A DNA stretch of 64,000 nt from Parcubacteria group bacterium (GCA_016180525.1 JACPBB010000002.1:225044-289043); one strand, 5' to 3'; shown: positions 1-64,000, numbered from the stretch's first letter. Made by a program: numbers and translations. Notes: generated by a model not told the origin, from the sequence alone.

Positions 1-321
1 GCTGCCATCAGCATCCAGCGCTCACAGCGTGACACAAAGCGTCAACGAGACGCTTCAGCGCAAATTCAGGAAGTTGCAGTTGATGTTGTTCGCGACACTG
101 TACTTGCCGCTAAAGAGAGCGAAGGCGACGTCCTTTCTCAGGTTGAGAAGTTGGCGGCGATGACTATTAAAATGACTGAGACGATGGAACTTGCCCAGGT
201 AAAGGAGCGCGAAAGTGCGGAAAAACGGAGAGAGGCGGGCGCGATTCTCGCAGAACTCGTAGCGAAGATGTCTGCGAAGGAAAAAGAATTTACGGTTCAG
301 CCGCTTTCGGTGAATTCATAA
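1..321 (+). CDS. 3' end of a CDS (C-terminal 106 aa), truncated by the window start; product unknown, charged/coiled-coil-like
   Basis: Frame 1 is open from the window edge to TAA at 319-321. It is absent from the ORF track because it has no in-window start. A hairpin plus T-tract follows at about 330-380. Confidence 0.4.
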   Translation, partial: AAISIQRSQRDTKRQRDASAQIQEVAVDVVRDTVLAAKESEGDVLSQVEKLAAMTIKMTETMELAQVKERESAEKRREAGAILAELVAKMSAKEKEFTVQPLSVNS

Positions 322-440
322 ACATTAAAACCAAAGCCCATATCGTGAAAATGATATCGGGCTTTTTATTTTTTAAAATTAATATATGAAAAAACCCAGC
401 GTTGGTGTAGCACCTACGCTGGGCGTTAATTATCTAACCC

Positions 441-1145
441 TTACTTTCCGGTTCGGACAAACTCAATCGTCTTGAGGTCCACTTCGTGGCCGGCATATGC
501 CTGGAACCAGCCGGTCTCTTTGTCCATCTCAACAACATAGAGGCTTAATCCTTCATCAGTCTCTGCAATGAAGTCCCAGTAATCAATCTTGCTTTCTTTC
601 TTTCCATCACTCGTATGCTCCGTTACAACAGCGGCGTGCTCTTCCTTGATATCGCCGGGCCGAGCAAACGACAGCCCCCCAACATCATCTACCGGAAGCT
701 TCCCACGCTTTAATTTACCATGCGCACCCTTATCATATTTACATTCAAATTGTGGCACTAAAAGATAGGAACTTGCTCCCTCAACGACTGAATCATGTTT
801 TCCGCGCGGCACAATGCGGAGCAGAAGCCACACGGCGTCGTCGTCTGTCTTTGCACCCCGCCTGTCTACCAAGAGATAGTCAGCAAACAAATACCGCTCA
901 TCACTAATAGTGCGTGCCGTGACGTTTATGGCATCAACTGCAAAGTGACTTTCTTTATACTCATCCATTCGGACAAGCGCGACGTCTCCGAGTGAGAGGT
1001 CAAGAGGATTGTATTCAATGAGTGCTCGCTTTACTTCGCGAACTCCCGCTTCTACCGCGTCCGTGACAACCTCTGTTGTCTTTTTGGCGCCCCGCATTGC
1101 TTGTTTCAACATTTCAAACGGAGTCATTTTTTCGGTACCGCTCAT
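441..1145 (-). CDS. Hypothetical soluble protein (234 aa); distal gene of a 3-gene minus-strand operon
   Basis: Long ORF whose start ATG overlaps the upstream gene's stop (ATGA at 1142-1145). A hairpin CCCAGCGT/ACGCTGGG plus T-run terminator lies just 3' at 386-420. No recognisable catalytic motif. Confidence 0.5.
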   Translation of the reverse strand: MSGTEKMTPFEMLKQAMRGAKKTTEVVTDAVEAGVREVKRALIEYNPLDLSLGDVALVRMDEYKESHFAVDAINVTARTISDERYLFADYLLVDRRGAKTDDDAVWLLLRIVPRGKHDSVVEGASSYLLVPQFECKYDKGAHGKLKRGKLPVDDVGGLSFARPGDIKEEHAAVVTEHTSDGKKESKIDYWDFIAETDEGLSLYVVEMDKETGWFQAYAGHEVDLKTIEFVRTGK

Positions 1146-2044
1146 GCATCTCTCCTGCGGATGTTAAATTTATGGAAGAATACGACGTACACAAGAGATC
1201 CGCCAAGAAGCAATGTAATGATTGTCGTCCACACGTATGTTGATAGGCTGGAAGACTCCTTAGCCTTTTCCGCGGCAACCTCGTCTTTGTAGACGAGATC
1301 CCTGTCTTTCTCTAACTCCTTCGGAACATATGTCGGATCTTTCTTAACACCAGTATCTTCAAGCGCCTTGAGGCGCTTGTCCATATCGGCGTCTTTTTGC
1401 TTGAGTTCTGCAAGACGGTTCGGGTCCATTGAGTCGCGATGGTTATAGACAAACCGGTCTCGCTCATGTGAGTTTTGGCTCATGAGCCATATCCAGAACC
1501 ACGGACTGATGCCATCGTTGTAGTGATGAACAACCGTTTGTCCGCTGGACTGATAATTGCTACCGAATCGCTCTGAGGCGCGCCTTTCGCGCGTTTGCCA
1601 GTCATTTTTTGAATAATCACGTGGCATTGCCGCGTTCTTTGTCTCCGGCTTCGGAGACGGCCTGTAGACTGGAGTTTCTTTAGCCGCGGGCTTTGGCGGA
1701 TTTGCTTTCTCAAACGCTGCTTTCGACTGCTCTTTCTTGACGCTCTTTAGGGCGCTGCTGTCATATGAAGATGATTTTGACGGCGTTGGAGATTTGCTGG
1801 GAGCGCTGAAAAAAGGCTTTGAAGCTGATGGACTTGTCGATGGTTTGTAGCTTGGCGTCGACGATCGCGACGGACTGCTTTTAAACGACGGCGATGAACG
1901 TGAAGGACTGCTTTTAAATGACGGAGAAGACTTGAAGCCACCACCACCGCCCCTAAATCCACCACCCTTAGCAAAGGAAACGGCGGGAGCAAGAACAATT
2001 GTCGCCGCAACGAGTGCGACGAGGCACTTCTTGAGGATGTTCAT
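1142..2044 (-). CDS. Secreted low-complexity Ser/Pro-rich protein with N-terminal signal peptide and C-terminal TM anchor
   Basis: The start is taken at MNILKKCLVALVAATIVLAPAVSFA (signal-peptide-like) rather than the track's upstream Met. Contains GGGFRGGGGGFKSSPSFKSSPSRSSPSFKSSPSRS repeats and a C-terminal hydrophobic segment TTIITLLLGGSLVYVVFF. Confidence 0.5.
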   Translation of the reverse strand: MNILKKCLVALVAATIVLAPAVSFAKGGGFRGGGGGFKSSPSFKSSPSRSSPSFKSSPSRSSTPSYKPSTSPSASKPFFSAPSKSPTPSKSSSYDSSALKSVKKEQSKAAFEKANPPKPAAKETPVYRPSPKPETKNAAMPRDYSKNDWQTRERRASERFGSNYQSSGQTVVHHYNDGISPWFWIWLMSQNSHERDRFVYNHRDSMDPNRLAELKQKDADMDKRLKALEDTGVKKDPTYVPKELEKDRDLVYKDEVAAEKAKESSSLSTYVWTTIITLLLGGSLVYVVFFHKFNIRRRDA

Positions 2045-2057
2045 GTGGGCCTCCTTC

Positions 2058-2921
2058 CTAGCCTGCAAGGTGAACGAACATGACGGTAATTGCGACAGAC
2101 AGGGTTCCGTCAACAAAGCCAACGCCCCAATTTCTGTCAGCCGTCATTTCTTTGCGCATCCGCGCACCAGGAATAATGATATAGTTCACGACAAGTCGCA
2201 GCACTGTCATCACAAAGAGCCAGATACCCACGTAAAGCACAACGTCCAGAAGATCGCTCGTCCAGCTTTCAAACTGCCCAGTGAGGGCGCCTCCAAGTGC
2301 CATGCCAGCCGCGATAAGCAAACCACCCATCGAGAATGCGACAGCTGTGTTTTGGTTCGCGATCTCATCGGCGGCGTTTGGCACCACAAACCGATAAAGA
2401 TACGCAACGGTGACGAGCAAGCCTTGTCCGAGCGCAAACCACACGACTTCCGTCGTGAACTTGTCTTCGCTTCCGGCAAATGCTCCCGAAAAGATAAAGG
2501 CCGTCGCCGCAAGAGTTGACGCCTCAATGATTCCGACAGCGGTATTCCGCTTTCCCACAACCTCGGCTGTGTTTGAAACTTTGCTCAAGATGCACTTGTC
2601 GTTTACCCACATTGAAATCCACAACAGCACAATAACTGTAACGAGCGACTCTCCCAGTACTGCCATGTCGTAGAGCCACCCGAGTCCGCTTGGCTTGGCG
2701 ATGCCGATAAACGCGACAATCGTCGCAAAGAGCATGCCAGCGAGCCGGATGAGTACTGCTGGGTTATCAGACTCCACTGCTTCTTGTGTGAAACTGTATT
2801 TGTGCACGACTCTGGCCTCTATGCCAAAGACGACACGGGAAACAATCACTGCCACCATTGAAACAATGATGATTGGAAGTACCTGCGATACGAGCAGGGA
2901 TCCAAGTTCTGCAAGCGTCAT
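2058..2921 (-). CDS. Polytopic membrane protein with three to four repeats of an N-x-A-V motif followed by a Gly-rich TM segment (DUF350-like repeats)
   Basis: Repeats: DNPAVLIRLAGMLFATIVAFIG, RNTAVGIIEASTLAATAFIFSG, QNTAVAFSMGGLLIAAGMALGG. First gene of the operon, downstream of a sigma70-like promoter. Confidence 0.45.
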   Translation of the reverse strand: MTLAELGSLLVSQVLPIIIVSMVAVIVSRVVFGIEARVVHKYSFTQEAVESDNPAVLIRLAGMLFATIVAFIGIAKPSGLGWLYDMAVLGESLVTVIVLLWISMWVNDKCILSKVSNTAEVVGKRNTAVGIIEASTLAATAFIFSGAFAGSEDKFTTEVVWFALGQGLLVTVAYLYRFVVPNAADEIANQNTAVAFSMGGLLIAAGMALGGALTGQFESWTSDLLDVVLYVGIWLFVMTVLRLVVNYIIIPGARMRKEMTADRNWGVGFVDGTLSVAITVMFVHLAG

Positions 2922-2989
2922 TGTAAACCCTCCTTTTAAGGGTTATTTGTTAAGGAACCGAGGACAGACTATTCTGTCCCACGAACAAC

Positions 2990-3054
2990 ATATTAGCAAT
3001 ATTATGTATTTTTGTCAAATAATATTTGACAAATAAACAATAGTATGATAAATT
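2990..3054. promoter_or_regulatory. Divergent promoter built on a 21-bp perfect palindrome TTGTCAAATAATATTTGACAA (3012-3032)
   Basis: Minus direction: -35 TTGACA (rc of 3013-3018), 17-bp spacer, -10 TAATAT (rc of 2990-2995). Plus direction: TTGACA at 3026-3031 with an A/T-rich -10 candidate 12-17 bp downstream. It sits between the divergent membrane-protein operon and the K+ channel gene. Confidence 0.45.
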
Positions 3055-3080
3055 AGATAATAGATGCTACGGTTCTGCGG

Positions 3081-4160
3081 ATGAAGGGTGTTGAAAGGAG
3101 GGGCGTGCCGATGTTTTTGAAGCTATACCGGCGGCTAAGCCGCATAAGCAGCCGCGCGCTGCTCTTCACTCTTCCGGTACTCTTCTGCGCCACATGGTTT
3201 TTGATGTGGAGGTTTGAAGGGCCGGTACCGATTGTCTCCCCGGGAGTGTACTGGTGGTATTTCATCGTCACTGCGGCAACGGTCGGGTACGGTGATTTTA
3301 CTCCGGTGACACTCGGTGGGCGCATTGTTGGCGCCACAATTATGCTCGGAGGCATCGGGATCCTCGCCGGACTGCTTGGCAAAATAGCCGAGTCCGTCAT
3401 CCGCTTCTCAAAATGGAGGGAGTCTGGAATGTTGCCACTTGACGCGAAAGACCACATTGTGGTTTTCGGATACCGAAAAGGTGAAACTGAGGAAGTCTTC
3501 AGAGAGTTGCTTGCGGATATAGATGTTCGGAAAACACACGTTGTGCTCTGCTCAAGCAGCGAAAAAACAAATCCGCTTTTGAGGCACAAAGAATTTAAAA
3601 CCGTTGAATTTGTTCACGGAGATCTTTCGTCGGAAGATGTCATGAAGCGGGCGTGCGTGGGAAGCGCGGCAAAAGTCGTTGTTCACGGACACTCGGATGA
3701 TCAAACGTTTGCTGTCGGCGTTGCCGCAAACGCAGAAATGCAGAAGAGCGCGCACATGGTTGCGTATTTTCATGACCCGCACAGAGCGTCGCTCTTACAG
3801 AAGGTTAACCCGCACATTAAATGTCAATCCTCGCTCTCCGTGCCGCTTTTGGTTCTTGAAACGCAGGAGCCGGGCTCTACAGAGATTGTGAGACAAATTC
3901 TCTCCCACTTGGATGGAGACACGGCATTTAGGTGTGATATTCCAAAAGATGTTACTTCCGTCTCTTACATGGATATGTTTGTATTCCTAAAGCGGAAATA
4001 CAACGCAGTGCTCATTGGTACCGCGGAGTCCCACGACAGGAGCGCAAAAGTGAAATTGAATTCAGAGGCAGAGCCCATGATTTCGGGTGGGATGTCCATC
4101 TTTTATGTCGCTCCGTCTCGGCTGAAAAACATTAATTGGTTTGAAGCGATACAGGTTTAA
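3081..4160 (+). CDS. Potassium channel (2-TM pore with TVGYGD selectivity filter) fused to a cytoplasmic RCK/TrkA-N domain
   Basis: ATVGYGDFTP signature sequence. Rossmann-like HIVVFGYRKGE after the pore. The start may be the internal Met at about 3111. Terminator hairpin at 4168-4196. Confidence 0.8.
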   Translation: MKGVERRGVPMFLKLYRRLSRISSRALLFTLPVLFCATWFLMWRFEGPVPIVSPGVYWWYFIVTAATVGYGDFTPVTLGGRIVGATIMLGGIGILAGLLGKIAESVIRFSKWRESGMLPLDAKDHIVVFGYRKGETEEVFRELLADIDVRKTHVVLCSSSEKTNPLLRHKEFKTVEFVHGDLSSEDVMKRACVGSAAKVVVHGHSDDQTFAVGVAANAEMQKSAHMVAYFHDPHRASLLQKVNPHIKCQSSLSVPLLVLETQEPGSTEIVRQILSHLDGDTAFRCDIPKDVTSVSYMDMFVFLKRKYNAVLIGTAESHDRSAKVKLNSEAEPMISGGMSIFYVAPSRLKNINWFEAIQV

Positions 4161-4256
4161 TATTGTTGGAGCCGTCTCGGAAGAGGCGGCTTTTTTCATG
4201 ATTGAACAAACAGAACGTAAAAAGCCGCTCTAATCGCGTGTAGAGCGGCTGTTATA

Positions 4257-4778
4257 TTATTTTTCAACTCTCGGCGTGTGTCCGGGTCCCGTAACGCGGG
4301 TTGAGAGGGTGAGGTCTGCATAGAGGTCGTAGGCCTGTCCGAATCCTTTCACATACCGCACTACTCCGGTTGGTGTCAGGCAAAACAATTTAAAATCTGC
4401 AAGCTTCGGCATTTCGTCAAATATTTTTCCAAATTTTTTACGGAAAAGCGCGAGGGTTGTCTCATACAGGCTGTATTCTCGGGAAATCATAACTGCTCTG
4501 CAGAGCATCTCAATCCGATGTCTCGCGAATATATTTTTTGATTCGCACTCATCTGCAATAAGCAGAACACTTACTTGCTTCGTTTCCAAAATGTCTCCTG
4601 TGCGAGGCACGGTCGTGCTCAAGAAGACATAAAAACTGGTGCCGCTTTTTACAAACGGAGCGTAGCTTGCAGTGGGTTTTCCCTCCGCACTAGATGTTGC
4701 GAGTATGAGCGTTTTTCTTTTCTCAACAAATTCACGCACTTCTTTATCAATGTCAGCGCTCTCGGGTATTTTGGACAT
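4257..4778 (-). CDS. Pyridoxamine 5'-phosphate oxidase-like FMN-binding split-barrel family protein
   Basis: KTLILATSSAEGKPTASYAPFV is typical of the PNPOx-like / HugZ-like fold. Size 173 aa. Confidence 0.5.
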   Translation of the reverse strand: MSKIPESADIDKEVREFVEKRKTLILATSSAEGKPTASYAPFVKSGTSFYVFLSTTVPRTGDILETKQVSVLLIADECESKNIFARHRIEMLCRAVMISREYSLYETTLALFRKKFGKIFDEMPKLADFKLFCLTPTGVVRYVKGFGQAYDLYADLTLSTRVTGPGHTPRVEK

Positions 4779-4864
4779 TAGGCTCCAACATTTTTGATTC
4801 TACATATTATTATAATCTATTAGCAAAGATACTGTCGAGAGAGTCTCACGTTCTATTAAAGAGT

Positions 4865-5557
4865 GTGGGATTAATCCTCGACAATAACTATTTTGGGTGT
4901 ATAACAAAAAGAGACACATACACAAGGGACAAATATATGCGTACACGCGGCAGACGAAATAAGGAATCACAACTGACGGATGAATTGCGCTGCGAAATGA
5001 TTTTTTACGCAACTACGCATAATTATTCGGACGCTGAGCGTTATGAGCGTTTTGCGATTGATTGCAAGCTTGATAAAAAAGCGCTTGAAATCGGTGCGGT
5101 GGTGAGGGGTCTCGTTTCAGACCTGCGCGAACGCGGAAGGCCGCCAGTTCAGATATTGGAGACCGCTTCCGCCACGGGACTTACCGCCGTCGGAGTTGTT
5201 GCAGAACTCACAAGGGCTCGTATCATGTGTATATACACCTCGCTTGATGCAGAACAGAATCTTCTCAATTATGCTTGCGCGCGCGGCAGGGGGCATAAAT
5301 TTGTTCAGGGTGATTTTGAAGCGCTACCATTTAGCGATGAAATATTTGATGTGTACATCATGATGGGCGCGGCTGGATATCGGCCGAAAGGAACGTTTTA
5401 CAGCGAAGCATACCGTGTTCTGCGTAGCGGCGGCTACTATGTGATGCCACAGATTGGCCCGCAGCCGACGGTAAGCGAGCGGGAAAAAGCCGATGCGATG
5501 AGTGCTGGATTTATTATTATTCGCGCGGATAATTATCTCATTGCGCAGAAAAGTTAA
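4865..5557 (+). CDS. Class I SAM-dependent methyltransferase
   Basis: Motif I-like ILETASATGLTAVGV and post-I acidic FDVYIMMGA. The true start may be a downstream Met. Confidence 0.55.
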   Translation: MGLILDNNYFGCITKRDTYTRDKYMRTRGRRNKESQLTDELRCEMIFYATTHNYSDAERYERFAIDCKLDKKALEIGAVVRGLVSDLRERGRPPVQILETASATGLTAVGVVAELTRARIMCIYTSLDAEQNLLNYACARGRGHKFVQGDFEALPFSDEIFDVYIMMGAAGYRPKGTFYSEAYRVLRSGGYYVMPQIGPQPTVSEREKADAMSAGFIIIRADNYLIAQKS

Positions 5558-5630
5558 TCAAGAACAGTAAAGCCCGACCATTCAGTCGGGTTTTTGTATA
5601 CAGCGAAGAAGTATTGTTTTGTGGAGATTG

Positions 5631-5762
5631 ATGAATGACGTTAGAACCTCTTTGGTTAAATCGAGAGATAGCGCGCAAATAAACGGTTTGATAGAATGTG
5701 TCAAAATATTTGAATCGCAGGTTGTCTAGGTGAGATACGTGGAAGAAGTTAGAACCTGGTAG
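5631..5762 (+). repeat. Direct repeat R1, about 132 bp
   Basis: About 90% identical to R2 (7287-7425). Both contain GTTAGAACC twice and a 32-codon open frame MNDVRTSLVKSRDSAQING.... Confidence 0.8.
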
Positions 5763-5833
5763 TTTTTCAAAAGAAAAAGGCACGACCCGTTGTGGATCGT
5801 GCCTACAGTTTTGATCACAGAGGATTGTGCAAC

Positions 5834-7126
5834 TTACATCAACTGCATCATCCTATCGTAGTCGTTGGCAAGTGCATCCTGCCGAATGAGTCGCTGGGTG
5901 TGGTCAATCTCGATGCGATAGCCCTGCACGAGACAAGTCTCCTGACTATCGGCACCGCCAGTCTTGGTTGGATCACCGACGAGCTCGTAGGCATTCGCTT
6001 CTTTGGGGAGCACAGTCTGCGCCTCGCGGATGTCGTAGCGGAAGATTGGGACGGGGTAGTTCGACTCGGTGTAAAACCGGGCGAGTTCTCCCACCTTCTC
6101 CATTGACGTGACACGGAACTCCGGCTCGTAACTATCCGCGCTGGCTCCCTTCTTCTGGAACTGCGTGAACCATGTCTTGTCCGGCATTTGCATCAGGACG
6201 AAGAGCCCGTCGGGTGTGCGGTCGAGACCGCTTGGCTCGAAAAGCTCTTGCCAATGCTTGCGCAACAACCGACGTGCATCGGGACCGTCTTGAACTTTAC
6301 CGACCGGACCCGGACGAACTCCGAGCAGTCGCACACCGTTCCACCACTCGTGGATACCGACGTCGCACGCCCAGCTCGGCAATTGCATGCCGTTCTGATG
6401 ATGGATGAGACCAATCCCACCGATCGAGGTGAGATGTGCGAAGGCAAGACCCGGCTCGATATCGCGACACCAGTACGGCAAGTTGCCCGGCTCCTCGACA
6501 TCAATGATGTGGGGATCGCCGACCTCTTTGCTTGCCTGCTTCTGGTAGTACTGACGAGCCAGCGCAGCGTGACGCGTGATGTACTCGTGCGCTTGCGGAC
6601 CAAGCCGTGCCACCAGCAAAGCATCGCGACTTGCGTCGCTCGCTCGCCGGTAACCAGTCGGAGCTCGAAACTGCTGGTCGCCCCAGCGGTTGCGGTACTC
6701 CTCGTAGTCGATGATCGACACGTCGCCGTATTCGCCACGAGCCAACTTGTCGAACTCCACCTGCGAGATACGTCCGCCGCGATGATTGCGCGACTTGTCA
6801 TCGAACTCGTAGCGGTAGGCGTCGAGGATTCCTTGCAGTGTCGACATCGGACCGATACCATGCGCGACGATGATCGACGTACGACCAGCCAGCACGCCGA
6901 AGTACTCGGCCGTCAGGGTGGTGTAGTAGCGATCCCACGGCGTGGGGTTCGAGGAGTTAGTCATTCCCAACTCCTTGTATGGAGGAGTTACGAGCCGCAT
7001 CGCGATCGCATCCGGCATGGTGCCGATGTGACCGTCTTTTCCAGCGAACTTGCTTGCTTGCTTGAACGCCGGAACGAAGCCTTTTTCGTGATAAAAGGCC
7101 ATTGAACCGCCAGCTTTCTTACTCAT
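5834..7126 (-). CDS. Hypothetical protein (430 aa) in a compositionally foreign high-GC island
   Basis: Start ATG at 7124-7126, preceded by GGAGAG at a 6-nt spacing. GC is visibly about 58-60% versus about 40% around it. Its own GC-rich terminator GGCACGACCCGTTGTGGATCGTGCC lies at 5781-5805. No recognised domain. Confidence 0.55.
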   Translation of the reverse strand: MSKKAGGSMAFYHEKGFVPAFKQASKFAGKDGHIGTMPDAIAMRLVTPPYKELGMTNSSNPTPWDRYYTTLTAEYFGVLAGRTSIIVAHGIGPMSTLQGILDAYRYEFDDKSRNHRGGRISQVEFDKLARGEYGDVSIIDYEEYRNRWGDQQFRAPTGYRRASDASRDALLVARLGPQAHEYITRHAALARQYYQKQASKEVGDPHIIDVEEPGNLPYWCRDIEPGLAFAHLTSIGGIGLIHHQNGMQLPSWACDVGIHEWWNGVRLLGVRPGPVGKVQDGPDARRLLRKHWQELFEPSGLDRTPDGLFVLMQMPDKTWFTQFQKKGASADSYEPEFRVTSMEKVGELARFYTESNYPVPIFRYDIREAQTVLPKEANAYELVGDPTKTGGADSQETCLVQGYRIEIDHTQRLIRQDALANDYDRMMQLM

Positions 7127-7255
7127 TGAGTACTCTCCTTTTTTCCGTGTTTGGGATTTGAAGGAACGGACGGGATTGTCCAAAAATATGATACCACGAA
7201 GTCTTGTATAAATCAATAGTGAGAAATATAGATAAAAACACCCAGAAAATCGGGG

Positions 7256-7425
7256 CATTTTTATTCTTCCATATTGTTCTACGGCTGTGGAGACTGATGA
7301 ATGACGTTAGAACCTCTTTGGTTAAATCGAGAGATAGCGCGCAAATAAACGCTTTGCTGGAATGTGTCAAAACATTTGAATCGAGTGTTGTTTAGGTGAG
7401 ATGCATGGAAGAAGTTAGAACCTGT
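7256..7425 (+). repeat. Direct repeat R2, with a 5' extension shared with R3
   Basis: 7287-7425 matches R1. 7256-7293 (TTTTTATTCTTCCATATTGTTCTACGGCTGTGGAGA) matches 8056-8092. R2 ends 33 nt before the CYTH gene start. Confidence 0.8.
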
Positions 7426-7458
7426 TGGTCGAAAGTGGTAAAATGAGGGAAAAGATTT

Positions 7459-8034
7459 ATGAATATAGAATACGAAGCTACATTTTTAGATGTGAATAAA
7501 GATGAAATGCGTAAGCGCCTGAAAGACGCTGGAGCTACTCTTGTACGACCAGAGTATTTACAGAGAAGAATCCCTTTTTACTTACCGGAAGGTAAGCGCT
7601 CAAAAGATGCATGGCTGCGAGTCCGCGACGAAGGAGACAAGATCACGTTGAGCTTAAAGATCGTTGCTGGTGAGAAAATTGAAGATCAAAAAGAAATCTG
7701 TCTTGTGGTTAATGATTTTGATGAAGCGGTAAAACTTCTTGAATCAATCGGCTGTGAAAAGAAATCTTACCAAGAGACTAGGCGTGAGCTCTGGGTTTTA
7801 GATAATGTCGAAATCACCATTGATGAATGGCCGTTTCTCGAACCCTTTGTTGAAGTAGAAGGACATTCAGAAGAAGAGGTAAAAAAGGTGTCAGAAAAAA
7901 TAGGATTCAACTACAGCGGTGCTCTTTTTTGTGCTGTCGGAAAACTGTACAAGATGAAATACGGAATCCATCCAGACGAGATCAATACAGTCGAGAAAAT
8001 AGTATTTGATATGAAAAACCCTTTCTTGAAATAA
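7459..8034 (+). CDS. CYTH-domain protein (CyaB-type class IV adenylyl cyclase / triphosphate tunnel metalloenzyme family)
   Basis: N-terminal EYEATFLDV resembles the E-x-E-x-K CYTH signature, with acidic clusters downstream. 191 aa. Hairpin terminator AAAACACCCTGATTTTCGGGGTGTTTTT at 8036-8063. Confidence 0.55.
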   Translation: MNIEYEATFLDVNKDEMRKRLKDAGATLVRPEYLQRRIPFYLPEGKRSKDAWLRVRDEGDKITLSLKIVAGEKIEDQKEICLVVNDFDEAVKLLESIGCEKKSYQETRRELWVLDNVEITIDEWPFLEPFVEVEGHSEEEVKKVSEKIGFNYSGALFCAVGKLYKMKYGIHPDEINTVEKIVFDMKNPFLK

Positions 8035-8055
8035 AAACACCCTGATTTTCGGGGT

Positions 8056-8092
8056 GTTTTTATTCTTCCATATTGTTCTACGTCTGTGGAGA
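8056..8092 (+). repeat. Partial third copy (R3) of the R-repeat 5' segment
   Basis: TTTTTATTCTTCCATATTGTTCTACGTCTGTGGAGA; the sequence diverges after GTGGAGA. Confidence 0.7.
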
Positions 8093-8490
8093 TGGGCAGA
8101 TTTGAACTGCCGTGCAAAAAGGATTTTTAATTGGTTCTACGCATGTAGAGTATTTTAATTTTAAGTATCGTGCGTAAAAAATATTCAAAATCGCACGGCA
8201 CCGAGTTTCTTCCGCCGAAGCGGATTTTGGAAAACAGCCGAAACAAACTATTTTCCTATTCCGAAAATATTATGCGTATATCTCTCTATCGGAAGTCAAG
8301 AGTATACACACCAACTATCGCAATTTATGCGTATGCTGGAGCAAAACCTACGCGGTCAACTCCGAAGAGCGACGCAAGCGCTGATTCCACTTTAGAAAAT
8401 AAGTTTGCACTTATTTATGTGGCCGGTTTACGAGTCAGCCAGCTCTATGCGCGCAATTAAAAATGTTCTTCTTGGCGATGCCTTTCATCC

Positions 8491-8557
8491 CCCTAAATCA
8501 CTCCGCCAGAGGCGGATGATTGGGCAAGCGTTTTCGCGAAGCGAAAAGCGCTTTAGC
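8491..8557 (+). repeat. Structured repeat E1 (paralog of E4 at 39560-39632)
   Basis: CCCTAAATCACTCCGCC-AGA-GGCGGATGATTGGGCAAGCGTTTTCGCGAAGCGAAAAGCGCTTTAGCC. The second hairpin differs from E4 by a compensatory C:G to T:A change. Confidence 0.6.
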
Positions 8558-8831
8558 CACGCTTCGCATGGCTTATTTTGTTTACATAGAAATTTTTCAC
8601 TCGTTGTTTAAATACATTTCCCCACTTAGTTTTAAGGAATCTTTCTCTCTGGAATGCTTCCGATTGAGAAATATATTTTTCTGTATAAATCAGAACGAGA
8701 GGTCTGCGAAATTTTGTTGCAGGTATAAATCCTTTATTATGTCTCGCAACTCTTTTTTGTATATTTCTTGTACAGCCTGTATAAAGTTTTTCATCTTTCT
8801 TGCTGTACAGAATGTAAACAAAATAAGACAT
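8553..8831 (-). CDS. GIY-YIG nuclease family protein (stand-alone, 92 aa)
   Basis: YFVYILYSKKDEKLYTGCTRNIQKRVARHN matches the GIY-(x10)-YIG motif. It sits in a GC-elevated patch with repeat E1 at its 3' end. Confidence 0.7.
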   Translation of the reverse strand: MSYFVYILYSKKDEKLYTGCTRNIQKRVARHNKGFIPATKFRRPLVLIYTEKYISQSEAFQRERFLKTKWGNVFKQRVKNFYVNKISHAKRG

Positions 8832-8912
8832 GTGAATTAATATAACACATCAGTCCTAAAAGGTGGGGGCAAGCTTTTGTTGTTTTTCTTTTTGTCGCTT
8901 GCCCGAAGTTGT

Positions 8913-9098
8913 TCAGCAGGATGCCGCGATCGCGATGTCCACACGCTTCCGGCCGATGTCGCGGTCAATGAAGACCGGATTTTCGTCGGATGTGTCGTGG
9001 TGCGGATGAAGTTCGGAAACCTCATCCAAATCATCGTCGTCTTCAACGGCGGGATCCAATGTTGGGATCTCTCCGTCTGGCAGAGTAAACCTTGCCAT
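8913..9098 (-). CDS. Small acidic protein (61 aa)
   Basis: Ideal SD GGAGGAAATATCATG upstream. The D/E-rich run VEDDDDLDEVSE lies within a roughly 52% GC stretch. Overlapping alternative-frame ORFs in the track are judged less likely. Confidence 0.4.
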   Translation of the reverse strand: MARFTLPDGEIPTLDPAVEDDDDLDEVSELHPHHDTSDENPVFIDRDIGRKRVDIAIAASC

Positions 9099-9182
9099 GA
9101 TATTTCCTCCGTTTGGCAGGTATGCCTGAGGTGGTCAGGCAAACATCCCACCTTTTAAAACTGATACAGATTTTAAAAGAAC

Positions 9183-9623
9183 TTAACCTCTTAATTTTCG
9201 TCCAATATCGCGCTCAGTGTCTCGCTTCTTGATAGCTTGTCGTTTATCATATTTTTTCTTTCCGCGCGCAACGGCAATCTCAAGTTTTACTTTTCCTGCC
9301 TTATTATACACTGAAATGGGCACTATTGTCAACCCTTTCTTTTTTTCATACCCCGCAATTTCAGATATTTCTTTTCTATTGAGTAAAAGCTTGCGTACCC
9401 GATTCGGATCATAATCTCCTGGGGTATTTTTCACTTGATATGGGGGAATGTGCATGCCGACTATAAACGCTTCGCCGCCACGCACTATTATATAGGCACC
9501 GGAAAGCGAGCCCTGCCCCCCCTTCAGAGACTTTACTTCAAATCCGAGCAATTTCAAACCTGCCTCGAATTTCTCAAGGACTTCATAATTGAAATATGCT
9601 TTTCTGTTTTCTATAAGCCTCAT
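9183..9623 (-). CDS. smpB: SsrA-binding protein SmpB
   Basis: Typical length (146 aa) and conserved blocks EVKSLKGG, VPISVYNKAGKVKLEIAVARGKKKYDKR. Confidence 0.85.
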   Translation of the reverse strand: MRLIENRKAYFNYEVLEKFEAGLKLLGFEVKSLKGGQGSLSGAYIIVRGGEAFIVGMHIPPYQVKNTPGDYDPNRVRKLLLNRKEISEIAGYEKKKGLTIVPISVYNKAGKVKLEIAVARGKKKYDKRQAIKKRDTERDIGRKLRG

Positions 9624-9709
9624 ATCCGCATTGTAGCATAGCGTTGACTTGTTTTTGGCAGGTGTGATAAGGTTACGGCAGATACTTATGGGTTCGCAAG
9701 GAGAAGGTA

Positions 9710-11287
9710 ATGAAAACAGCGCAGGAACGTCTTGCCAAAGTACATTTTTTCTCGGTAAAACCTGATCTTTCGGCTCTTAACACAAAACAAAAACGAGCGC
9801 TTGCTCATTGCGTCAGTGCGGCGCAAATCATGACTGACATATATCTTGGCCAAGCACACTCTGGCAATAAGGACATTTACAACGAACTTCAAAAACGAAG
9901 TGACGCTGAAGGAAGAGATCTCTTGCGTTACTTTCTTATTCATGGATGTCCGTGGGACGCGTATGATAATGATAGGCCATTTATTCATGGAGTTGGAGAA
10001 AAGCCAAAATTTGGTTCTTTCTACCCACCTGATTTGACGGAAGGCGAGTGGAAATCGTATCTGGAATCACATCATAAAGAACGCGAACAACTTGAGAGTA
10101 ACTATACCGTAGTGAAGCGCCGGGGTGCTAATCTGGTCGCAGTTCCCTATTCACAAGAATATAAGGACAGATTGGAAGATGCTGCGAATTGTTTGCGGAA
10201 AGCAGCGTCTCTTTTATCTCCCGGAGCATTGCAATCGTTTTTGCAACTTCGTGCGGATGCTTTTCTTTCGAATGATTACTTTGAAAGTGATATGGCGTGG
10301 GTGGACACAGATGGAAACCCCTTTGAAGTAACAATTGGCCCCTACGAAACATACTTTGATAGGCTGCTCGGTCTGAAGGCTTCTTTTGAAGCATTTATCG
10401 CATTACCGGACAAAGATGCAACAGTAGCTCTCGGAAAGTTTACGCCACTGGTGCCCGACTTTGATCTCATGCTCAGTCAAGAGTTCAACTTCGCTCCAAA
10501 AGGCGCTGCGATTCCTTTAGAAGTTGTTGCGGACGTGATGCGTGGAGGTGAGGCTGGATTCGGTTATATGTTCGTGGCGTACAATTTGCCCAATGATCGA
10601 AGAGTGCACGATATTAAGGGGTCAAAAAAAGTATTTTCTCGAACAATGATGGAGGCGAAGTTTTATACGGAAGTGCTTCCTGTTGCGGAGAGAATACTCC
10701 CGCCCGCTCTAGCCGAATTGTGTACCTTTGACAATCTCTTTAACTTTGTTCTCGGACATGAATTGGCACACGGCCTTGGTCCAAGCAAGGTGAAGGTTGA
10801 CGGGAGAGAAATGCCATTTGAGGTTGCGCTTAAAGATCTCCACTCTTGTCTTGAGGAAGCAAAGGCGGACATGCTCGGCTTCAGGTTACTTAATTACTTC
10901 AGGAGCCGGGGAGTGTTTGATGACAAAATGCTTGCCGGAATGGTAATTACAGAAATCGCAGCTCACTTCCGCCAATGGAGACACGGGTTTACGGAAGCTC
11001 ATTCTAAAGGCGAGCTTATTGAGTACAACTGGCTCAAGTCGGCTCATGCCCTGCATTACAACAGAACATCTAAAAAGTATGAAATTGATGTGGAACGTTC
11101 TCTTCAGGCAATGTCTCGTTTAAGCACAGAATTTCTGAATCTACAGGTGGCTGGTGATTATGAGCGTGCAAAAAATTTCGTGAAGCAGTGGTCATCCGTT
11201 CCGGATGAACTTCCTTCAATTATAGAAGGCCTCACTGATATTCCAACCGCAGTAAGTCCTGTGTGGGATCTGTCGGAGTTAAAATAA
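9710..11287 (+). CDS. Zinc metallopeptidase with HEXXH (HELAH) plus downstream EEAKAD motif, DPP III (M49)-like
   Basis: HELAHGLGP followed about 40 aa later by LEEAKADMLG, resembling the second zinc-ligand motif of M49. 525 aa. Paired hairpin terminators at 11300-11400. Confidence 0.4.
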   Translation: MKTAQERLAKVHFFSVKPDLSALNTKQKRALAHCVSAAQIMTDIYLGQAHSGNKDIYNELQKRSDAEGRDLLRYFLIHGCPWDAYDNDRPFIHGVGEKPKFGSFYPPDLTEGEWKSYLESHHKEREQLESNYTVVKRRGANLVAVPYSQEYKDRLEDAANCLRKAASLLSPGALQSFLQLRADAFLSNDYFESDMAWVDTDGNPFEVTIGPYETYFDRLLGLKASFEAFIALPDKDATVALGKFTPLVPDFDLMLSQEFNFAPKGAAIPLEVVADVMRGGEAGFGYMFVAYNLPNDRRVHDIKGSKKVFSRTMMEAKFYTEVLPVAERILPPALAELCTFDNLFNFVLGHELAHGLGPSKVKVDGREMPFEVALKDLHSCLEEAKADMLGFRLLNYFRSRGVFDDKMLAGMVITEIAAHFRQWRHGFTEAHSKGELIEYNWLKSAHALHYNRTSKKYEIDVERSLQAMSRLSTEFLNLQVAGDYERAKNFVKQWSSVPDELPSIIEGLTDIPTAVSPVWDLSELK

Positions 11288-11401
11288 TTTTTGATATAGC
11301 ATGAGCCCGAAATGAATCGGGCTTTTTCTTTTTACATATCAATTTTAACATTGTAATTTTAAAAAGCGGTCTGATGTTTATCAGACCGCGTTGATTTTTA
11401 T

Positions 11402-13231
11402 TTATTTCTTTTTCTGTTTTGCGTAGAGCTGTTCTGCCTCCGCAAGTAATTTCTCAATTGACGCGAAGCCCAAGTTCCAAAATTCTGGGTTTGTCGGGTC
11501 AAGGCCGAATGGAGCAAGTAATTCTTTCGGTCCTTTTGAGCTTCCGGCGCGCAAAAGGTCAAGATACATTTTTTCAAACTCTTTTTTCTCAAATCCACTT
11601 TGCGCCGCGTAGAGCGACTGAGTTAAGAGTTCTCCAAACGCGTATCCATAGACATAGAACGGATTGTGGAAATGTGGAATATATGCCCACAGATAGTCAA
11701 AGTCTTTGTATCTGAAGACTGAGCCATCTTTGCCATAGATTTTTTCTGTTACTCTTTTCCAAATCTCGTTAAATTCAGGAACCGACAATCGTCGAGGAGA
11801 AGCATGGATTTCCTGCTCAAAGAACGAAAAACAAATTTGGCGGATAACGGAATTCATCATATCGCCAAGCTTGCCCATATTGAGAGCGAGCAACTCTTCA
11901 GGATTATTTTTCTCTACCGCCCTCTGTTTTAAGGAATTAAATGTTGTCATTTCTCCAAAGATGGAAGCGGTCTCGGCAAGCGCGATCGGTGCCTGCTGCA
12001 TCAGTGCCCCCTGCGCCTCACCCGCAAGAATACCGTGCACGCCGTGTCCCAATTCATGTGCCAAGGTCATTACATCTCGTTCTGTTCCCAAGAAATTCAA
12101 AAGCGTGAAACATACGGGCTTGTGTCCCGGAAGGGTAAGCGGTGCGTTAAACGCGCCGCTTGATTTATTCTTAACCCGCGGTGCGTCAATGCGCTTCTCT
12201 TGTACCATCTTTGCAACAATGTTTCGTAGTGTCGGACTGAAGCTTCCATATGCGGAAAGTACGAGCTCAATTGCTTCCGGATATGTAATCAATTCATCAC
12301 TTTTTTCAAATAGTAGAGGAGCATTTCTGTCGCTCCAGAGGAGTGGCTTAATGCCGAGCATTTCTCCTTTGAGAGCGTAGTATCTCTGTGCGAGAGACGC
12401 TCCCATGTTTGCAACAGCTTCATGAAGGGCGAGAACGGCCTCATCAGGAATTTTGTTTTCTTTGTTCCGCTCTGACATGGGGTGTGGATATTTACGCTCT
12501 CGGTCAGAAACCTGTTTTAATCCGACGATCATGTTGAGCGTTTGTCCGGAAAGACGCGCGAAATGTCCGCCTAATCCCTTGTTGAATGCTTTAAGCGCTC
12601 TTGCACGGCGAGAACTCTCTTGTGCTGTTCCAAGGACGTGGAGTATCTCATTCTGGTCAAGCTTTTTTCCCTCAAACGGGAAGCGCAACAGCACATCTTC
12701 CTCATCATAATATTTACTCCATGATTCCGGTCCGAACATCTTGCGCTTAGAAAGCGCGCTCTCAACCTCTTCTTCTAAAAGATGCGGTTTTGTTTTCCGA
12801 ACATCTAGAATCCACGGCATATGGAATGAAATAACGTTGCTTTTCTTAGATTGCACTGTAATGTATTTTTGCGGCAGACGTGCGAGTTCAAGGGCAAAGA
12901 AAGTGAGATATTCTCCGTTTACGCGACTCATCAATTTTTGTACCTCATCCACTTTTGTTTTTACCTTCTCGCTTGTTTCGTCAAGAGCTTTTACAAGGAG
13001 TAGGTAAGACATTATTTTGGTTCCAAGTTCCTCAATGTTAATCCACGTTTCCACCGCTTTTCCAAGGCGCGTGCGGAGTTTTCCTTTAAACATGTTTTCA
13101 AATTGCCGCGCGCGTTCCTCAAGCAGTCTCATGTCCGCGTTTATCTGCGGGTCGTCAATTCCTTTATAAAAACAAGACAAATCCCAGCGTACATTTTCTG
13201 TTCCAAGCGCTTTTGCCGTCGCAGTACTCAT
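11402..13231 (-). CDS. pepF: Oligoendopeptidase F (M3B family)
   Basis: HELGHGVHG zinc motif; about 600 aa; overall M3B architecture. Confidence 0.75.
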   Translation of the reverse strand: MSTATAKALGTENVRWDLSCFYKGIDDPQINADMRLLEERARQFENMFKGKLRTRLGKAVETWINIEELGTKIMSYLLLVKALDETSEKVKTKVDEVQKLMSRVNGEYLTFFALELARLPQKYITVQSKKSNVISFHMPWILDVRKTKPHLLEEEVESALSKRKMFGPESWSKYYDEEDVLLRFPFEGKKLDQNEILHVLGTAQESSRRARALKAFNKGLGGHFARLSGQTLNMIVGLKQVSDRERKYPHPMSERNKENKIPDEAVLALHEAVANMGASLAQRYYALKGEMLGIKPLLWSDRNAPLLFEKSDELITYPEAIELVLSAYGSFSPTLRNIVAKMVQEKRIDAPRVKNKSSGAFNAPLTLPGHKPVCFTLLNFLGTERDVMTLAHELGHGVHGILAGEAQGALMQQAPIALAETASIFGEMTTFNSLKQRAVEKNNPEELLALNMGKLGDMMNSVIRQICFSFFEQEIHASPRRLSVPEFNEIWKRVTEKIYGKDGSVFRYKDFDYLWAYIPHFHNPFYVYGYAFGELLTQSLYAAQSGFEKKEFEKMYLDLLRAGSSKGPKELLAPFGLDPTNPEFWNLGFASIEKLLAEAEQLYAKQKKK

Positions 13232-13335
13232 CGGTCTTCTCCCTTCTTAAGTCTGGCCTAAGTTTATGGATATTCATCTGAAAGTCAAACAATCTTCTCT
13301 AATGAATCAATGTACCCCTTTTATTTTTAGAGATT

Positions 13336-15351
13336 ATGTTGTATAGTAAAATTCATATGTTTCCGGAAAATCAAAAAGAAAAAAAGAGCAAAAAGGGTAA
13401 CATGCCTCCATTTTTAAAAGGTCCCAGTAAGGGCACCTCGCGAAATCAGTTTTGGGGAAATCTTTTAAGCACTCTTTTGATACTTCTTATTATTGTTACG
13501 GCGTATTCGCTTATTGTTGAAAATAAAAAAGAGAAAATTGAAATACCCATTTCTGTTTTGGCGCAAGATATAAAAGGCGAGCTTATTTCAAAAATTACGG
13601 TTTCTGGAGAAAAAATAACGGCAACATATAAAGAAAAAGACCCGAACGCCCCCGCTCCAAAAGAAGGAGATGAGTCTGCGTATGTCACAAAAGAATCAAA
13701 AAAAGAGGCGGGTACGGCTCTCTCCGATACGTTGGTAAACTATGGAGTAACGGCACAACAGTTGGGCGCCCTTGAAATTGAAATTAAAAAAGAATCAGGA
13801 CTCGCATTCTTTTTATTAAACGCGGCGCCATTTTTGATTCCCATTATATTTATTCTCCTCTTTTTCTGGCTTATTTCTCGCCAAATGAAAGGGGCAGGCA
13901 TGCAAGCGTTTACATTCGGCCAGTCAAAGGCTCGGATTATTGACCCGAATGATAAAAATCAGAGGGTAACATTTAAAGATGTCGCCGGAGTCAAAGAAGC
14001 GAAGGAAGAACTTGTAGAAATCGTTGATTTTTTAAAAAATCCGAAAAAGTTTTTAGATATAGGTGCGCGTATTCCAAAGGGCGTGCTTTTAATGGGCGCC
14101 CCTGGAACCGGGAAAACGCTTCTTGCCCGCGCGGTTGCAGGGGAGGCGAAGGTTCCATTTTTCTCAATTTCAGGTTCAGAGTTTGTTGAAATGTTTGTCG
14201 GCGTTGGCGCCTCTCGTGTTCGCGATTTGTTTAAAATGGCGAAAAAGGCCGCTCCCTCCATCGTGTTCGTAGACGAAATAGACGCTGTTGGTCGCGTGCG
14301 TGGTACTGGTGTTGGCGGCGGGAATGATGAACGGGAACAGACACTCAATCAGATATTAGTTGAGATGGATGGATTTGAGCCGAATGAAAAAGTAATTGTG
14401 ATGGCAGCGAGCAACAGACCGGATGTATTAGATCCTGCGCTTTTGCGTCCCGGAAGATTTGATAGACGCGTTGTTCTTGATTTGCCGGATATTCATGACA
14501 GGGAGGAAATTTTAAAAATTCACAGCGTTAAAAAGCCGCTTGGAGAAGATGTTGATCTTAAAGTGATTGCACAGAGAACACCGGGATTTTCAGGAGCCGA
14601 CTTGTATTCACTCATGAATGAGGGGGCGATTTTGGCAGCGCGTGAAAGTCGCAAAACAGTTACTCAATACGACCTTATTCGTTCTATTGAAAAAGTGATG
14701 CTCGGGCCAGAACGAAAAAGCCATCTGCTTTCTAAACAAGAAAAGAAAATAACCGCGTATCATGAAGCCGGACACGCGCTCGTCGCCTCGGTCCTCCCGC
14801 ACGCAGACCCCGTGCACAAAATATCAATTGTTGCGCGTGGACATGCGGGTGGCTATACATTGAAACTTCCATTTGAAGAAAAACGGCTTCAGTCTCGCAA
14901 GGTGTTCTTAGATGACATTGCTGTTTCTTTGGGAGGCTATGTTGTAGAGAAAATGATTTTTGGAGATTTAACAACTGGACCATCAAATGATTTGCGTGTT
15001 GCTGCAGCTCTCGCGAGGGATATGGTAACGAAATACGGCATGTCAGAGGCATTTGGCCCCGTGGCGCTTGAGGACTCCGGTGGAAGGCTTTTCTTGGGCC
15101 GAACCGCAACGGGAGAGCGGGAATATTCTGAAGATGTTTCTAAAAAAATTGACGCGGAAGTTGCTCGCATTATTGATGAGGCGATGGAGAAGGCGACAAA
15201 AGTCGTTACAAAGCATAGAAAGGCGCTTGATGCGATTGCTGGTGAGCTTATTAAAACTGAAACACTGGAACGTGCAGAGTTTGAAAAAGTACTCATTGTA
15301 AATGGCATTACGCCTAAAAAAGAAGCAGAAGATGAAATTGAAAAAAAATAA
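13336..15351 (+). CDS. ftsH: ATP-dependent zinc metalloprotease FtsH
   Basis: N-terminal TM segments, Walker [19 protein letters not shown], second region of homology, and protease motif HEAGHAL. Terminator at 15377-15418. Confidence 0.9.
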
Positions 15352-15449
15352 TTACATTTTAAAGCATCTTTAAAAATGCCCTCTCATTTGTGTTGCAAAT
15401 GAGAGGGCATTTTGATAGGAATTTAGCTGCATAGTGTATAATTTTAGTA

Positions 15450-17777
15450 ATGGCTAATATTCTTTTTGTTTACAGGCTTGCGTTTGTTTGTCTTTTAGCG
15501 CTGATATTATTTTTTTTTCCATTTTTGATCGTGCGCGCCGTTAATGTAACAACGGTAGTTTTACCCAATGGGGGAGAGTGTCTTACGGTCGGCGAATCCT
15601 ACACGATTCGATTTTCGTGGAGCGGGGCTGACGTTGAACATCTTGCTATTTACTATCGAACCGACGGCGCGCAGCCTACACATCTTGACTCTTCTACTAT
15701 CAAGCACCCGATAAACGTTCCGCAACAAGGCACGACATGGAATTGGACTCCAGGCAGTTCCAATATATCTGAGACGGGCAGGGTCTGGGTTGACGGGCAT
15801 GAAAACGGTCATGATTCTCTGGCGACTTGGGATAATTCTGATGCGGATTTTGCGGTCCGCGCGGATTGCTCTGAGCCAGCTCCAGCAGAGCAGAGTAGCG
15901 CTCCTAGACCTCTTCCCACAGGCCCTGCTCCTGTGTTTTCTTTTTTACCGGAGCCCGAGCCTATACTTCCAAAGGGCGGAGGGCCAGTGTCATATCCTCC
16001 AACGATTGAATTTACGAATACCTTTAAATTTGGTCAAATTTTTAGCGATGTTATTGATATTTCATTTATGGCTGATGACCTAAATAATATTGACAAACGA
16101 GATACGTTTGGAATCTCAAATCATCCGGTATCCCTTTTTTATACAAGCGGAAAAAATTTAACCAAGCGAACCCTCATTGCGCAAGGACTTGCCAGCACGA
16201 CATCATATACATGGAGAGTCCGCGATATTCCCGACGGGAACGACTATCGTGTCATTGCCGAGGTGGCTGACAGAAGCGGACTTGTTGGGCAAGCGATAAC
16301 ACCTCCTTTTACAATTGATAACTCAATTCCTTCGGCTGAAGTATTCAGTCGTACATCTATAATTTCGTGGAGAACCCCCACTCCAACCTATTCGTTTGTT
16401 GAATATGGAGAGAGAGTCAGAGAGAGGGCGGTATCGGGGAGGGAAACAGTCCCCGATACACTCCCTTCGAGAGAACATTTTTTCATTATTGAAGGCTTGA
16501 GTCCAAATACGACATATCATTTTCGTGTGATAAACTCAATTACTCCGATTTTACGGCAAGGGCAAAGAGAGGCGCAAGACTATTTTGACCCTCAATTTAC
16601 TGTGTTTCCAAAATCATTTACAACCGCACCAGTTTCAGCCGTGGATGTTTCTCCGGTTTCTGGAATATTCACTGTTTCCGGCCGAACAACAATGTTGTTG
16701 TCATGGGTACGTTCAACAAAAGCATCTTTTGAAACTATTATTGTGCGACAACAGGGACGCTTTGCCAGAAATCCAAAAGATGGAGAGGTCGTTTTTCGAA
16801 GCAACGCGTCATATTATAGAGATGCCGGGTTGCGGCCAGAAGAAACTTATCAGTACAGTATTTTTCAAACAGATGGGCTCGGCAATTTCTCGTTCCCTCG
16901 TTTTGTGCGCGCAACAACAAAAGAAGGATTAAAAGAAGTCCCGACTCCTCCGCTTGAAGAAAGCGAACCCTCGCTACAGTTACGAGTGGGAAGTTTTTCA
17001 TCTGAATCGGGTGGAAAAACTGTTACGCTTCGTTGGAAAAATCCAAATAACCCTCATTTTTTAGGTGTTCAAATTGTGAGAAATACAGAATCACTGCCGT
17101 CACATTCCTTTGACGGCGCCGTTCTGTTCCGAGGATTAGCGGAGAGCTTTACTGACTCCGATTTAGTGCCTGGCAATCGTTATTTGTATGGGATTTTTCC
17201 GTTTGATTGGAACAACGCGTTTTACTCAGGCTCCTTTACTTCGGGTGTTCCAGAGGAGAGTTCCGCATTTGAAACACTTTCTTCTTTTTTGGTACCCGTT
17301 TCCGCGACGTCCTCTTCTATGAAACCTCTTGCCGATATCCAGATTCAGATTAACGCACTGTATGAAAAAGTTAAGGAAATTTCTCTCGCGATACAAGTAT
17401 TACTCGGGGAAGGGCCGTTTACGTCATCTCTGTCTTCCGGAAAAAAAGAGTCGATGCCGAGTCCCGAGGTACGGCAGTCCAAAACACACATCGTATATAT
17501 TACTGAATCGGGATTTAGTCCAAAGGAGATTATTATACAAAAAGGAGATACGGTATTGTGGATAGGGAGGAGTACGGGACACTCGTGGCCCGCCTCCGAT
17601 ATTCATCCGACTCACGGTTTATACCCTGAGTTGGGAGGCTGTATTGGAAGCACATTTGATTCCTGTCGCACGCTCTCCTTGGGAGACGAATATTCTTTTT
17701 TGTTCAACAAAGTTGGGGTATGGCAGTATCATGACCACCTCAATCCTCTACACGCGGGTACTATTACGGTACAATAA
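15450..17777 (+). CDS. Large secreted/surface protein with repeated beta-sandwich (FN3/Ig-like) modules and a C-terminal His-rich cupredoxin-like domain
   Basis: N-terminal hydrophobic segment. The C-terminal about 100 aa (GDTVLW...HSWPASDIHPTHGLYP...YHDHLNPLHAGTITVQ) is shared with 17857-18465 and 25164-25640. Confidence 0.5.
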   Translation: MANILFVYRLAFVCLLALILFFFPFLIVRAVNVTTVVLPNGGECLTVGESYTIRFSWSGADVEHLAIYYRTDGAQPTHLDSSTIKHPINVPQQGTTWNWTPGSSNISETGRVWVDGHENGHDSLATWDNSDADFAVRADCSEPAPAEQSSAPRPLPTGPAPVFSFLPEPEPILPKGGGPVSYPPTIEFTNTFKFGQIFSDVIDISFMADDLNNIDKRDTFGISNHPVSLFYTSGKNLTKRTLIAQGLASTTSYTWRVRDIPDGNDYRVIAEVADRSGLVGQAITPPFTIDNSIPSAEVFSRTSIISWRTPTPTYSFVEYGERVRERAVSGRETVPDTLPSREHFFIIEGLSPNTTYHFRVINSITPILRQGQREAQDYFDPQFTVFPKSFTTAPVSAVDVSPVSGIFTVSGRTTMLLSWVRSTKASFETIIVRQQGRFARNPKDGEVVFRSNASYYRDAGLRPEETYQYSIFQTDGLGNFSFPRFVRATTKEGLKEVPTPPLEESEPSLQLRVGSFSSESGGKTVTLRWKNPNNPHFLGVQIVRNTESLPSHSFDGAVLFRGLAESFTDSDLVPGNRYLYGIFPFDWNNAFYSGSFTSGVPEESSAFETLSSFLVPVSATSSSMKPLADIQIQINALYEKVKEISLAIQVLLGEGPFTSSLSSGKKESMPSPEVRQSKTHIVYITESGFSPKEIIIQKGDTVLWIGRSTGHSWPASDIHPTHGLYPELGGCIGSTFDSCRTLSLGDEYSFLFNKVGVWQYHDHLNPLHAGTITVQ

Positions 17778-17856
17778 TTAATAACAACTTAATAATTCAG
17801 ATTTACATTTTTTATTTGGGCTATTTGAATGAATTTGTGTATCAGGATTACTATCC

Positions 17857-18465
17857 ATGGCTTCTAGTCTTAAAATAATATTAATTGCAGTTTCAATCGG
17901 TCTCCTTGCTGGTGGTTTTTATTTTTTGTCATTGAAAACTGAAGCACCAAACAATGTAGTCCAAAATCCTGAACAAAAAAACGAAATGGTCGTATCTGAT
18001 ATTCCAGCCACTGAAGCGGGCGATGTTTCTACACCAGAGAGTAATGCAACAATCCAAGATGAAGGCCTGAAAAATGATACCCCGTTACCGCAACAAGAGC
18101 CTTCCCCGATAAAGCAACCTGAAATTACGAATACTTCAACAATCCAAAAACCAGCAGTAATTTCGCAAGAGCTGCAAGAGTACTTAGTGCATATTTATAG
18201 TTTTACTGACTGGCGTCCCACCAGCCTTACTGTTTATGTTGGAGATACGGTAACGTTTATAAATGAAGATAATGCTCTTCACTGGCCTGGCGCGGATCCG
18301 CACCCAACACACAGCTCTTTACCCGATTTTGACGCTCTTGGTGGAATATCAAGGGGGCAGAGTTACTCGCATACATTTAGAAAAATTGGAGCACATGGGT
18401 ATCACGACCATCTTCTTGAAGTGCCCCCCACTATCGGAGTTATTACTGTTTTGCCGCGGCAGTAA
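17857..18465 (+). CDS. Secreted protein with a His-rich cupredoxin-like C-terminal domain (paralog of the C-terminus of 15450-17777)
   Basis: N-terminal TM/signal; GDTVTFINEDNALHWPGADPHPTH...YHDHLLEVPPTIGVITV. Confidence 0.45.
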   Translation: MASSLKIILIAVSIGLLAGGFYFLSLKTEAPNNVVQNPEQKNEMVVSDIPATEAGDVSTPESNATIQDEGLKNDTPLPQQEPSPIKQPEITNTSTIQKPAVISQELQEYLVHIYSFTDWRPTSLTVYVGDTVTFINEDNALHWPGADPHPTHSSLPDFDALGGISRGQSYSHTFRKIGAHGYHDHLLEVPPTIGVITVLPRQ

Positions 18466-18476
18466 ACATTCAAATC

Positions 18477-19943
18477 ATGCTCAAAGGATTTCACTTCAAT
18501 ACATTTTGGCAATTTGTTTTTTTAGGCACGATTGTGTTTTTTATAATCGGCATCTTTCTTTCAAGCCTTGTCCGTCCAACGCTCGTGCATTTTGTGCTAC
18601 GACAGCAAGAGCTGACGACTGTCGTGTTTGCAAACAGGCTTGCCGCGGAACATTTATTTGCTGAAGATTTTAAAAAACCGGCAGATGAAAATTCTCGCGT
18701 GCGTTTTGAGGCATTTGTTGACGGCCTTCAAATTCCTGGATTGTTTCGGGTAAAATTTTGGAATCCAGATGGAGTTATCGTGTATTCTGATGAGCCACGT
18801 CTTATCGGACAAAAATTTTCTCTGACCGAAGGGCTACAAGGAGCGCTTGACCTTAAATCTGTCGCTGAAATTGAAAAATTCAAAGAAGGGGATCCGCATC
18901 ACGAGTACGAGACATCTTTTGTCGAAGGGCTTGAAATATATGCGCCCATTACCTTTGGCGCTTCGCCCAAAATTATCGGGATTTTTGAAGCATATGCCCG
19001 AACAGGATTCCTTAACGAACAAATTAATGAACTTCGTAATTTATTCATAGGACGAATTATTATTTCATTGACACTCATGTTTTTGGCACTCTCGTTTATT
19101 GTCTGGCGTGCATCCCGCACGGTAGCTCGTCAGGGAGTAAAGCTACAGGCATACGCGACTGGTCTTGAAAGAATGGTTGAAGACAGAACAAAAAAACTGA
19201 AGGAAGCATCGGAAAGCGAAATTAAAAAAGCGAAAGAATTGATAAAACTCAAAGACCAGTTTGTATTTGTTGCGGCTCATGAATTACGTACCCCCGCAAA
19301 CGCGATTAAATGGGGACTCGATGCCTTTAAGATGGATTCCCCGGATATTTTTGAAAAGAAAAAATCTTTTTTGGATATCATAAAAAATAGCAATGAACGA
19401 CTGTTGCGACTTGTAACCGACCTTCTTGAGGTTGCCCGCATTGAGGGAACAACAATTACCATTGACATAAACAAGGTTTCCATTCCCGAATCTCTCGGTG
19501 AGGCAATAAAAGAAACTGAAGGGATGGCAAAATCTAGTGGTGTTGGGGTTGTCAACAATATCCCAAAAGACATTTCTTATGTACTTGCTGATCCTGTGCG
19601 GCTTAAAGAGGTTTTTATAAATCTTCTGACAAATGCGATTAAATACAATAAGGAACGCGGAGTCATTACGATTTCTTCGGAACAAAAAGATAGTTTAGTT
19701 ATCATTCATGTGGCTGACGAAGGTATTGGCATTAGTTCGGAAGACCAAAAACACGTGTTTGAAAAATTCTGGCGTTCAGAATCAGTGCACGGCATTGAAG
19801 GCACGGGTCTCGGTCTTTTTATCGTAAAACAGCTTGTTGAACTGATGAACGGCGAAATCTGGTTTGAGTCTAAACCGCAACAGGGAACAGTGTTCTCTTT
19901 TTCACTCAAAAAATATTTAGGAGATAAAAGAAATAAGTCATAG
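18477..19943 (+). CDS. Sensor histidine kinase (two N-terminal TM segments, HisKA, HATPase_c)
   Basis: H-box ELRTPANAIKWGLD; N, G1 and G2 boxes including GTGLGLFIVKQLVELMNGEIW. Starts 11 nt after the preceding gene. Confidence 0.85.
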   Translation: MLKGFHFNTFWQFVFLGTIVFFIIGIFLSSLVRPTLVHFVLRQQELTTVVFANRLAAEHLFAEDFKKPADENSRVRFEAFVDGLQIPGLFRVKFWNPDGVIVYSDEPRLIGQKFSLTEGLQGALDLKSVAEIEKFKEGDPHHEYETSFVEGLEIYAPITFGASPKIIGIFEAYARTGFLNEQINELRNLFIGRIIISLTLMFLALSFIVWRASRTVARQGVKLQAYATGLERMVEDRTKKLKEASESEIKKAKELIKLKDQFVFVAAHELRTPANAIKWGLDAFKMDSPDIFEKKKSFLDIIKNSNERLLRLVTDLLEVARIEGTTITIDINKVSIPESLGEAIKETEGMAKSSGVGVVNNIPKDISYVLADPVRLKEVFINLLTNAIKYNKERGVITISSEQKDSLVIIHVADEGIGISSEDQKHVFEKFWRSESVHGIEGTGLGLFIVKQLVELMNGEIWFESKPQQGTVFSFSLKKYLGDKRNKS

Positions 19944-19946
19944 TTT

Positions 19947-20498
19947 ATGCGCATGCCTATAGGCACAAAAAAATATTTCTTTGCTCTGTTGCTGGGAGCT
20001 TTGTTCATATTTTTTCCTCTTTTCGTAAGCGCGCATGTGGGACTTGGAATGTATGCGGGTACGCACGCGGTTGCGCTTGTGGTGGAGCCACATCATTCTC
20101 CGTTTGTCGGGGAAGACGTATTTTTCACGTTTTACATGAAAGACCTGCATGGCTATTTCCCGACAGAGCCGTTCATTACCTCTGTAATTATTCAAGAAAT
20201 AACAAAAGACAATGAAGAGCTCAATATCGTCGCGCTTGTTCCTGAGACCGTTAAGAGTGGCGTATATAAAACATCGTATCGATTTAAACAAGCGGGCCTT
20301 TACAGAATTGAATTTGGCTTTGGAAAGGCCGATGAGCCGGATGTTATACGAGATGCGGTATTTGAAATTGAAGTACGAGACCCGGGATACCCGATTTCCG
20401 CAAAGATGGCGCCCACGATTGTTCTTTTGGGGGTCATTATTTTTGTTTTAGGAATATTGACGGAGAAATATATACGCGATAGAAACGCTTTTGAGTAA
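19947..20498 (+). CDS. Exported protein with N-terminal signal and C-terminal TM anchor, unknown function
   Basis: Starts 3 nt after the kinase stop. Hydrophobic N-terminus and C-terminal TM APTIVLLGVIIFVLGIL. Confidence 0.4.
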   Translation: MRMPIGTKKYFFALLLGALFIFFPLFVSAHVGLGMYAGTHAVALVVEPHHSPFVGEDVFFTFYMKDLHGYFPTEPFITSVIIQEITKDNEELNIVALVPETVKSGVYKTSYRFKQAGLYRIEFGFGKADEPDVIRDAVFEIEVRDPGYPISAKMAPTIVLLGVIIFVLGILTEKYIRDRNAFE

Positions 20499-20544
20499 CG
20501 CATACTGATTATGATAGTATAAAGAATATAGACATTGTTTTTTT

Positions 20545-20925
20545 ATGGAAACGCAAAGCAAAAAAATTCTCATCATTGAAGATGATAAAGATCTCGCTCA
20601 CTTTTTAGAAGAAGTTCTTAAAAAAGAGCGATACTCTGTTTTCGTGGCACACGACGGCAAAGAAGGTCTTGCAAAGGCGCTTGCGGAAAGTCCGGATCTT
20701 ATTTTTCTTGATGTGCAAATGCCCAAGATGAACGGTATAGCGTTTTTAAGGGAGTTGCGGAAAGACAAAAAGGGAGTTGCCATTCCTGTTATTGCGCTCT
20801 CTAATATTGACGACGCGACCACGGTGAGCGAACTTATGGTTGGGAATGTAAAAAATTTCTTTGTGAAGACAAATCTAAGTCTCCCGGATGTCATCGTAAA
20901 AGTAAAAGAGATACTGGGAAATTAA
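20545..20925 (+). CDS. Single-domain response regulator (CheY-like receiver)
   Basis: ILIIEDDKD ... DLIFLDVQMPKMNG ... conserved Lys region; 126 aa. Confidence 0.8.
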   Translation: METQSKKILIIEDDKDLAHFLEEVLKKERYSVFVAHDGKEGLAKALAESPDLIFLDVQMPKMNGIAFLRELRKDKKGVAIPVIALSNIDDATTVSELMVGNVKNFFVKTNLSLPDVIVKVKEILGN

Positions 20926-20975
20926 ATGTAGTCATTGTTTTTGCGGCACTTCTGTACTACAATAAAAACATTCTT

Positions 20976-21365
20976 ATGGATACACAAAAGAAAAAAATTC
21001 TCATTGTTGATGATAACAAAGATTTACGAGGCGTTTTAGTAAATGCTCTCCATGCCGAAAATCTGACGGTTCTTGAGGCGGGAAATGGGGAAGAAGGCCT
21101 TGCTCTGGCGCTTGCCGAGCACCCCGACATGATACTTCTCGATATCGTTATGCCTAAAATGGACGGAGTTACGATGCTTCAGAAATTAAGAAAAGATAAG
21201 TGGGGGCGAGATGCCTGGGTCACCATGCTTACCAATTTAACTGATGCCGAAAAAGTTCACGCTGCCATGGAAGAGGGGGTATATGACTTTTTAGCAAAAA
21301 GTGATTGGGCGCTTGAAGATTTGTTGTCAAAAATACGTCTTAAATTGAATATTCCAACAGGCTAA
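20976..21365 (+). CDS. Single-domain response regulator (CheY-like receiver), paralog of the preceding gene
   Basis: ILIVDDNKD ... DMILLDIVMPKMDG; 129 aa. Confidence 0.8.
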   Translation: MDTQKKKILIVDDNKDLRGVLVNALHAENLTVLEAGNGEEGLALALAEHPDMILLDIVMPKMDGVTMLQKLRKDKWGRDAWVTMLTNLTDAEKVHAAMEEGVYDFLAKSDWALEDLLSKIRLKLNIPTG

Positions 21366-21439
21366 ATTAACGGCGCACGCACCTTTTATATTTTACACCA
21401 AAACTTGACTAATGAATTATTTTATAGTACAATAACCAT

Positions 21440-21739
21440 ATGTCAAAAGAAAGACCTAACCAAGCTAATCAAAATAAACATGAGCACGTTGCTGAAGGTG
21501 TAAAGCTTTCTCCCGAAGAAATTCAGCATCTTTTAAATAAGTATGGCGAGAGAGGACTTGAAGAGGATCCAGAACATTCTGAGTATTTAAAAATAAGAAA
21601 CACAAGGATTCAGAAGTTAAGCACAATTGGCAGGATTGGTGCAAAAAAAGGAGCTGATGGTCGTCTCATGGGCGGAAAACCAAAAAAAATCGAGCAGAGA
21701 ATAAGAGAGCTCCTTGGTCTTGAGGAAGAAAAATGGTAA
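21440..21739 (+). CDS. Hypothetical small basic protein (99 aa)
   Basis: ORF followed by the hairpin terminator AAAACACCTCGTTTTAAACGAGGTGTTTT. Confidence 0.3.
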   Translation: MSKERPNQANQNKHEHVAEGVKLSPEEIQHLLNKYGERGLEEDPEHSEYLKIRNTRIQKLSTIGRIGAKKGADGRLMGGKPKKIEQRIRELLGLEEEKW

Positions 21740-21798
21740 ATCACTCAAATTCATAATTCAAAACACCTCGTTTTAAACGAGGTGTTTTGAATTATATC

Positions 21799-21838
21799 CA
21801 CACTCCCCTGGATTCGAACCAGGGACCGCAGAGGTATA
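21799..21838 (-). pseudogene. tRNA 3' half fragment (anticodon stem 3' strand, T arm, acceptor 3' strand) of a paralog of the adjacent tRNA
   Basis: Minus-strand reading: TATACCTCTGCGGTCCCTGGTTCGAATCCAGGGGAGTGTG. No matching 5' half is adjacent. Confidence 0.55.
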
Positions 21839-21875
21839 TAAATATATAATTTCTTCGTTCGGTCGAAATATAATA

Positions 21876-21960
21876 ATGTGCTTGTTGGTGTGCGCGCCAG
21901 GATTCGAACCTGGAACCGCAGAGGTATAAGCTCTGTGCTCTACCGTTGAGCTACGCGCAC
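21876..21960 (-). tRNA. tRNA-Ile (anticodon UAU), CCA encoded
   Basis: GTGCGCG-TA-GCTCAACGGTAGAGC-A-CAGAG-CTTATAC-CTCTG-CGGTT-CCAGGTTCGAATCCTGG-CGCGCAC-A-CCA. Cloverleaf folds; anticodon loop CTTATAC. Confidence 0.65.
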
Positions 21961-21986
21961 ATTTTATATTTCTTCCTCTCTCGAAA

Positions 21987-22025
21987 TTATAAGCTCTGTG
22001 CTCTAACCAACTGAGCTAGGGGTGG
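21987..22025 (-). pseudogene. tRNA 5' half fragment (acceptor 5' strand, D arm, anticodon stem 5' strand and loop start) of a paralogous tRNA
   Basis: Minus-strand reading: CCACCCC-TA-GCTCAGTTGGTTAGAGC-A-CAGAG-CTTATAA, then unrelated sequence. Confidence 0.55.
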
Positions 22026-22084
22026 GTTCATTCATACAATACTATGTATTACTCATTTTTTCAATTCTCAAATATTTAAATTCA

Positions 22085-22125
22085 AAAAACATTCTAATAT
22101 TCTGGAGAATATTAGAATGTTTTTA
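22085..22125. terminator. Perfect 19-bp-arm palindrome AAAAAACATTCTAATATTC-TGGA-GAATATTAGAATGTTTTT; bidirectional terminator-like. Copy 1 of a conserved palindrome.
   Basis: It abuts the 3' end of recG (minus strand). The 20-nt core CTAATATTCTGGAGAATATTAG is identical to 57934-57955. Confidence 0.6.
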
Positions 22126-22133
22126 CCCTTAGT

Positions 22134-24386
22134 TTATTCAAAATGGATTTTTTCTCCTGTCTCGATCTGTTTAGCAATAAGCGGATATTTTTTAAATGTG
22201 GGATCTTTTGAGATGATATTTTGCGCTTCGGTGCGCGCCGCCTCAACCATTTTTATATTTTTGATTGCCTCCATGCCGATGTCAGAAATACCCCACTGCT
22301 TTCTTCCGGAGAGTTCTCCGGAGCCGCGCATTTCTAAATCAAGTTCCGCAAGTTCAAATCCGCTTTTTGCTTTTTGAATTGCCTTAAGTCGCTCAATTGA
22401 TTTTTTGCTTTTTGTATCCGCAAAAACATAACAATACGCTTGATGGTTGCTCCGCAATACCCGTCCGCGTAACTGATGTAGTTGCGCAAGCCCAAATCGC
22501 TCTGCGCCTTCAATCACAATCATAGTAGCATTTGGAACATTTACACCGACCTCAACAACCGAGGTTGCCACAAGAATATCTATGTTTCCATCGGAAAATT
22601 TTTTCATTATGTTTTCTTTTTCTGCGGGCCGTAACTTGCTGTGGAGAATTTCTATTTCATATTCCGGAAATACTTCTTGTTTCAGTCGTCTTGCTTCTGC
22701 TTTTACCGATTTTGTGTTGAGCGCAAGGAGTTTTTTGGGGTCTGGCTCATCAATTCTCGGACAGATGACATACAACTGCCGGCCTTCTTTGAGGCGCGTG
22801 GCAATTTCTTCATATGCTGCACCTCGTTTATCCGGAGAAATAATTTCCGTAATAATTGGCTTTCTGCCGACTGGCATTTCGTCAAGAAGCGTTAAGTCAA
22901 GATCTCCAAAAACAGTAAGTGCAAGCGTGCGGGGAATAGGGGTCGCAGTCATTGACAGCAAATGCGGTGCCGCGTACACCCCATCGTTTTTTTTGGATAA
23001 TTTGGCTCGCTGCATGGTGCCGAAGCGGTGTTGCTCGTCTATAATAATGAATGCCAAGTGTTTAAACGAAACAGTTTTTTGAATAAGGGCGTGTGTGCCG
23101 ATAAGAATTGGAATTTCTCCGTTTTTTACCCATTTTAAGAGCTGGGCTCGTGAAATATCCGTTGCACTTTTGGGATTTACTTTTGAGGGAAATTTTTTGC
23201 ATCCACTTCCCGTTATAAGACCGATCTGTATGGGCATATGTGAGAAATATTCCATAAAAGATTGAAAGTGTTGCTGTGCCAGAATTTCTGTCGGTGCCAT
23301 ATATGCTATCTGTAAATTTCCAAAATTTTGGCCTTTGGGTTGTGATGTTACGACTGCGTATGCGGTGATTGCCGCAACGGCAGTTTTTCCCGAACCCACG
23401 TCTCCTTCAAGAAGTCTTGACATCGGCTCGTCTTTTTCAAAGTCGGATAAGATTGTTTTAATAGCCGTCTCTTGTGAATTTGTGAGCGTAAAGGGGAATC
23501 TGTCAGAAAATGTTTTTATCTGTTCCCCATTAGATTCAATGGTATATGAGGCATTATTTTTATATTCATGCCGTATTTTTTGTCGTGACAGCTGAATAAA
23601 AAAAACCTCCTCAAACGCGAATCGTTTTCGCGCGGAGATACGATGCGACTCTTTCTGCGGATTATGAATCCATACCAAGGCTGTTTTTAATTGTGGAAGA
23701 TTATATTTTCCTAAAATATTTTTCGGAATTGAGTCTTTTATATCCTCATGCACCTTCTCACGCAACAATTTTTTGATTGCGTGATAAAACCACTTTGAAG
23801 TTATTCCGCGGCTTTCCGGATAGACGGGGTACATCATTGTTGTTCCGCCATCTAACGCGGTATTTTTTTTGCGTGAATGATATGAATGTTCAAATTCTGG
23901 ATTTGCGACATAGAGCTTTCCGTTTCTCTCTCCGATTTTTCCTGAAAACCGCAACTCTACTCCTATTTTTAATTTGTCCGCGATATATGGTTGGTGAAAC
24001 CATAATGCCTTAATTGCCCCAGTGTGATCTCTTATTTTCGCTTCGGTCATTATCATCCTTTTTCTGAATGCTCGGATTTTTTTAACGCTCTCTATCGTGC
24101 CGTGGAAAGTGGCAACGTCTCCCCTCTGGAGAAGGGAGATTAGTTTTTCGTCCGCAACTGATTCGTATCGTGAGGGAAAGTGATACAGTAGATCTATCAT
24201 TGTTACAATTCCCAATTTTTTAAGGGCCGCTTTTTGGTAGCGTGTAAGCCTAAAAATGTTTTCAAGCGCTGTACTCGGGTTCATTTCTAAAGCATATCTT
24301 TTTGGGACTTTTTTGGGAAGTTTACATTTGCTAGTAAGCGCCTTGTCAAAATTCATGCAAAGCATATACTTTCTCATAGAATACAA
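22134..24386 (-). CDS. recG: ATP-dependent DNA helicase RecG
   Basis: N-terminal wedge region; helicase motif I GDVGSGKT; motif II DEQHRFG; C-terminal helicase domain. 750 aa. Confidence 0.85.
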   Translation of the reverse strand: MYSMRKYMLCMNFDKALTSKCKLPKKVPKRYALEMNPSTALENIFRLTRYQKAALKKLGIVTMIDLLYHFPSRYESVADEKLISLLQRGDVATFHGTIESVKKIRAFRKRMIMTEAKIRDHTGAIKALWFHQPYIADKLKIGVELRFSGKIGERNGKLYVANPEFEHSYHSRKKNTALDGGTTMMYPVYPESRGITSKWFYHAIKKLLREKVHEDIKDSIPKNILGKYNLPQLKTALVWIHNPQKESHRISARKRFAFEEVFFIQLSRQKIRHEYKNNASYTIESNGEQIKTFSDRFPFTLTNSQETAIKTILSDFEKDEPMSRLLEGDVGSGKTAVAAITAYAVVTSQPKGQNFGNLQIAYMAPTEILAQQHFQSFMEYFSHMPIQIGLITGSGCKKFPSKVNPKSATDISRAQLLKWVKNGEIPILIGTHALIQKTVSFKHLAFIIIDEQHRFGTMQRAKLSKKNDGVYAAPHLLSMTATPIPRTLALTVFGDLDLTLLDEMPVGRKPIITEIISPDKRGAAYEEIATRLKEGRQLYVICPRIDEPDPKKLLALNTKSVKAEARRLKQEVFPEYEIEILHSKLRPAEKENIMKKFSDGNIDILVATSVVEVGVNVPNATMIVIEGAERFGLAQLHQLRGRVLRSNHQAYCYVFADTKSKKSIERLKAIQKAKSGFELAELDLEMRGSGELSGRKQWGISDIGMEAIKNIKMVEAARTEAQNIISKDPTFKKYPLIAKQIETGEKIHFE

Positions 24387-24400
24387 ACAAAAGGAATCTC

Positions 24401-24682
24401 ATGAGTTTCCGTACCCAGCTTAAAGTCTTTGGGATAATGGCATTTGTTGTCGTCGTTGCGCTCTTTGCGTGTGAACGTAGCCTTCCGATTAAAGGAGAAC
24501 AATTTGAAGCACTTAGATCTTTGTGTGAATCTCATGGAGGCATTGATCGCGTGGTCTATAATCTTGATGCGGATGCAGAGACATTTGGCCTTACAACTCT
24601 ACCCGTACCCAAAAGGGTTGTTTGTAAAGATAAAAGTACACGCTTTGTTCCAAGAAGCATCCAAAAAATGAGCAATAAGTAG
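24401..24682 (+). CDS. Hypothetical small secreted protein (93 aa)
   Basis: N-terminal hydrophobic segment; hairpin terminator AAAACACCCCGATGTTTCGGGGCGTTTTTTT downstream. Confidence 0.3.
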   Translation: MSFRTQLKVFGIMAFVVVVALFACERSLPIKGEQFEALRSLCESHGGIDRVVYNLDADAETFGLTTLPVPKRVVCKDKSTRFVPRSIQKMSNK

Positions 24683-24721
24683 AATGTGTTCAAAAACACC
24701 CCGATGTTTCGGGGCGTTTTT

Positions 24722-25072
24722 TTAATTTTCGTTAGGTTTGTGGATAATCGCAAGGGCGACTGCCATTGCAAGAATTGAAAGGTCGCGGAAGACAACATCC
24801 ATCTGTGACAAGTTAAAGACAACGATGAGAAAGAGGAGTATTGCGGAAACTACACTCGGGTAAAATGCCCGCTTTCCCGAGAGAAGCCAGATGGCAATTA
24901 TAATTTCTAATACTCCGAATGAATGGAGCAAAAATGCGTCATTTGGAATAAGTGCGTGCGCAAATTGCGGGAAATAGCCAATCCACGCAAATGGGTTAAA
25001 AAACGCCGATATCGCCGGATAGAGAAATGCAAACGCAAGTCCAATACGAAGAATGAGAGAAATGTGTTTCAT
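24722..25072 (-). CDS. Small polytopic membrane protein, DoxX-like
   Basis: Three to four TM helices in 116 aa. Preceded, in minus orientation, by a copy of the leader repeat that ends 1 nt before its ATG. Confidence 0.4.
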   Translation of the reverse strand: MKHISLILRIGLAFAFLYPAISAFFNPFAWIGYFPQFAHALIPNDAFLLHSFGVLEIIIAIWLLSGKRAFYPSVVSAILLFLIVVFNLSQMDVVFRDLSILAMAVALAIIHKPNEN

Positions 25073-25152
25073 GATACTAGGCTTTAGGCTCTAGGCCTTA
25101 GGCTTTAGGAAATTTAATGTCCCTAGAGCCTAGTGCCTAACGCCTAGCGCCT
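25073..25152 (-). promoter_or_regulatory. Leader repeat copy 1 (minus orientation): imperfect hairpin (C)TAGGCGTTAGGCACTAGG ... CCTAAAGCCTAAGGCCTAGAGCCTAAAGCCTAG ending with TATC before the ATG
   Basis: Same element as 32847-32917, 36394-36465 and 55224-55280. A short variant is at 48268-48307 and a degenerate one at 34519-34580. Confidence 0.7.
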
Positions 25153-25163
25153 GAAGAATTTAT

Positions 25164-25640
25164 TTATTTAACAGTAATTGTTCCTCGGTGATTTGCCTGT
25201 ATGTGGTTGTGATAGTTCCACGAGCCGACCTCGGTAAATGCAAAACTCCATGAAGACCCCGGCGCGGTAACGGCGCAGGCATCAAACGAAGAACCGAGAC
25301 AGTCGCTCGATGATTTTTTGGGATAGAGCGAGTGTGTTGGGTGAATAGCCGAGGCAACCCACAGAGAAAGCTCACTCTCATTTTTAAACATCACCGTTTC
25401 TCCTGCCTTTATTTCAACAGTTTCAGGGCTGAAACCGTCTTTCGTGTAGGTGACGACTGTGGCAGATATTTTTTCCCCTGCTTTGTTGAGAGTAGAGGGC
25501 AGAGGAGTATTTGAGACCTCCTGTTTTACCTCTTGCATTGAGTTTGTTTCTGGCGCCGCGGCTTTTTTATTAAAGAAAAAAAGACCACCAACAACGACGA
25601 GAAGCACGAGCACAATTCCTAAAATAACTTTAGACTGCAT
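25164..25640 (-). CDS. Secreted protein with a His-rich cupredoxin-like domain (third paralog)
   Basis: Signal/TM N-terminus; GETVMFKNESELSLWVASAIHPTHSLYP...WNYHNHIQANHRGTITVK. Confidence 0.45.
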   Translation of the reverse strand: MQSKVILGIVLVLLVVVGGLFFFNKKAAAPETNSMQEVKQEVSNTPLPSTLNKAGEKISATVVTYTKDGFSPETVEIKAGETVMFKNESELSLWVASAIHPTHSLYPKKSSSDCLGSSFDACAVTAPGSSWSFAFTEVGSWNYHNHIQANHRGTITVK

Positions 25641-25760
25641 ATTTTACTGTTGTAATGATTAACTGCTAATTTGTTTTAGTATACAGTATTTGCCAATTCT
25701 TTCAAGGGGTTATATTAAAAAACAGTAAAGCAAAAACTCTGGTACGATGCCCAGAGTTTT

Positions 25761-26057
25761 CTATAGCGTTTTGAGCCCTGCTACGCGATGGTTTCTTCGC
25801 ACATCAATAACGATTGAAGCAAGTTTTTTAAATCCCAGGATCATAGCCTCTTCCCTGCCGTCGTCAACTAAAACCCAATAGAGTAATCCGTCTTGAGTCT
25901 GAATGAATTCTTTAACGCGGAGCTCAAAAAATTTTTCTATCACATCCCGCGCCTCAGTAGTCGACACTCGTTTTGCAAATCTTACGATGATTTCCCCAGG
26001 AATGTATTGCATTAATAGAATTTCCCACTTTTCTATTATTAGACTATCACAAAACAA
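25761..26057 (-). CDS. Hypothetical protein (98 aa)
   Basis: ORF only; same strand as, and 24 nt upstream of, the ASCH gene. Confidence 0.25.
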   Translation of the reverse strand: MFCDSLIIEKWEILLMQYIPGEIIVRFAKRVSTTEARDVIEKFFELRVKEFIQTQDGLLYWVLVDDGREEAMILGFKKLASIVIDVRRNHRVAGLKTL

Positions 26058-26081
26058 AAATCCTGCCAGAAAGGCAGGATG

Positions 26082-26825
26082 CTAACAAATTTCGTCATTG
26101 AGATCAAAGAACAATTTATCGGTTTTAATACGACATGATGTTCGTCGCAATATTTTACCAATGACACATCTGAACATTCGTGTCTTCTTCCTGTGTTTTC
26201 TCATTGCGTATCTCTGCTGCGCTCGAGCCGCAGAGCGCGTGGGGGTAACCCACAGGCCACCTTCACAAGGTCCACGTGACACTGGCTCCCGTGGAATATT
26301 CCACTCGTTTGGCATGTATGTAATCTCTCGGGCACCCATAAGCCCAAGCGAGGAGAGATTTTCTCCGAGCACCTTATATGCAATGCCGGGTATTTTTTGT
26401 TTGTCCAGATTTTTTAATATATCAGCAGTGGGCGACCATAGCCCGAGTTTTCCATCGCAAAAGATTGGCTTTTCAAAAAGCACCGGGTTCTCAAACGACC
26501 ACATGTACGTATCGTTTCCATAGCATCGCTTTCCCCATTCAAGATGTTTCTGTCGGTGCGCGTGCCACTCTTTTTCATTTTCAATTCGGATTACGTCTTT
26601 CAGCATGACAAACCCTAAAATTGCTCCTGTGTCTTCTTTTTGGACATCTATCTTAAAATGCTCGGCGGCCATTTTGTTTATTTTTGAACCTGCGTGAATT
26701 AAGAGCGGCCCGCGGTACTTTGTGTTCCATTTTCGTATCTCCGCGCTACGGATGAGTCCATGGCTTTTTACAAATGAGCCGACAATAAGTCCCGCCCACG
26801 GCTCCTGTATAGTCAGAGCTTTCAT
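26082..26825 (-). CDS. ASCH (PUA-like) domain protein with C-terminal extension
   Basis: N-terminal MKALTIQEPWAGLIVGS ... YRGPLLIHAGSK resembles the ASCH beta-barrel signature. Confidence 0.5.
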   Translation of the reverse strand: MKALTIQEPWAGLIVGSFVKSHGLIRSAEIRKWNTKYRGPLLIHAGSKINKMAAEHFKIDVQKEDTGAILGFVMLKDVIRIENEKEWHAHRQKHLEWGKRCYGNDTYMWSFENPVLFEKPIFCDGKLGLWSPTADILKNLDKQKIPGIAYKVLGENLSSLGLMGAREITYMPNEWNIPREPVSRGPCEGGLWVTPTRSAARAQQRYAMRKHRKKTRMFRCVIGKILRRTSCRIKTDKLFFDLNDEIC

Positions 26826-26913
26826 TTCGGAGCCTTTTTGTTTGTTGTTCTGTCCAACAGGGTATCACAATATTCAGATTTTAAAAAACCCGCATAGTGT
26901 GTTATGCGGGTCG

Positions 26914-27534
26914 CTAATTTTTCGTTCTCCACTCGTAATATCCGGCTACAAGGAGAATAATTCCTATCATGATAAGCGCGCGAATAGTGTAGGCGACAGG
27001 AAGAATATTTCCTTCAATATATGTATTGTATGCGGGAATTAAGGAAAACAGAGCCGCTAAAAAAAGAATACCCCATGCAGCCAAAGGCTCTGTGTTTCTT
27101 TTTTCTTTAAACATATTGTGGAGCGTCGGGAAATATCCGCACACAATAAGAAATTGGGTAAACCAATTTGATGTCCACGCGTCACCAGAGGCAATTCCGT
27201 AAAGCACAATAATTCCGGCACCGAGAAGATAATATTTTTGCCACCAGAATGTTTTTTGAAGCATCTCACGGCTACCCCACAGAAATATAGCGGCTACAAC
27301 GAACAGTATGGAAACAAAATCGGCGGCGTTAAAGATATTCGTCTCAAAATCTTTTTTCTCGGCAATCACATATGTGGCAAGGCTTAATCCAGTCGCGAAA
27401 GCCCAGATGAGCCAGGAAGAAAGTGCCGGCTTTGCTTTTTTTGTGTAAATCAATCTTCCGTATACGAACGTAAAGAGCACCATCAATATTTCCACAAACC
27501 ACACGGCAACCTCATGCAAGGGCGTGGAAGACAT
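26914..27534 (-). CDS. Polytopic integral membrane protein, function unknown
   Basis: About six hydrophobic segments in 206 aa. Confidence 0.35.
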   Translation of the reverse strand: MSSTPLHEVAVWFVEILMVLFTFVYGRLIYTKKAKPALSSWLIWAFATGLSLATYVIAEKKDFETNIFNAADFVSILFVVAAIFLWGSREMLQKTFWWQKYYLLGAGIIVLYGIASGDAWTSNWFTQFLIVCGYFPTLHNMFKEKRNTEPLAAWGILFLAALFSLIPAYNTYIEGNILPVAYTIRALIMIGIILLVAGYYEWRTKN

Positions 27535-27644
27535 ATTGTTGCTATTCGTGTTTGTGTTCTTGTTTATTTTTAATACAGATTATGTTCACAATCAAGGTTT
27601 TATATTACAATTGTAAAAGAAATTAAGCACAAGGGCAGGGCGCT

Positions 27645-28280
27645 GTGCGCAGAGCATTGATTGAGGGACATATCCGGAAATTGTCTGATTCGCTTGGCGG
27701 AATTCGTCCTCCGGTTACTGGAGAAATACTTTACGTGCTGCATGCGAAAAAAGATTTTGCCGGAATGGTGAAATACATTGCCCGCGCGCTTAAGGTAAAC
27801 TGTAAGATACGAATTGACTATGTTAACTGTACCGATGACGCCAATGCAAAAATAGGTTATCCAGAGCACATATCTCCCTTTGGAACCAGAGAATTTAGAA
27901 ACACTAAAGTTACACTGTATCTGCATCAGGCATTCCTGCGGGCGGCGCCATGCGACATGGTTATTTTTGCTATTGCGCATGAATTTTCCCACGTTGTTCT
28001 TGCCTCTATTGGCCACGAATTAAAGAGTGACGAAGTGGCAGCTGATTTAACGGCAATGATATTAGGATTTCGTTATTTTTATCTTTCGGGAAATAGATAT
28101 GACAAAGAGGGGAACCAGTTTGAAACAGATATTTTTTTGAAATTGTGGCGTGAATTCAATAAACGATTGTTGGGACATGTGTATATACATGTTACATGCG
28201 GATATCTCACTATGGAAGAAATACAGTTTGGATGCTCACTTATGGAGGAAATAGAAAAAACGCAGCATAAAAATAAGTAA
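27645..28280 (+). CDS. Putative HEXXH zinc metallopeptidase-like protein
   Basis: MVIFAIAHEFSHVVL carries an HEXXH motif. No other assignable domain. Confidence 0.35.
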   Translation: MRRALIEGHIRKLSDSLGGIRPPVTGEILYVLHAKKDFAGMVKYIARALKVNCKIRIDYVNCTDDANAKIGYPEHISPFGTREFRNTKVTLYLHQAFLRAAPCDMVIFAIAHEFSHVVLASIGHELKSDEVAADLTAMILGFRYFYLSGNRYDKEGNQFETDIFLKLWREFNKRLLGHVYIHVTCGYLTMEEIQFGCSLMEEIEKTQHKNK

Positions 28281-28365
28281 CCGCCCATGATTGGGGCGGT
28301 TTTTCATTGACTTTTGAGATTTTCTTAAGTAATCTGCCAGATAGTTTGTTCAAAAAGGGGCGTGC

Positions 28366-28917
28366 ATGAAAATCATTCTTCCGAAAATTTTTTATGGCAT
28401 TGATCTGGCCGAAGAGCCGCTGTTCTTTTTGGCGGGGCCAATACGAGGTGGAGGAGACTGGCAAAAAGAGACGTGCGTCGCGCTTCAAAAGCATGTGCCG
28501 AATTGCATTATTGCTTGCCCCTGCAGGTGGAGTGCAAAGCACCCGCTCTCTTCATATTTTACAGAGGGGCTGGATACTGTTTTTGAAAGGCAGACAGACT
28601 GGGAGCGATATTACCTTGAACGAGCGGGCACATTAAACTTTGCCGGCGGCATCATTTTCTGGCTTCCGTGCGAAAGCAAAAAAGATCCCCATCCGGGACC
28701 CGAGCCATACGCAATGGATACCCGGGGAGAGTTGGGAGAGTGGAGATGGCGGATGAAGACAGAGAACGCGCGCGTTGTTGTCGGCGCCGAAGAGGGTTTC
28801 TTCGGTCTCAGCCAAATGCAGCGCAATTTTAGCAAGGCTCTCGGCTATGATTTTCCGGTCTATTCTTCTATTGAAGATACGGTGGAAGCGGCAGTGGCTC
28901 TTGCCTCGAGACAGTAA
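28366..28917 (+). CDS. Nucleoside 2-deoxyribosyltransferase-like / YtoQ-like Rossmann protein
   Basis: LFFLAGPIRGGGDWQ resembles the N-terminal signature of that fold. Weak call. Confidence 0.3.
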   Translation: MKIILPKIFYGIDLAEEPLFFLAGPIRGGGDWQKETCVALQKHVPNCIIACPCRWSAKHPLSSYFTEGLDTVFERQTDWERYYLERAGTLNFAGGIIFWLPCESKKDPHPGPEPYAMDTRGELGEWRWRMKTENARVVVGAEEGFFGLSQMQRNFSKALGYDFPVYSSIEDTVEAAVALASRQ

Positions 28918-29273
28918 CTAAATCCCCCATTTTATCAGATGGGGGATTTTTCAAATTTTAAAATTGTTAAAATATTTTACGCGTGGCTATTTATTAATAC
29001 AAAATATTATGCGACGCTCCGTTGAAACTCTCTGGGGTCGGTGGATGGAAGGCGTGTGAGCGATTTCAAGTTCTTCGGCTATCGGCCCAAAGAAACAGAA
29101 CGCCCAAAGCAAAATAAAGTGTTACTTCTATCCAACTTTGTTTCTGAAATGCTTCAAAAAGCGCTGTTCCAAAAAAGATTATGAATATTGTAAGATTTAT
29201 GAATTTCGGGCTTTTCATGCTTTCGTTCTAGCTAATTTATTCTTTGGCGGCAAATTTTATTCGGAAATTTTTA

Positions 29274-29486
29274 TTATTCAATAAAACCCACTATCGCCAA
29301 AAATCCCAAGAGCACAAAAATGACTCCTATAAATCGAGTAATGTTGTACGTGCGTTGGCTCGGTTCATATTTTGCACCCATAATTACACGTTGAGTCCAA
29401 ATTTGAAATTGTATTAAAATATCTGGCCTTACCACCATAAGCCCACCCGCAACCAAAAGAATAAATCCGACTATTGTAGATTCCAT
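29274..29486 (-). CDS. Small two-TM membrane protein (70 aa)
   Basis: Two hydrophobic helices. A second small TM ORF of about 49 aa on the minus strand ends at about 29219; it is not in the track. Confidence 0.3.
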   Translation of the reverse strand: MESTIVGFILLVAGGLMVVRPDILIQFQIWTQRVIMGAKYEPSQRTYNITRFIGVIFVLLGFLAIVGFIE

Positions 29487-29518
29487 ATGAGATAATTATA
29501 ACTAATTTATTTTTTAGC

Positions 29519-29650
29519 GGAGGCGGCAGGAACCTCACTACTCAGCCGATGGTCATCGGCTTGCGTTTTCAAACCACTCGGTTTGAAGAATCCTCCACGA
29601 GAAAATTACAGTTTTCCCGACCCCTTTCGTGTTCGAATCCTGCCGTCACG
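29519..29650 (-). repeat. Structured element A: about 105-nt multi-hairpin core capped by tRNA-Ser 3'-end-like termini
   Basis: 5' GGAGGCGGCAGGA equals the last 13 nt of the adjacent tRNA-Ser (as read on the plus strand). 3' ...GTTCGAATCCTGCCG is the inverted copy. The core CTCACTACTCAGCCGATGGTCATCGGCTTGCG... is homologous to element B, with compensatory changes. Confidence 0.6.
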
Positions 29651-29700
29651 AAAAGACGCTTTTTCAAAATACCCATATGGGGTATCTTAAAAAATCATTT

Positions 29701-29787
29701 CGGAGGCGGCAGGATTCGAACCTGCGGAACCCTTTCGGGTTCAACACATTAGCAGTGTGCTGCTTTCGACCGCTCAGCCACGCCTCC
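29701..29787 (-). tRNA. tRNA-Ser (anticodon GCU)
   Basis: GGAGGCG-TG-GCTGAGCGGTCGAAAGCAGC-ACA-CTGCTAA-TGT-long variable arm (GAACCCGAAAGGGTTC)-CGCAGGTTCGAATCCTGCC-GCCTCC-G. Confidence 0.85.
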
Positions 29788-29791
29788 AATA

Positions 29792-30037
29792 TTATTTTGT
29801 TGTTATTAATTTTTTAAATGCCCCTCCTCCTTTATACCTCTTTATTTGTCTTTCTCGCAACCAAGCGTCTTTTTTTGAGAAATATTTCTCTACTTTTACC
29901 ACCTTCCACGGAATACCAGATTTCGTTGATTTATTTTTTTCAGAATTATGATAATGCAGACGCTTTTCTAAATTAGAAGTATATCCAATGTAATATTTTT
30001 TATTTATGTCACTGTAAAGAATGTATACGATAAACAT
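29792..30037 (-). CDS. GIY-YIG nuclease family protein (81 aa)
   Basis: MFIVYILYSDINKKYYIGYTSNLEKRLHYHN. Start chosen at the Met preceding the GIY motif. Its stop lies 4 nt from the tRNA-Ser 5' end. Confidence 0.65.
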   Translation of the reverse strand: MFIVYILYSDINKKYYIGYTSNLEKRLHYHNSEKNKSTKSGIPWKVVKVEKYFSKKDAWLRERQIKRYKGGGAFKKLITTK

Positions 30038-30038
30038 A

Positions 30039-30103
30039 AGCTGCTTTCGACCGCCCACCGCCTTTGGCGGGGTCCCGCTCCGGCGGTGATCAGCCACGCC
30101 TCC
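30039..30103 (-). pseudogene. Degenerate duplicate of the tRNA-Ser 5' third with a 35-nt hairpin inserted in the D-loop
   Basis: Minus-strand reading: GGAGGCGTGGCTGA-[TCACCGCCGGAGCGGGACCCCGCCAAAGGCGGTGG]-GCGGTCGAAAGCAGC. It is followed 2 nt later by the GIY-YIG start codon. Confidence 0.6.
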
Positions 30104-30270
30104 CTAAATCATAATTTGCTTTGCAAATTTGATTGGGCAATCGTCCGCTATGAGCGGAGCGATTTAGCCAAATCATTCTTTACCATACCATATTTTCATA
30201 TCTTTTCCAGTATTTTTTTACTAAAAATCTTATATACTTATTTTTAGAAAATACAAAGGAGATTTTTTAA

Positions 30271-30597
30271 ATGACAAAAAAAATGTCTCCGGTTGTAAAG
30301 AATTTTGGACGAACGTTGCGCAGTATTCGAAGGACAAGCGCGAATTTTAACAAAGCGATGGGTTTTAAAAATCAGGTGAAAAATGCGCACGAAGCATTAA
30401 AGGGAAGTGTGATAAAAAAAGTTGTTGGAGAAGAGGGGCCAATGGGGAAAACAGTTCGAGTGATTTGCGAAGATGGCATGGAATTTGTTGCCAAATCAGT
30501 AAGCAGGCCCGGGATACATTACGAATGGGATACAGGGACGCTTGTTCAGGTGGAACGTCGTGGCGCGAGACTTGACGGACCAATTATTGACGAATAA
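30271..30597 (+). CDS. Hypothetical protein (108 aa)
   Basis: ORF; the upstream AAAGGAG lies 9 nt before the ATG. Confidence 0.35.
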   Translation: MTKKMSPVVKNFGRTLRSIRRTSANFNKAMGFKNQVKNAHEALKGSVIKKVVGEEGPMGKTVRVICEDGMEFVAKSVSRPGIHYEWDTGTLVQVERRGARLDGPIIDE

Positions 30598-30624
30598 TGT
30601 AGTAAAGCCGCACGTGCGGCTTTT

Positions 30625-31278
30625 TTAATGCGCCACCGTGCAGCATAAAATTTTTCGCGCGCCGGCAGCTTCTAAAACTTTTCGCGCCTCTAGCATTGTT
30701 CCTCCTGTTGTATAAATATCATCAATTAAAATTATATTTCTCCCGGCAATTTGTTCGGGATGAGAGAGGCTGAAACACCCGAGAACATTTCGCAGGCGCG
30801 CTTCACGATTTTTTATTGTCGCCTGTGGCGCTGTTTCTTTGTGTTTTTCTAAAACTTCAACGCACAATTTAAATCCCTCTCCGTGAGTTACGAGTTCTTT
30901 TGCGATTAACTCCGCCTGATTAAATCCGCGTTCACGCCACCGTTTTTGTGAAAGCGGAATGGGTATTACAAGCGGCTTTTCAAATTCTTGAAACAAGACC
31001 AACTCTTCCAGCTCGGCGCAGAGTTCCTCGTAGAGCATCTTCGCGCACACTGCCGCAATGTCTTTGCCGCCCTTATATTTTAATGTCCACAGCAGGCGGC
31101 GTATTGTTTCATCTTTGTATTGAAAAACCGAAACAAAACCAGTTTCATCGTGCGCGACCCTCGGCAGCTCTTCAACACAGCTCATACATATATATGTACC
31201 CGTCACTCCGCATTTAAAACACCGCGCGGGAAAGAGCTCGTTGAGTAAGGTCGACCAAAATATCTTTATATATTCCAT
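30625..31278 (-). CDS. comFC: ComF family protein (ComFC-like phosphoribosyltransferase with N-terminal Cys4 zinc finger)
   Basis: CFKCGVTGTYICMSC pattern. PRTase motif NIILIDDIYTTGGTM. 217 aa. Confidence 0.7.
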   Translation of the reverse strand: MEYIKIFWSTLLNELFPARCFKCGVTGTYICMSCVEELPRVAHDETGFVSVFQYKDETIRRLLWTLKYKGGKDIAAVCAKMLYEELCAELEELVLFQEFEKPLVIPIPLSQKRWRERGFNQAELIAKELVTHGEGFKLCVEVLEKHKETAPQATIKNREARLRNVLGCFSLSHPEQIAGRNIILIDDIYTTGGTMLEARKVLEAAGARKILCCTVAH

Positions 31279-31681
31279 ACCTCTTAATGAATCTCCACAC
31301 CTTAACAGGCGTGGAGATTCATTTCAAGAACCCTCGGTTCTTGACGTGACGTGTCGCTTTGCTCGCGTCACTGATCTCCGACACGGGAAAACTGCGCCTC
31401 TCGCCTGTTTCGCTTTGCGAAACAACGGCGAGTCTGCCTGCGACAGATAGGATGAAAAGCAAAGCAGCTTGCTTTTCATTCCTGCTCCCCCTTTCCTTGC
31501 AGCTCTTATTTTCCGCCTTTACAGGCGGAGAATAAGAGCTGAATTAATGGGGATAAGTTTGACAGTTTCAATATTATAATTCAACGCTTGCGTGGTATAA
31601 TTATATAGGCCGAATTCACTTGTGGCGAGCGAAGCCGAATCCACATAGGAAGACACGGAGATACTTGATATTATTAAAGCA

Positions 31682-32842
31682 ATGAGTCTTTTAGAGCAGA
31701 TAATTCGCGCTCCCTTATCTTTTCTTGGAAAATTTGGGAAAAAGAGCGGAAACAGCGTTATCGGTGTTGATATTGGGCCATCCTCAATTAAGGTGGTGCA
31801 ATTGCGCCGTGAAGGCGGCCGCGCCATCCTTGAAACATATGGGGAGCTCGCGCTCGGTCCCTACGCAGGGCTTTCAGTCGGACAAGCGACAAATCTTTCT
31901 GCTGAAAAAATCGCGGAAGTGTTGAAAGACATATTGCGAGAAGCAAATGTTACGACAAAAGAAGCAGCGTTCTCTATTCCGCTTGCCGCAAGTCTCACAT
32001 CTGTCATCTCCCTTCCGGCGGTCAGCGAGAAAGAATTAAAAAGCATGGTTCCGATTGAGGCGCGTAAGTACATACCGGTACCGATTTCCGAAACAACACT
32101 TGATTTTTGGGTAATACCCAAAAGAGAAAACGACACTCTTGAAATTGAGCGCGAGTCTCTGGCGGAAAATTCGGGCGAAGCAAGTGATTCGGGGCGCGTT
32201 GATGTGCTTTTGGTTGCGATTCACAACAGCATTATTCAAAAATATACGCGAGTCGCCGAACTTGCTAGTCTCTCTGTTGGCTTTTTGGAAATTGAAACAT
32301 TTAGTGCTATCCGGGCGCTTCTCTCTGGCGGCATCTCCACATCTCTTATATTGGACATTGGATCAAACGCCACGAATGTTTCAATTGTTGAAAACGGCGT
32401 TGTGTACCGGTCGCATGTGGTAAACCGCGGCTCGCAGGACATAACAGTCGCGCTCTCAAGGGCCTTGAGCATCACGCCGCTTCAGGCAGAAGAAATGAAG
32501 CGCGAAAAGGGAATTTTGGAGGCGGATGGGGAAGAGAGTAAGGTCGCGCACACCGCACGGCTCATATTGGAAAATATTTTTACGGAAGCAAACCGAGTGC
32601 TTCTTGAATACGAGAAGAAACAGCATGCGGCCGTGAGTAGAGTGTTTCTTTCCGGTGGTGGAGCATTGCTCAAAGGGCTATTGTCGTTTGCAAAGCAAAA
32701 TTTAGATACTGAAGTGATATATGGAAATCCTTTTTCAAAAGTAGAAACTCCAGCCTTTCTTGAATCTGTATTAAAGGATATTGGCCCGAGCTTTTCAGTC
32801 GCAGTTGGAGTAGCGCTTCGTAGATTGCAGGAATTAGAATAA
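31682..32842 (+). CDS. pilM: Type IV pilus assembly protein PilM (actin-like ATPase fold)
   Basis: N-terminal VIGVDIGPSSIKVVQL phosphate-1-like motif; about 386 aa; gene order with pilN and pilO. Confidence 0.75.
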   Translation: MSLLEQIIRAPLSFLGKFGKKSGNSVIGVDIGPSSIKVVQLRREGGRAILETYGELALGPYAGLSVGQATNLSAEKIAEVLKDILREANVTTKEAAFSIPLAASLTSVISLPAVSEKELKSMVPIEARKYIPVPISETTLDFWVIPKRENDTLEIERESLAENSGEASDSGRVDVLLVAIHNSIIQKYTRVAELASLSVGFLEIETFSAIRALLSGGISTSLILDIGSNATNVSIVENGVVYRSHVVNRGSQDITVALSRALSITPLQAEEMKREKGILEADGEESKVAHTARLILENIFTEANRVLLEYEKKQHAAVSRVFLSGGGALLKGLLSFAKQNLDTEVIYGNPFSKVETPAFLESVLKDIGPSFSVAVGVALRRLQELE

Positions 32843-32846
32843 ATTT

Positions 32847-32917
32847 CAGGCACTAGCCATTAGGCACTAGGGGAAAATAAAAATATTCCTAAAGCCTAAA
32901 GCCTAAAGCCTAGTATC
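32847..32917 (+). promoter_or_regulatory. Leader repeat copy 2, ending 4 nt before the pilN ATG
   Basis: CAGGCACTAGCCATTAGGCACTAGGGGAAAATAAAAATATTCCTAAAGCCTAAAGCCTAAAGCCTAGTATC-ATG. Confidence 0.7.
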
Positions 32918-33520
32918 ATGGCAGAATTTAAAACATCCTTTATTCCCAAAAAACCCATTTCCCCAAGCGGGGCCGGGCAAGCACAAAAAGGCATCAACCT
33001 TGTTTTGTTTGTTTCAATTGTAATTTTTTTCGCCTCTGCGCTTATCGCGGGCGGGGTATTTTTATTCGGAGTCTTTCTTGACCGGCAGGAACAAGGACTC
33101 ACCTCCTCAATTGAACGTGCACGAGAAGCCATTGAGCCGGAGCTTGTTTCTAGTTTAAGTAGAATTGATGCAAGAATTAAGGCCGTAAAAAATATTCTTG
33201 ATAATCATCGCACGGTTTCTCCGCTTTTTGATTTACTTGAACAAATTACGCTTCAGAGCGTTTCATTTGAAAGTTTTCAATATATTGTTGAGTCCGAAGG
33301 GAAAATTAATTTACTGCTCAGCGGTACGGCACGGAATTATTCCTCCATAGCGCTCCAGTCGGTATTGTTCGGGGAAGACAGATCTATTGAAAATCCTATT
33401 TTTTCAAATCTTCAGCTTAATAATCAAGGAAATGTTAAGTTTAATTTTTCCGCGAATGTGAATCAGCGTCTTACTTTGTACCGGAACGCGGTTTTGGGAG
33501 CAGTAACTCAAAGTTTTTAA
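32918..33520 (+). CDS. pilN: PilN-like pilus assembly protein (N-terminal TM, periplasmic domain)
   Basis: Single TM LVLFVSIVIFFASALIAGGVFLF, then a coiled region; position after pilM. Confidence 0.5.
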   Translation: MAEFKTSFIPKKPISPSGAGQAQKGINLVLFVSIVIFFASALIAGGVFLFGVFLDRQEQGLTSSIERAREAIEPELVSSLSRIDARIKAVKNILDNHRTVSPLFDLLEQITLQSVSFESFQYIVESEGKINLLLSGTARNYSSIALQSVLFGEDRSIENPIFSNLQLNNQGNVKFNFSANVNQRLTLYRNAVLGAVTQSF

Positions 33521-33526
33521 CATACT

Positions 33527-34066
33527 ATGATACGACAAATTTTACCAATTCTTCTTGTCTTAGCGTCGCTTGCGATATTCTTTTTCTTTGTTGTTCCACA
33601 ATACGCGACGCTTCAAGGAAAACGTAGTCAGATAGCCGCCCTTAACGAAGCCCTCAACAATTCACGACAAGTACAGGCCGTGAGAGACAGGTTGCTCACA
33701 AGTTACAACAATATTGCGGACGAAGACATTGACCGGCTGAAGAAAATTTTACCGGACCACGTTGATAACGTGCGTCTCATTCTTGAAATTGATCGTATTG
33801 CTTCCCGGAATGGTATGGTTCTCCAGAATGTGGTTACGAGAGATAGCACGAAAGAAAGCGCCGGTTCTTTTGGACCGAATGACGCGCTTTTCGGGAAGAT
33901 TCGCATAGGGTTTTCTTTGATTGGGCGGTATGAGTCAATTGTGAATTTTCTGGCTGAACTTGAACAAAGTCTCCGCGTTGTTGATGTCGTGGCACTGTCA
34001 TTTGCGCGCGGGCAAGGAGATTTGTTTGAATACGATTTGGAAATTGATACGTATTGGCTAAAGTGA
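33527..34066 (+). CDS. pilO: PilO-like pilus assembly protein
   Basis: N-terminal TM then coiled-coil; 179 aa; operon position. Confidence 0.45.
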   Translation: MIRQILPILLVLASLAIFFFFVVPQYATLQGKRSQIAALNEALNNSRQVQAVRDRLLTSYNNIADEDIDRLKKILPDHVDNVRLILEIDRIASRNGMVLQNVVTRDSTKESAGSFGPNDALFGKIRIGFSLIGRYESIVNFLAELEQSLRVVDVVALSFARGQGDLFEYDLEIDTYWLK

Positions 34067-34218
34067 ATTGGCCCGCCATTTTTGAACTTTCGTTGAGAGT
34101 TCAAAAATGGCGGAAGCCAAACCTTTACCCCTTTCTTTTCGCGCAAGCGCGCAAAAGGAGGGGGTGCTCAAAAAATATATTCATTATTCATTTCATTCAT
34201 AATTCATTATTTTTTGGC

Positions 34219-34518
34219 ATGTCTCAAAAAAATAAAAACATAATACTTGGCGTTGTTCTTCTCGTTGTTATTTTTATGGCGTACTCGTTCTTTTTTAAAA
34301 AAGATTCAAACGAAAGTCCGCTCATTGCAGAGAGTACTCTTTCTCAAAACAAGGAATCAGGAGTTGTTGAAGAATTTTTAGTTCTTTTGCGAACTCTCAA
34401 TAATTTAAAACTTGACGCGGAATTGTTCAATGACGAGGTGTATCGTAGTTTGCGCGATGAGAGCGTGGAGCTTGTTGGGCAGCCTCGTGGACGAGTAAAT
34501 CCGTTTGCACCACTGTAG
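34219..34518 (+). CDS. Small single-TM protein (about 100 aa), possibly a PilP-like accessory protein
   Basis: Start taken at the ATG within the conserved leader motif ...TTTTTTGGCATG. TM IILGVVLLVVIFMAYSFFF. Confidence 0.3.
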   Translation: MSQKNKNIILGVVLLVVIFMAYSFFFKKDSNESPLIAESTLSQNKESGVVEEFLVLLRTLNNLKLDAELFNDEVYRSLRDESVELVGQPRGRVNPFAPL

Positions 34519-34580
34519 CCTCTAGGCCATAGGGTCGTCAAAGACTAATGGCTAAATCCTAGTGGTTAACTACTAACATC

Positions 34581-36383
34581 ATGGCTTTTTTAGACTATCT
34601 TGTTCAAAAAGGAATTTTAGAGTCGCGTGATATTGATACAATTATAGAAGAAAGCGCCGACTCGGGAGACATAGAACCCGCATTACAAAAGCGCGGCATT
34701 CCCGAGGAAAAACTTTTAAATCTTAAGGCGGAATATTTTGGTGTGCCTGCCAAAAATATTGACCCAGCGGCCGTTTCCGCCGAACTGTTGCGGTACATAC
34801 CGGAAGAATCGGTGTTACATTATCATTTTATTCCCATTGGATTTGCCGATGGCGTGCTTGAGGTTGGCGTCATTGATCCCGACAACATGGAGGCACGCGA
34901 TGCGCTCCAGTTTATCGCTTCAAAACTCGGTGTCCCATTTAAAATATTTCTTATTTCCAAATCAAATTTTGATGCGTTACTTGAAAACTATCGCGGATTA
35001 ACTGGGGAAGTACACCAGGCTCTTTCAGAAATTGAAAGCGAGGTACAGTCGGAAAACGCACCTCCCGTGCCCGTGCCGTCCATAAGTGACCTGCAATCAG
35101 GAAAAAACATCGGTACGAATAAGAAAAAAATATCCATAAATAAAAACGGATTGCCGACCGATAAAATTACGAATGACGTCAACATTGGCAAAGGGGTAAT
35201 TCTAGAAGATGCTCCTGTTACAAAAATTGTTGGTGTTATTTTACGGCATGCGATTGACGGAGGAGCTTCGGATGTTCACATAGAGCCGACTGCCAAAAAT
35301 ATTCGCGTGCGCTTTAGGGTAGACGGAGTTTTATACACGAGCTTACAGCTTCCCTCGGCTGTTTTAAACGCAGTTGTCGCACGGATTAAAGTTATGGCGA
35401 ATTTGAAACTTGATGAAAAAAGGAAACCACAAGACGGAAGATTCCCCATGAAGCTAGAGGAAAGGACCATTGATCTGCGCGTTTCCACTTTTCCTACGTA
35501 TTATGGGGAAAAGGTAGTTATGAGAATCTTAGACCCACAGCGGGGCGTTGCCGAACTTGAAAAAACGGGTCTTTCTGAAGAAAATATTAAAAAAATACGC
35601 GAAGCGATTAAACGTCCTTACGGAATGATTTTGCTTACTGGCCCCACTGGTTCTGGAAAGACGACGACTCTCTATGCCATGTTAAAAGAACTTGACCGTG
35701 ACAAGAAAAATGTTGTCAGTCTTGAAGATCCCGTAGAATATACGATTGAGGGCGTGAGTCAGTCACATGTTCGACCAGAAATTGGATACACATTTGCGAC
35801 TGGTTTGCGCACTACGCTTCGTCAAGATCCAGATGTGGTTATGGTGGGGGAGATTAGAGATAAGGAAACCGCAGAACTAGCGATTCAAGCGGCGCTTACG
35901 GGACACCTTGTACTCTCAACGCTCCACACGAACAACGCTGCTGGAGTTGTGCCAAGACTTGTAGACATGGGCATTGACCAATATCTTATAGCGGCAACCC
36001 TTGCAGTCGCGATTGCGCAGCGTCTTGTAAAAGTAATTTGCCCTGATTCTAAAAAGCCAGTGCCGGTTACGGAAAGCATCAAGGTAATGGCAGAAAAGTT
36101 ATTTGCGGATCTTCCCGCTGAATTTAAAAAACAAATTCCCCGTATGAAAAATGTCTATGAAGCGGTGCCGTCGGAGAGTTGCCCCGGTGGTACCCGTGGC
36201 AGAACAGGCGTTTTTGAGCTTTTTGTGGTTGATCGGGATATGGAAAAAGTGATACTGACAAACCCCGTTGAGTCTGAAATATTTAGGGTGGCGCGGGGAC
36301 AAGGAATGCTTACTATGAAAGAAGATGCCCTCATTAAAGCATTAGAGGGTGTAATCCCTTTTGGTGAAGTTAACGCACTGTAA
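34581..36383 (+). CDS. pilB: Type IV pilus assembly ATPase PilB (GspE family)
   Basis: N-terminal GSPII_E_N-like domain; Walker A LLTGPTGSGKTTTLYAML; Asp and His boxes; tetracysteine-like CPDS...CPGG region. Confidence 0.9.
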   Translation: MAFLDYLVQKGILESRDIDTIIEESADSGDIEPALQKRGIPEEKLLNLKAEYFGVPAKNIDPAAVSAELLRYIPEESVLHYHFIPIGFADGVLEVGVIDPDNMEARDALQFIASKLGVPFKIFLISKSNFDALLENYRGLTGEVHQALSEIESEVQSENAPPVPVPSISDLQSGKNIGTNKKKISINKNGLPTDKITNDVNIGKGVILEDAPVTKIVGVILRHAIDGGASDVHIEPTAKNIRVRFRVDGVLYTSLQLPSAVLNAVVARIKVMANLKLDEKRKPQDGRFPMKLEERTIDLRVSTFPTYYGEKVVMRILDPQRGVAELEKTGLSEENIKKIREAIKRPYGMILLTGPTGSGKTTTLYAMLKELDRDKKNVVSLEDPVEYTIEGVSQSHVRPEIGYTFATGLRTTLRQDPDVVMVGEIRDKETAELAIQAALTGHLVLSTLHTNNAAGVVPRLVDMGIDQYLIAATLAVAIAQRLVKVICPDSKKPVPVTESIKVMAEKLFADLPAEFKKQIPRMKNVYEAVPSESCPGGTRGRTGVFELFVVDRDMEKVILTNPVESEIFRVARGQGMLTMKEDALIKALEGVIPFGEVNAL

Positions 36384-36393
36384 TATAATAAAA

Positions 36394-36465
36394 ATAGGCA
36401 CTAGGCGTTAGGCATTAGGAAAAAACAACGATATTCCTAAAGCCTAAAGCCTAAAGCCTAGTATC
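36394..36465 (+). promoter_or_regulatory. Leader repeat copy 3, ending 4 nt before the pilT ATG
   Basis: TAGGCACTAGGCGTTAGGCATTAGGAAAAAACAACGATATTCCTAAAGCCTAAAGCCTAAAGCCTAGTATC-ATG. Confidence 0.7.
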
Positions 36466-37515
36466 ATGGAAAAAACAACTCTGGAACAATTAATTGATAT
36501 CGTAATGAAAGAGGGGGCATCAGACCTTCATATTTCTTCTGGCAGACATCCTACGATTCGTGTTGCTGGGGAATTGACCACTCTTTCTAAATACCCCGTT
36601 TTGTCAAAAGGAGACGCTTTGGAGATTCTTACACTTCTTGTCGGAGAGAGTTCAAAAAAGGAATTTCTGGAAACCCATGAGCTTGATTTTTCTTATTCCG
36701 CAAAAAACGGCTCTCGTTTCAGAGGAAACGCGTTTGTGCAGCAGGGTGCTGTGGGCATCGCGCTCCGTTTTATTCCTTCGCGAGTGATGACCCTCGAAGA
36801 ATTAAGTCTTCCTCCTATTCTTGAAACATTCGCCATGCGAAAGCAGGGATTTTTCTTAGCGGTTGGGCCGGTGGGTCAAGGTAAATCAACAACTCTTGCA
36901 GCAATGATAGATATTATAAATAAACAACGCACGGAACATATTGTTACCATTGAAAATCCTATTGAATTTGTTTACGAAGCCGGTAGTTCTATTATTGATC
37001 AGCGGGAAGTTGGTGTTGATACGAGAGATTTTCACATAGCCCTGCAGTCAGTATTCAGGCAAGACGTTGATGTTATTATGGTTGGTGAAATGCGCGGGCC
37101 TGATACTATTGCGACCGCGGTAACTGCAGCAGAGACGGGGCACCTCGTACTCTCAACGCTTCACACGAATAATGCTGCGCAAACCATTGACCGCATTATT
37201 GATACCTTTCCTTCGGAGCAGCAGAATCAAATTAGGGCGCAACTTTCTCAAAGCCTTGCCGGCATTTTTTCGCAAAGGCTTATTCCCAGAATTTCTGGAG
37301 GCGTAATTCCCGCCTATGAACTCTTAATAAATACTCCGGCCGTCGCGAACCTGATTCGTGAAGGAAGGACGCACGAGATAAATGTTGTCATAGAGACCGG
37401 CGCCGAGGAGGGAATGATTCATATGGACCGAACTCTCGCGGAGTTGGTTCGACGAGGGGAAATTACTCAAGAGAGCGCTCGGGCGTATTCTCTGAATACG
37501 GAGATATTTAAGTAA
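36466..37515 (+). CDS. pilT: Twitching motility ATPase PilT
   Basis: Walker A GPVGQGKSTTLAAM; AIRNLIREGK-like motif; 349 aa. Confidence 0.9.
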   Translation: MEKTTLEQLIDIVMKEGASDLHISSGRHPTIRVAGELTTLSKYPVLSKGDALEILTLLVGESSKKEFLETHELDFSYSAKNGSRFRGNAFVQQGAVGIALRFIPSRVMTLEELSLPPILETFAMRKQGFFLAVGPVGQGKSTTLAAMIDIINKQRTEHIVTIENPIEFVYEAGSSIIDQREVGVDTRDFHIALQSVFRQDVDVIMVGEMRGPDTIATAVTAAETGHLVLSTLHTNNAAQTIDRIIDTFPSEQQNQIRAQLSQSLAGIFSQRLIPRISGGVIPAYELLINTPAVANLIREGRTHEINVVIETGAEEGMIHMDRTLAELVRRGEITQESARAYSLNTEIFK

Positions 37516-37669
37516 ATTAAGAAGCGAAGCGACTATGATTTACTTAACCCTGTTAAATAACCTCGTTTGATAATTTGATTGCAAATTATCAAACGAGGTT
37601 CCCGCTTCGCGGGATTTAACAGGGTGATGATTTTTAAGAATTCGTTATCACTCGTTTAAAAAATCTATC

Positions 37670-38878
37670 ATGCTTTTTCAATACAAAGTTATTAATCAAG
37701 AAGGGAAACCGCAGGAGGGCTCGATTGACGCGCTTAATGAAGAAGTGGCTATTAATTCTCTTCAACGAAGAGGACTTACTGTTGTTTCAGTAACTAAAGA
37801 AAAAGAAGAATCTTTTTTTGAAAAGCAACTTTCATTTTTTGAACGGGTTTCCGTTCGAGATGTGGTTATACTGTCAAGGCAAGTTTCTACTCTTTTTACC
37901 GCGGAAGTTTCTGCGCTTCGTGTATTTCGTCTTTTGGCGGGAGAATCCGAAAATCCAAATTTACGAAAAAAACTTGGAATAGTGGCGGATGACATACAGG
38001 GAGGTTCTTCAATTTCTGACGCACTCTCAAAGCACCCATCTATTTTTTCTCCGTTTTATGTAAATCTTGTGCGCGCAGGAGAAGAGGCGGGAAAACTTAA
38101 TGAAGCATTTTCGCACTTAGCAGATTACCTTGATCGGTCGTACGAGCTCACCATTAAAACGAGAAACGCTCTTATTTATCCGGCGTTTGTTATCGCTACC
38201 TTCGTGGTGGTTATGATACTTATGCTTACTATGGTTATACCGCGGCTCTCCGCGATTTTATTTGAGACAGGGCAGGAGATTCCTATATATACAAAAATAG
38301 TTGTGAGTATAAGTGATTTTTTTGTGAGTTATGGGATTTTGGTTCTCATATTGTTGCTGGGAGGCGGCATCGCGCTCGGCAGATTTGTAATGACCCCTAC
38401 GGGAAGACACTCGTTGGATCGATTTAAAATCTCAGCTCCCTTTTTTGGCAAATTGTTTCAAAAATTATACCTTGCTCGTATTGCCGATAACATGCACACC
38501 ATGCTTACGAGTGGCATTTCAATGGTTAAGGGGCTTGAAATCACCGCTTCTATCGTAGGGAATGTCGTGTATGAAGACATATTGAAAAAAGCGGCAGAAG
38601 ACGTGAAGGGGGGAGATTCGGTTTCAAATTCTTTTGGTGGGCACAGGGCGGAAATTCCAAATATCATGGTACAGATTATAAAAGTGGGTGAGGAGACTGG
38701 AGAACTGGGAAACATTCTCCGCACGCTCTCTGCTTTTTACGAGCGCGAAGTACGCAATGTTGTCGATACTCTTGTCGGACTTATAGAGCCCGTGCTTATT
38801 GTAGGGCTTGGTCTTGGAGTAGGGCTTTTGCTTACCTCAGTGCTCATTCCGATATATAATATTTCGAGTGGGTTTTAA
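37670..38878 (+). CDS. pilC: Type IV pilus inner-membrane platform protein PilC (GspF family)
   Basis: Two GspF repeats; 402 aa; TM segments. Confidence 0.85.
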   Translation: MLFQYKVINQEGKPQEGSIDALNEEVAINSLQRRGLTVVSVTKEKEESFFEKQLSFFERVSVRDVVILSRQVSTLFTAEVSALRVFRLLAGESENPNLRKKLGIVADDIQGGSSISDALSKHPSIFSPFYVNLVRAGEEAGKLNEAFSHLADYLDRSYELTIKTRNALIYPAFVIATFVVVMILMLTMVIPRLSAILFETGQEIPIYTKIVVSISDFFVSYGILVLILLLGGGIALGRFVMTPTGRHSLDRFKISAPFFGKLFQKLYLARIADNMHTMLTSGISMVKGLEITASIVGNVVYEDILKKAAEDVKGGDSVSNSFGGHRAEIPNIMVQIIKVGEETGELGNILRTLSAFYEREVRNVVDTLVGLIEPVLIVGLGLGVGLLLTSVLIPIYNISSGF

Positions 38879-39106
38879 GAGAAAATAAAGAGCGAAGCGA
38901 CTCTATTTTTCTTACCCCCCCCTCACTCTTAGAGAGTGAGGGGGTGCTCAAATTTAACACTCGCTAACGCTCGTTTAAATTTGGCATGTGGATAATATAC
39001 GCACCTTATTTTATTGTATGGTATACTATATAGTACAACTGAGAATAATAATTTCTCAATTTTAAAATGTTTTTAGGTCGAGTTCAAAACAATAATTAAT
39101 ACATAT

Positions 39107-39565
39107 ATGATTTTTTATAAAAAAGGTGGAACCAGAGAAGGTTTTACTTTGATTGAACTTCTTGTGGTTATTGCGATTATCGGCATTCTTTCTTCTGTGG
39201 TGCTTGCCTCCCTCAACAGCGCGCGAGAAAAATCACGGGACGCAAAGCGAGTTGCCGACTTAAAACAGATTCAGCTTGCTCTTGAACTTTACTTTGACGA
39301 TAACAACAGCACATATCCCGCAACACTTGCCCCGCTTACAACAGGAAGCTATATCCCTGTTATTCCCGAAGACCCAAATGGAGCAGCGTATAGCTACTCA
39401 GGACTCGGAGGTGCTACATGTACTGATTATCACTTGAGGGCGACGCTTGAGAATGCGGCAAACCCCGCGCTTGATAATGATTCAGATGCGGCAGCGGGAA
39501 CGGCTTGCACGGGAAGCGCCGCAGATGCTGCCGGGACTGATCCGATATATGATTTGAAGCCCTAA
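39107..39565 (+). CDS. Type IV pilin (prepilin with class III signal: leader ...REG / FTLIELLVVIAIIGIL)
   Basis: G/F cleavage site, Glu+5, hydrophobic helix; 152 aa. Confidence 0.8.
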   Translation: MIFYKKGGTREGFTLIELLVVIAIIGILSSVVLASLNSAREKSRDAKRVADLKQIQLALELYFDDNNSTYPATLAPLTTGSYIPVIPEDPNGAAYSYSGLGGATCTDYHLRATLENAANPALDNDSDAAAGTACTGSAADAAGTDPIYDLKP

Positions 39566-39632
39566 CTCACTCCGCAGTTGATTTTGCGGATGACCGGGCA
39601 AGCGTTTTTGCGAAGCAAAAAGCGCTTTAGCC
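39560..39632 (+). repeat. Structured repeat E4 (paralog of E1); it overlaps the pilin stop codon
   Basis: CCCTAACTCACTCCGCAGTTGATTTTGCGGATGACCGGGCAAGCGTTTTTGCGAAGCAAAAAGCGCTTTAGCC. Confidence 0.6.
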
Positions 39633-39721
39633 GTAATTTGCTTTTTACTGCACGCAGTGCGTTAAACAAGCTCTGTTTCATCAGGAACGGGGCTTGTTTC
39701 TGTTGATGGTATAATGAATCT

Positions 39722-40552
39722 ATGATTTTATATTTTTCAATTCTTGTTTTTATACTGGGACTTATTGTCGGCAGTTTTTTAAATTCGTTTATTACTCGAT
39801 ACCAAACAGGGCTTGGATATGGCGGGCGATCTTTTTGTTTTTCATGCGGACACAAGCTGTCCTTTAGAGACCTTATTCCTATTTTGAGTTTCATATTTCA
39901 AAAAGGCCGTTGTCGGTACTGTGGGGCCCGTCTCTCGCTTCAGTATCCATTAGTTGAGGTTGTCACAGGACTAGTATTTGTTTTTGTAATTATAAAATTG
40001 GGCTTTTTTTTATCGCCACTCTACTTTCTACTTTCTACTTTCTACTTGTTTATTTTCAGTATTCTTGTCGCGATTGTGTTTTATGACATTCGACATAAAA
40101 TCATTCCGAATGCCCTCGTCTATTTATTTATTGCTCTTTCTTTCTCAAGCATCTTTTTCAATGATTTTTTGCTACAAACTACAAACCACAAACTACAAGC
40201 TCTCAGTGCAGGGCCAATTGTTGCCGCCCCTCTTTTCCTTTTATGGCTCATATCAGCAGGAAAATGGATCGGTCTCGGAGACAGTAAGCTCGCACTTGGT
40301 ACTGGATGGTTTCTTGGAGTATCAGGTGGGTTTACCGCACTTATTCTGGGAACATGGATTGGCGCTGCCGTCGGCATCTTGTTTATTATCGGAGGAAAAA
40401 TGTTTCGCGCATTTCCTTATTTGTCCCAAAGGTTTAAAAGATTTACAATGAAGAGTGAGATACCGTTTGCACCGTTTATTATTTTGGGAACATTAATCGT
40501 TTTTTTCTGTGACATTTCTTTTGCGGACATCCAATCACTGTTTATGTTCTGA
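39722..40552 (+). CDS. pilD: Prepilin peptidase PilD (A24 family) with N-terminal zinc-binding CxxC...CxxC
   Basis: CFSCGHKLSFRDLIPILSFIFQKGRCRYCGARLS plus polytopic TM. Contains the tandem repeat (CTACTTT) x3.9 at 40021-40047. Confidence 0.85.
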   Translation: MILYFSILVFILGLIVGSFLNSFITRYQTGLGYGGRSFCFSCGHKLSFRDLIPILSFIFQKGRCRYCGARLSLQYPLVEVVTGLVFVFVIIKLGFFLSPLYFLLSTFYLFIFSILVAIVFYDIRHKIIPNALVYLFIALSFSSIFFNDFLLQTTNHKLQALSAGPIVAAPLFLLWLISAGKWIGLGDSKLALGTGWFLGVSGGFTALILGTWIGAAVGILFIIGGKMFRAFPYLSQRFKRFTMKSEIPFAPFIILGTLIVFFCDISFADIQSLFMF

Positions 40553-40599
40553 TACCTACGAAATTGTACTAAAAATATACGAACAAATACAAAAAAAGT

Positions 40600-41238
40600 A
40601 TGAATTTACGAAAGTGCATTAAAAAAACATACGAACAAATACGAAAAAATTTCGCACGGTTTTCGTATAATTTCGTATATGTTCGTAGAGAAGGTTTTTC
40701 TCTCGTAGAGCTTTTAGTGACGGTTTCTATTTTTGTAATCGTTACAAGCATCGTGCTTATAAATTTCCCCTCATTCAGCAGTAAAATAGCTCTTGATAAC
40801 TTGGCACACGAAGTGGCTCTTTCGGTTCGGCAGGCACAAGTGTTTGGTGTTTCATCAAAAGAGTCTGCTATTGGATCAGGAATTTTTCCTAGCCATGGAG
40901 CGCATTTTGACATAAACCAAAATGCCAAATTTTCACTTTTTATTGATATTGATGAAAACAACAAATATACCGGCGAATCTGAACTTTCAGAAACGTTTAA
41001 TATTCAGCGGAGAAATTACATTAGTGAAATCTGCGGCTTTTTAACGTCCGCATCAAGCTGTACCCCGCTTGATGTTGTTGATATTGTTTTTACACGGCCG
41101 AATCCGGAACCAACACTTTTAGGAAAGGTTGGTGTGTCTGAAAATCTATATTCATACGCAACCATAACGATTTCTTCCCCGTCTGGAGCAACGCGTTCCG
41201 TGGTTGTATGGTCAAACGGACAAATAGCCATCCAATAA
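40600..41238 (+). CDS. Pilin-like protein 1 (prepilin-type N-terminal domain) with 32-aa leader
   Basis: MNLRKCIKKTYEQIRKNFARFSYNFVYVRREG / FSLVELLVTVSIFVIV. Confidence 0.65.
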   Translation: MNLRKCIKKTYEQIRKNFARFSYNFVYVRREGFSLVELLVTVSIFVIVTSIVLINFPSFSSKIALDNLAHEVALSVRQAQVFGVSSKESAIGSGIFPSHGAHFDINQNAKFSLFIDIDENNKYTGESELSETFNIQRRNYISEICGFLTSASSCTPLDVVDIVFTRPNPEPTLLGKVGVSENLYSYATITISSPSGATRSVVVWSNGQIAIQ

Positions 41239-41240
41239 AC

Positions 41241-41858
41241 ATGAACCTACTAAACTGTACTAAAAAAACATACGAACAAATACGAAAAAATTTCGCAATG
41301 CTTTCGCGTAATTTCATACATGTTCGTAGGAGAGGCTTTACCCTTATAGAGATGATTGTTGCTGTTTCGGTGTTTGTGGTTGTCATGGTCTCTGGTATCG
41401 GCGCGCTTGTTTCTATGATTGACGCTAATCGAAAAGCCCAATCGCTCCGTATTGTTATGGACAATCTCAATTTTGCGCTCGAAAACATTACCCGTAACAT
41501 GCGTGTCGGGGTTGATTACCACTGCGGCGCGGTCGGAGATTTAAATGTTCCGCGCGACTGCCCCGTTGACGGAGATAGCTTTATTGCATTTACAAACTCA
41601 AGCGGGGATAGAATTATTTTTAGATTAAACAGTGGAAGGATTGAAAAATCAGAAGACCTTGGGGCGAGCTTTTTGGGCATTACGGCTCCGGAAATTACGG
41701 TTGAAGAATTGCGCTTTTTCGTTCAAGGTTCGGAAGCAGGGGACGGGCTTCAGCCAGAAGTTCTTGTTATTGTAAGGGGCGTTGCCGGAGCAACTCCAGA
41801 GACAAGCACTACATTTAGCCTGCAGACCATTGCGTCTCAAAGGCTGCGAGACACGTAA
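41241..41858 (+). CDS. Pilin-like protein 2, paralog with a homologous 32-aa leader
   Basis: MNLLNCTKKTYEQIRKNFAMLSRNFIHVRRRG / FTLIEMIVAVSVFVVV. The leader region is about 85% nt-identical to gene 1. Confidence 0.65.
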   Translation: MNLLNCTKKTYEQIRKNFAMLSRNFIHVRRRGFTLIEMIVAVSVFVVVMVSGIGALVSMIDANRKAQSLRIVMDNLNFALENITRNMRVGVDYHCGAVGDLNVPRDCPVDGDSFIAFTNSSGDRIIFRLNSGRIEKSEDLGASFLGITAPEITVEELRFFVQGSEAGDGLQPEVLVIVRGVAGATPETSTTFSLQTIASQRLRDT

Positions 41859-41859
41859 T

Positions 41860-42384
41860 ATGAAAATTCAAAATTCAAAATTCAAAATTCAAAATTTTCG
41901 TGAATCCGCAGGGTTCACATTGGTGGAATCTTTGGTCGCGATTTCAATCGTTCTGGTGTCTGTCGTCGGGCCGCTTACTATTATTTCAAAAACGCTTTCA
42001 TTTGCGCGCTTTGCTCGTGATGAAATTACCGCATTTTATCTTACACAAGACGCGGCAGAGTTCGTGAGAAACACGAGAGATAACAGTATAATTGCAGGAG
42101 AGGATTGGCTCGCAGACCTCTCTGCGTGCGTTGGAGGAGTGTGTGCAGTTGACCCAACTGCGGGAATTATTTTTAGCTGTGGCGTCTCTTGTGACCCGCT
42201 CAAACTCTCTTCTTCCGGGGTGTATGGGTACACAAATGGAAACAACACTATCTTTACAAGAGAAATAACCATTGATGAGACATCAGGAAACAGAGAGGCA
42301 ACGATTGATGTAACGCTTAGGTGGCGACAAGGTCTCGCTGAAAGAAATTTTACAATACGAGAGTATATATTTAATTGGCAGTAA
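41860..42384 (+). CDS. Pilin-like protein 3
   Basis: MKIQNSKFKIQNFRESAG / FTLVESLVAISIVLV. Leader encoded by (AAATTC)x4. Confidence 0.6.
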   Translation: MKIQNSKFKIQNFRESAGFTLVESLVAISIVLVSVVGPLTIISKTLSFARFARDEITAFYLTQDAAEFVRNTRDNSIIAGEDWLADLSACVGGVCAVDPTAGIIFSCGVSCDPLKLSSSGVYGYTNGNNTIFTREITIDETSGNREATIDVTLRWRQGLAERNFTIREYIFNWQ

Positions 42385-42447
42385 AAATAATTTCAAATTG
42401 CAAATTGTAAATTTCAAATTTATAGTTAACAATCTGCAATCTGAAAT

Positions 42448-45014
<2,567 letters not shown>

Positions 45015-45096
45015 GTTTCTAAAATTTTTTTGACATATTTTTATAGATGTGGTAACATCAAACAAGATACGTGATTAAACCGAACGGAGTTTGCGT

Positions 45097-46464
45097 ATGA
45101 AATACTACGCATTGCCGCCGTATAAGAATAAAGCTGTAGAATTTATTTCTCTCATTTCTCGTGAAGATAGGGAAAGAGCGATTAAAGATGCTGGATACAA
45201 TACGTTTCTTCTGAAATCAAAAGATGTTTTCATTGATTTTTTGACAGACAGCGGAACATCGGCAATGTCCGACCGCCAGTGGGCCGGCATTATGCTCGGA
45301 GACGAAGCATATGCCGGAAGCGAAAATTTTTATCATCTGGAAGATGCTGTCAAAGACGTGTTCGGCTATCCGTATTTGGTGCCGACACACCAAGGGCGTG
45401 GCGCCGAGCATATTATGGCACAGGTTTTAATTGGCGGCAGAGGCGGCTTTATTCCGAACAATTTATATTTCACTACAAGCCGCCTGCATCAGGAAATTGC
45501 CGGCGGTACGTGGCTTGACGTGAGTATTCCCGAGGCGAGCGATCCGAAAAGCACTTGTCCGTTTAAGGGCAATATAGATGTTGCAAAACTTGAAACATAC
45601 ATTAAAGAAAAAGGACCAGAATCAATTCCGTTTGTGCGAATGGAAGCATCGGTGAATATGGCGGGTGGCCAGCCGTTTTCAATGGAAAACGAGAGGGCAG
45701 TAAGCGCGCTTTGTAAAAAACACGGCATATTTTTGCTCTTAGATGCCACGCGAATTGTTGAGAATGCTCACTTTATAAGAGAGCGTGAGGAGAAATATAA
45801 GAGTTGGTCGCTTAAGAAAATCGTGCGAATGATGTGCGCATTTTCCGATGGATGCACGATGTCGTCAAAAAAAGACCATTATGTAAACATCGGCGGTTTT
45901 TTGGCGACAGTACGAAAGGATGTGTTTGAAAGGGCGCGTGCTCTCGTCGTGGTATATGAGGGGCTTCATACCTACGGCGGTATGGCGGGTCGCGACATGG
46001 AAGCGCTTTCAATCGGCATAAAAGAATCGGTTGAGAATGAGGAGCTGGTTGCTCATTATGTGGGGCAGGTTTCTGTGCTTGCCAAAATGCTTCGCGATAG
46101 AGGAATTCCCCTTTGCGAACCGCCTGGCGCGCATGCTGTTTTTCTTGATGCAAAGCAATTTTTACCGCACCTCTCCCAGAGTGAATTTCCGGCGCAGACA
46201 CTTGCCTCGGAACTCTACATTGAGGGTGGCGTGCGGACCATGGAACGCGGTATTGTCTCCGGGCAGCATGGCAGTGAGCCATACGACGGGCTGGAATTTG
46301 TCCGTCTTGCTATTCCGCGGAGAGTGTACGAATTGGCACACCTTATGTATGTTGCGGATGTGGTGGAAACAGCATGGAGACGGCGTTCACACATTCGTGG
46401 GCTTGCCATGGTATATGAGCCGAAAGACCTGCGATTTTTCCAGGCGCGTTTCGAAAAAAAATAA
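45097..46464 (+). CDS. tnaA: Tryptophanase / tyrosine phenol-lyase family beta-eliminating lyase
   Basis: The N-terminal region aligns block by block with E. coli TnaA (FLLKSKDVFIDFLTDSGT ... GDEAYAGS ... GYPYLVPTHQGRGAE). Confidence 0.8.
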   Translation: MKYYALPPYKNKAVEFISLISREDRERAIKDAGYNTFLLKSKDVFIDFLTDSGTSAMSDRQWAGIMLGDEAYAGSENFYHLEDAVKDVFGYPYLVPTHQGRGAEHIMAQVLIGGRGGFIPNNLYFTTSRLHQEIAGGTWLDVSIPEASDPKSTCPFKGNIDVAKLETYIKEKGPESIPFVRMEASVNMAGGQPFSMENERAVSALCKKHGIFLLLDATRIVENAHFIREREEKYKSWSLKKIVRMMCAFSDGCTMSSKKDHYVNIGGFLATVRKDVFERARALVVVYEGLHTYGGMAGRDMEALSIGIKESVENEELVAHYVGQVSVLAKMLRDRGIPLCEPPGAHAVFLDAKQFLPHLSQSEFPAQTLASELYIEGGVRTMERGIVSGQHGSEPYDGLEFVRLAIPRRVYELAHLMYVADVVETAWRRRSHIRGLAMVYEPKDLRFFQARFEKK

Positions 46465-46527
46465 GATGAAAATAACCCCGTCTTTCTCGAGGCGGGATTT
46501 TTTTAGTCAAATCTTTTTATTTCTGAT

Positions 46528-46827
46528 ATGATTGAGTCAATGGATAAAAAAGAACTTCAAAAACTTGCCACGCTTGCCCGCATTGCGGTTTCTTCGGATG
46601 AATTGCAGACACTCCAAAAGGACATGGAGGGGGTTTTACAATATATTTCTCAAATTCAGGAAGTCTCTGCCGGCCATCATGAAACTAAAAACGGCTTCTC
46701 TTTACAAAATGTAATGCGAGAAGACAAAGATTCGCACGAGAGCGGTGCATATACAAAAGAGTTGCTTGCCGAGGCTCCGCAAAAAAAAGACGGCTATATA
46801 CAAGTAAAAAAGATTATTTCCGCATGA
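46528..46827 (+). CDS. gatC: Glutamyl/aspartyl-tRNA amidotransferase subunit C
   Basis: 99 aa; LATLARIAVSSDEL...; 4-nt overlap with gatA. Confidence 0.8.
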   Translation: MIESMDKKELQKLATLARIAVSSDELQTLQKDMEGVLQYISQIQEVSAGHHETKNGFSLQNVMREDKDSHESGAYTKELLAEAPQKKDGYIQVKKIISA

Positions 46828-48266
46828 GCATCGATCTTTCACAATTGACTATTTCAAAAACTCGTAACCATTTGCTGAGAGGTGATTTTACCGTACAGGA
46901 ACTTACCGAGAGTTATTTAAAGAATATCGCCAAAAAAAATTCCGATATTAACGCATATGTAGAGATATTTGATGATGTGCTCGCGCAAGCCGAGAAGGCG
47001 GACAAAGAGATTGCTACTCAAAAAGAGAAATCGTCACCATTATGCGGGACTCCGGTTGCGATAAAAGACAATATTTTGATTAAAGGACGCCATGTTTCAT
47101 GTGGTTCCAAAATTTTAAAAAATTATAAAGCGACATATGACGCCACGGCGATTGCAAAACTGAAAGAAGCGGGGGCAGTTTTTCTGGGACGCGCGAATAT
47201 GGACGAGTTTGCCATGGGGAGCTCTACTGAACGCTCTGCATTCGGTCCGACAAAAAATCCACATGACACCCTTCGTTCTCCGGGCGGCTCCTCCGGTGGT
47301 CCTGCGGCCGTGGTTGCGATGGATGGGGCGCTGGCTTCGCTCGGCTCTGACACGGGCGGTTCAGTGCGTCAGCCGGCAAGTTTTTGTGGTGTCGTTGGCC
47401 TTAAACCAACATACGGTGCGGTATCACGATACGGGCTTGTCGCCATGGCATCATCTTTTGATCAGATTGGCCCTATTACAAAAACCGTTGAAGACGCGGA
47501 GATTGTCTTTAATGCAATTTCTGGAAAAGATCCGTATGACTCAACATCCGCTGAATCTATAACTCAAAACTCAAAACCTAAAACCTCAAAATTTACTATT
47601 GGCATTCCAAGTTTTTTGTTTGGAAAAGAGACTCCGCTTGAGGATGATGTGTTACAAAATTTTAATAATTCTATAGAGATGCTCAAAAAAGAGGGCCATA
47701 CCGTAAAAGAGGTTGAAATGCCGCTCGTTAAATATGCTTTGCCCGTTTACTATATTATTATGCCGGCAGAGGCGTCTACGAATCTTGCGCGCTTTGATGG
47801 TGTGCGGTATGGGCTCTACGCAGAAGGTAAAAATTTATTTGATGATTATGCAGATACACGCGGTGTGGGATTCGGACCCGAAGTAAGAAGGCGCCTGCTT
47901 CTTGGGGCGTATGTGCTTTCATCTGGATATTATGACGCGTATTACAGGAAAGCAGTCGCTGTTCAAAACGCTATTAGATTTGATTGTGAATCTGCGTTTA
48001 AGAATGTTGATGTGATAGTTACGCCAACTTCGCCAACCCCCGCCTTTGTTCTTGGAGAAAAATTGGAAGATCCTGTTGCCATGTATCTCTCTGATATTTT
48101 AACTGTTGTTGCAAATATTGGAGGGTTCCCCGCAATTTCCGTTCCTTCGGGCACTGTTATGCGTGGGAAGAGCAGTCTTCCGCTTGGAATTCAGTTTATG
48201 GCTCCGCACAATGAAGAAAATGTCCTATTTTCAATAGGAAAAGAATTTGAAATAATTAAGGAATAA
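46824..48266 (+). CDS. gatA: Glutamyl/aspartyl-tRNA amidotransferase subunit A (amidase signature family)
   Basis: GGSSGGPAAVVA and GSDTGGSVRQPA amidase-signature motifs; 480 aa. Confidence 0.9.
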   Translation: MSIDLSQLTISKTRNHLLRGDFTVQELTESYLKNIAKKNSDINAYVEIFDDVLAQAEKADKEIATQKEKSSPLCGTPVAIKDNILIKGRHVSCGSKILKNYKATYDATAIAKLKEAGAVFLGRANMDEFAMGSSTERSAFGPTKNPHDTLRSPGGSSGGPAAVVAMDGALASLGSDTGGSVRQPASFCGVVGLKPTYGAVSRYGLVAMASSFDQIGPITKTVEDAEIVFNAISGKDPYDSTSAESITQNSKPKTSKFTIGIPSFLFGKETPLEDDVLQNFNNSIEMLKKEGHTVKEVEMPLVKYALPVYYIIMPAEASTNLARFDGVRYGLYAEGKNLFDDYADTRGVGFGPEVRRRLLLGAYVLSSGYYDAYYRKAVAVQNAIRFDCESAFKNVDVIVTPTSPTPAFVLGEKLEDPVAMYLSDILTVVANIGGFPAISVPSGTVMRGKSSLPLGIQFMAPHNEENVLFSIGKEFEIIKE

Positions 48267-48267
48267 T

Positions 48268-48307
48268 TAGGTACTAGGAAAAATAGAGATTCCTAAAGCC
48301 TCGTGTT
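48268..48307 (+). promoter_or_regulatory. Short variant of the leader repeat (TAGGTACTAGG...TTCCTAAAGCCTCGTGTT-ATG)
   Basis: It shares both arms with the other leader copies but has a shorter stem. Confidence 0.5.
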
Positions 48308-48308
48308 A

Positions 48309-48426
48309 TGGATCCCGTTCCAAATCGCGGGCGCGAAACAACGCATATGATATATACAACAAAAATTCACATTACAAGTAACATAATGGGTCGTTGCGCT
48401 TAAGGCGCCCGCGCCCTATTTGGAAC
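48309..48426. repeat. MITE-like unit: 27-bp terminal inverted repeats (TGGATCCCGTTCCAAATCGCGGGCGCG ... CGCGCCCGCGCCCTATTTGGAACGGGATGGA) around a 65-nt core
   Basis: The arms are reverse complements with one indel. The right arm overlaps the first codons of the 48394 ORF. Confidence 0.5.
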
Positions 48427-49065
48427 GGGATGGATTTACTTGCACAAGCAACAAAAGTCGAGCAAACTGCGCAACAGGTTACTTTTTTTGATCCGAATTA
48501 TCTGAATATTCAGTATTTTTTTAATCTGGTCCCCACCTTTTTCAAATGGCTCTTTTCCATAAGTGGAGGAGCATTTTTAGACGGAACTTATATTGACAAA
48601 AGTTCTCTTGAAAATATTTTTTTGTTTTTTTCAGCTGTCCTCCTTTGGGGTAGCATTTATTCATTTTGGAAAATACGAAATATACGGAAAGAACAAAATG
48701 CTCGCTGGAGCGACATTCATATTTCAGCGCTTGAAAATGTCACGAAAACAGAACACAACAGAACCTGGGCCGAGATTCTTGACCGCCTTGATTCGTTTAA
48801 TGAATCCGACTGGAGAAGGGCGATTCTCTCTGCTGACTCCATGCTTGATGAAATGCTTGAGACAATGGGCTATCACGGAGAGACTATCGGAGAGCGGCTG
48901 AAAACGATTGAAGAGAGTGATTTTCTTACGCTTGATAAGGCGTGGGAAGCGCATAAGGTACGCAACCGCATCGCGCACGAGGGAGAGTTTGTGCTCACAA
49001 AACGAGAAGCTCGCCGCGTGATCGATCTCTACAAAGACGTCTTTGAGGAGTTCCATTTTATTTAA
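48394..49065 (+). CDS. Membrane-anchored protein with a C-terminal HEPN-like R-x4-6-H motif (RNRIAH)
   Basis: Two N-terminal TM helices. C-terminal KAWEAHKVRNRIAHEGEF. The true start may be the Met at about 48430. Confidence 0.3.
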   Translation: MRLRRPRPIWNGMDLLAQATKVEQTAQQVTFFDPNYLNIQYFFNLVPTFFKWLFSISGGAFLDGTYIDKSSLENIFLFFSAVLLWGSIYSFWKIRNIRKEQNARWSDIHISALENVTKTEHNRTWAEILDRLDSFNESDWRRAILSADSMLDEMLETMGYHGETIGERLKTIEESDFLTLDKAWEAHKVRNRIAHEGEFVLTKREARRVIDLYKDVFEEFHFI

Positions 49066-49106
49066 TACAAAACAAAATGCCCCATATGGGGCATTTTGTT
49101 TTGCTA

Positions 49107-49177
49107 TTGCGGGAGCGGGAATTGAACCCGCTTCTCAAGGTTATGAGCCTTGCGACTTACCGTCCGTCCCTCCCGCG
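49107..49177 (-). tRNA. tRNA-Met, initiator type (anticodon CAU; C1:A72 mismatch)
   Basis: CGCGGGA-GG-GAC-GGACGGTAA-GTC-G-CAAGG-CTCATAA-CCTTG-AGAA-GCGGGTTCAATTCCCGC-TCCCGCA-A. Anticodon loop CUCAUAA. Confidence 0.6.
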
Positions 49178-49266
49178 GCATGCTTTGCATCATACTCTGT
49201 TTATAAGAAAGTTTCAATGAGAAAGTATTAAAAGAAAAAGAACCCAGACTAGGTTCTTAAATATGC

Positions 49267-49671
49267 TTATTGCGAGAAACCAAAAGAATAAGAGCAACTT
49301 TTTACGTCATATATAATATCAACTCTTTTTACACCTTTTCCAAACGTGAAATTACCCATTCGTGCTCCGATGCAACCCTCAATGACGATAAAAACGGCAT
49401 ATGCCCCATATGGAACATCATGAAATTGCGCGACGGGCTTATTTCCGGAAACATACTGTTCTTCTACACCGTATCCCCGGTATCCTTTCCAGCTCTCGTC
49501 TCTGATACTTGAAAGCACTGATGTGCCCGTATAGTCTTTTACGAACACCGATACGGTCGCAAATGAATTCTGCGCGGACGCCTCTTCGGAATTGGCATGT
49601 TTTTCAGTCCATCCGAGCGCAAGAAACAGGATAGCAATAATCAAAAGCCCCCGTGATAAAAGTGAATTCAT
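49267..49671 (-). CDS. Hypothetical secreted protein (134 aa)
   Basis: N-terminal signal-like LLSRGLLIIAILFLALG. Confidence 0.3.
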   Translation of the reverse strand: MNSLLSRGLLIIAILFLALGWTEKHANSEEASAQNSFATVSVFVKDYTGTSVLSSIRDESWKGYRGYGVEEQYVSGNKPVAQFHDVPYGAYAVFIVIEGCIGARMGNFTFGKGVKRVDIIYDVKSCSYSFGFSQ

Positions 49672-49770
49672 TTTTTTGCCCCTAATGTTCTATATATATT
49701 CCTATCATGGTCTATTCACGGTTGCAACGGATTGTCTTTCCATATTTTTCATGCTATTTTGTGTTAGAAT

Positions 49771-49843
49771 GTCGGGGTAGCTCAGTTGGTAGAGCATGGG
49801 ACTCATAAACCCAAGGTCGGCGGTTCAATCCCGCCCCCCGACA
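49771..49843 (+). tRNA. tRNA-Met (anticodon CAU; elongator or Ile2-type)
   Basis: GTCGGGG-TA-GCTCAGTTGGTAGAGC-A-TGGGA-CTCATAA-ACCCA-AGGTC-GGCGGTTCAATCCCGCC-CCCCGAC-A. Confidence 0.75.
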
Positions 49844-49888
49844 CCCTGGACGAGTCACATAAAATTTTTTTATAGAACATAAAACGAT

Positions 49889-49962
49889 GCGGGCGTAGCT
49901 CAGCTGGTTAGAGCGCTTCCCTGTCACGGAAGAGGTCGCGGGTTCAAATCCCGTCGCTCGCG
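49889..49962 (+). tRNA. tRNA-Asp (anticodon GUC)
   Basis: GCGGGCG-TA-GCTCAGCTGGTTAGAGC-G-CTTCC-CTGTCAC-GGAAG-AGGTC-GCGGGTTCAAATCCCGT-CGCTCGC-G. Confidence 0.8.
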
Positions 49963-50066
49963 CAAAAATAAAGAGGACGAAGTGAAGCTTTGGCAGACTG
50001 TATTTTTATAGACAACAGTCTGAGGCTGTGCTAGTTTGAGGTAAGATATATAAAACGGAGGCACTG

Positions 50067-50453
50067 TTGAACATCCAGCTTGTGAATGAGGCGCGCGAAG
50101 CGGCTGAAGCATTGGAACAGAGTGTATTAGGGCGAATGAAACTGTACTTTGCGAAAAATTTTGGTAAGAAAATATTTCTCTGTTACGAAGGCCCCGAAAA
50201 GCATGAACATTGGACGGGGGAAAATCCTTTTTATCTCTTTTGGTGTCATGTGTGCGAACATTGGGCAAAAAATTATCCGAATGGATTCCCGGAAAAACAA
50301 CGGCTTCACTGTAGCAATTGCGATACGCGTTATAGTTTCATTCAGTTACATACGCGATTTCAAATGCTGCGAGAGTTTTTCAAACTTATTCGTAGTATTC
50401 GTAAAATGAAACGAGAGCAAGGAAGTGGCGGTGGTGGAACAGGTCTTGTGTAA
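50067..50453 (+). CDS. Hypothetical Cys/His-rich protein (128 aa), possible zinc ribbon
   Basis: CHVCEHW ... HCSNCD spacing. It lies between two tRNA clusters. Terminator AAAACCCACCCAGACGGTGGGTTTTT downstream. Confidence 0.3.
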   Translation: MNIQLVNEAREAAEALEQSVLGRMKLYFAKNFGKKIFLCYEGPEKHEHWTGENPFYLFWCHVCEHWAKNYPNGFPEKQRLHCSNCDTRYSFIQLHTRFQMLREFFKLIRSIRKMKREQGSGGGGTGLV

Positions 50454-50601
50454 TTTTTCAAAATTAAAACCCACCCAGACGGTGGGTTTTTGCATAAAAG
50501 TTAAAAATAAAATATTATGGTATTGAGTGCCGATGTAAGAGAATCTTGCATCGGCGGCACTCGGAGAAAATGAAAACAAGTTTTCATTTTACTCCTCGTT
50601 T

Positions 50602-50674
50602 GCCGATGTAGCTCAGATGGTAGAGCAACTCCATGGTAAGGAGTAGGTCGCCGGTTCAATTCCGGCCATCGGCT
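50602..50674 (+). tRNA. tRNA-Thr (anticodon GGU)
   Basis: GCCGATG-TA-GCTCAGATGGTAGAGC-A-ACTCC-ATGGTAA-GGAGT-AGGTC-GCCGGTTCAATTCCGGC-CATCGGC-T. Confidence 0.8.
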
Positions 50675-50679
50675 TCAGT

Positions 50680-50752
50680 GCCACCTTAGCTCAGTTGGTA
50701 GAGCACAGCTTTCGTAAAGCTGGGGTCCGGAGTTCGATCCTCCGAGGTGGCT
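50680..50752 (+). tRNA. tRNA-Thr (anticodon CGU)
   Basis: GCCACCT-TA-GCTCAGTTGGTAGAGC-A-CAGCT-TTCGTAA-AGCTG-GGGTC-CGGAGTTCGATCCTCCG-AGGTGGC-T. It lies 5 nt after the preceding tRNA. Confidence 0.8.
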
Positions 50753-50811
50753 TCTAAACTATATTACTAGGAAGTTCGTCGGTTCAGACATGGTATAATG
50801 AAAGTTATAGT

Positions 50812-53439
50812 ATGAAGTTTTTCTTGAACTATCTTAAAATAACACTCTTCTTCTTTTTTTTGATTGCTACCTTTGCGGGCATAGTTTTTGCGAATGCGGA
50901 AGAGGAAGATGATCTATTGGGGCAAACAAGTCTTCGAGCAGTCATTCAAATTGCGGACGAACTTGACCGTTTGCACCCTGAACTTTCCTCTGGTGAAGAG
51001 AATCTGGCGAGTGCTGTAGATGCCGTCTTCTCGGTTCGCAAAGAGGCAGCAGTTGAAGCAACCGCGCTCGGTAGACAGCTTGAAAATGTTCTGGATGATT
51101 TTAAAGGGAATCTTATAGATGTCGATTCTTTTTCTGACGAGGATTTGCCGATTGATGAAAATAAAATCATTAAAGTTTTTATTCTTGATGATGGGGCGGC
51201 ATGTGACGATCCAGACATTGTTTATGTAAGTAAGATATCAATGGGAGATACTTCAGAATGTAGCTCCAGTGGACATGGCGCAACAGTCTCACGCCTTTTT
51301 GTAGACACGGCCAAACAATTACACATTGACAATCATATAGAGCTTTACTCGATACGCACTTTTAATGAAGAAGGATATGCAGTGTGGGAAAATGAAGCAA
51401 TTCGTTATGCAGTGGATAATGGAGCGGATGTCATCAATTTATCAACTGGTTTTTATCTGTTACAAGACGAAGAAGGAAACTTTTTACTGAACCAGGACGA
51501 AGAAGGTAATTTTATACCGGATACCTATAGTGAAAGTTTCTTGGGAGCGGAAGCACTTGATTATGCGCATGGCAAAGGGGTTACTATAGTTACTGCTGCT
51601 GGCAATACTTCCGGCCTTCTCCGGGATTATGGGAAATTCCATCCGGCGTCTATCAGCGTTGGAGCGCTTGATAAGGACGGGAAACCTGCACATTGGCGCT
51701 TTGCTCTCATTGGCACAAGCGGATTGATATTTGGTGAGTCAGCGTCTTTTTTTGCCAACGGAGATGGATACGATATTGTTGAATCGACAGGTGAAATAGA
51801 AGGTGGCACATCTTTTGCGAGCCCCCGCGTCGCGGCTGTTGTTGCACAGGTAAAATTAAAACCAACAAATTCTTTCTACGACATAAATCAAAATGGGAGA
51901 TGGGACACTCCAGAAGTCGAATTTTATATACGAGTGAACCTGAATCGTTCCGAGTATGCGCCACTTCAGTTGAAAGACGGCATAAATGTGGGAGAAGAAT
52001 ACTGGGGGACTAAAAGTGATCTAGTAGATCAGATACAGCTACTTGCCTTCGATGGATTTAGGGACCCATCAACAGAAGATGTGCTGGCGTTACGAGAGTT
52101 GCTTGACGGATTTTTCATAAAATTATGGGAGGTTATTGGGGACAGAGTTGGACAAACGGAAGAGTTGCAGACGCTAAAAGAAGGAGCGAAAGAGAGAGTT
52201 GCTGCAGTCGGGTTTTTTGACTTTTCTCCGCTTCGCGATCTGCTTTCTTATCTTTTTCCATTTTTTGATGAACGGCCGGCAGATGACCTTTATGTAATTC
52301 AAAATTCTCGCCCAACTTCCTTTTATGGTTTTATAATTCAAGGATTTAATTATTTACAAAAGCCTTTTAATGAACGCGCACGCAAAAGAGAATTTTCTGG
52401 CGCCACCGGTTTGTATACCATTCAATATGTAGACAGTCTTATTGATGAATCACTGGAAAAAATATATGGTGCGGACAGGGTATTGCTTGACAGTATTTTG
52501 CGTCTCGGTGTTTCAGATGTTTCTTTGCGATCAAATGCAAGAGTAGAGACGTTGTTTACTGCAATGACTGAAACTGAAGCGGCTCTTCAAAATGATATTT
52601 TTGCGGCGATTGCCCGATTTGAAGAAGATGTCACTACTGAAGAAGCCGATGATATCGCCGCTGAATCTAGAAAAGAAATCATCCCTGAAAAATCACAGGC
52701 CACTGAAGACGTGTCAAAACAAGGACGACCCGCGATTTATTTTACAGCCGTGCCACATGGTTCTGGAGAGGTAATGCTTAAGTGGGAAACATCAGGGGCG
52801 CGAATCTGTACGGGATACAATTTTGAAACAGGAGGGAAGACAGACGGGGAAGTTGTTGTTTCTTTGCCTAAAGAAACCACTACATACGCGCTAACATGTT
52901 TAGCGGGCAATGGGAATTCAGCCCATTACTCAATTAATGTATCATCGACTCAACAAGGGTCTCTAAATTCCACTACGCCACCCACCTTCGCACCGTCGGC
53001 GCTAGCACCTACAATAGAATTGAAATCTTTATCTGACTTTACCGGTCGCAATACCACGCTCTCGTGGGAGAGTGAAAATACAGCTGTTTGTATTGGAGCA
53101 AATTTTGATACTGGCGGAAAGACATCAGGATCTGTACAAGTAACACAAACAGAAAACACGGAATATAAAATAACCTGTGTAGGCTCCGGGGGTTCGCAAA
53201 CGAGAGCTGTGGCCGTTGAGGTTTTAAAAGAGGCTGAACTGCCCAAAAACCCGACTATTACGCTCTCTCAAAAAAGTGGAAATATTATTCTCACCTGGAG
53301 CGCGCCCTCCGCAAACTGCGCGATTCGCGGCACCGACGGATTTGAATATAAAACAGAAGCAACATCGGGCTCGGTGAATGCCGGTCCTTTGAAATCCGGA
53401 ATAAACTACACAATAGAGTGTCAGGTGGAGCGGCAATAA
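50812..53439 (+). CDS. Secreted subtilisin-like serine protease (S8) with C-terminal Ig/FN3-like beta-sandwich repeats
   Basis: Signal peptide. Asp region ILDDGAACDD, His region HGATVS, Ser region GTSFASPRVAAVVA. Repeated TxxxW...C...G modules at the C-terminus. Confidence 0.6.
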   Translation: MKFFLNYLKITLFFFFLIATFAGIVFANAEEEDDLLGQTSLRAVIQIADELDRLHPELSSGEENLASAVDAVFSVRKEAAVEATALGRQLENVLDDFKGNLIDVDSFSDEDLPIDENKIIKVFILDDGAACDDPDIVYVSKISMGDTSECSSSGHGATVSRLFVDTAKQLHIDNHIELYSIRTFNEEGYAVWENEAIRYAVDNGADVINLSTGFYLLQDEEGNFLLNQDEEGNFIPDTYSESFLGAEALDYAHGKGVTIVTAAGNTSGLLRDYGKFHPASISVGALDKDGKPAHWRFALIGTSGLIFGESASFFANGDGYDIVESTGEIEGGTSFASPRVAAVVAQVKLKPTNSFYDINQNGRWDTPEVEFYIRVNLNRSEYAPLQLKDGINVGEEYWGTKSDLVDQIQLLAFDGFRDPSTEDVLALRELLDGFFIKLWEVIGDRVGQTEELQTLKEGAKERVAAVGFFDFSPLRDLLSYLFPFFDERPADDLYVIQNSRPTSFYGFIIQGFNYLQKPFNERARKREFSGATGLYTIQYVDSLIDESLEKIYGADRVLLDSILRLGVSDVSLRSNARVETLFTAMTETEAALQNDIFAAIARFEEDVTTEEADDIAAESRKEIIPEKSQATEDVSKQGRPAIYFTAVPHGSGEVMLKWETSGARICTGYNFETGGKTDGEVVVSLPKETTTYALTCLAGNGNSAHYSINVSSTQQGSLNSTTPPTFAPSALAPTIELKSLSDFTGRNTTLSWESENTAVCIGANFDTGGKTSGSVQVTQTENTEYKITCVGSGGSQTRAVAVEVLKEAELPKNPTITLSQKSGNIILTWSAPSANCAIRGTDGFEYKTEATSGSVNAGPLKSGINYTIECQVERQ

Positions 53440-53533
53440 AATATCTCGCCGTAAGCGGCACTTTTTTCAATTAAGAACAATAACCTACCCTCGCGTAGGT
53501 TTTTTCTTTGGCATTTTTTGCTATACTGCTTTC

Positions 53534-54415
53534 ATGGTCAATGATAAAAAAGCAATAGAGGCGCGCATACAGGCGATAGAAGAGGAAATGTCTATAGCCG
53601 ATTTTTGGAATAACAAAGAAAAAGCGCATGAAATGGTAAAAGAGTTAAACGAACTTAAGGCAAAAGCCGTAGGAGTAAATAAGTATGACAAAGGACACGC
53701 GATTATAACTATTTTTTCAGGGGCCGGAGGAGACGATGCGGAGGATTTTTCCCGCATGCTCTATGATATGTATCTCAAATACATTGAACGGCAAGGGTGG
53801 GGAGTTCGGCTATTGCACAAAAATGAAAATAATCATAACGGGTTTCGCAACGTGACTGTTGAGGTTGAGGGAAAAAATGCATATGGCACCCTTAAAAACG
53901 AATCAGGCGTACACCGGCTTGTGCGTGTCTCTCCTTTTTCCGCGAAAAAACTTCGCCATACGTCATTTTCAATGGTTGAGGTTATTCCCAAAATAGAAAA
54001 AAAAGAGATTGATATTTCACCGAATGACATCAAAATAGAGTTTGCTCGCTCAAGCGGGCCGGGTGGACAGAACGTAAACAAGCGGGAAACGGCTGTTCGT
54101 ATTGTTCATATTCCGACAAACATTTCCGTTCATGTTGATTCAGAGAGAAGCCAGGAAAGCAACCGCCAAAAAGCATTGGAAATTTTAAAAGGTAAGCTTT
54201 TTGTGCGGGCGGAGAAAGAACGGGCGAAAGAAGACGCGGGCTTTCATGTTTCAAAAACAACGGAGGCGGAATGGGGCAATCAAATGCGCTCGTACGTGCT
54301 CCACCCCTATAAAATGGTTAAAGACCATCGAAGCGGGGTTGAGGTAAGGGATACAGATGCGGTATTATTAGAAGGACGGCTAGATGAGTTTATTGAAAAA
54401 GAACGAGATCTTTAG
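53534..54415 (+). CDS. prfB: Peptide chain release factor 2 (short N-terminal domain; no programmed frameshift site seen)
   Basis: GGQ motif SSGPGGQNVNK; RF2-specific SPF in RLVRVSPFSAKKLRHTSF; 293 aa. Confidence 0.75.
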   Translation: MVNDKKAIEARIQAIEEEMSIADFWNNKEKAHEMVKELNELKAKAVGVNKYDKGHAIITIFSGAGGDDAEDFSRMLYDMYLKYIERQGWGVRLLHKNENNHNGFRNVTVEVEGKNAYGTLKNESGVHRLVRVSPFSAKKLRHTSFSMVEVIPKIEKKEIDISPNDIKIEFARSSGPGGQNVNKRETAVRIVHIPTNISVHVDSERSQESNRQKALEILKGKLFVRAEKERAKEDAGFHVSKTTEAEWGNQMRSYVLHPYKMVKDHRSGVEVRDTDAVLLEGRLDEFIEKERDL

Positions 54416-54534
54416 ATTGAGTATCTTTTTCAATAACCCCCTCTTTTTAGATTCTTCTAAATTTAAAAGAGGAACTCAAAAAGAGGGGGTGCTCAATTTT
54501 GCAATTACTCACTCCGTTCGTAAACAAAATTGGC

Positions 54535-55215
54535 ATGATTCACTACGACAAAGTTTCTAAAATTTATTCCGACAACTCCATCGCGCTTGATGACGTGAAT
54601 CTTTCAATTGAGCCGGGAGAATTTGTTTCTGTCGTGGGTCAGTCGGGTGCGGGAAAAACAACATTATTGAAAATGCTTTTAGCGGAGGAGCGACCCTCGC
54701 AAGGGAGTGTTTTTTTTGAGTCTGTTGATATCCACGCGCTTCCGCACAAACACATCCCTTCGTTCCGCCGCAGGATTGGTGTCATATTCCAGGACTTCCG
54801 GCTCTTGCCTCACAAGACGGCATATGAAAACATCGCCTTTGCGATGGAGGTTGCGGGTCGTACTGATGAAGAAATTGCCTCCGATGTTCCACATGTGCTT
54901 GACCTCGTGGACCTTGGAAACAAAATGTGGAATTTTCCAAGCGAGCTCTCCGGCGGGGAAAAACAGCGCATCGCAATCGCTCGCGCGATTATTAATCAGC
55001 CCGATGTAATTATTGCTGATGAGCCGACGGGAAATTTAGACCCCTTGAACACTCGTGAGATTATTGAAATTTTAAATAAGATTCATGAGATGGGGACGAC
55101 AGTGCTCCTCACGACGCACAATAAAGGGGTTATTGATGCTCTGCGCAAAAGAGTCATTACCATGGATAAAGGAAGGATTGTCCGCGACGATAAATCGGGA
55201 AGATATGTGCTGTAA
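54535..55215 (+). CDS. ftsE: Cell division ATP-binding protein FtsE
   Basis: Start placed at MIHYDKVSKIY, the typical FtsE N-terminus. Walker A GQSGAGKTT, ABC signature LSGGEKQR, Walker B IIADEPTGNLD. Confidence 0.85.
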   Translation: MIHYDKVSKIYSDNSIALDDVNLSIEPGEFVSVVGQSGAGKTTLLKMLLAEERPSQGSVFFESVDIHALPHKHIPSFRRRIGVIFQDFRLLPHKTAYENIAFAMEVAGRTDEEIASDVPHVLDLVDLGNKMWNFPSELSGGEKQRIAIARAIINQPDVIIADEPTGNLDPLNTREIIEILNKIHEMGTTVLLTTHNKGVIDALRKRVITMDKGRIVRDDKSGRYVL

Positions 55216-55223
55216 TTTACGTT

Positions 55224-55280
55224 AAGGCACTAGGCGTTAGGAAAAAATAAAAATATTCCTAAAGCCTAAAGCCTAGTTTT
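55224..55280 (+). promoter_or_regulatory. Leader repeat copy 6, ending 4 nt before the ftsX ATG (inside the ftsEX operon)
   Basis: AAGGCACTAGGCGTTAGGAAAAAATAAAAATATTCCTAAAGCCTAAAGCCTAGTTTT-ATG. Confidence 0.7.
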
Positions 55281-56225
55281 ATGTTTTGGATAAATATTAA
55301 AAGAATCATACGGTCGGGGTTTGTTAATTTTTGGAGAAATGGCTTTGTTTCCCTCGCCTCAATTCTCGTTATTACCATAACGCTGTTTCTTATCGGCTCC
55401 CTTATTTTTTTTAGCGCCGTTTTGAATTTTGCCCTTGATGAGCTTCGCAATAAAGTAGATATTAATGTTTACTTTACAACCGCCGCGCCAGAAGGGGATA
55501 TTTTAGCACTTAAGGGGAATTTAGAATCTCTCACGGAAGTTTCTTCCGTAGCGTATATTTCCCGCGACGAAGCCCTTGCCGAGTTTCGTACGCGGCATGA
55601 AAATGATTTTTTGACGCTTCAGGCTCTTGAAGAATTGGGAGAAAATCCGCTTGGTGCGAGTTTCAATATTCGTGCGACGGAGACTTCTCAATACGAATCA
55701 ATCGCGCGGTTTCTTGAAAATGTGGGTCCATCCGCGGAGGGGAACTCGTCAATCATTGATTCAATAAACTACAATCAAAATAAAGTTGCCATTGAGCGAC
55801 TGGGCAGAGTCATTGACGGGGCCGAAACACTCGGTATTGCTATTATTGTTGTCATGGCCGCTATTTCTATTGTCATTGTGTTTAACACCGTGCGTTTGGC
55901 AATTTATACCTCGCGCGAGGAAATCAGTGTCATGCGGCTTGTAGGAGCAGAGAACAGATTTATCCGCGGGCCATTTATGATTGAGGGGTTTTTGTATGGT
56001 ATTTTTTCCGCAGTCGTATCTCTTATTATTTTTTATCCGGTTACCGCGTGGATGGGGGGAGCAACGGAACGGTTTTTCGGAGGCATCAACGTGTTTGATT
56101 ATTACATAGCAAATTTCGGACAGATTTTTCTCATTATCACGGTCTCTGGAATTGTGCTCGGTGTTATTTCAAGTTATATCGCCGTACGAAGGTATTTGGG
56201 GGGAAAATATTATCAAGTAAAATAA
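55281..56225 (+). CDS. ftsX: FtsX-like permease
   Basis: N-terminal TM, large extracytoplasmic loop, three C-terminal TMs; position after ftsE. Confidence 0.7.
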   Translation: MFWINIKRIIRSGFVNFWRNGFVSLASILVITITLFLIGSLIFFSAVLNFALDELRNKVDINVYFTTAAPEGDILALKGNLESLTEVSSVAYISRDEALAEFRTRHENDFLTLQALEELGENPLGASFNIRATETSQYESIARFLENVGPSAEGNSSIIDSINYNQNKVAIERLGRVIDGAETLGIAIIVVMAAISIVIVFNTVRLAIYTSREEISVMRLVGAENRFIRGPFMIEGFLYGIFSAVVSLIIFYPVTAWMGGATERFFGGINVFDYYIANFGQIFLIITVSGIVLGVISSYIAVRRYLGGKYYQVK

Positions 56226-56258
56226 TGAGCGAAGCGAATATATTTTAACAACATTGGC

Positions 56259-57899
56259 ATGAAAAAATCTCGTAAATATATATTCGTCATCGGAGGTGTA
56301 ATGTCGGGCGTTGGCAAGGGTATTGCCACCGCCTCTATTTCTAAAATATTGGAGGCGCGCGGGCTCTCTGTAAACGCCATCAAAGTTGACCCGTATTTAA
56401 ACGTTGACGCCGGCACTATGAATCCAACCGAGCACGGAGAGGTGTTTGTTTTAAAAAGCGGGCTTGAGTGTGATCAGGATATGGGCAACTACGAGCGTTT
56501 TTTGGGGAAAGATTTAAAGGATGATTTTTATGTCACGAGCGGCATGGTGTACAAAAGTGTCATAGACAGAGAGCGGAGTCTCGGATATAAGGGAAAGTGC
56601 GTTGAGGCCATACCGCATGTTCGGGATGAGATAACTCGTCGGTTCAAGCGTGGCGTTGATTTAAACAACGCGGATGTTGCCGTGATTGAAATCGGTGGCA
56701 CCGTTGGCGATTACCAAAACGTCATGTTTATTGAAGCCGCGCGCGTGCTCAAAGTTGAAAATCCTAATGATGTGCTTTTCGTGCTCGTAACATACCTTCC
56801 GATACCTAAAATGATAGGAGAAATGAAAACGCGTCCGACGCAAAACGCCGTGCGCCAGCTTAACTCATATGGCGTTCAGCCCGATGTGATCATCGCGCGA
56901 AGCGAAGCGCCGCTTGATAAACGGAGAAAAGAGAAGATTGCCGTTTCCTGCAATGTCCTCTCCGAATATGTTATCTCCGCGCCTGATGTAGAGAGTGTGT
57001 ATGATGTGCCGATTAATTTTGAAAAAGATAAAATCGGAGAGATGCTATTGCGGAAATTACAACTCAAAATATCTCGGCGGAAGAGCGACATGGGAGGCTG
57101 GAAGCGTTTTGTTTCTAAAGTAAAGGGCGCGAGAAAGAGCGTGAAGATCGCGCTTATCGGCAAATATTTTGATACGGGAGATTTTGTGCTCTCCGACTCC
57201 TACATTTCCGTTATAGAGGCACTTAAAATATCGGCATATACGCAAGGGAGAAAGCCGGAGCTCACATGGCTCTCCGCCGAGGAATTTGAGAAAAATTCCC
57301 GCGCGCTCCGGAAATTGGATTCATTTGACGGCATCGTGGTGCCGGGAGGGTTTGGTAGCCGCGGCATTCTCGGGAAAATAAAGGTTATTGAATACGTGCG
57401 TAAGAAAAAAATTCCGTATCTCGGGCTTTGCTACGGCATGCAGCTTGCGGTGGTTGAGTTTGCCCGTAATGTTGCCAAATTAAAACGGGCGCATACGACT
57501 GAGATTTTGTCGCAGACCCCGCATCCGGTGATTGACATCATGCCTGAACAGAAAAAGATTGTCGCCGATGAGAATTACGGTGGCACAATGCGGCTTGGCG
57601 AATACGTAGCGCTTCTTAAAAAGGGAACGATTGCACGGAATGCCTATGGCAAAGAAACCGCGCATGAGCGGCACCGGCATCGCTTTGAAGTAAACCCAAA
57701 CTATATTAAACGGCTGGAGAAAGCGGGAATTGTGTTTTCTGGCGCCTCACCTGACGGAAAACTTATGGAAATAGTGGAGCTTCCTAAAAAAGTACATCCA
57801 TTTTTCCTCGGCACGCAGTTTCACCCCGAGTTTCAGGCGCGACCACTCTCTCCGCATCCGCTTTTTACGGAGTTTATAAAAGCGGCAATCAAAAAGTAA
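56259..57899 (+). CDS. pyrG: CTP synthase
   Basis: N-terminal synthetase domain GGVMSGVGKG. C-terminal glutamine amidotransferase with GLCYGMQ and H/E. 546 aa. Confidence 0.9.
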   Translation: MKKSRKYIFVIGGVMSGVGKGIATASISKILEARGLSVNAIKVDPYLNVDAGTMNPTEHGEVFVLKSGLECDQDMGNYERFLGKDLKDDFYVTSGMVYKSVIDRERSLGYKGKCVEAIPHVRDEITRRFKRGVDLNNADVAVIEIGGTVGDYQNVMFIEAARVLKVENPNDVLFVLVTYLPIPKMIGEMKTRPTQNAVRQLNSYGVQPDVIIARSEAPLDKRRKEKIAVSCNVLSEYVISAPDVESVYDVPINFEKDKIGEMLLRKLQLKISRRKSDMGGWKRFVSKVKGARKSVKIALIGKYFDTGDFVLSDSYISVIEALKISAYTQGRKPELTWLSAEEFEKNSRALRKLDSFDGIVVPGGFGSRGILGKIKVIEYVRKKKIPYLGLCYGMQLAVVEFARNVAKLKRAHTTEILSQTPHPVIDIMPEQKKIVADENYGGTMRLGEYVALLKKGTIARNAYGKETAHERHRHRFEVNPNYIKRLEKAGIVFSGASPDGKLMEIVELPKKVHPFFLGTQFHPEFQARPLSPHPLFTEFIKAAIKK

Positions 57900-57923
57900 G
57901 AAAAGACCATTATCGTATCTCAT

Positions 57924-57967
57924 TACAGACATCCTAATATTCTGGAGAATATTAGGATGTCTGTAAA
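57924..57967. promoter_or_regulatory. 20-bp-arm palindrome TTACAGACATCCTAATATTC-TGGA-GAATATTAGGATGTCTGTAA. Copy 2 of the conserved palindrome.
   Basis: Its core is identical to 22096-22115. It lies between pyrG and the TfoX-like gene, with no T-tract on the plus side. Confidence 0.6.
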
Positions 57968-57972
57968 AAGCG

Positions 57973-58323
57973 ATGTCTTCAAATTCCGAATATCACGACT
58001 ATATTGTGCACGATGTACTCGGAGGCATTCCGGGCATCACGTCGCGCAAAATGTTTTCCGGCTTTGGAATATACAAAGACGGGATTGTGTTTGCCATCAT
58101 TGCCGATGGCGATTTGTATTTCAGGACCGACGATAAGAATCGTCCTGATTTTGAAAAATATGGAAGCGAGCCGTTTTCATATCCGCGCGCGGGGAAAACC
58201 GCGACATTAAAAAATTACTGGCGCCTGCCGGAGGAAATAATGGAAGACAAAGAAAAAATTTTTGATTGGGTAGAGGAGGCTGTGCGCGCAAGTGTTGAGC
58301 GGCAAAAGAAAAAGACCTCATAG
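57973..58323 (+). CDS. TfoX/Sxy N-terminal-domain-like protein
   Basis: KMFSGFGIYKDGIVFAIIADGDLYFRTDD resembles the TfoX_N signature. 116 aa. Confidence 0.5.
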   Translation: MSSNSEYHDYIVHDVLGGIPGITSRKMFSGFGIYKDGIVFAIIADGDLYFRTDDKNRPDFEKYGSEPFSYPRAGKTATLKNYWRLPEEIMEDKEKIFDWVEEAVRASVERQKKKTS

Positions 58324-58414
58324 AAAAGAGGTTTTTTATTTGACAATTATTGTGCAAATTGCTCTACTCTATATTAGATTGTTTGCTTAGCAATATGTAC
58401 AGAGGAGGTCTGTA

Positions 58415-59326
58415 GTGGCAAAAAGTCCGCTCGTTTCATTTACAGAGTTTCTTGCGCTCGTGAAGTCGGGATCTATCGGGGAGACAGTTCTTGTGCCCGC
58501 GGTGCCGCTTTTCTATGAGATAGGAACTGATAAGTTTTGGGAAATAGAGATTGATGATGACCCGCTTGTTGCCGTTAATAAGGCCGGTAGAAAATATTTT
58601 CAGGAGTCTAGCCTAGACTGGCGCTGGCCGGCAGGAGGGCTTGCGATTATCCTTGCGCTCAAAGACAACCAAAATGTTCTCATTGCGCTTCACAGAGACG
58701 CAGGGGCTCCATCTAACCCGGATTGCGATACGATTGCGGCAGGACTCGGTTCGTCTGTTGAAGATATGTGTTATCCGCTTCGTCTTGCGTTTCGCGAAGG
58801 AATGGAAGAAGTTCTTGTAAAAACTCCGCACGGAGTTTTATATCCGCACCTGCAAGATGATCCGTTTGGACACTCGCTTGCGCTTAAAAATATTGTTGAA
58901 AGTACCGCAAGGGCAATTTTTAATTTATCAGTTTCTAACTTTATACCAGGGGAAGCATTTATCCTTGAGACGCCCGCGGAAGAGGATGTTCGGGTAAAGT
59001 GGCGCGGTGTATCATATCTCTCCCGAGGAATTGTTCTCTTAGATCCAAAAACGCACGGAATAGATGTAATCAAGGTGCTTATCATGCACGCTCCATGCAC
59101 ACTTGATGAACTTACTGTCTGTGACGGCGAGTGTATTGACGGCGTGCCAATTCATCGAAGCGTGTATGCGTACGAACTTGATGAGGATCATTGCCCCACG
59201 GGGAAAATCATAGCCGGATGGAAGGCTGGCGCGCGACTTTCTGCCTCTCAAATACCCGCCACCCAGAAACAAACTCCAACATTAGAAAAAGCTCTTTGGG
59301 CGCTCGGACTTTATAGACCAGCGTAG
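58415..59326 (+). CDS. Hypothetical protein (303 aa), GC-elevated
   Basis: ORF with moderately higher GC than the flanks. No recognised motif. Confidence 0.3.
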   Translation: MAKSPLVSFTEFLALVKSGSIGETVLVPAVPLFYEIGTDKFWEIEIDDDPLVAVNKAGRKYFQESSLDWRWPAGGLAIILALKDNQNVLIALHRDAGAPSNPDCDTIAAGLGSSVEDMCYPLRLAFREGMEEVLVKTPHGVLYPHLQDDPFGHSLALKNIVESTARAIFNLSVSNFIPGEAFILETPAEEDVRVKWRGVSYLSRGIVLLDPKTHGIDVIKVLIMHAPCTLDELTVCDGECIDGVPIHRSVYAYELDEDHCPTGKIIAGWKAGARLSASQIPATQKQTPTLEKALWALGLYRPA

Positions 59327-59469
59327 TGAGAAAATCGTACAGTGCGAATGGTTCAACCCGTTCGCATTTTTATTAGGCCACAGGGCCACTTTTGCTTGAC
59401 AGGATATCTATATCATGCTAGAAATGGCACAGAATAACGCATAGCAACTTTGGCGAAGGAGTTCTGCAC

Positions 59470-59886
59470 ATGCAGACCGTGAAAACAGTTACAGTGCAAC
59501 AGCGAGGCACATACAGCATTTATTACTCTCACGGAGACGACAGTCCGGATTTGTTTGCGCTTGATTGGGCGTTTACGCCAACCGACGGCATATCTAAAAA
59601 CGATGGCAAGCCCGCCGAGCACAAATGGTTTTCGTCGGTGAAAGAGGGACAGCGCTGGTGGCCACACAATGAAACAGATGAAAAAATGCATGAGGTGCTT
59701 CTCGAACATTTCGGTCTTGCCGAGTGGAAAGAACAGTATCCGCTTAAGGAGATGAAGTTGATGTCCCCGCGGATGCTTGCTCGTGAGCGATTGGAAAAAG
59801 AGAGAAAGAATCCAAGGTTAGAGAAGCATAAAATGAAAAGCGATACTGCTGGATTTCCGATTCTCGCCAAAGAGTACCGCGACTAA
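59470..59886 (+). CDS. Hypothetical protein (138 aa)
   Basis: ORF. A short hairpin (GCGCACACACGTGCGC) ending in a T-run follows at about 59901-59924. Confidence 0.3.
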   Translation: MQTVKTVTVQQRGTYSIYYSHGDDSPDLFALDWAFTPTDGISKNDGKPAEHKWFSSVKEGQRWWPHNETDEKMHEVLLEHFGLAEWKEQYPLKEMKLMSPRMLARERLEKERKNPRLEKHKMKSDTAGFPILAKEYRD

Positions 59887-59950
59887 GATTTAGAAATTAA
59901 GCGCACACACGTGCGCTTTTTTTAACACGAGTTCTTTTGCTCTACTCAAA

Positions 59951-60083
59951 ACTGCCGGGCTTGGAATCTCACTGCTCAGCCGATGGCCATCGGCTTGCGC
60001 TCACGAACTCAGCGGTTCGTGGGCTCCGCCGCGGGGAAACTCCCGTTTCCCCGACCCCCTTCACGTTCTCGTCCAGCCCGGCA
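59951..60083 (-). repeat. Structured element B: tRNA-Gln-like acceptor/T-stem minihelix closing a roughly 105-nt multi-hairpin core homologous to element A
   Basis: Termini CTGCCGGGCTTGG ... CCAGCCCGGCAG match the ends of tRNA-Gln at 62342-62412. Core CTCACTGCTCAGCCGATGGCCATCGGCTTGCG-CACGAACTCAGCGGTTCGTG-GGGGAAACTCCCGTTTCCCC-GACCCCC. Confidence 0.6.
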
Positions 60084-60208
60084 GTTTTTCACTGCGTTCA
60101 AAACTGGCCGTCTTGAGTTAGAACTATTGACGGTTAAGTCCCGCTTACTCGGTTTAATTTTCTTTTCGCTTATCAAAACGACGTGTCTCGTGCGAGTTAA
60201 AGAACGTG

Positions 60209-60574
60209 TTACTTAAGCCACTTTGGTTTTAGCTCATCAACATCGTGCGCGTCGAGGTATTCTGAAGCATCTCTTTTCCTTTTTAGCCCCAAGTGATCCA
60301 ATTGTTCTGCTTTTTCAGCAATTTCTCCAGCTTCGTCACGCTGTACAAACCTGCCCGTACTTGTCATAAAACCATCTTCGGGTTTCGTATCATAATCGGA
60401 CCAATCAGGACGTTCCTCCTCCATAGCAATAACGGCATCCATATGAGTGTTGCCTGTAAATATCTGCCCACCTAACCTAATTGCAGAGGCAGTGATTTTT
60501 TCTATTTTGGGAGTGAATTTTTCTAGGCCACCTTCCATAAATATAGTATAGCCCTTAACCTTAGATAAATTCAA
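60209..60574 (-). CDS. Hypothetical acidic protein (121 aa)
   Basis: ORF only. Confidence 0.3.
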   Translation of the reverse strand: MNLSKVKGYTIFMEGGLEKFTPKIEKITASAIRLGGQIFTGNTHMDAVIAMEEERPDWSDYDTKPEDGFMTSTGRFVQRDEAGEIAEKAEQLDHLGLKRKRDASEYLDAHDVDELKPKWLK

Positions 60575-60694
60575 ATAAACGCACCTCGTGCGCGATTACC
60601 TGTCACGAGTTGGTTGCCGGGCTTGGTATCCTTCGCTACCCCCCTTCGCCAAGGCTTCGGAGGTCAAGAAAGCTTCGGAATACCTCTTTTGCGC

Positions 60695-60877
60695 TTAGTC
60701 ATCTTTCTTCAAGGCTTCAGTGTTCAATAGTCTTTTATACGCAAAAGCCTTTCCAGAACCTGATTTTAAATATCGCTCAAAATCTTTGGCAAGTTTCTGT
60801 CTTTTCCGCAAATCTTCTGTATAACCATAATAAAAATTCTTAGATTTTGAGCTCCATAAAATGTAGACATAATGCAT
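60695..60877 (-). CDS. GIY-YIG domain protein (60 aa, minimal domain) flanked by 12-bp inverted repeats
   Basis: MHYVYILWSSKSKNFYYGYTEDLRKRQ. CGCCAAGGCTTC at 60647-60658 and its reverse complement GAAGCCTTGGCG at 60895-60906. Confidence 0.55.
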   Translation of the reverse strand: MHYVYILWSSKSKNFYYGYTEDLRKRQKLAKDFERYLKSGSGKAFAYKRLLNTEALKKDD

Positions 60878-61012
60878 AGCTTTAGTCGTTCTGAAGCCTT
60901 GGCGAAAGACGACTGACTACCTCAGTTTAGAACCCCACACCTTGAGACCTTGTAAGGATTCTTTGGGTACTTCCAGTGTAGCAAATTGAGGCATCTCAAT
61001 CAGACCTGTTTT

Positions 61013-62299
61013 TTATCGCTTATGGTATTCCCAAACTTTGTAGACCCGAGTCAAAAAACCTATATTCCCAACAGACTCTTTGAATTCCTTATCTAATGTC
61101 GCAGTTCCATCAGGTTTTCGATTTATTCCCATAAAATGCATCTCTGTTCTTTCCGGCGATGCGGCCAATATCATTACTTGTTCTTTTTTATTTTTTTGAA
61201 GCCGAGGAGGCACTAAATCTTCACCTTCTTTCGGCAGCTCACCCAACCACATCTCACCGACTATTAACACAGCTGCGCAGTGCGTTTCTTCTACTTTCTC
61301 AGCAATACGCTCAGCCATTAAATAACGGTCTTCTGGTTTATCCATCTGTATGCGGATTATTTCAGGGTGTCGATCGGGAAAATATAAAAATGCGACAGGG
61401 TCCACATAACCATCAATACTAAACAAATGTTTGGCTGTCTCAATGTGGTACCTTACTTGACTGAAAGGGAGATCTTTTCCTCCCGTATTCATCAGAGCCA
61501 TTATTTCTTTTGGTACGCCATAACGTTTCTTGGCACGTTCGTAGTGTGTTTCATCGCTACCAGATATTTTGTCAAAAAGAGAAACTGATCTTTCTTTGGG
61601 AGTAAGAATTGTATTTTGACTATAATGAACTTTAAGGATGCGTCCCTTTTTCACGTCGTTCCGAATGGTAATCATGAAATCCTGACCTGGTTTTACAAAA
61701 GTATTATGATCACAAACCATGGGATTTACACTGCATACCACATGAGCGTCATAAACTATCTTTGTGAGGATGGAGAGACAATAAATCAAGACATCAGTTA
61801 TTTCGGCTTTCGGGAAACTCTCTACAACCCATTTGCGCTCTGCTTCGATAATTGTCTCGTCTTTGTAATGCTTAGGTAACTTTAGTTTTACTACTTTTTT
61901 GAAGTTTACTACCGCTTCTTCTAGAGAAACATATGGGTTAAGTACCGCTGCAAAAAGAACTTGGTCTAAATGATTTTTTATCCTCAATGTGAGATGACTT
62001 TCCTTTTCTAGGTCCCCTCTCTTAACTACATAGTTACGGGCATCTACGAGCCAGCGTAAAATTTTGTCTGTTTTCATTTTCGCTTGGTATGGCGCGTACC
62101 AATTATCAAAATCTGGAATTTTTGACTTCTCTGACTGAAGAATAAAAGTTATGTTGCGTAGGGCTTGTACCAAGTCGTTGAGTGCCGTTGTGAACTCCTC
62201 TGGTTTCTGATATTGGATCCCTATTTCTTCAAACATTGAAAAGGCCTGATTCAGGCGTCTATGAGTCTGTGGGAGTGAACAAACGGATTTACTACTCAT
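61013..62299 (-). CDS. Hypothetical protein (428 aa), no recognisable domain; sits between a GIY-YIG element and tRNA-Gln
   Basis: Long clean ORF; the tRNA-Gln gene lies 43 nt upstream on the same strand. Confidence 0.4.
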   Translation of the reverse strand: MSSKSVCSLPQTHRRLNQAFSMFEEIGIQYQKPEEFTTALNDLVQALRNITFILQSEKSKIPDFDNWYAPYQAKMKTDKILRWLVDARNYVVKRGDLEKESHLTLRIKNHLDQVLFAAVLNPYVSLEEAVVNFKKVVKLKLPKHYKDETIIEAERKWVVESFPKAEITDVLIYCLSILTKIVYDAHVVCSVNPMVCDHNTFVKPGQDFMITIRNDVKKGRILKVHYSQNTILTPKERSVSLFDKISGSDETHYERAKKRYGVPKEIMALMNTGGKDLPFSQVRYHIETAKHLFSIDGYVDPVAFLYFPDRHPEIIRIQMDKPEDRYLMAERIAEKVEETHCAAVLIVGEMWLGELPKEGEDLVPPRLQKNKKEQVMILAASPERTEMHFMGINRKPDGTATLDKEFKESVGNIGFLTRVYKVWEYHKR

Positions 62300-62341
62300 A
62301 TGAAATTTGTGAGATTACTGGCATCTCAGTCACCTGACTTA

Positions 62342-62412
62342 GCATAAGCTTCCTGCCGGGCTTGGACTCGAACCAAGATAAATAGATCCAGAGTCTATTG
62401 TCCTACCGTTAG
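62342..62412 (-). tRNA. tRNA-Gln (anticodon CUG)
   Basis: TGCCGGG-TC-GTCTAACGGTAGGAC-A-ATAGA-CTCTGGA-TCTAT-TTAT-CTTGGTTCGAGTCCAAG-CCCGGCA-G. Confidence 0.75.
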
Positions 62413-63052
62413 ACGACCCGGCAATGTTATTAATCTATACTAAAATCAAGCTTGTTTCAATAATGAGAGAATAGCAATATTTAATGTGTTAAAATAAACT
62501 CATAGAAACAATACAATCAGAAAAATGGCCGCGGTTTGTAGAAATGGTGGGGAAATGGTGTCACTCCTTCGTCCTCCTACGCTGAAGCTTTGGAAGGACT
62601 ACGGACGGGCAAGCAGGTACCTTTTTCTGTAAAAAATAGATTTAAACCCCCACACCTATCGAGTAATTCTTAACGTGCGCTACGGCGCTATTGCTCGATA
62701 GGTGTGGGGGTAAACATTTCGCCGTAGCTCTAAATTCCGCAACACAACATCCTTACATTCTCCCCAAGTAGTAGAGCAAAGCTCACTACGGGGCAGGCAA
62801 GTATGTAAGGATGTTGTTTGAGGGGGTTGTGGTTTGGGGGAGGAGGGGCGGGCGGGGTTTTGCGCTTGAACTTGAAATAGAACGTTTTTGCGCGCCCACG
62901 CAAAGGCAAAAAATTGACTTTTGCGCTTCAGGGTGTGATTATGGGGAAATAATATGTCTAAAACCAATTTAATGAAGTAAATATGCAAAAACTTTTTGCA
63001 AATTACATTCAATCTGTCTCCACTAAATTTTCTCACAAGGAGACAAGCGAAA

Positions 63053-64000
63053 TGGGCTACCGCACCGATTTTGAGAGTTTACTCAAGGGAATTTTTGAAT
63101 CCATAAATGTAAAACGAATTGACCACGACGCTCGCGCAAAACAAGGGAATAAGCCAGATTTTGTTCTTTATAATCATGAAATACCAATTTTATATATTGA
63201 AGCAAAAGATATTGGTGTTTCTCTAGATAAGGTTGAAAAGTCGGAGCAGATGGCGAGATACTACGGCTACACAAATTTGGTCCTTACGGATTATGTAGAA
63301 TTTCGTTTTTATAGAAACGGTGAACCATATGAAGAGCCAATAAAAATAGCAAATTATGATTTAAAAAACAGAACGATTACACCAATTTCGGAAAATTATG
63401 AACATGCCACCAAAACACTTTTAGATTTTACGCAATCGCAAAAGGAGCCGATAACATCTGGACAGCACCTTGCAAAAATTATGGGAGGAAGAGCGCAGAG
63501 AATCAGAGATAATGTGAAACAGCTTCTTGCGGCGGAATCGGGCAAAGATGCTGAAATTAATCGTGTGTATGAAGCGGTTAAAAAATTTCTTGTTCATGAC
63601 CTTACGCTAGATACTTTTGCTGATATGTATGCGCAAACACTCGTGTACGGACTTTTTGTGGCTCGCTTTCATGATGAAACGCAAAAAGATTTTTCTCGCC
63701 AAGAAGCGCGCGATCTTGTTCCTGCGTCTAACCCATTTCTCGGACATTTCTTTGACCACATTGCAGGCCGTAATTTTGAGAAACGACTTGGGTATATTGT
63801 AGATGAACTGTGCGAAATTTTTTCTCACGCAAACGTTAAAGAGCTAATGAAACAATACTTTAAAGATGATCTGTGGGGGCAAAAGCACGAAGGACCTGAC
63901 CCGGTTATTCATTTTTATGAAGATTTTTTGAAAGAATATGACGCAGACCTCCGCAAAAACAGGGGGGCATATTATACACCCCTACCCGTTGTGCGGTTTA
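63053..64000 (+). CDS. 5' part of a type IIG (MmeI/Eco57I-like) restriction-modification enzyme: N-terminal PD-ExK endonuclease motif plus gamma-class N6-adenine methyltransferase; runs off the window
   Basis: Not in the ORF track (no in-window stop). Hand translation from ATG 63053 is open to position 64000. PDFVLYNHEIPILYIEAKD (PD...E-x-K). Methyltransferase motif I DPVIHFYEDFL and GAYYTP at the last codons. Confidence 0.65.

Follow-up and report, generated by a model that had tools for sequence, protein, structure and literature searches.

Genes of phage-associated families beside tRNA-Gln, downstream of pyrG, in a Parcubacteria genome

In the window (the whole 64,000-nucleotide stretch of Parcubacteria DNA that we analysed), a run of small genes and structured elements extends from pyrG to a tRNA-Gln gene and a type IIG restriction-modification (R-M) gene. 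The first-pass annotation had placed ten features between pyrG and the end of the window, and ORF, tRNA and domain checks found all of them in the same order. The features are as follows.

56259-57899: pyrG
57923-57966: perfect palindrome, 21 bp with a 2-nt loop
57973-58323, plus strand: TfoX_N gene, 116 aa (Pfam PF04993, 5.9e-30)
58415-59326, plus strand: p303, a near-orphan protein of 303 aa, with a terminator-like hairpin at 59341-59368
59470-59886, plus strand: p138, a member (138 aa) of a small uncharacterised family; a T-run follows its terminator hairpin (59899-59918)
about 59948-60088, minus strand: element B, a structured element of ~135 nt (RNA fold -72 kcal/mol, z = -4.55)
60209-60574, minus strand: T4_Y16D-like (putative PF26092) acidic protein, 121 aa; likely true start at 60538, giving 109 aa
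60614-60684, minus strand: short hairpin unit whose end (60614-60630) copies the tRNA-Gln 3' end, 12/14
60695-60877, minus strand: GIY-YIG remnant, 60 aa, with 24-nt inverted repeats at 60697-60720 and 60891-60914
61013-62299, minus strand: Ea47-like protein, 428 aa, PF26900 (tblastn, PHROG, precomputed Pfam)
62352-62424, minus strand: tRNA-Gln(CTG), with a promoter-like site at 62460-62432
62425-63051: non-coding spacer of 627 nt with a G-rich tract and two long hairpins
63052-64000, plus strand: type IIG R-M gene, 5' part only, continuing past the window edge (PADLOC REase_MTase_IIG, 7e-77)

Two coordinates differ from those given before: the tRNA-Gln gene had been placed at 62342-62412, and the R-M gene had been started at 63053, in a frame with 15 stop codons. 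The ORFs of the block are real genes rather than chance ORFs, because all of them have homologs elsewhere. Terminators and the promoter-like site mark the module boundaries. Matches to known metabolic families, which would have spoken against the accessory island proposed earlier, were found for none of the proteins in the interval.

The palindrome lies 24 nt past the pyrG stop codon and 6 nt ahead of the tfoX ATG. A related copy is present at 22085-22124, likewise just 3' of a gene end. The tfoX product lacks a TfoX_C domain in Pfam and is thus distinct from the two-domain TfoX/Sxy proteins, and its gene is missing at the syntenic position in relatives. For p303, only two homologs were found in 5.8 billion clusters (47% and 42% identity), the best of which, from locus L120, sits in a housekeeping-gene neighbourhood; Pfam, PADLOC, NCBIfam and PHROG gave no match. 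The p138 family comprises 72 representative clusters at E<=1e-3, and no Pfam family was found in the 27 members checked. This plus-strand trio is host-like in composition and carries no mobile or defence signature, which argues against a single island.

The mean GC of the 64-kb window is 0.437 (sd 0.033), and both GC and GC3 of the block fall inside the normal range of the window. The Ea47-like gene is not atypical either, with a GC3 of 0.36 where the window averages 0.42 (sd 0.07). The two genes previously called GC-elevated are so only marginally (0.48, compared with 0.476 for pyrG and the window mean). Searching the 64-kb window by tblastn with tyrosine and serine recombinases revealed no recombinase or transposase, and the intergenic gaps within the block are too small for a recombinase remnant.

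The 428-aa protein had been described as having no recognisable domain. In fact, it belongs to a recognisable family, PF26900 / lambda Ea47. It matches lambda ea47 over residues 14–352 (tblastn 6e-12, 25.6% identity) and phrog_19262 at 4.9e-18. The Pfam assignment is the precomputed one, which covers this exact protein and all 38 homologs; our local Pfam copy did not report PF26900 for it. The N-terminal core of the family, LRNxTFxLQ...WY...ARNxVVKxGDL, is kept even in short forms, with 24 columns invariant across 23 sequences, and a short form from Bacillus (237 aa) aligns with residues 6–199 at 35% identity. No structural neighbour offered a biochemical clue. We speculate that the conserved N-terminal helical/beta domain of ~200 residues would be the active core, and that the more variable C-terminal alpha/beta domain would serve as a sensing or regulatory part. 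The gene and tRNA-Gln are on the same strand. A gap of 52 nt without a terminator separates the tRNA 3' end from the start of the gene, which may be transcribed by read-through from the tRNA-Gln promoter.

The acidic 121-aa ORF is present as annotated, with a product pI of ~4.9. Its length, on the other hand, is most likely 109 aa from M13 (60538), because all homologs measure 108–110 aa. Precomputed Pfam data assign PF26092 to P0039, an identical protein of 109 aa, and to five homologs; the local Pfam scan gave no match. The ORF matches phrog_839 at 1.8e-6, and BLAST returned a single, weak phage match (8e-3). Its AF2 model has a pLDDT of 68.7, and no PDB neighbour was found. This protein and the 428-aa protein had been singled out as the main candidates for an undescribed function. 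They are not orphans; the 428-aa protein belongs, and the 121-aa protein probably belongs, to a catalogued family that is functionally uncharacterised.

The GIY-YIG ORF does have the inverted-repeat flanks reported for it, together with the GIY and YIG motifs (Pfam PF01541, 4.4e-6, profile positions 1–27 of 78). Rather than a minimal enzyme, however, it is an internally deleted remnant. Compared with intact copies of 81–92 aa, its catalytic core, of which the central helix and the conserved Glu form part, is incomplete. It is probably inactive, because the ~25 central residues deleted include the conserved Y-x-E segment. Similar to YhbQ-like GIY-YIG genes of CPR bacteria, it has an N-terminal GIY...YIG and a C-terminal LKSG.G that aligns with intact copies, and such genes lie next to tRNA or tmRNA genes, both here and in relatives; the central deletion sets the present ORF apart.

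Element B is one of a family of structured elements, ~135 nt long, located 3' of tRNA genes, with ends that reproduce the 3' terminus of the tRNA next to them. The tRNA-Gln 3' end appears in it twice, reverse-complemented in the 5' arm and as a direct copy at the 3' end. Element A (29516-29653), which lies 3' of tRNA-Ser, and a unit after tRNA-Gln in relative L110 share its conserved core; elements A and B each combine this common core with the ends of their own tRNA. Like tRNA acceptor-T minihelices, element B is closed by a helix of 12–13 bp, the equivalent of the acceptor and T stems of the adjacent tRNA. It resembles integron attC sites as an imperfect palindrome whose outer arms repeat an 'anchor' site sequence, but differs from them in having no integron integrase and no GTTRRRY core, and in its conserved core of ~95 nt, which forms three hairpins. 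No Rfam family was found for it. The tRNA-Gln 3' end is copied at 59952 and 60614, with 0.25 copies expected by chance, and a terminator-like hairpin (60593-60579) follows the short hairpin unit. The repeat at 59952 is no proof of integration, because it is intrinsic to the element A/B family; element A copies its tRNA end in the same way without any cargo. Structured units occur in about 10 relatives, one of which (L111) has two in tandem. The structured 'companion' element stands right after the tRNA in relatives and 2.27 kb from tRNA-Gln here.

Across the tRNA, the spacer contains hairpins at 62646-62711 (22-bp stem) and 62744-62817 (18-bp stem), and no Rfam match was found between 62425 and 63051. 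The R-M gene encodes an N-terminal endonuclease domain (HSDR_N, 4.7e-6) followed in the same polypeptide by an N6 methyltransferase, the arrangement of type IIG enzymes. The match covers positions 20–325 of the 1096 in the REase_MTase_IIG profile, N6_Mtase begins at the window edge, and the rest of the gene lies beyond it. A PADLOC search for a defence system (PADLOC-DB v2) recognised only this gene and assigned no model to the six other proteins. A single weak match of a block protein to Drt8 (E 0.008) was not reproduced by its ortholog P0009.

In order to compare the locus with relatives, we anchored them by FtsX and PyrG; these genomes are distant, with FtsX 52–74% identical. Among the 25 relatives with at least 4 kb downstream of pyrG, ftsE, ftsX and pyrG are conserved in 23–24. 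The tRNA-Gln gene follows pyrG in 30 of 36 relatives and lies within 1.3 kb in 23 of those 30. The region is missing at this place in the 36. The ancestral spacing is short; here the distance is 4,453 nt and the tRNA is inverted. None of tfoX, p303, p138, the Ea47-like gene and the R-M gene was found near ftsX-pyrG in 80 relatives. The presence/absence comparison thus agrees with the earlier proposal that the block is accessory, the sole exception being a homolog of the 121-aa protein at this position in L033. As a control, no gene downstream of pyrG was common to more than 3 of the 25 relatives. The absence is weak evidence, because nothing downstream of pyrG is conserved in any relative; given their distance, it would be expected even without horizontal transfer.

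The claim that the block is anchored at tRNA-Gln finds support in relatives, in which the 3' flank of this tRNA is a demonstrable integration site of serine-recombinase elements. Large serine recombinase genes lie 0.1–2.2 kb past the tRNA-Gln 3' end in L050, L092 and L102, and the L102 enzyme is 61% identical to the recombinase of an Ea47-carrying element (L129). Meanwhile, small GIY-YIG genes directly follow tRNA-Gln in L096 and L098.

The defence or mobile setting suggested for the 428-aa protein is seen repeatedly for its family in other genomes. Ea47-like genes are patchily distributed over phyla, with no conserved neighbour, and lie among integrases, serine recombinases and R-M/methyltransferase, TIR and OLD/GajA genes. 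The contexts include serine-recombinase elements with MTase/ResIII, a locus with ThsB-TIR and a methyltransferase, a Bacillus locus with a fused AAA_21-DUF4435 gene, a PLD nuclease and an integrase, and a viral contig with integrases and a MTase. A bulk scan of 108 neighbouring ORFs found 5 integrases, 3 GajA/OLD-like ATPases and 2 resolvases. An RT_UG13b gene directly adjoins the Ea47-like gene in two lineages, with opposite gene order: in L029-32 the two are operon partners, and in L003 the pair lies inside a type I R-M operon (hsdM-hsdS-[Ea47-RT]-hsdR). UG13b RTs are predicted to be defensive, and the main text of that study names no UG13b partner (Mestre et al., 2022; PMC9226505). The present window contains no UG13b RT gene; of the orthologous loci, only L003 and L029-32 have such RTs, and Ea47-like genes are mostly RT-less. 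The Ea47-like gene is horizontally mobile and needs no fixed partner. The defence association is anecdotal, coming from about 12 annotated contexts and 21 bulk-scanned loci without a background control. The gene probably contributes to phage exclusion or defence.

On balance, we lean towards reading the interval as a composite, lineage-specific variable region containing decayed mobile-element cargo, at the far end of the conserved ftsE-ftsX-pyrG-tRNA-Gln block of Parcubacteria; this bears out the earlier proposal in part. One part is made up of the three co-directional, separately terminated host-like genes for the TfoX_N protein and the two small-family proteins. Another is a 2.4-kb minus-strand segment 3' of tRNA-Gln, between the tRNA and the companion element, with three genes of phage-associated families (Ea47-like, inactivated GIY-YIG and T4_Y16D-like). 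This segment is probably decayed cargo of mobile DNA whose point of entry was the 3' flank of tRNA-Gln and which later lost its recombinase. The remaining part is the type IIG R-M gene across the tRNA. Alternatively, the locus could be an ordinary synteny breakpoint, with lineage-specific chromosomal genes of no common function at the end of a conserved operon and no mobile insertion. This account, which we regard as rather unlikely, fits the variability of the position throughout the clade (nothing downstream of pyrG in more than 3 of 25 relatives), the normal composition, the recombinase-free window, the housekeeping neighbourhood of the p303 homolog and the terminator behind each plus-strand gene. 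However, it sits poorly with the membership of all three minus-strand genes in phage-associated families, the patchy Ea47 family and its recombinase neighbours in other genomes, the serine recombinases at the same tRNA-Gln flank in relatives, and the displaced companion element.

The Ea47-like and T4_Y16D-like genes might instead be counter-defence or takeover genes of a decayed prophage, directed against host systems such as R-M instead of serving the host. Both families are named from phage genes (lambda ea47, T4 y16D) and match PHROGs, lambda ea47 lies in an accessory region and is dispensable and functionally uncharacterised, and Ea47-like genes often lie near R-M or methyltransferase genes. 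What makes this improbable is that most family members reside in bacterial chromosomes, integrative elements or plasmids, with phage copies only in lambda-like phages (18 of 50,697 phage records) and one viral contig, and that the L003 gene occupies a typical defence-cargo position, inside the host's type I R-M operon with a defence-type RT. We give still less credence to a tRNA-anchored cassette array, in which element B and the second tRNA-end copy would be attC-like sites, [Ea47+GIY] and [p121] would be cassettes captured at tRNA-Gln, and relatives and the tRNA-Ser locus would hold 'empty' cassettes. Three same-orientation copies of the tRNA-Gln 3' end, a unit after each gene module, the units straight after the tRNA in relatives (in tandem in L111) and the shared core of elements A and B with their own tRNA's ends are consistent with it. 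Nevertheless, the window has no recombinase, no relative was seen to carry a cassette-bearing array, and the elements would fit tRNA-like ncRNAs or MITE-like repeats just as well; only two or three members can be aligned, with little covariation data. The joint proposal that these elements are recombination sites of a tRNA-anchored, integron-like cassette system in Parcubacteria and that Ea47-like proteins are a new anti-phage family, alone or with UG13b RTs, is likewise a long shot; were the latter true, lambda ea47 would at last have a function.

Returning to the composite variable region, its likeness to tRNA-linked genomic and defence islands lies in abutting a tRNA 3' end, the R-M neighbour, the phage-family cargo, the absence at the locus in relatives and the recombinases at the same tRNA in relatives. 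In contrast to such islands, it has no integrase or recombinase, compositional skew or unambiguous att duplication, it spans only 2.4 kb, and the plus-strand trio does not look mobile. By itself, it is a variable region of a well-known sort, small and decayed, with genes from catalogued families of uncharacterised function. Compared with lambda, the homologous genes are both accessory DNA by an integration site (the b region near att/int in lambda, the tRNA-Gln 3' flank here) and both dispensable or uncharacterised. The present gene differs in being a solitary gene in a Parcubacteria chromosome beside a type IIG R-M gene, and the C-terminal domain of its product is only partly inside the lambda match.

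Parcubacteria are otherwise thought to be poor in mobile elements, and the tRNA-Gln 3' flank after pyrG is a recurrent integration site in this group. The comparison also exposes a family of structured elements that mimic tRNA ends and have no Rfam match, and it places lambda's ea47 in a wide family of bacterial genes whose behaviour resembles that of defence-island cargo. Because the Ea47 family repeatedly travels with restriction and defence genes, the interval is a useful lead rather than a new system. Since the family partners UG13b RTs in two lineages, once within a type I R-M operon, the function of ea47 and UG13b is experimentally approachable.

The region between the end of pyrG and the type IIG restriction-modification (R-M) gene, with related features elsewhere in the window, comprises the following:

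57923-57966, perfect palindrome
next, plus strand, tfoX, with a TfoX_N domain alone
58415-59326, plus strand, p303, hypothetical gene
59470-59886, plus strand, p138, hypothetical gene
59948-60088, minus strand, element B, structured unit with tRNA-Gln ends
60209-60574, minus strand, p121, T4_Y16D-like gene
60695-60877, minus strand, GIY-YIG remnant
61013-62299, minus strand, Ea47-like gene (428 aa)
62352-62424, minus strand, tRNA-Gln(CTG)
62425-63051, 627-nt non-coding spacer
63052 onward, type IIG R-M gene
Elsewhere: 8553-8831, minus strand, intact 92-aa YhbQ-like GIY-YIG gene
Elsewhere: 22085-22124, perfect palindrome
Elsewhere: 29516-29653, minus strand, element A, structured unit with tRNA-Ser ends

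All ten features listed in the first-pass annotation were found in the order claimed, eight of them at exactly the coordinates given. The tRNA-Gln lies about 10 nt from its claimed place, and the R-M gene cannot start at 63053, a frame with 15 stop codons; read from 63052, it matches the PADLOC type IIG model (7e-77). No ORF in the region is a chance ORF, because each has homologs elsewhere. The source genes carry locus tags HYT93_034xx (Parcubacteria-group MAG).

With FtsX, encoded by the gene preceding pyrG, as an anchor, we retrieved 80 metagenomic relatives (FtsX identity 52-74%). The ftsX-pyrG pair is kept in 50 of them. None of the 80 relatives carries tfoX, p303, p138, the Ea47-like gene or the R-M gene nearby, and a p121 homolog is found near ftsX-pyrG in only one, L033. 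In a control set of 25 loci whose sequence continues for 4 kb or more after pyrG, two upstream genes are common to 23-24 loci, and downstream sharing reaches three loci at most. Therefore, pyrG closes the conserved block across the whole clade, and the absence of the region in relatives is only weak evidence.

The linkage ftsE-ftsX-pyrG-tRNA-Gln is conserved among the FtsX-anchored relatives (L033-L113). Of 36 relatives, 30 have a tRNA-Gln downstream of pyrG; the distance is no more than 1.3 kb in 23 of these, and the tRNA is on the plus strand in 25. The tRNA-Gln of the window is inverted and 4,453 nt from pyrG. Because the tRNA is near and on the plus strand in most relatives, the six window genes are on the side of tRNA-Gln that was ancestrally 3', and we infer that the present order is derivable from one inversion of about 57.9-62.45 kb. 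This flank is a genuine insertion hotspot, since L050, L092 and L102 have large serine recombinase genes 0.1-2.2 kb past the 3' end of tRNA-Gln, and small GIY-YIG genes directly follow the tRNA in L096 and L098. A large serine recombinase gene also sits beside tRNA-Thr in L086.

A recent or intact island is disfavoured, because the 64-kb window holds no recombinase, composition gives no sign of transfer (GC3 is normal), and PADLOC, the check proposed for new defence systems, recognised the R-M system alone. The tRNA-anchored island survives as a variable region of composite make-up, next to an R-M gene and at a real tRNA-Gln hotspot; it is small, decayed, without a recombinase and compositionally ordinary. 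The first-pass annotation was essentially right in its observation and right in part in its interpretation: the 428-aa and p121 proteins, its main candidates for new functions, belong to catalogued, though uncharacterised, families. More worth pursuing than the island itself are the pairing of Ea47-like genes with UG13b reverse transcriptases (RTs) and elements A and B, which mimic tRNA ends.

On the minus strand, tRNA-Gln has a promoter-like site ahead of it and no terminator behind. Outward from the tRNA, the Ea47-like gene comes first and the GIY-YIG remnant second. Next are a short hairpin unit, whose end copies the tRNA 3' end at 12/14 positions, and a terminator-like hairpin; p121 and element B follow. 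The GIY-YIG ORF, described as minimal, is actually a remnant with an internal deletion. The intact YhbQ-like gene directly adjoins the tmRNA (8086-8492), and tRNA and tmRNA flanks seem to be favoured by small GIY-YIG genes in these genomes. The spacer contains long hairpins (62646-62711 and 62744-62817) and a G-rich tract, and has no Rfam match.

The Ea47-like protein, reported to have no recognisable domain, belongs to Pfam PF26900 (Phage_lambda_Ea47) and matches phrog_19262 (4.9e-18) and phage lambda ea47 directly (25.6% identity over residues 14-352, E 6e-12). In the public annotation the gene begins at M22 (407 aa; window 62236-62299). The 428-aa form starting from the ATG at 62299 is likelier, because R15, upstream of M22, is invariant across 23 homologs, which span the full 428 aa. 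The AlphaFold model is confident (pLDDT 91.4, pTM 0.88). Foldseek found no solved neighbour in the PDB (top match E 0.05, TM 0.12), the family profile retrieved nothing from PDB sequences, and the only BFVD entries similar to the model are phage proteins, uncharacterised and 150-220 aa long. Conservation peaks in the N-terminal ~200 residues, and this domain alone forms a 237-aa protein in Bacillus wiedmannii (L126 7001-7714).

We weighed several identities for this protein. A Drt8 assignment was taken as spurious: the PADLOC match is weak (E 0.008), and the ortholog P0009 has no match at E<=0.01. The L003 ortholog, compared with Pfam alone, had no match either. Kinship with a neighbouring DUF5677 protein was rejected (hhalign probability 0.1), and a HEPN-like reading of the N-terminal RN motifs found no supporting match. 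No nuclease, HEPN or NTPase signature is demonstrable. In the literature consulted we found no functional study of Ea47; there, lambda ea47 figures solely as a gene that is dispensable and has no known function.

The family is patchily distributed over Patescibacteria, Actinomycetes, Alpha- and Betaproteobacteria, Firmicutes, plasmids and lambda-like phages. Its surroundings are accessory throughout:

L118: ThsB-type TIR, methyltransferase and DUF5677 genes
L114: conjugation genes and a PLD nuclease
L127, L129: small elements with a large serine recombinase and MTase/ResIII modules
L126: island with a fused AAA_21-DUF4435 (PARIS-like) gene, resolvase, PLD nuclease and tyrosine integrase
L122 (viral contig): two integrases and one methyltransferase
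L123-L125 (plasmids): transposases, AAA ATPases and hypothetical genes

When the ORFs flanking the gene at 25 loci were clustered all against all, no constant partner emerged. In a bulk scan of the 108 nearest ORFs at 21 Ea47-like loci, the commonest families were phage integrases (5), GajA/OLD-type ATPases (3), resolvases (2) and RTs (2); the second RT (L012) is of the group-II-intron type and was rejected as a defence-associated RT. The Ea47-like family is mobile, does not depend on a fixed partner, and is found in the company of recombinase genes, R-M genes and further defence genes.

In two distant lineages, the Ea47-like gene abuts an RT of the UG13b class (PADLOC 5e-129 and 4.4e-127). 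The RTs share 35% identity with each other, and the gene order is opposite between the lineages. At one locus (L003 6654-15733) a type I R-M operon has the pair inserted between its hsdS and hsdR genes; the other pair is found at L029 698-3441 and in L030-L032. Ea47 and the UG13b RT look like an undescribed two-gene module. UG13b is predicted to be defensive, and the main text of that study names no partner (Mestre et al., 2022, PMC9226505); we found no named partner elsewhere in the literature. The Ea47-like gene of the window is probably decayed cargo of a mobile element at the tRNA-Gln hotspot, and the tRNA promoter may drive its transcription. Its product would contribute to phage exclusion, and the putative active core is the conserved N-terminal domain.

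Besides its place within the tRNA, the 14-mer CTGCCGGGCTTGGA, complementary to the tRNA-Gln 3' end, is found at 59952 and, with 12/14 positions matching, at 60614; 0.25 matches are expected by chance. The copy at 59952 could be taken for an att scar left by the Ea47 block. We rejected this reading, as element A is built alike, has the ends of tRNA-Ser and carries no cargo. Element A, 46 nt 3' of tRNA-Ser, repeats the interior of element B (nhmmer E 1.5e-14), and its arms are the complement and a copy of the tRNA-Ser 3' end. About ten relatives (among them L083, L061, L066, L087, L104 and L111, the last with two units in tandem) carry a structured unit of 110-250 nt directly 3' of tRNA-Gln. It opens with the complement of the 3' end of the tRNA in that genome and closes with a copy of the same end. 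Copying the tRNA end is therefore an inherent property of this element family.

Members of this family (~135 nt in the window, ~110-250 nt overall) share the core GAAAGGGGTCGGGRAAAC ... GCAAGCCGATGRCCATCGGCTGAGYAGTGAG. In each, the 5' arm is reverse-complementary to the 3' end of the adjoining tRNA, and the element's own 3' end repeats that tRNA end in direct orientation. Elements A and B share with the L110 unit (14518-14642) a conserved core of three hairpins, and between A and B several stem positions are changed on both sides. The window is unusual in that 2.27 kb, with three phage-family genes, separate tRNA-Gln from its companion element. Neither A and B nor the relatives' units match an Rfam family, so an SRP-RNA-like motif in the latter was dropped. 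A single alignment or covariance model over all tRNA-adjacent units was rejected for excessive divergence (MAFFT/RNAalifold), and no repeats of the tRNA 3' end were found in L033. The elements may be tRNA-minihelix-like RNAs, recombination sites or MITE-like repeats.

On the plus strand, tfoX, p303 and p138 have host-like composition; the GC elevation claimed for the latter two is marginal. p303 and p138 each have their own terminator-like hairpin. There are only two p303 homologs, the better one amid housekeeping genes, and p138 belongs to a small family without a Pfam match. A conserved p303-p138 pair was rejected, since the gene following the p303 homolog in L120 is unrelated. The two palindromes are related, with a common core CTAATATTCT..AGAATATTAG. 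Each lies directly past the 3' end of a gene without a T-run, and that at 57923-57966 overlaps the ribosome-binding region of tfoX. They may be non-canonical terminators or a site for protein binding.

The p121 ORF is a real gene whose start is probably M13, giving 109 aa, the length of all homologs. It belongs to PF26092 (T4_Y16D), with few homologs and a single weak phage match by BLAST. Its model is moderate (pLDDT 68.7; core beta-beta-alpha-beta-beta-alpha), and Foldseek found no PDB neighbour. The L033 homolog lies on the 3' side and strand of tRNA-Gln, 6.5 kb off, past copper-resistance genes (CsoR-like repressor, P-type ATPase and multicopper oxidase; tRNA to homolog, 3394-10330). The slot between tRNA-Gln and the T4_Y16D gene thus holds a copper cluster in L033, whereas in the window it holds the GIY-YIG remnant and the Ea47-like gene.
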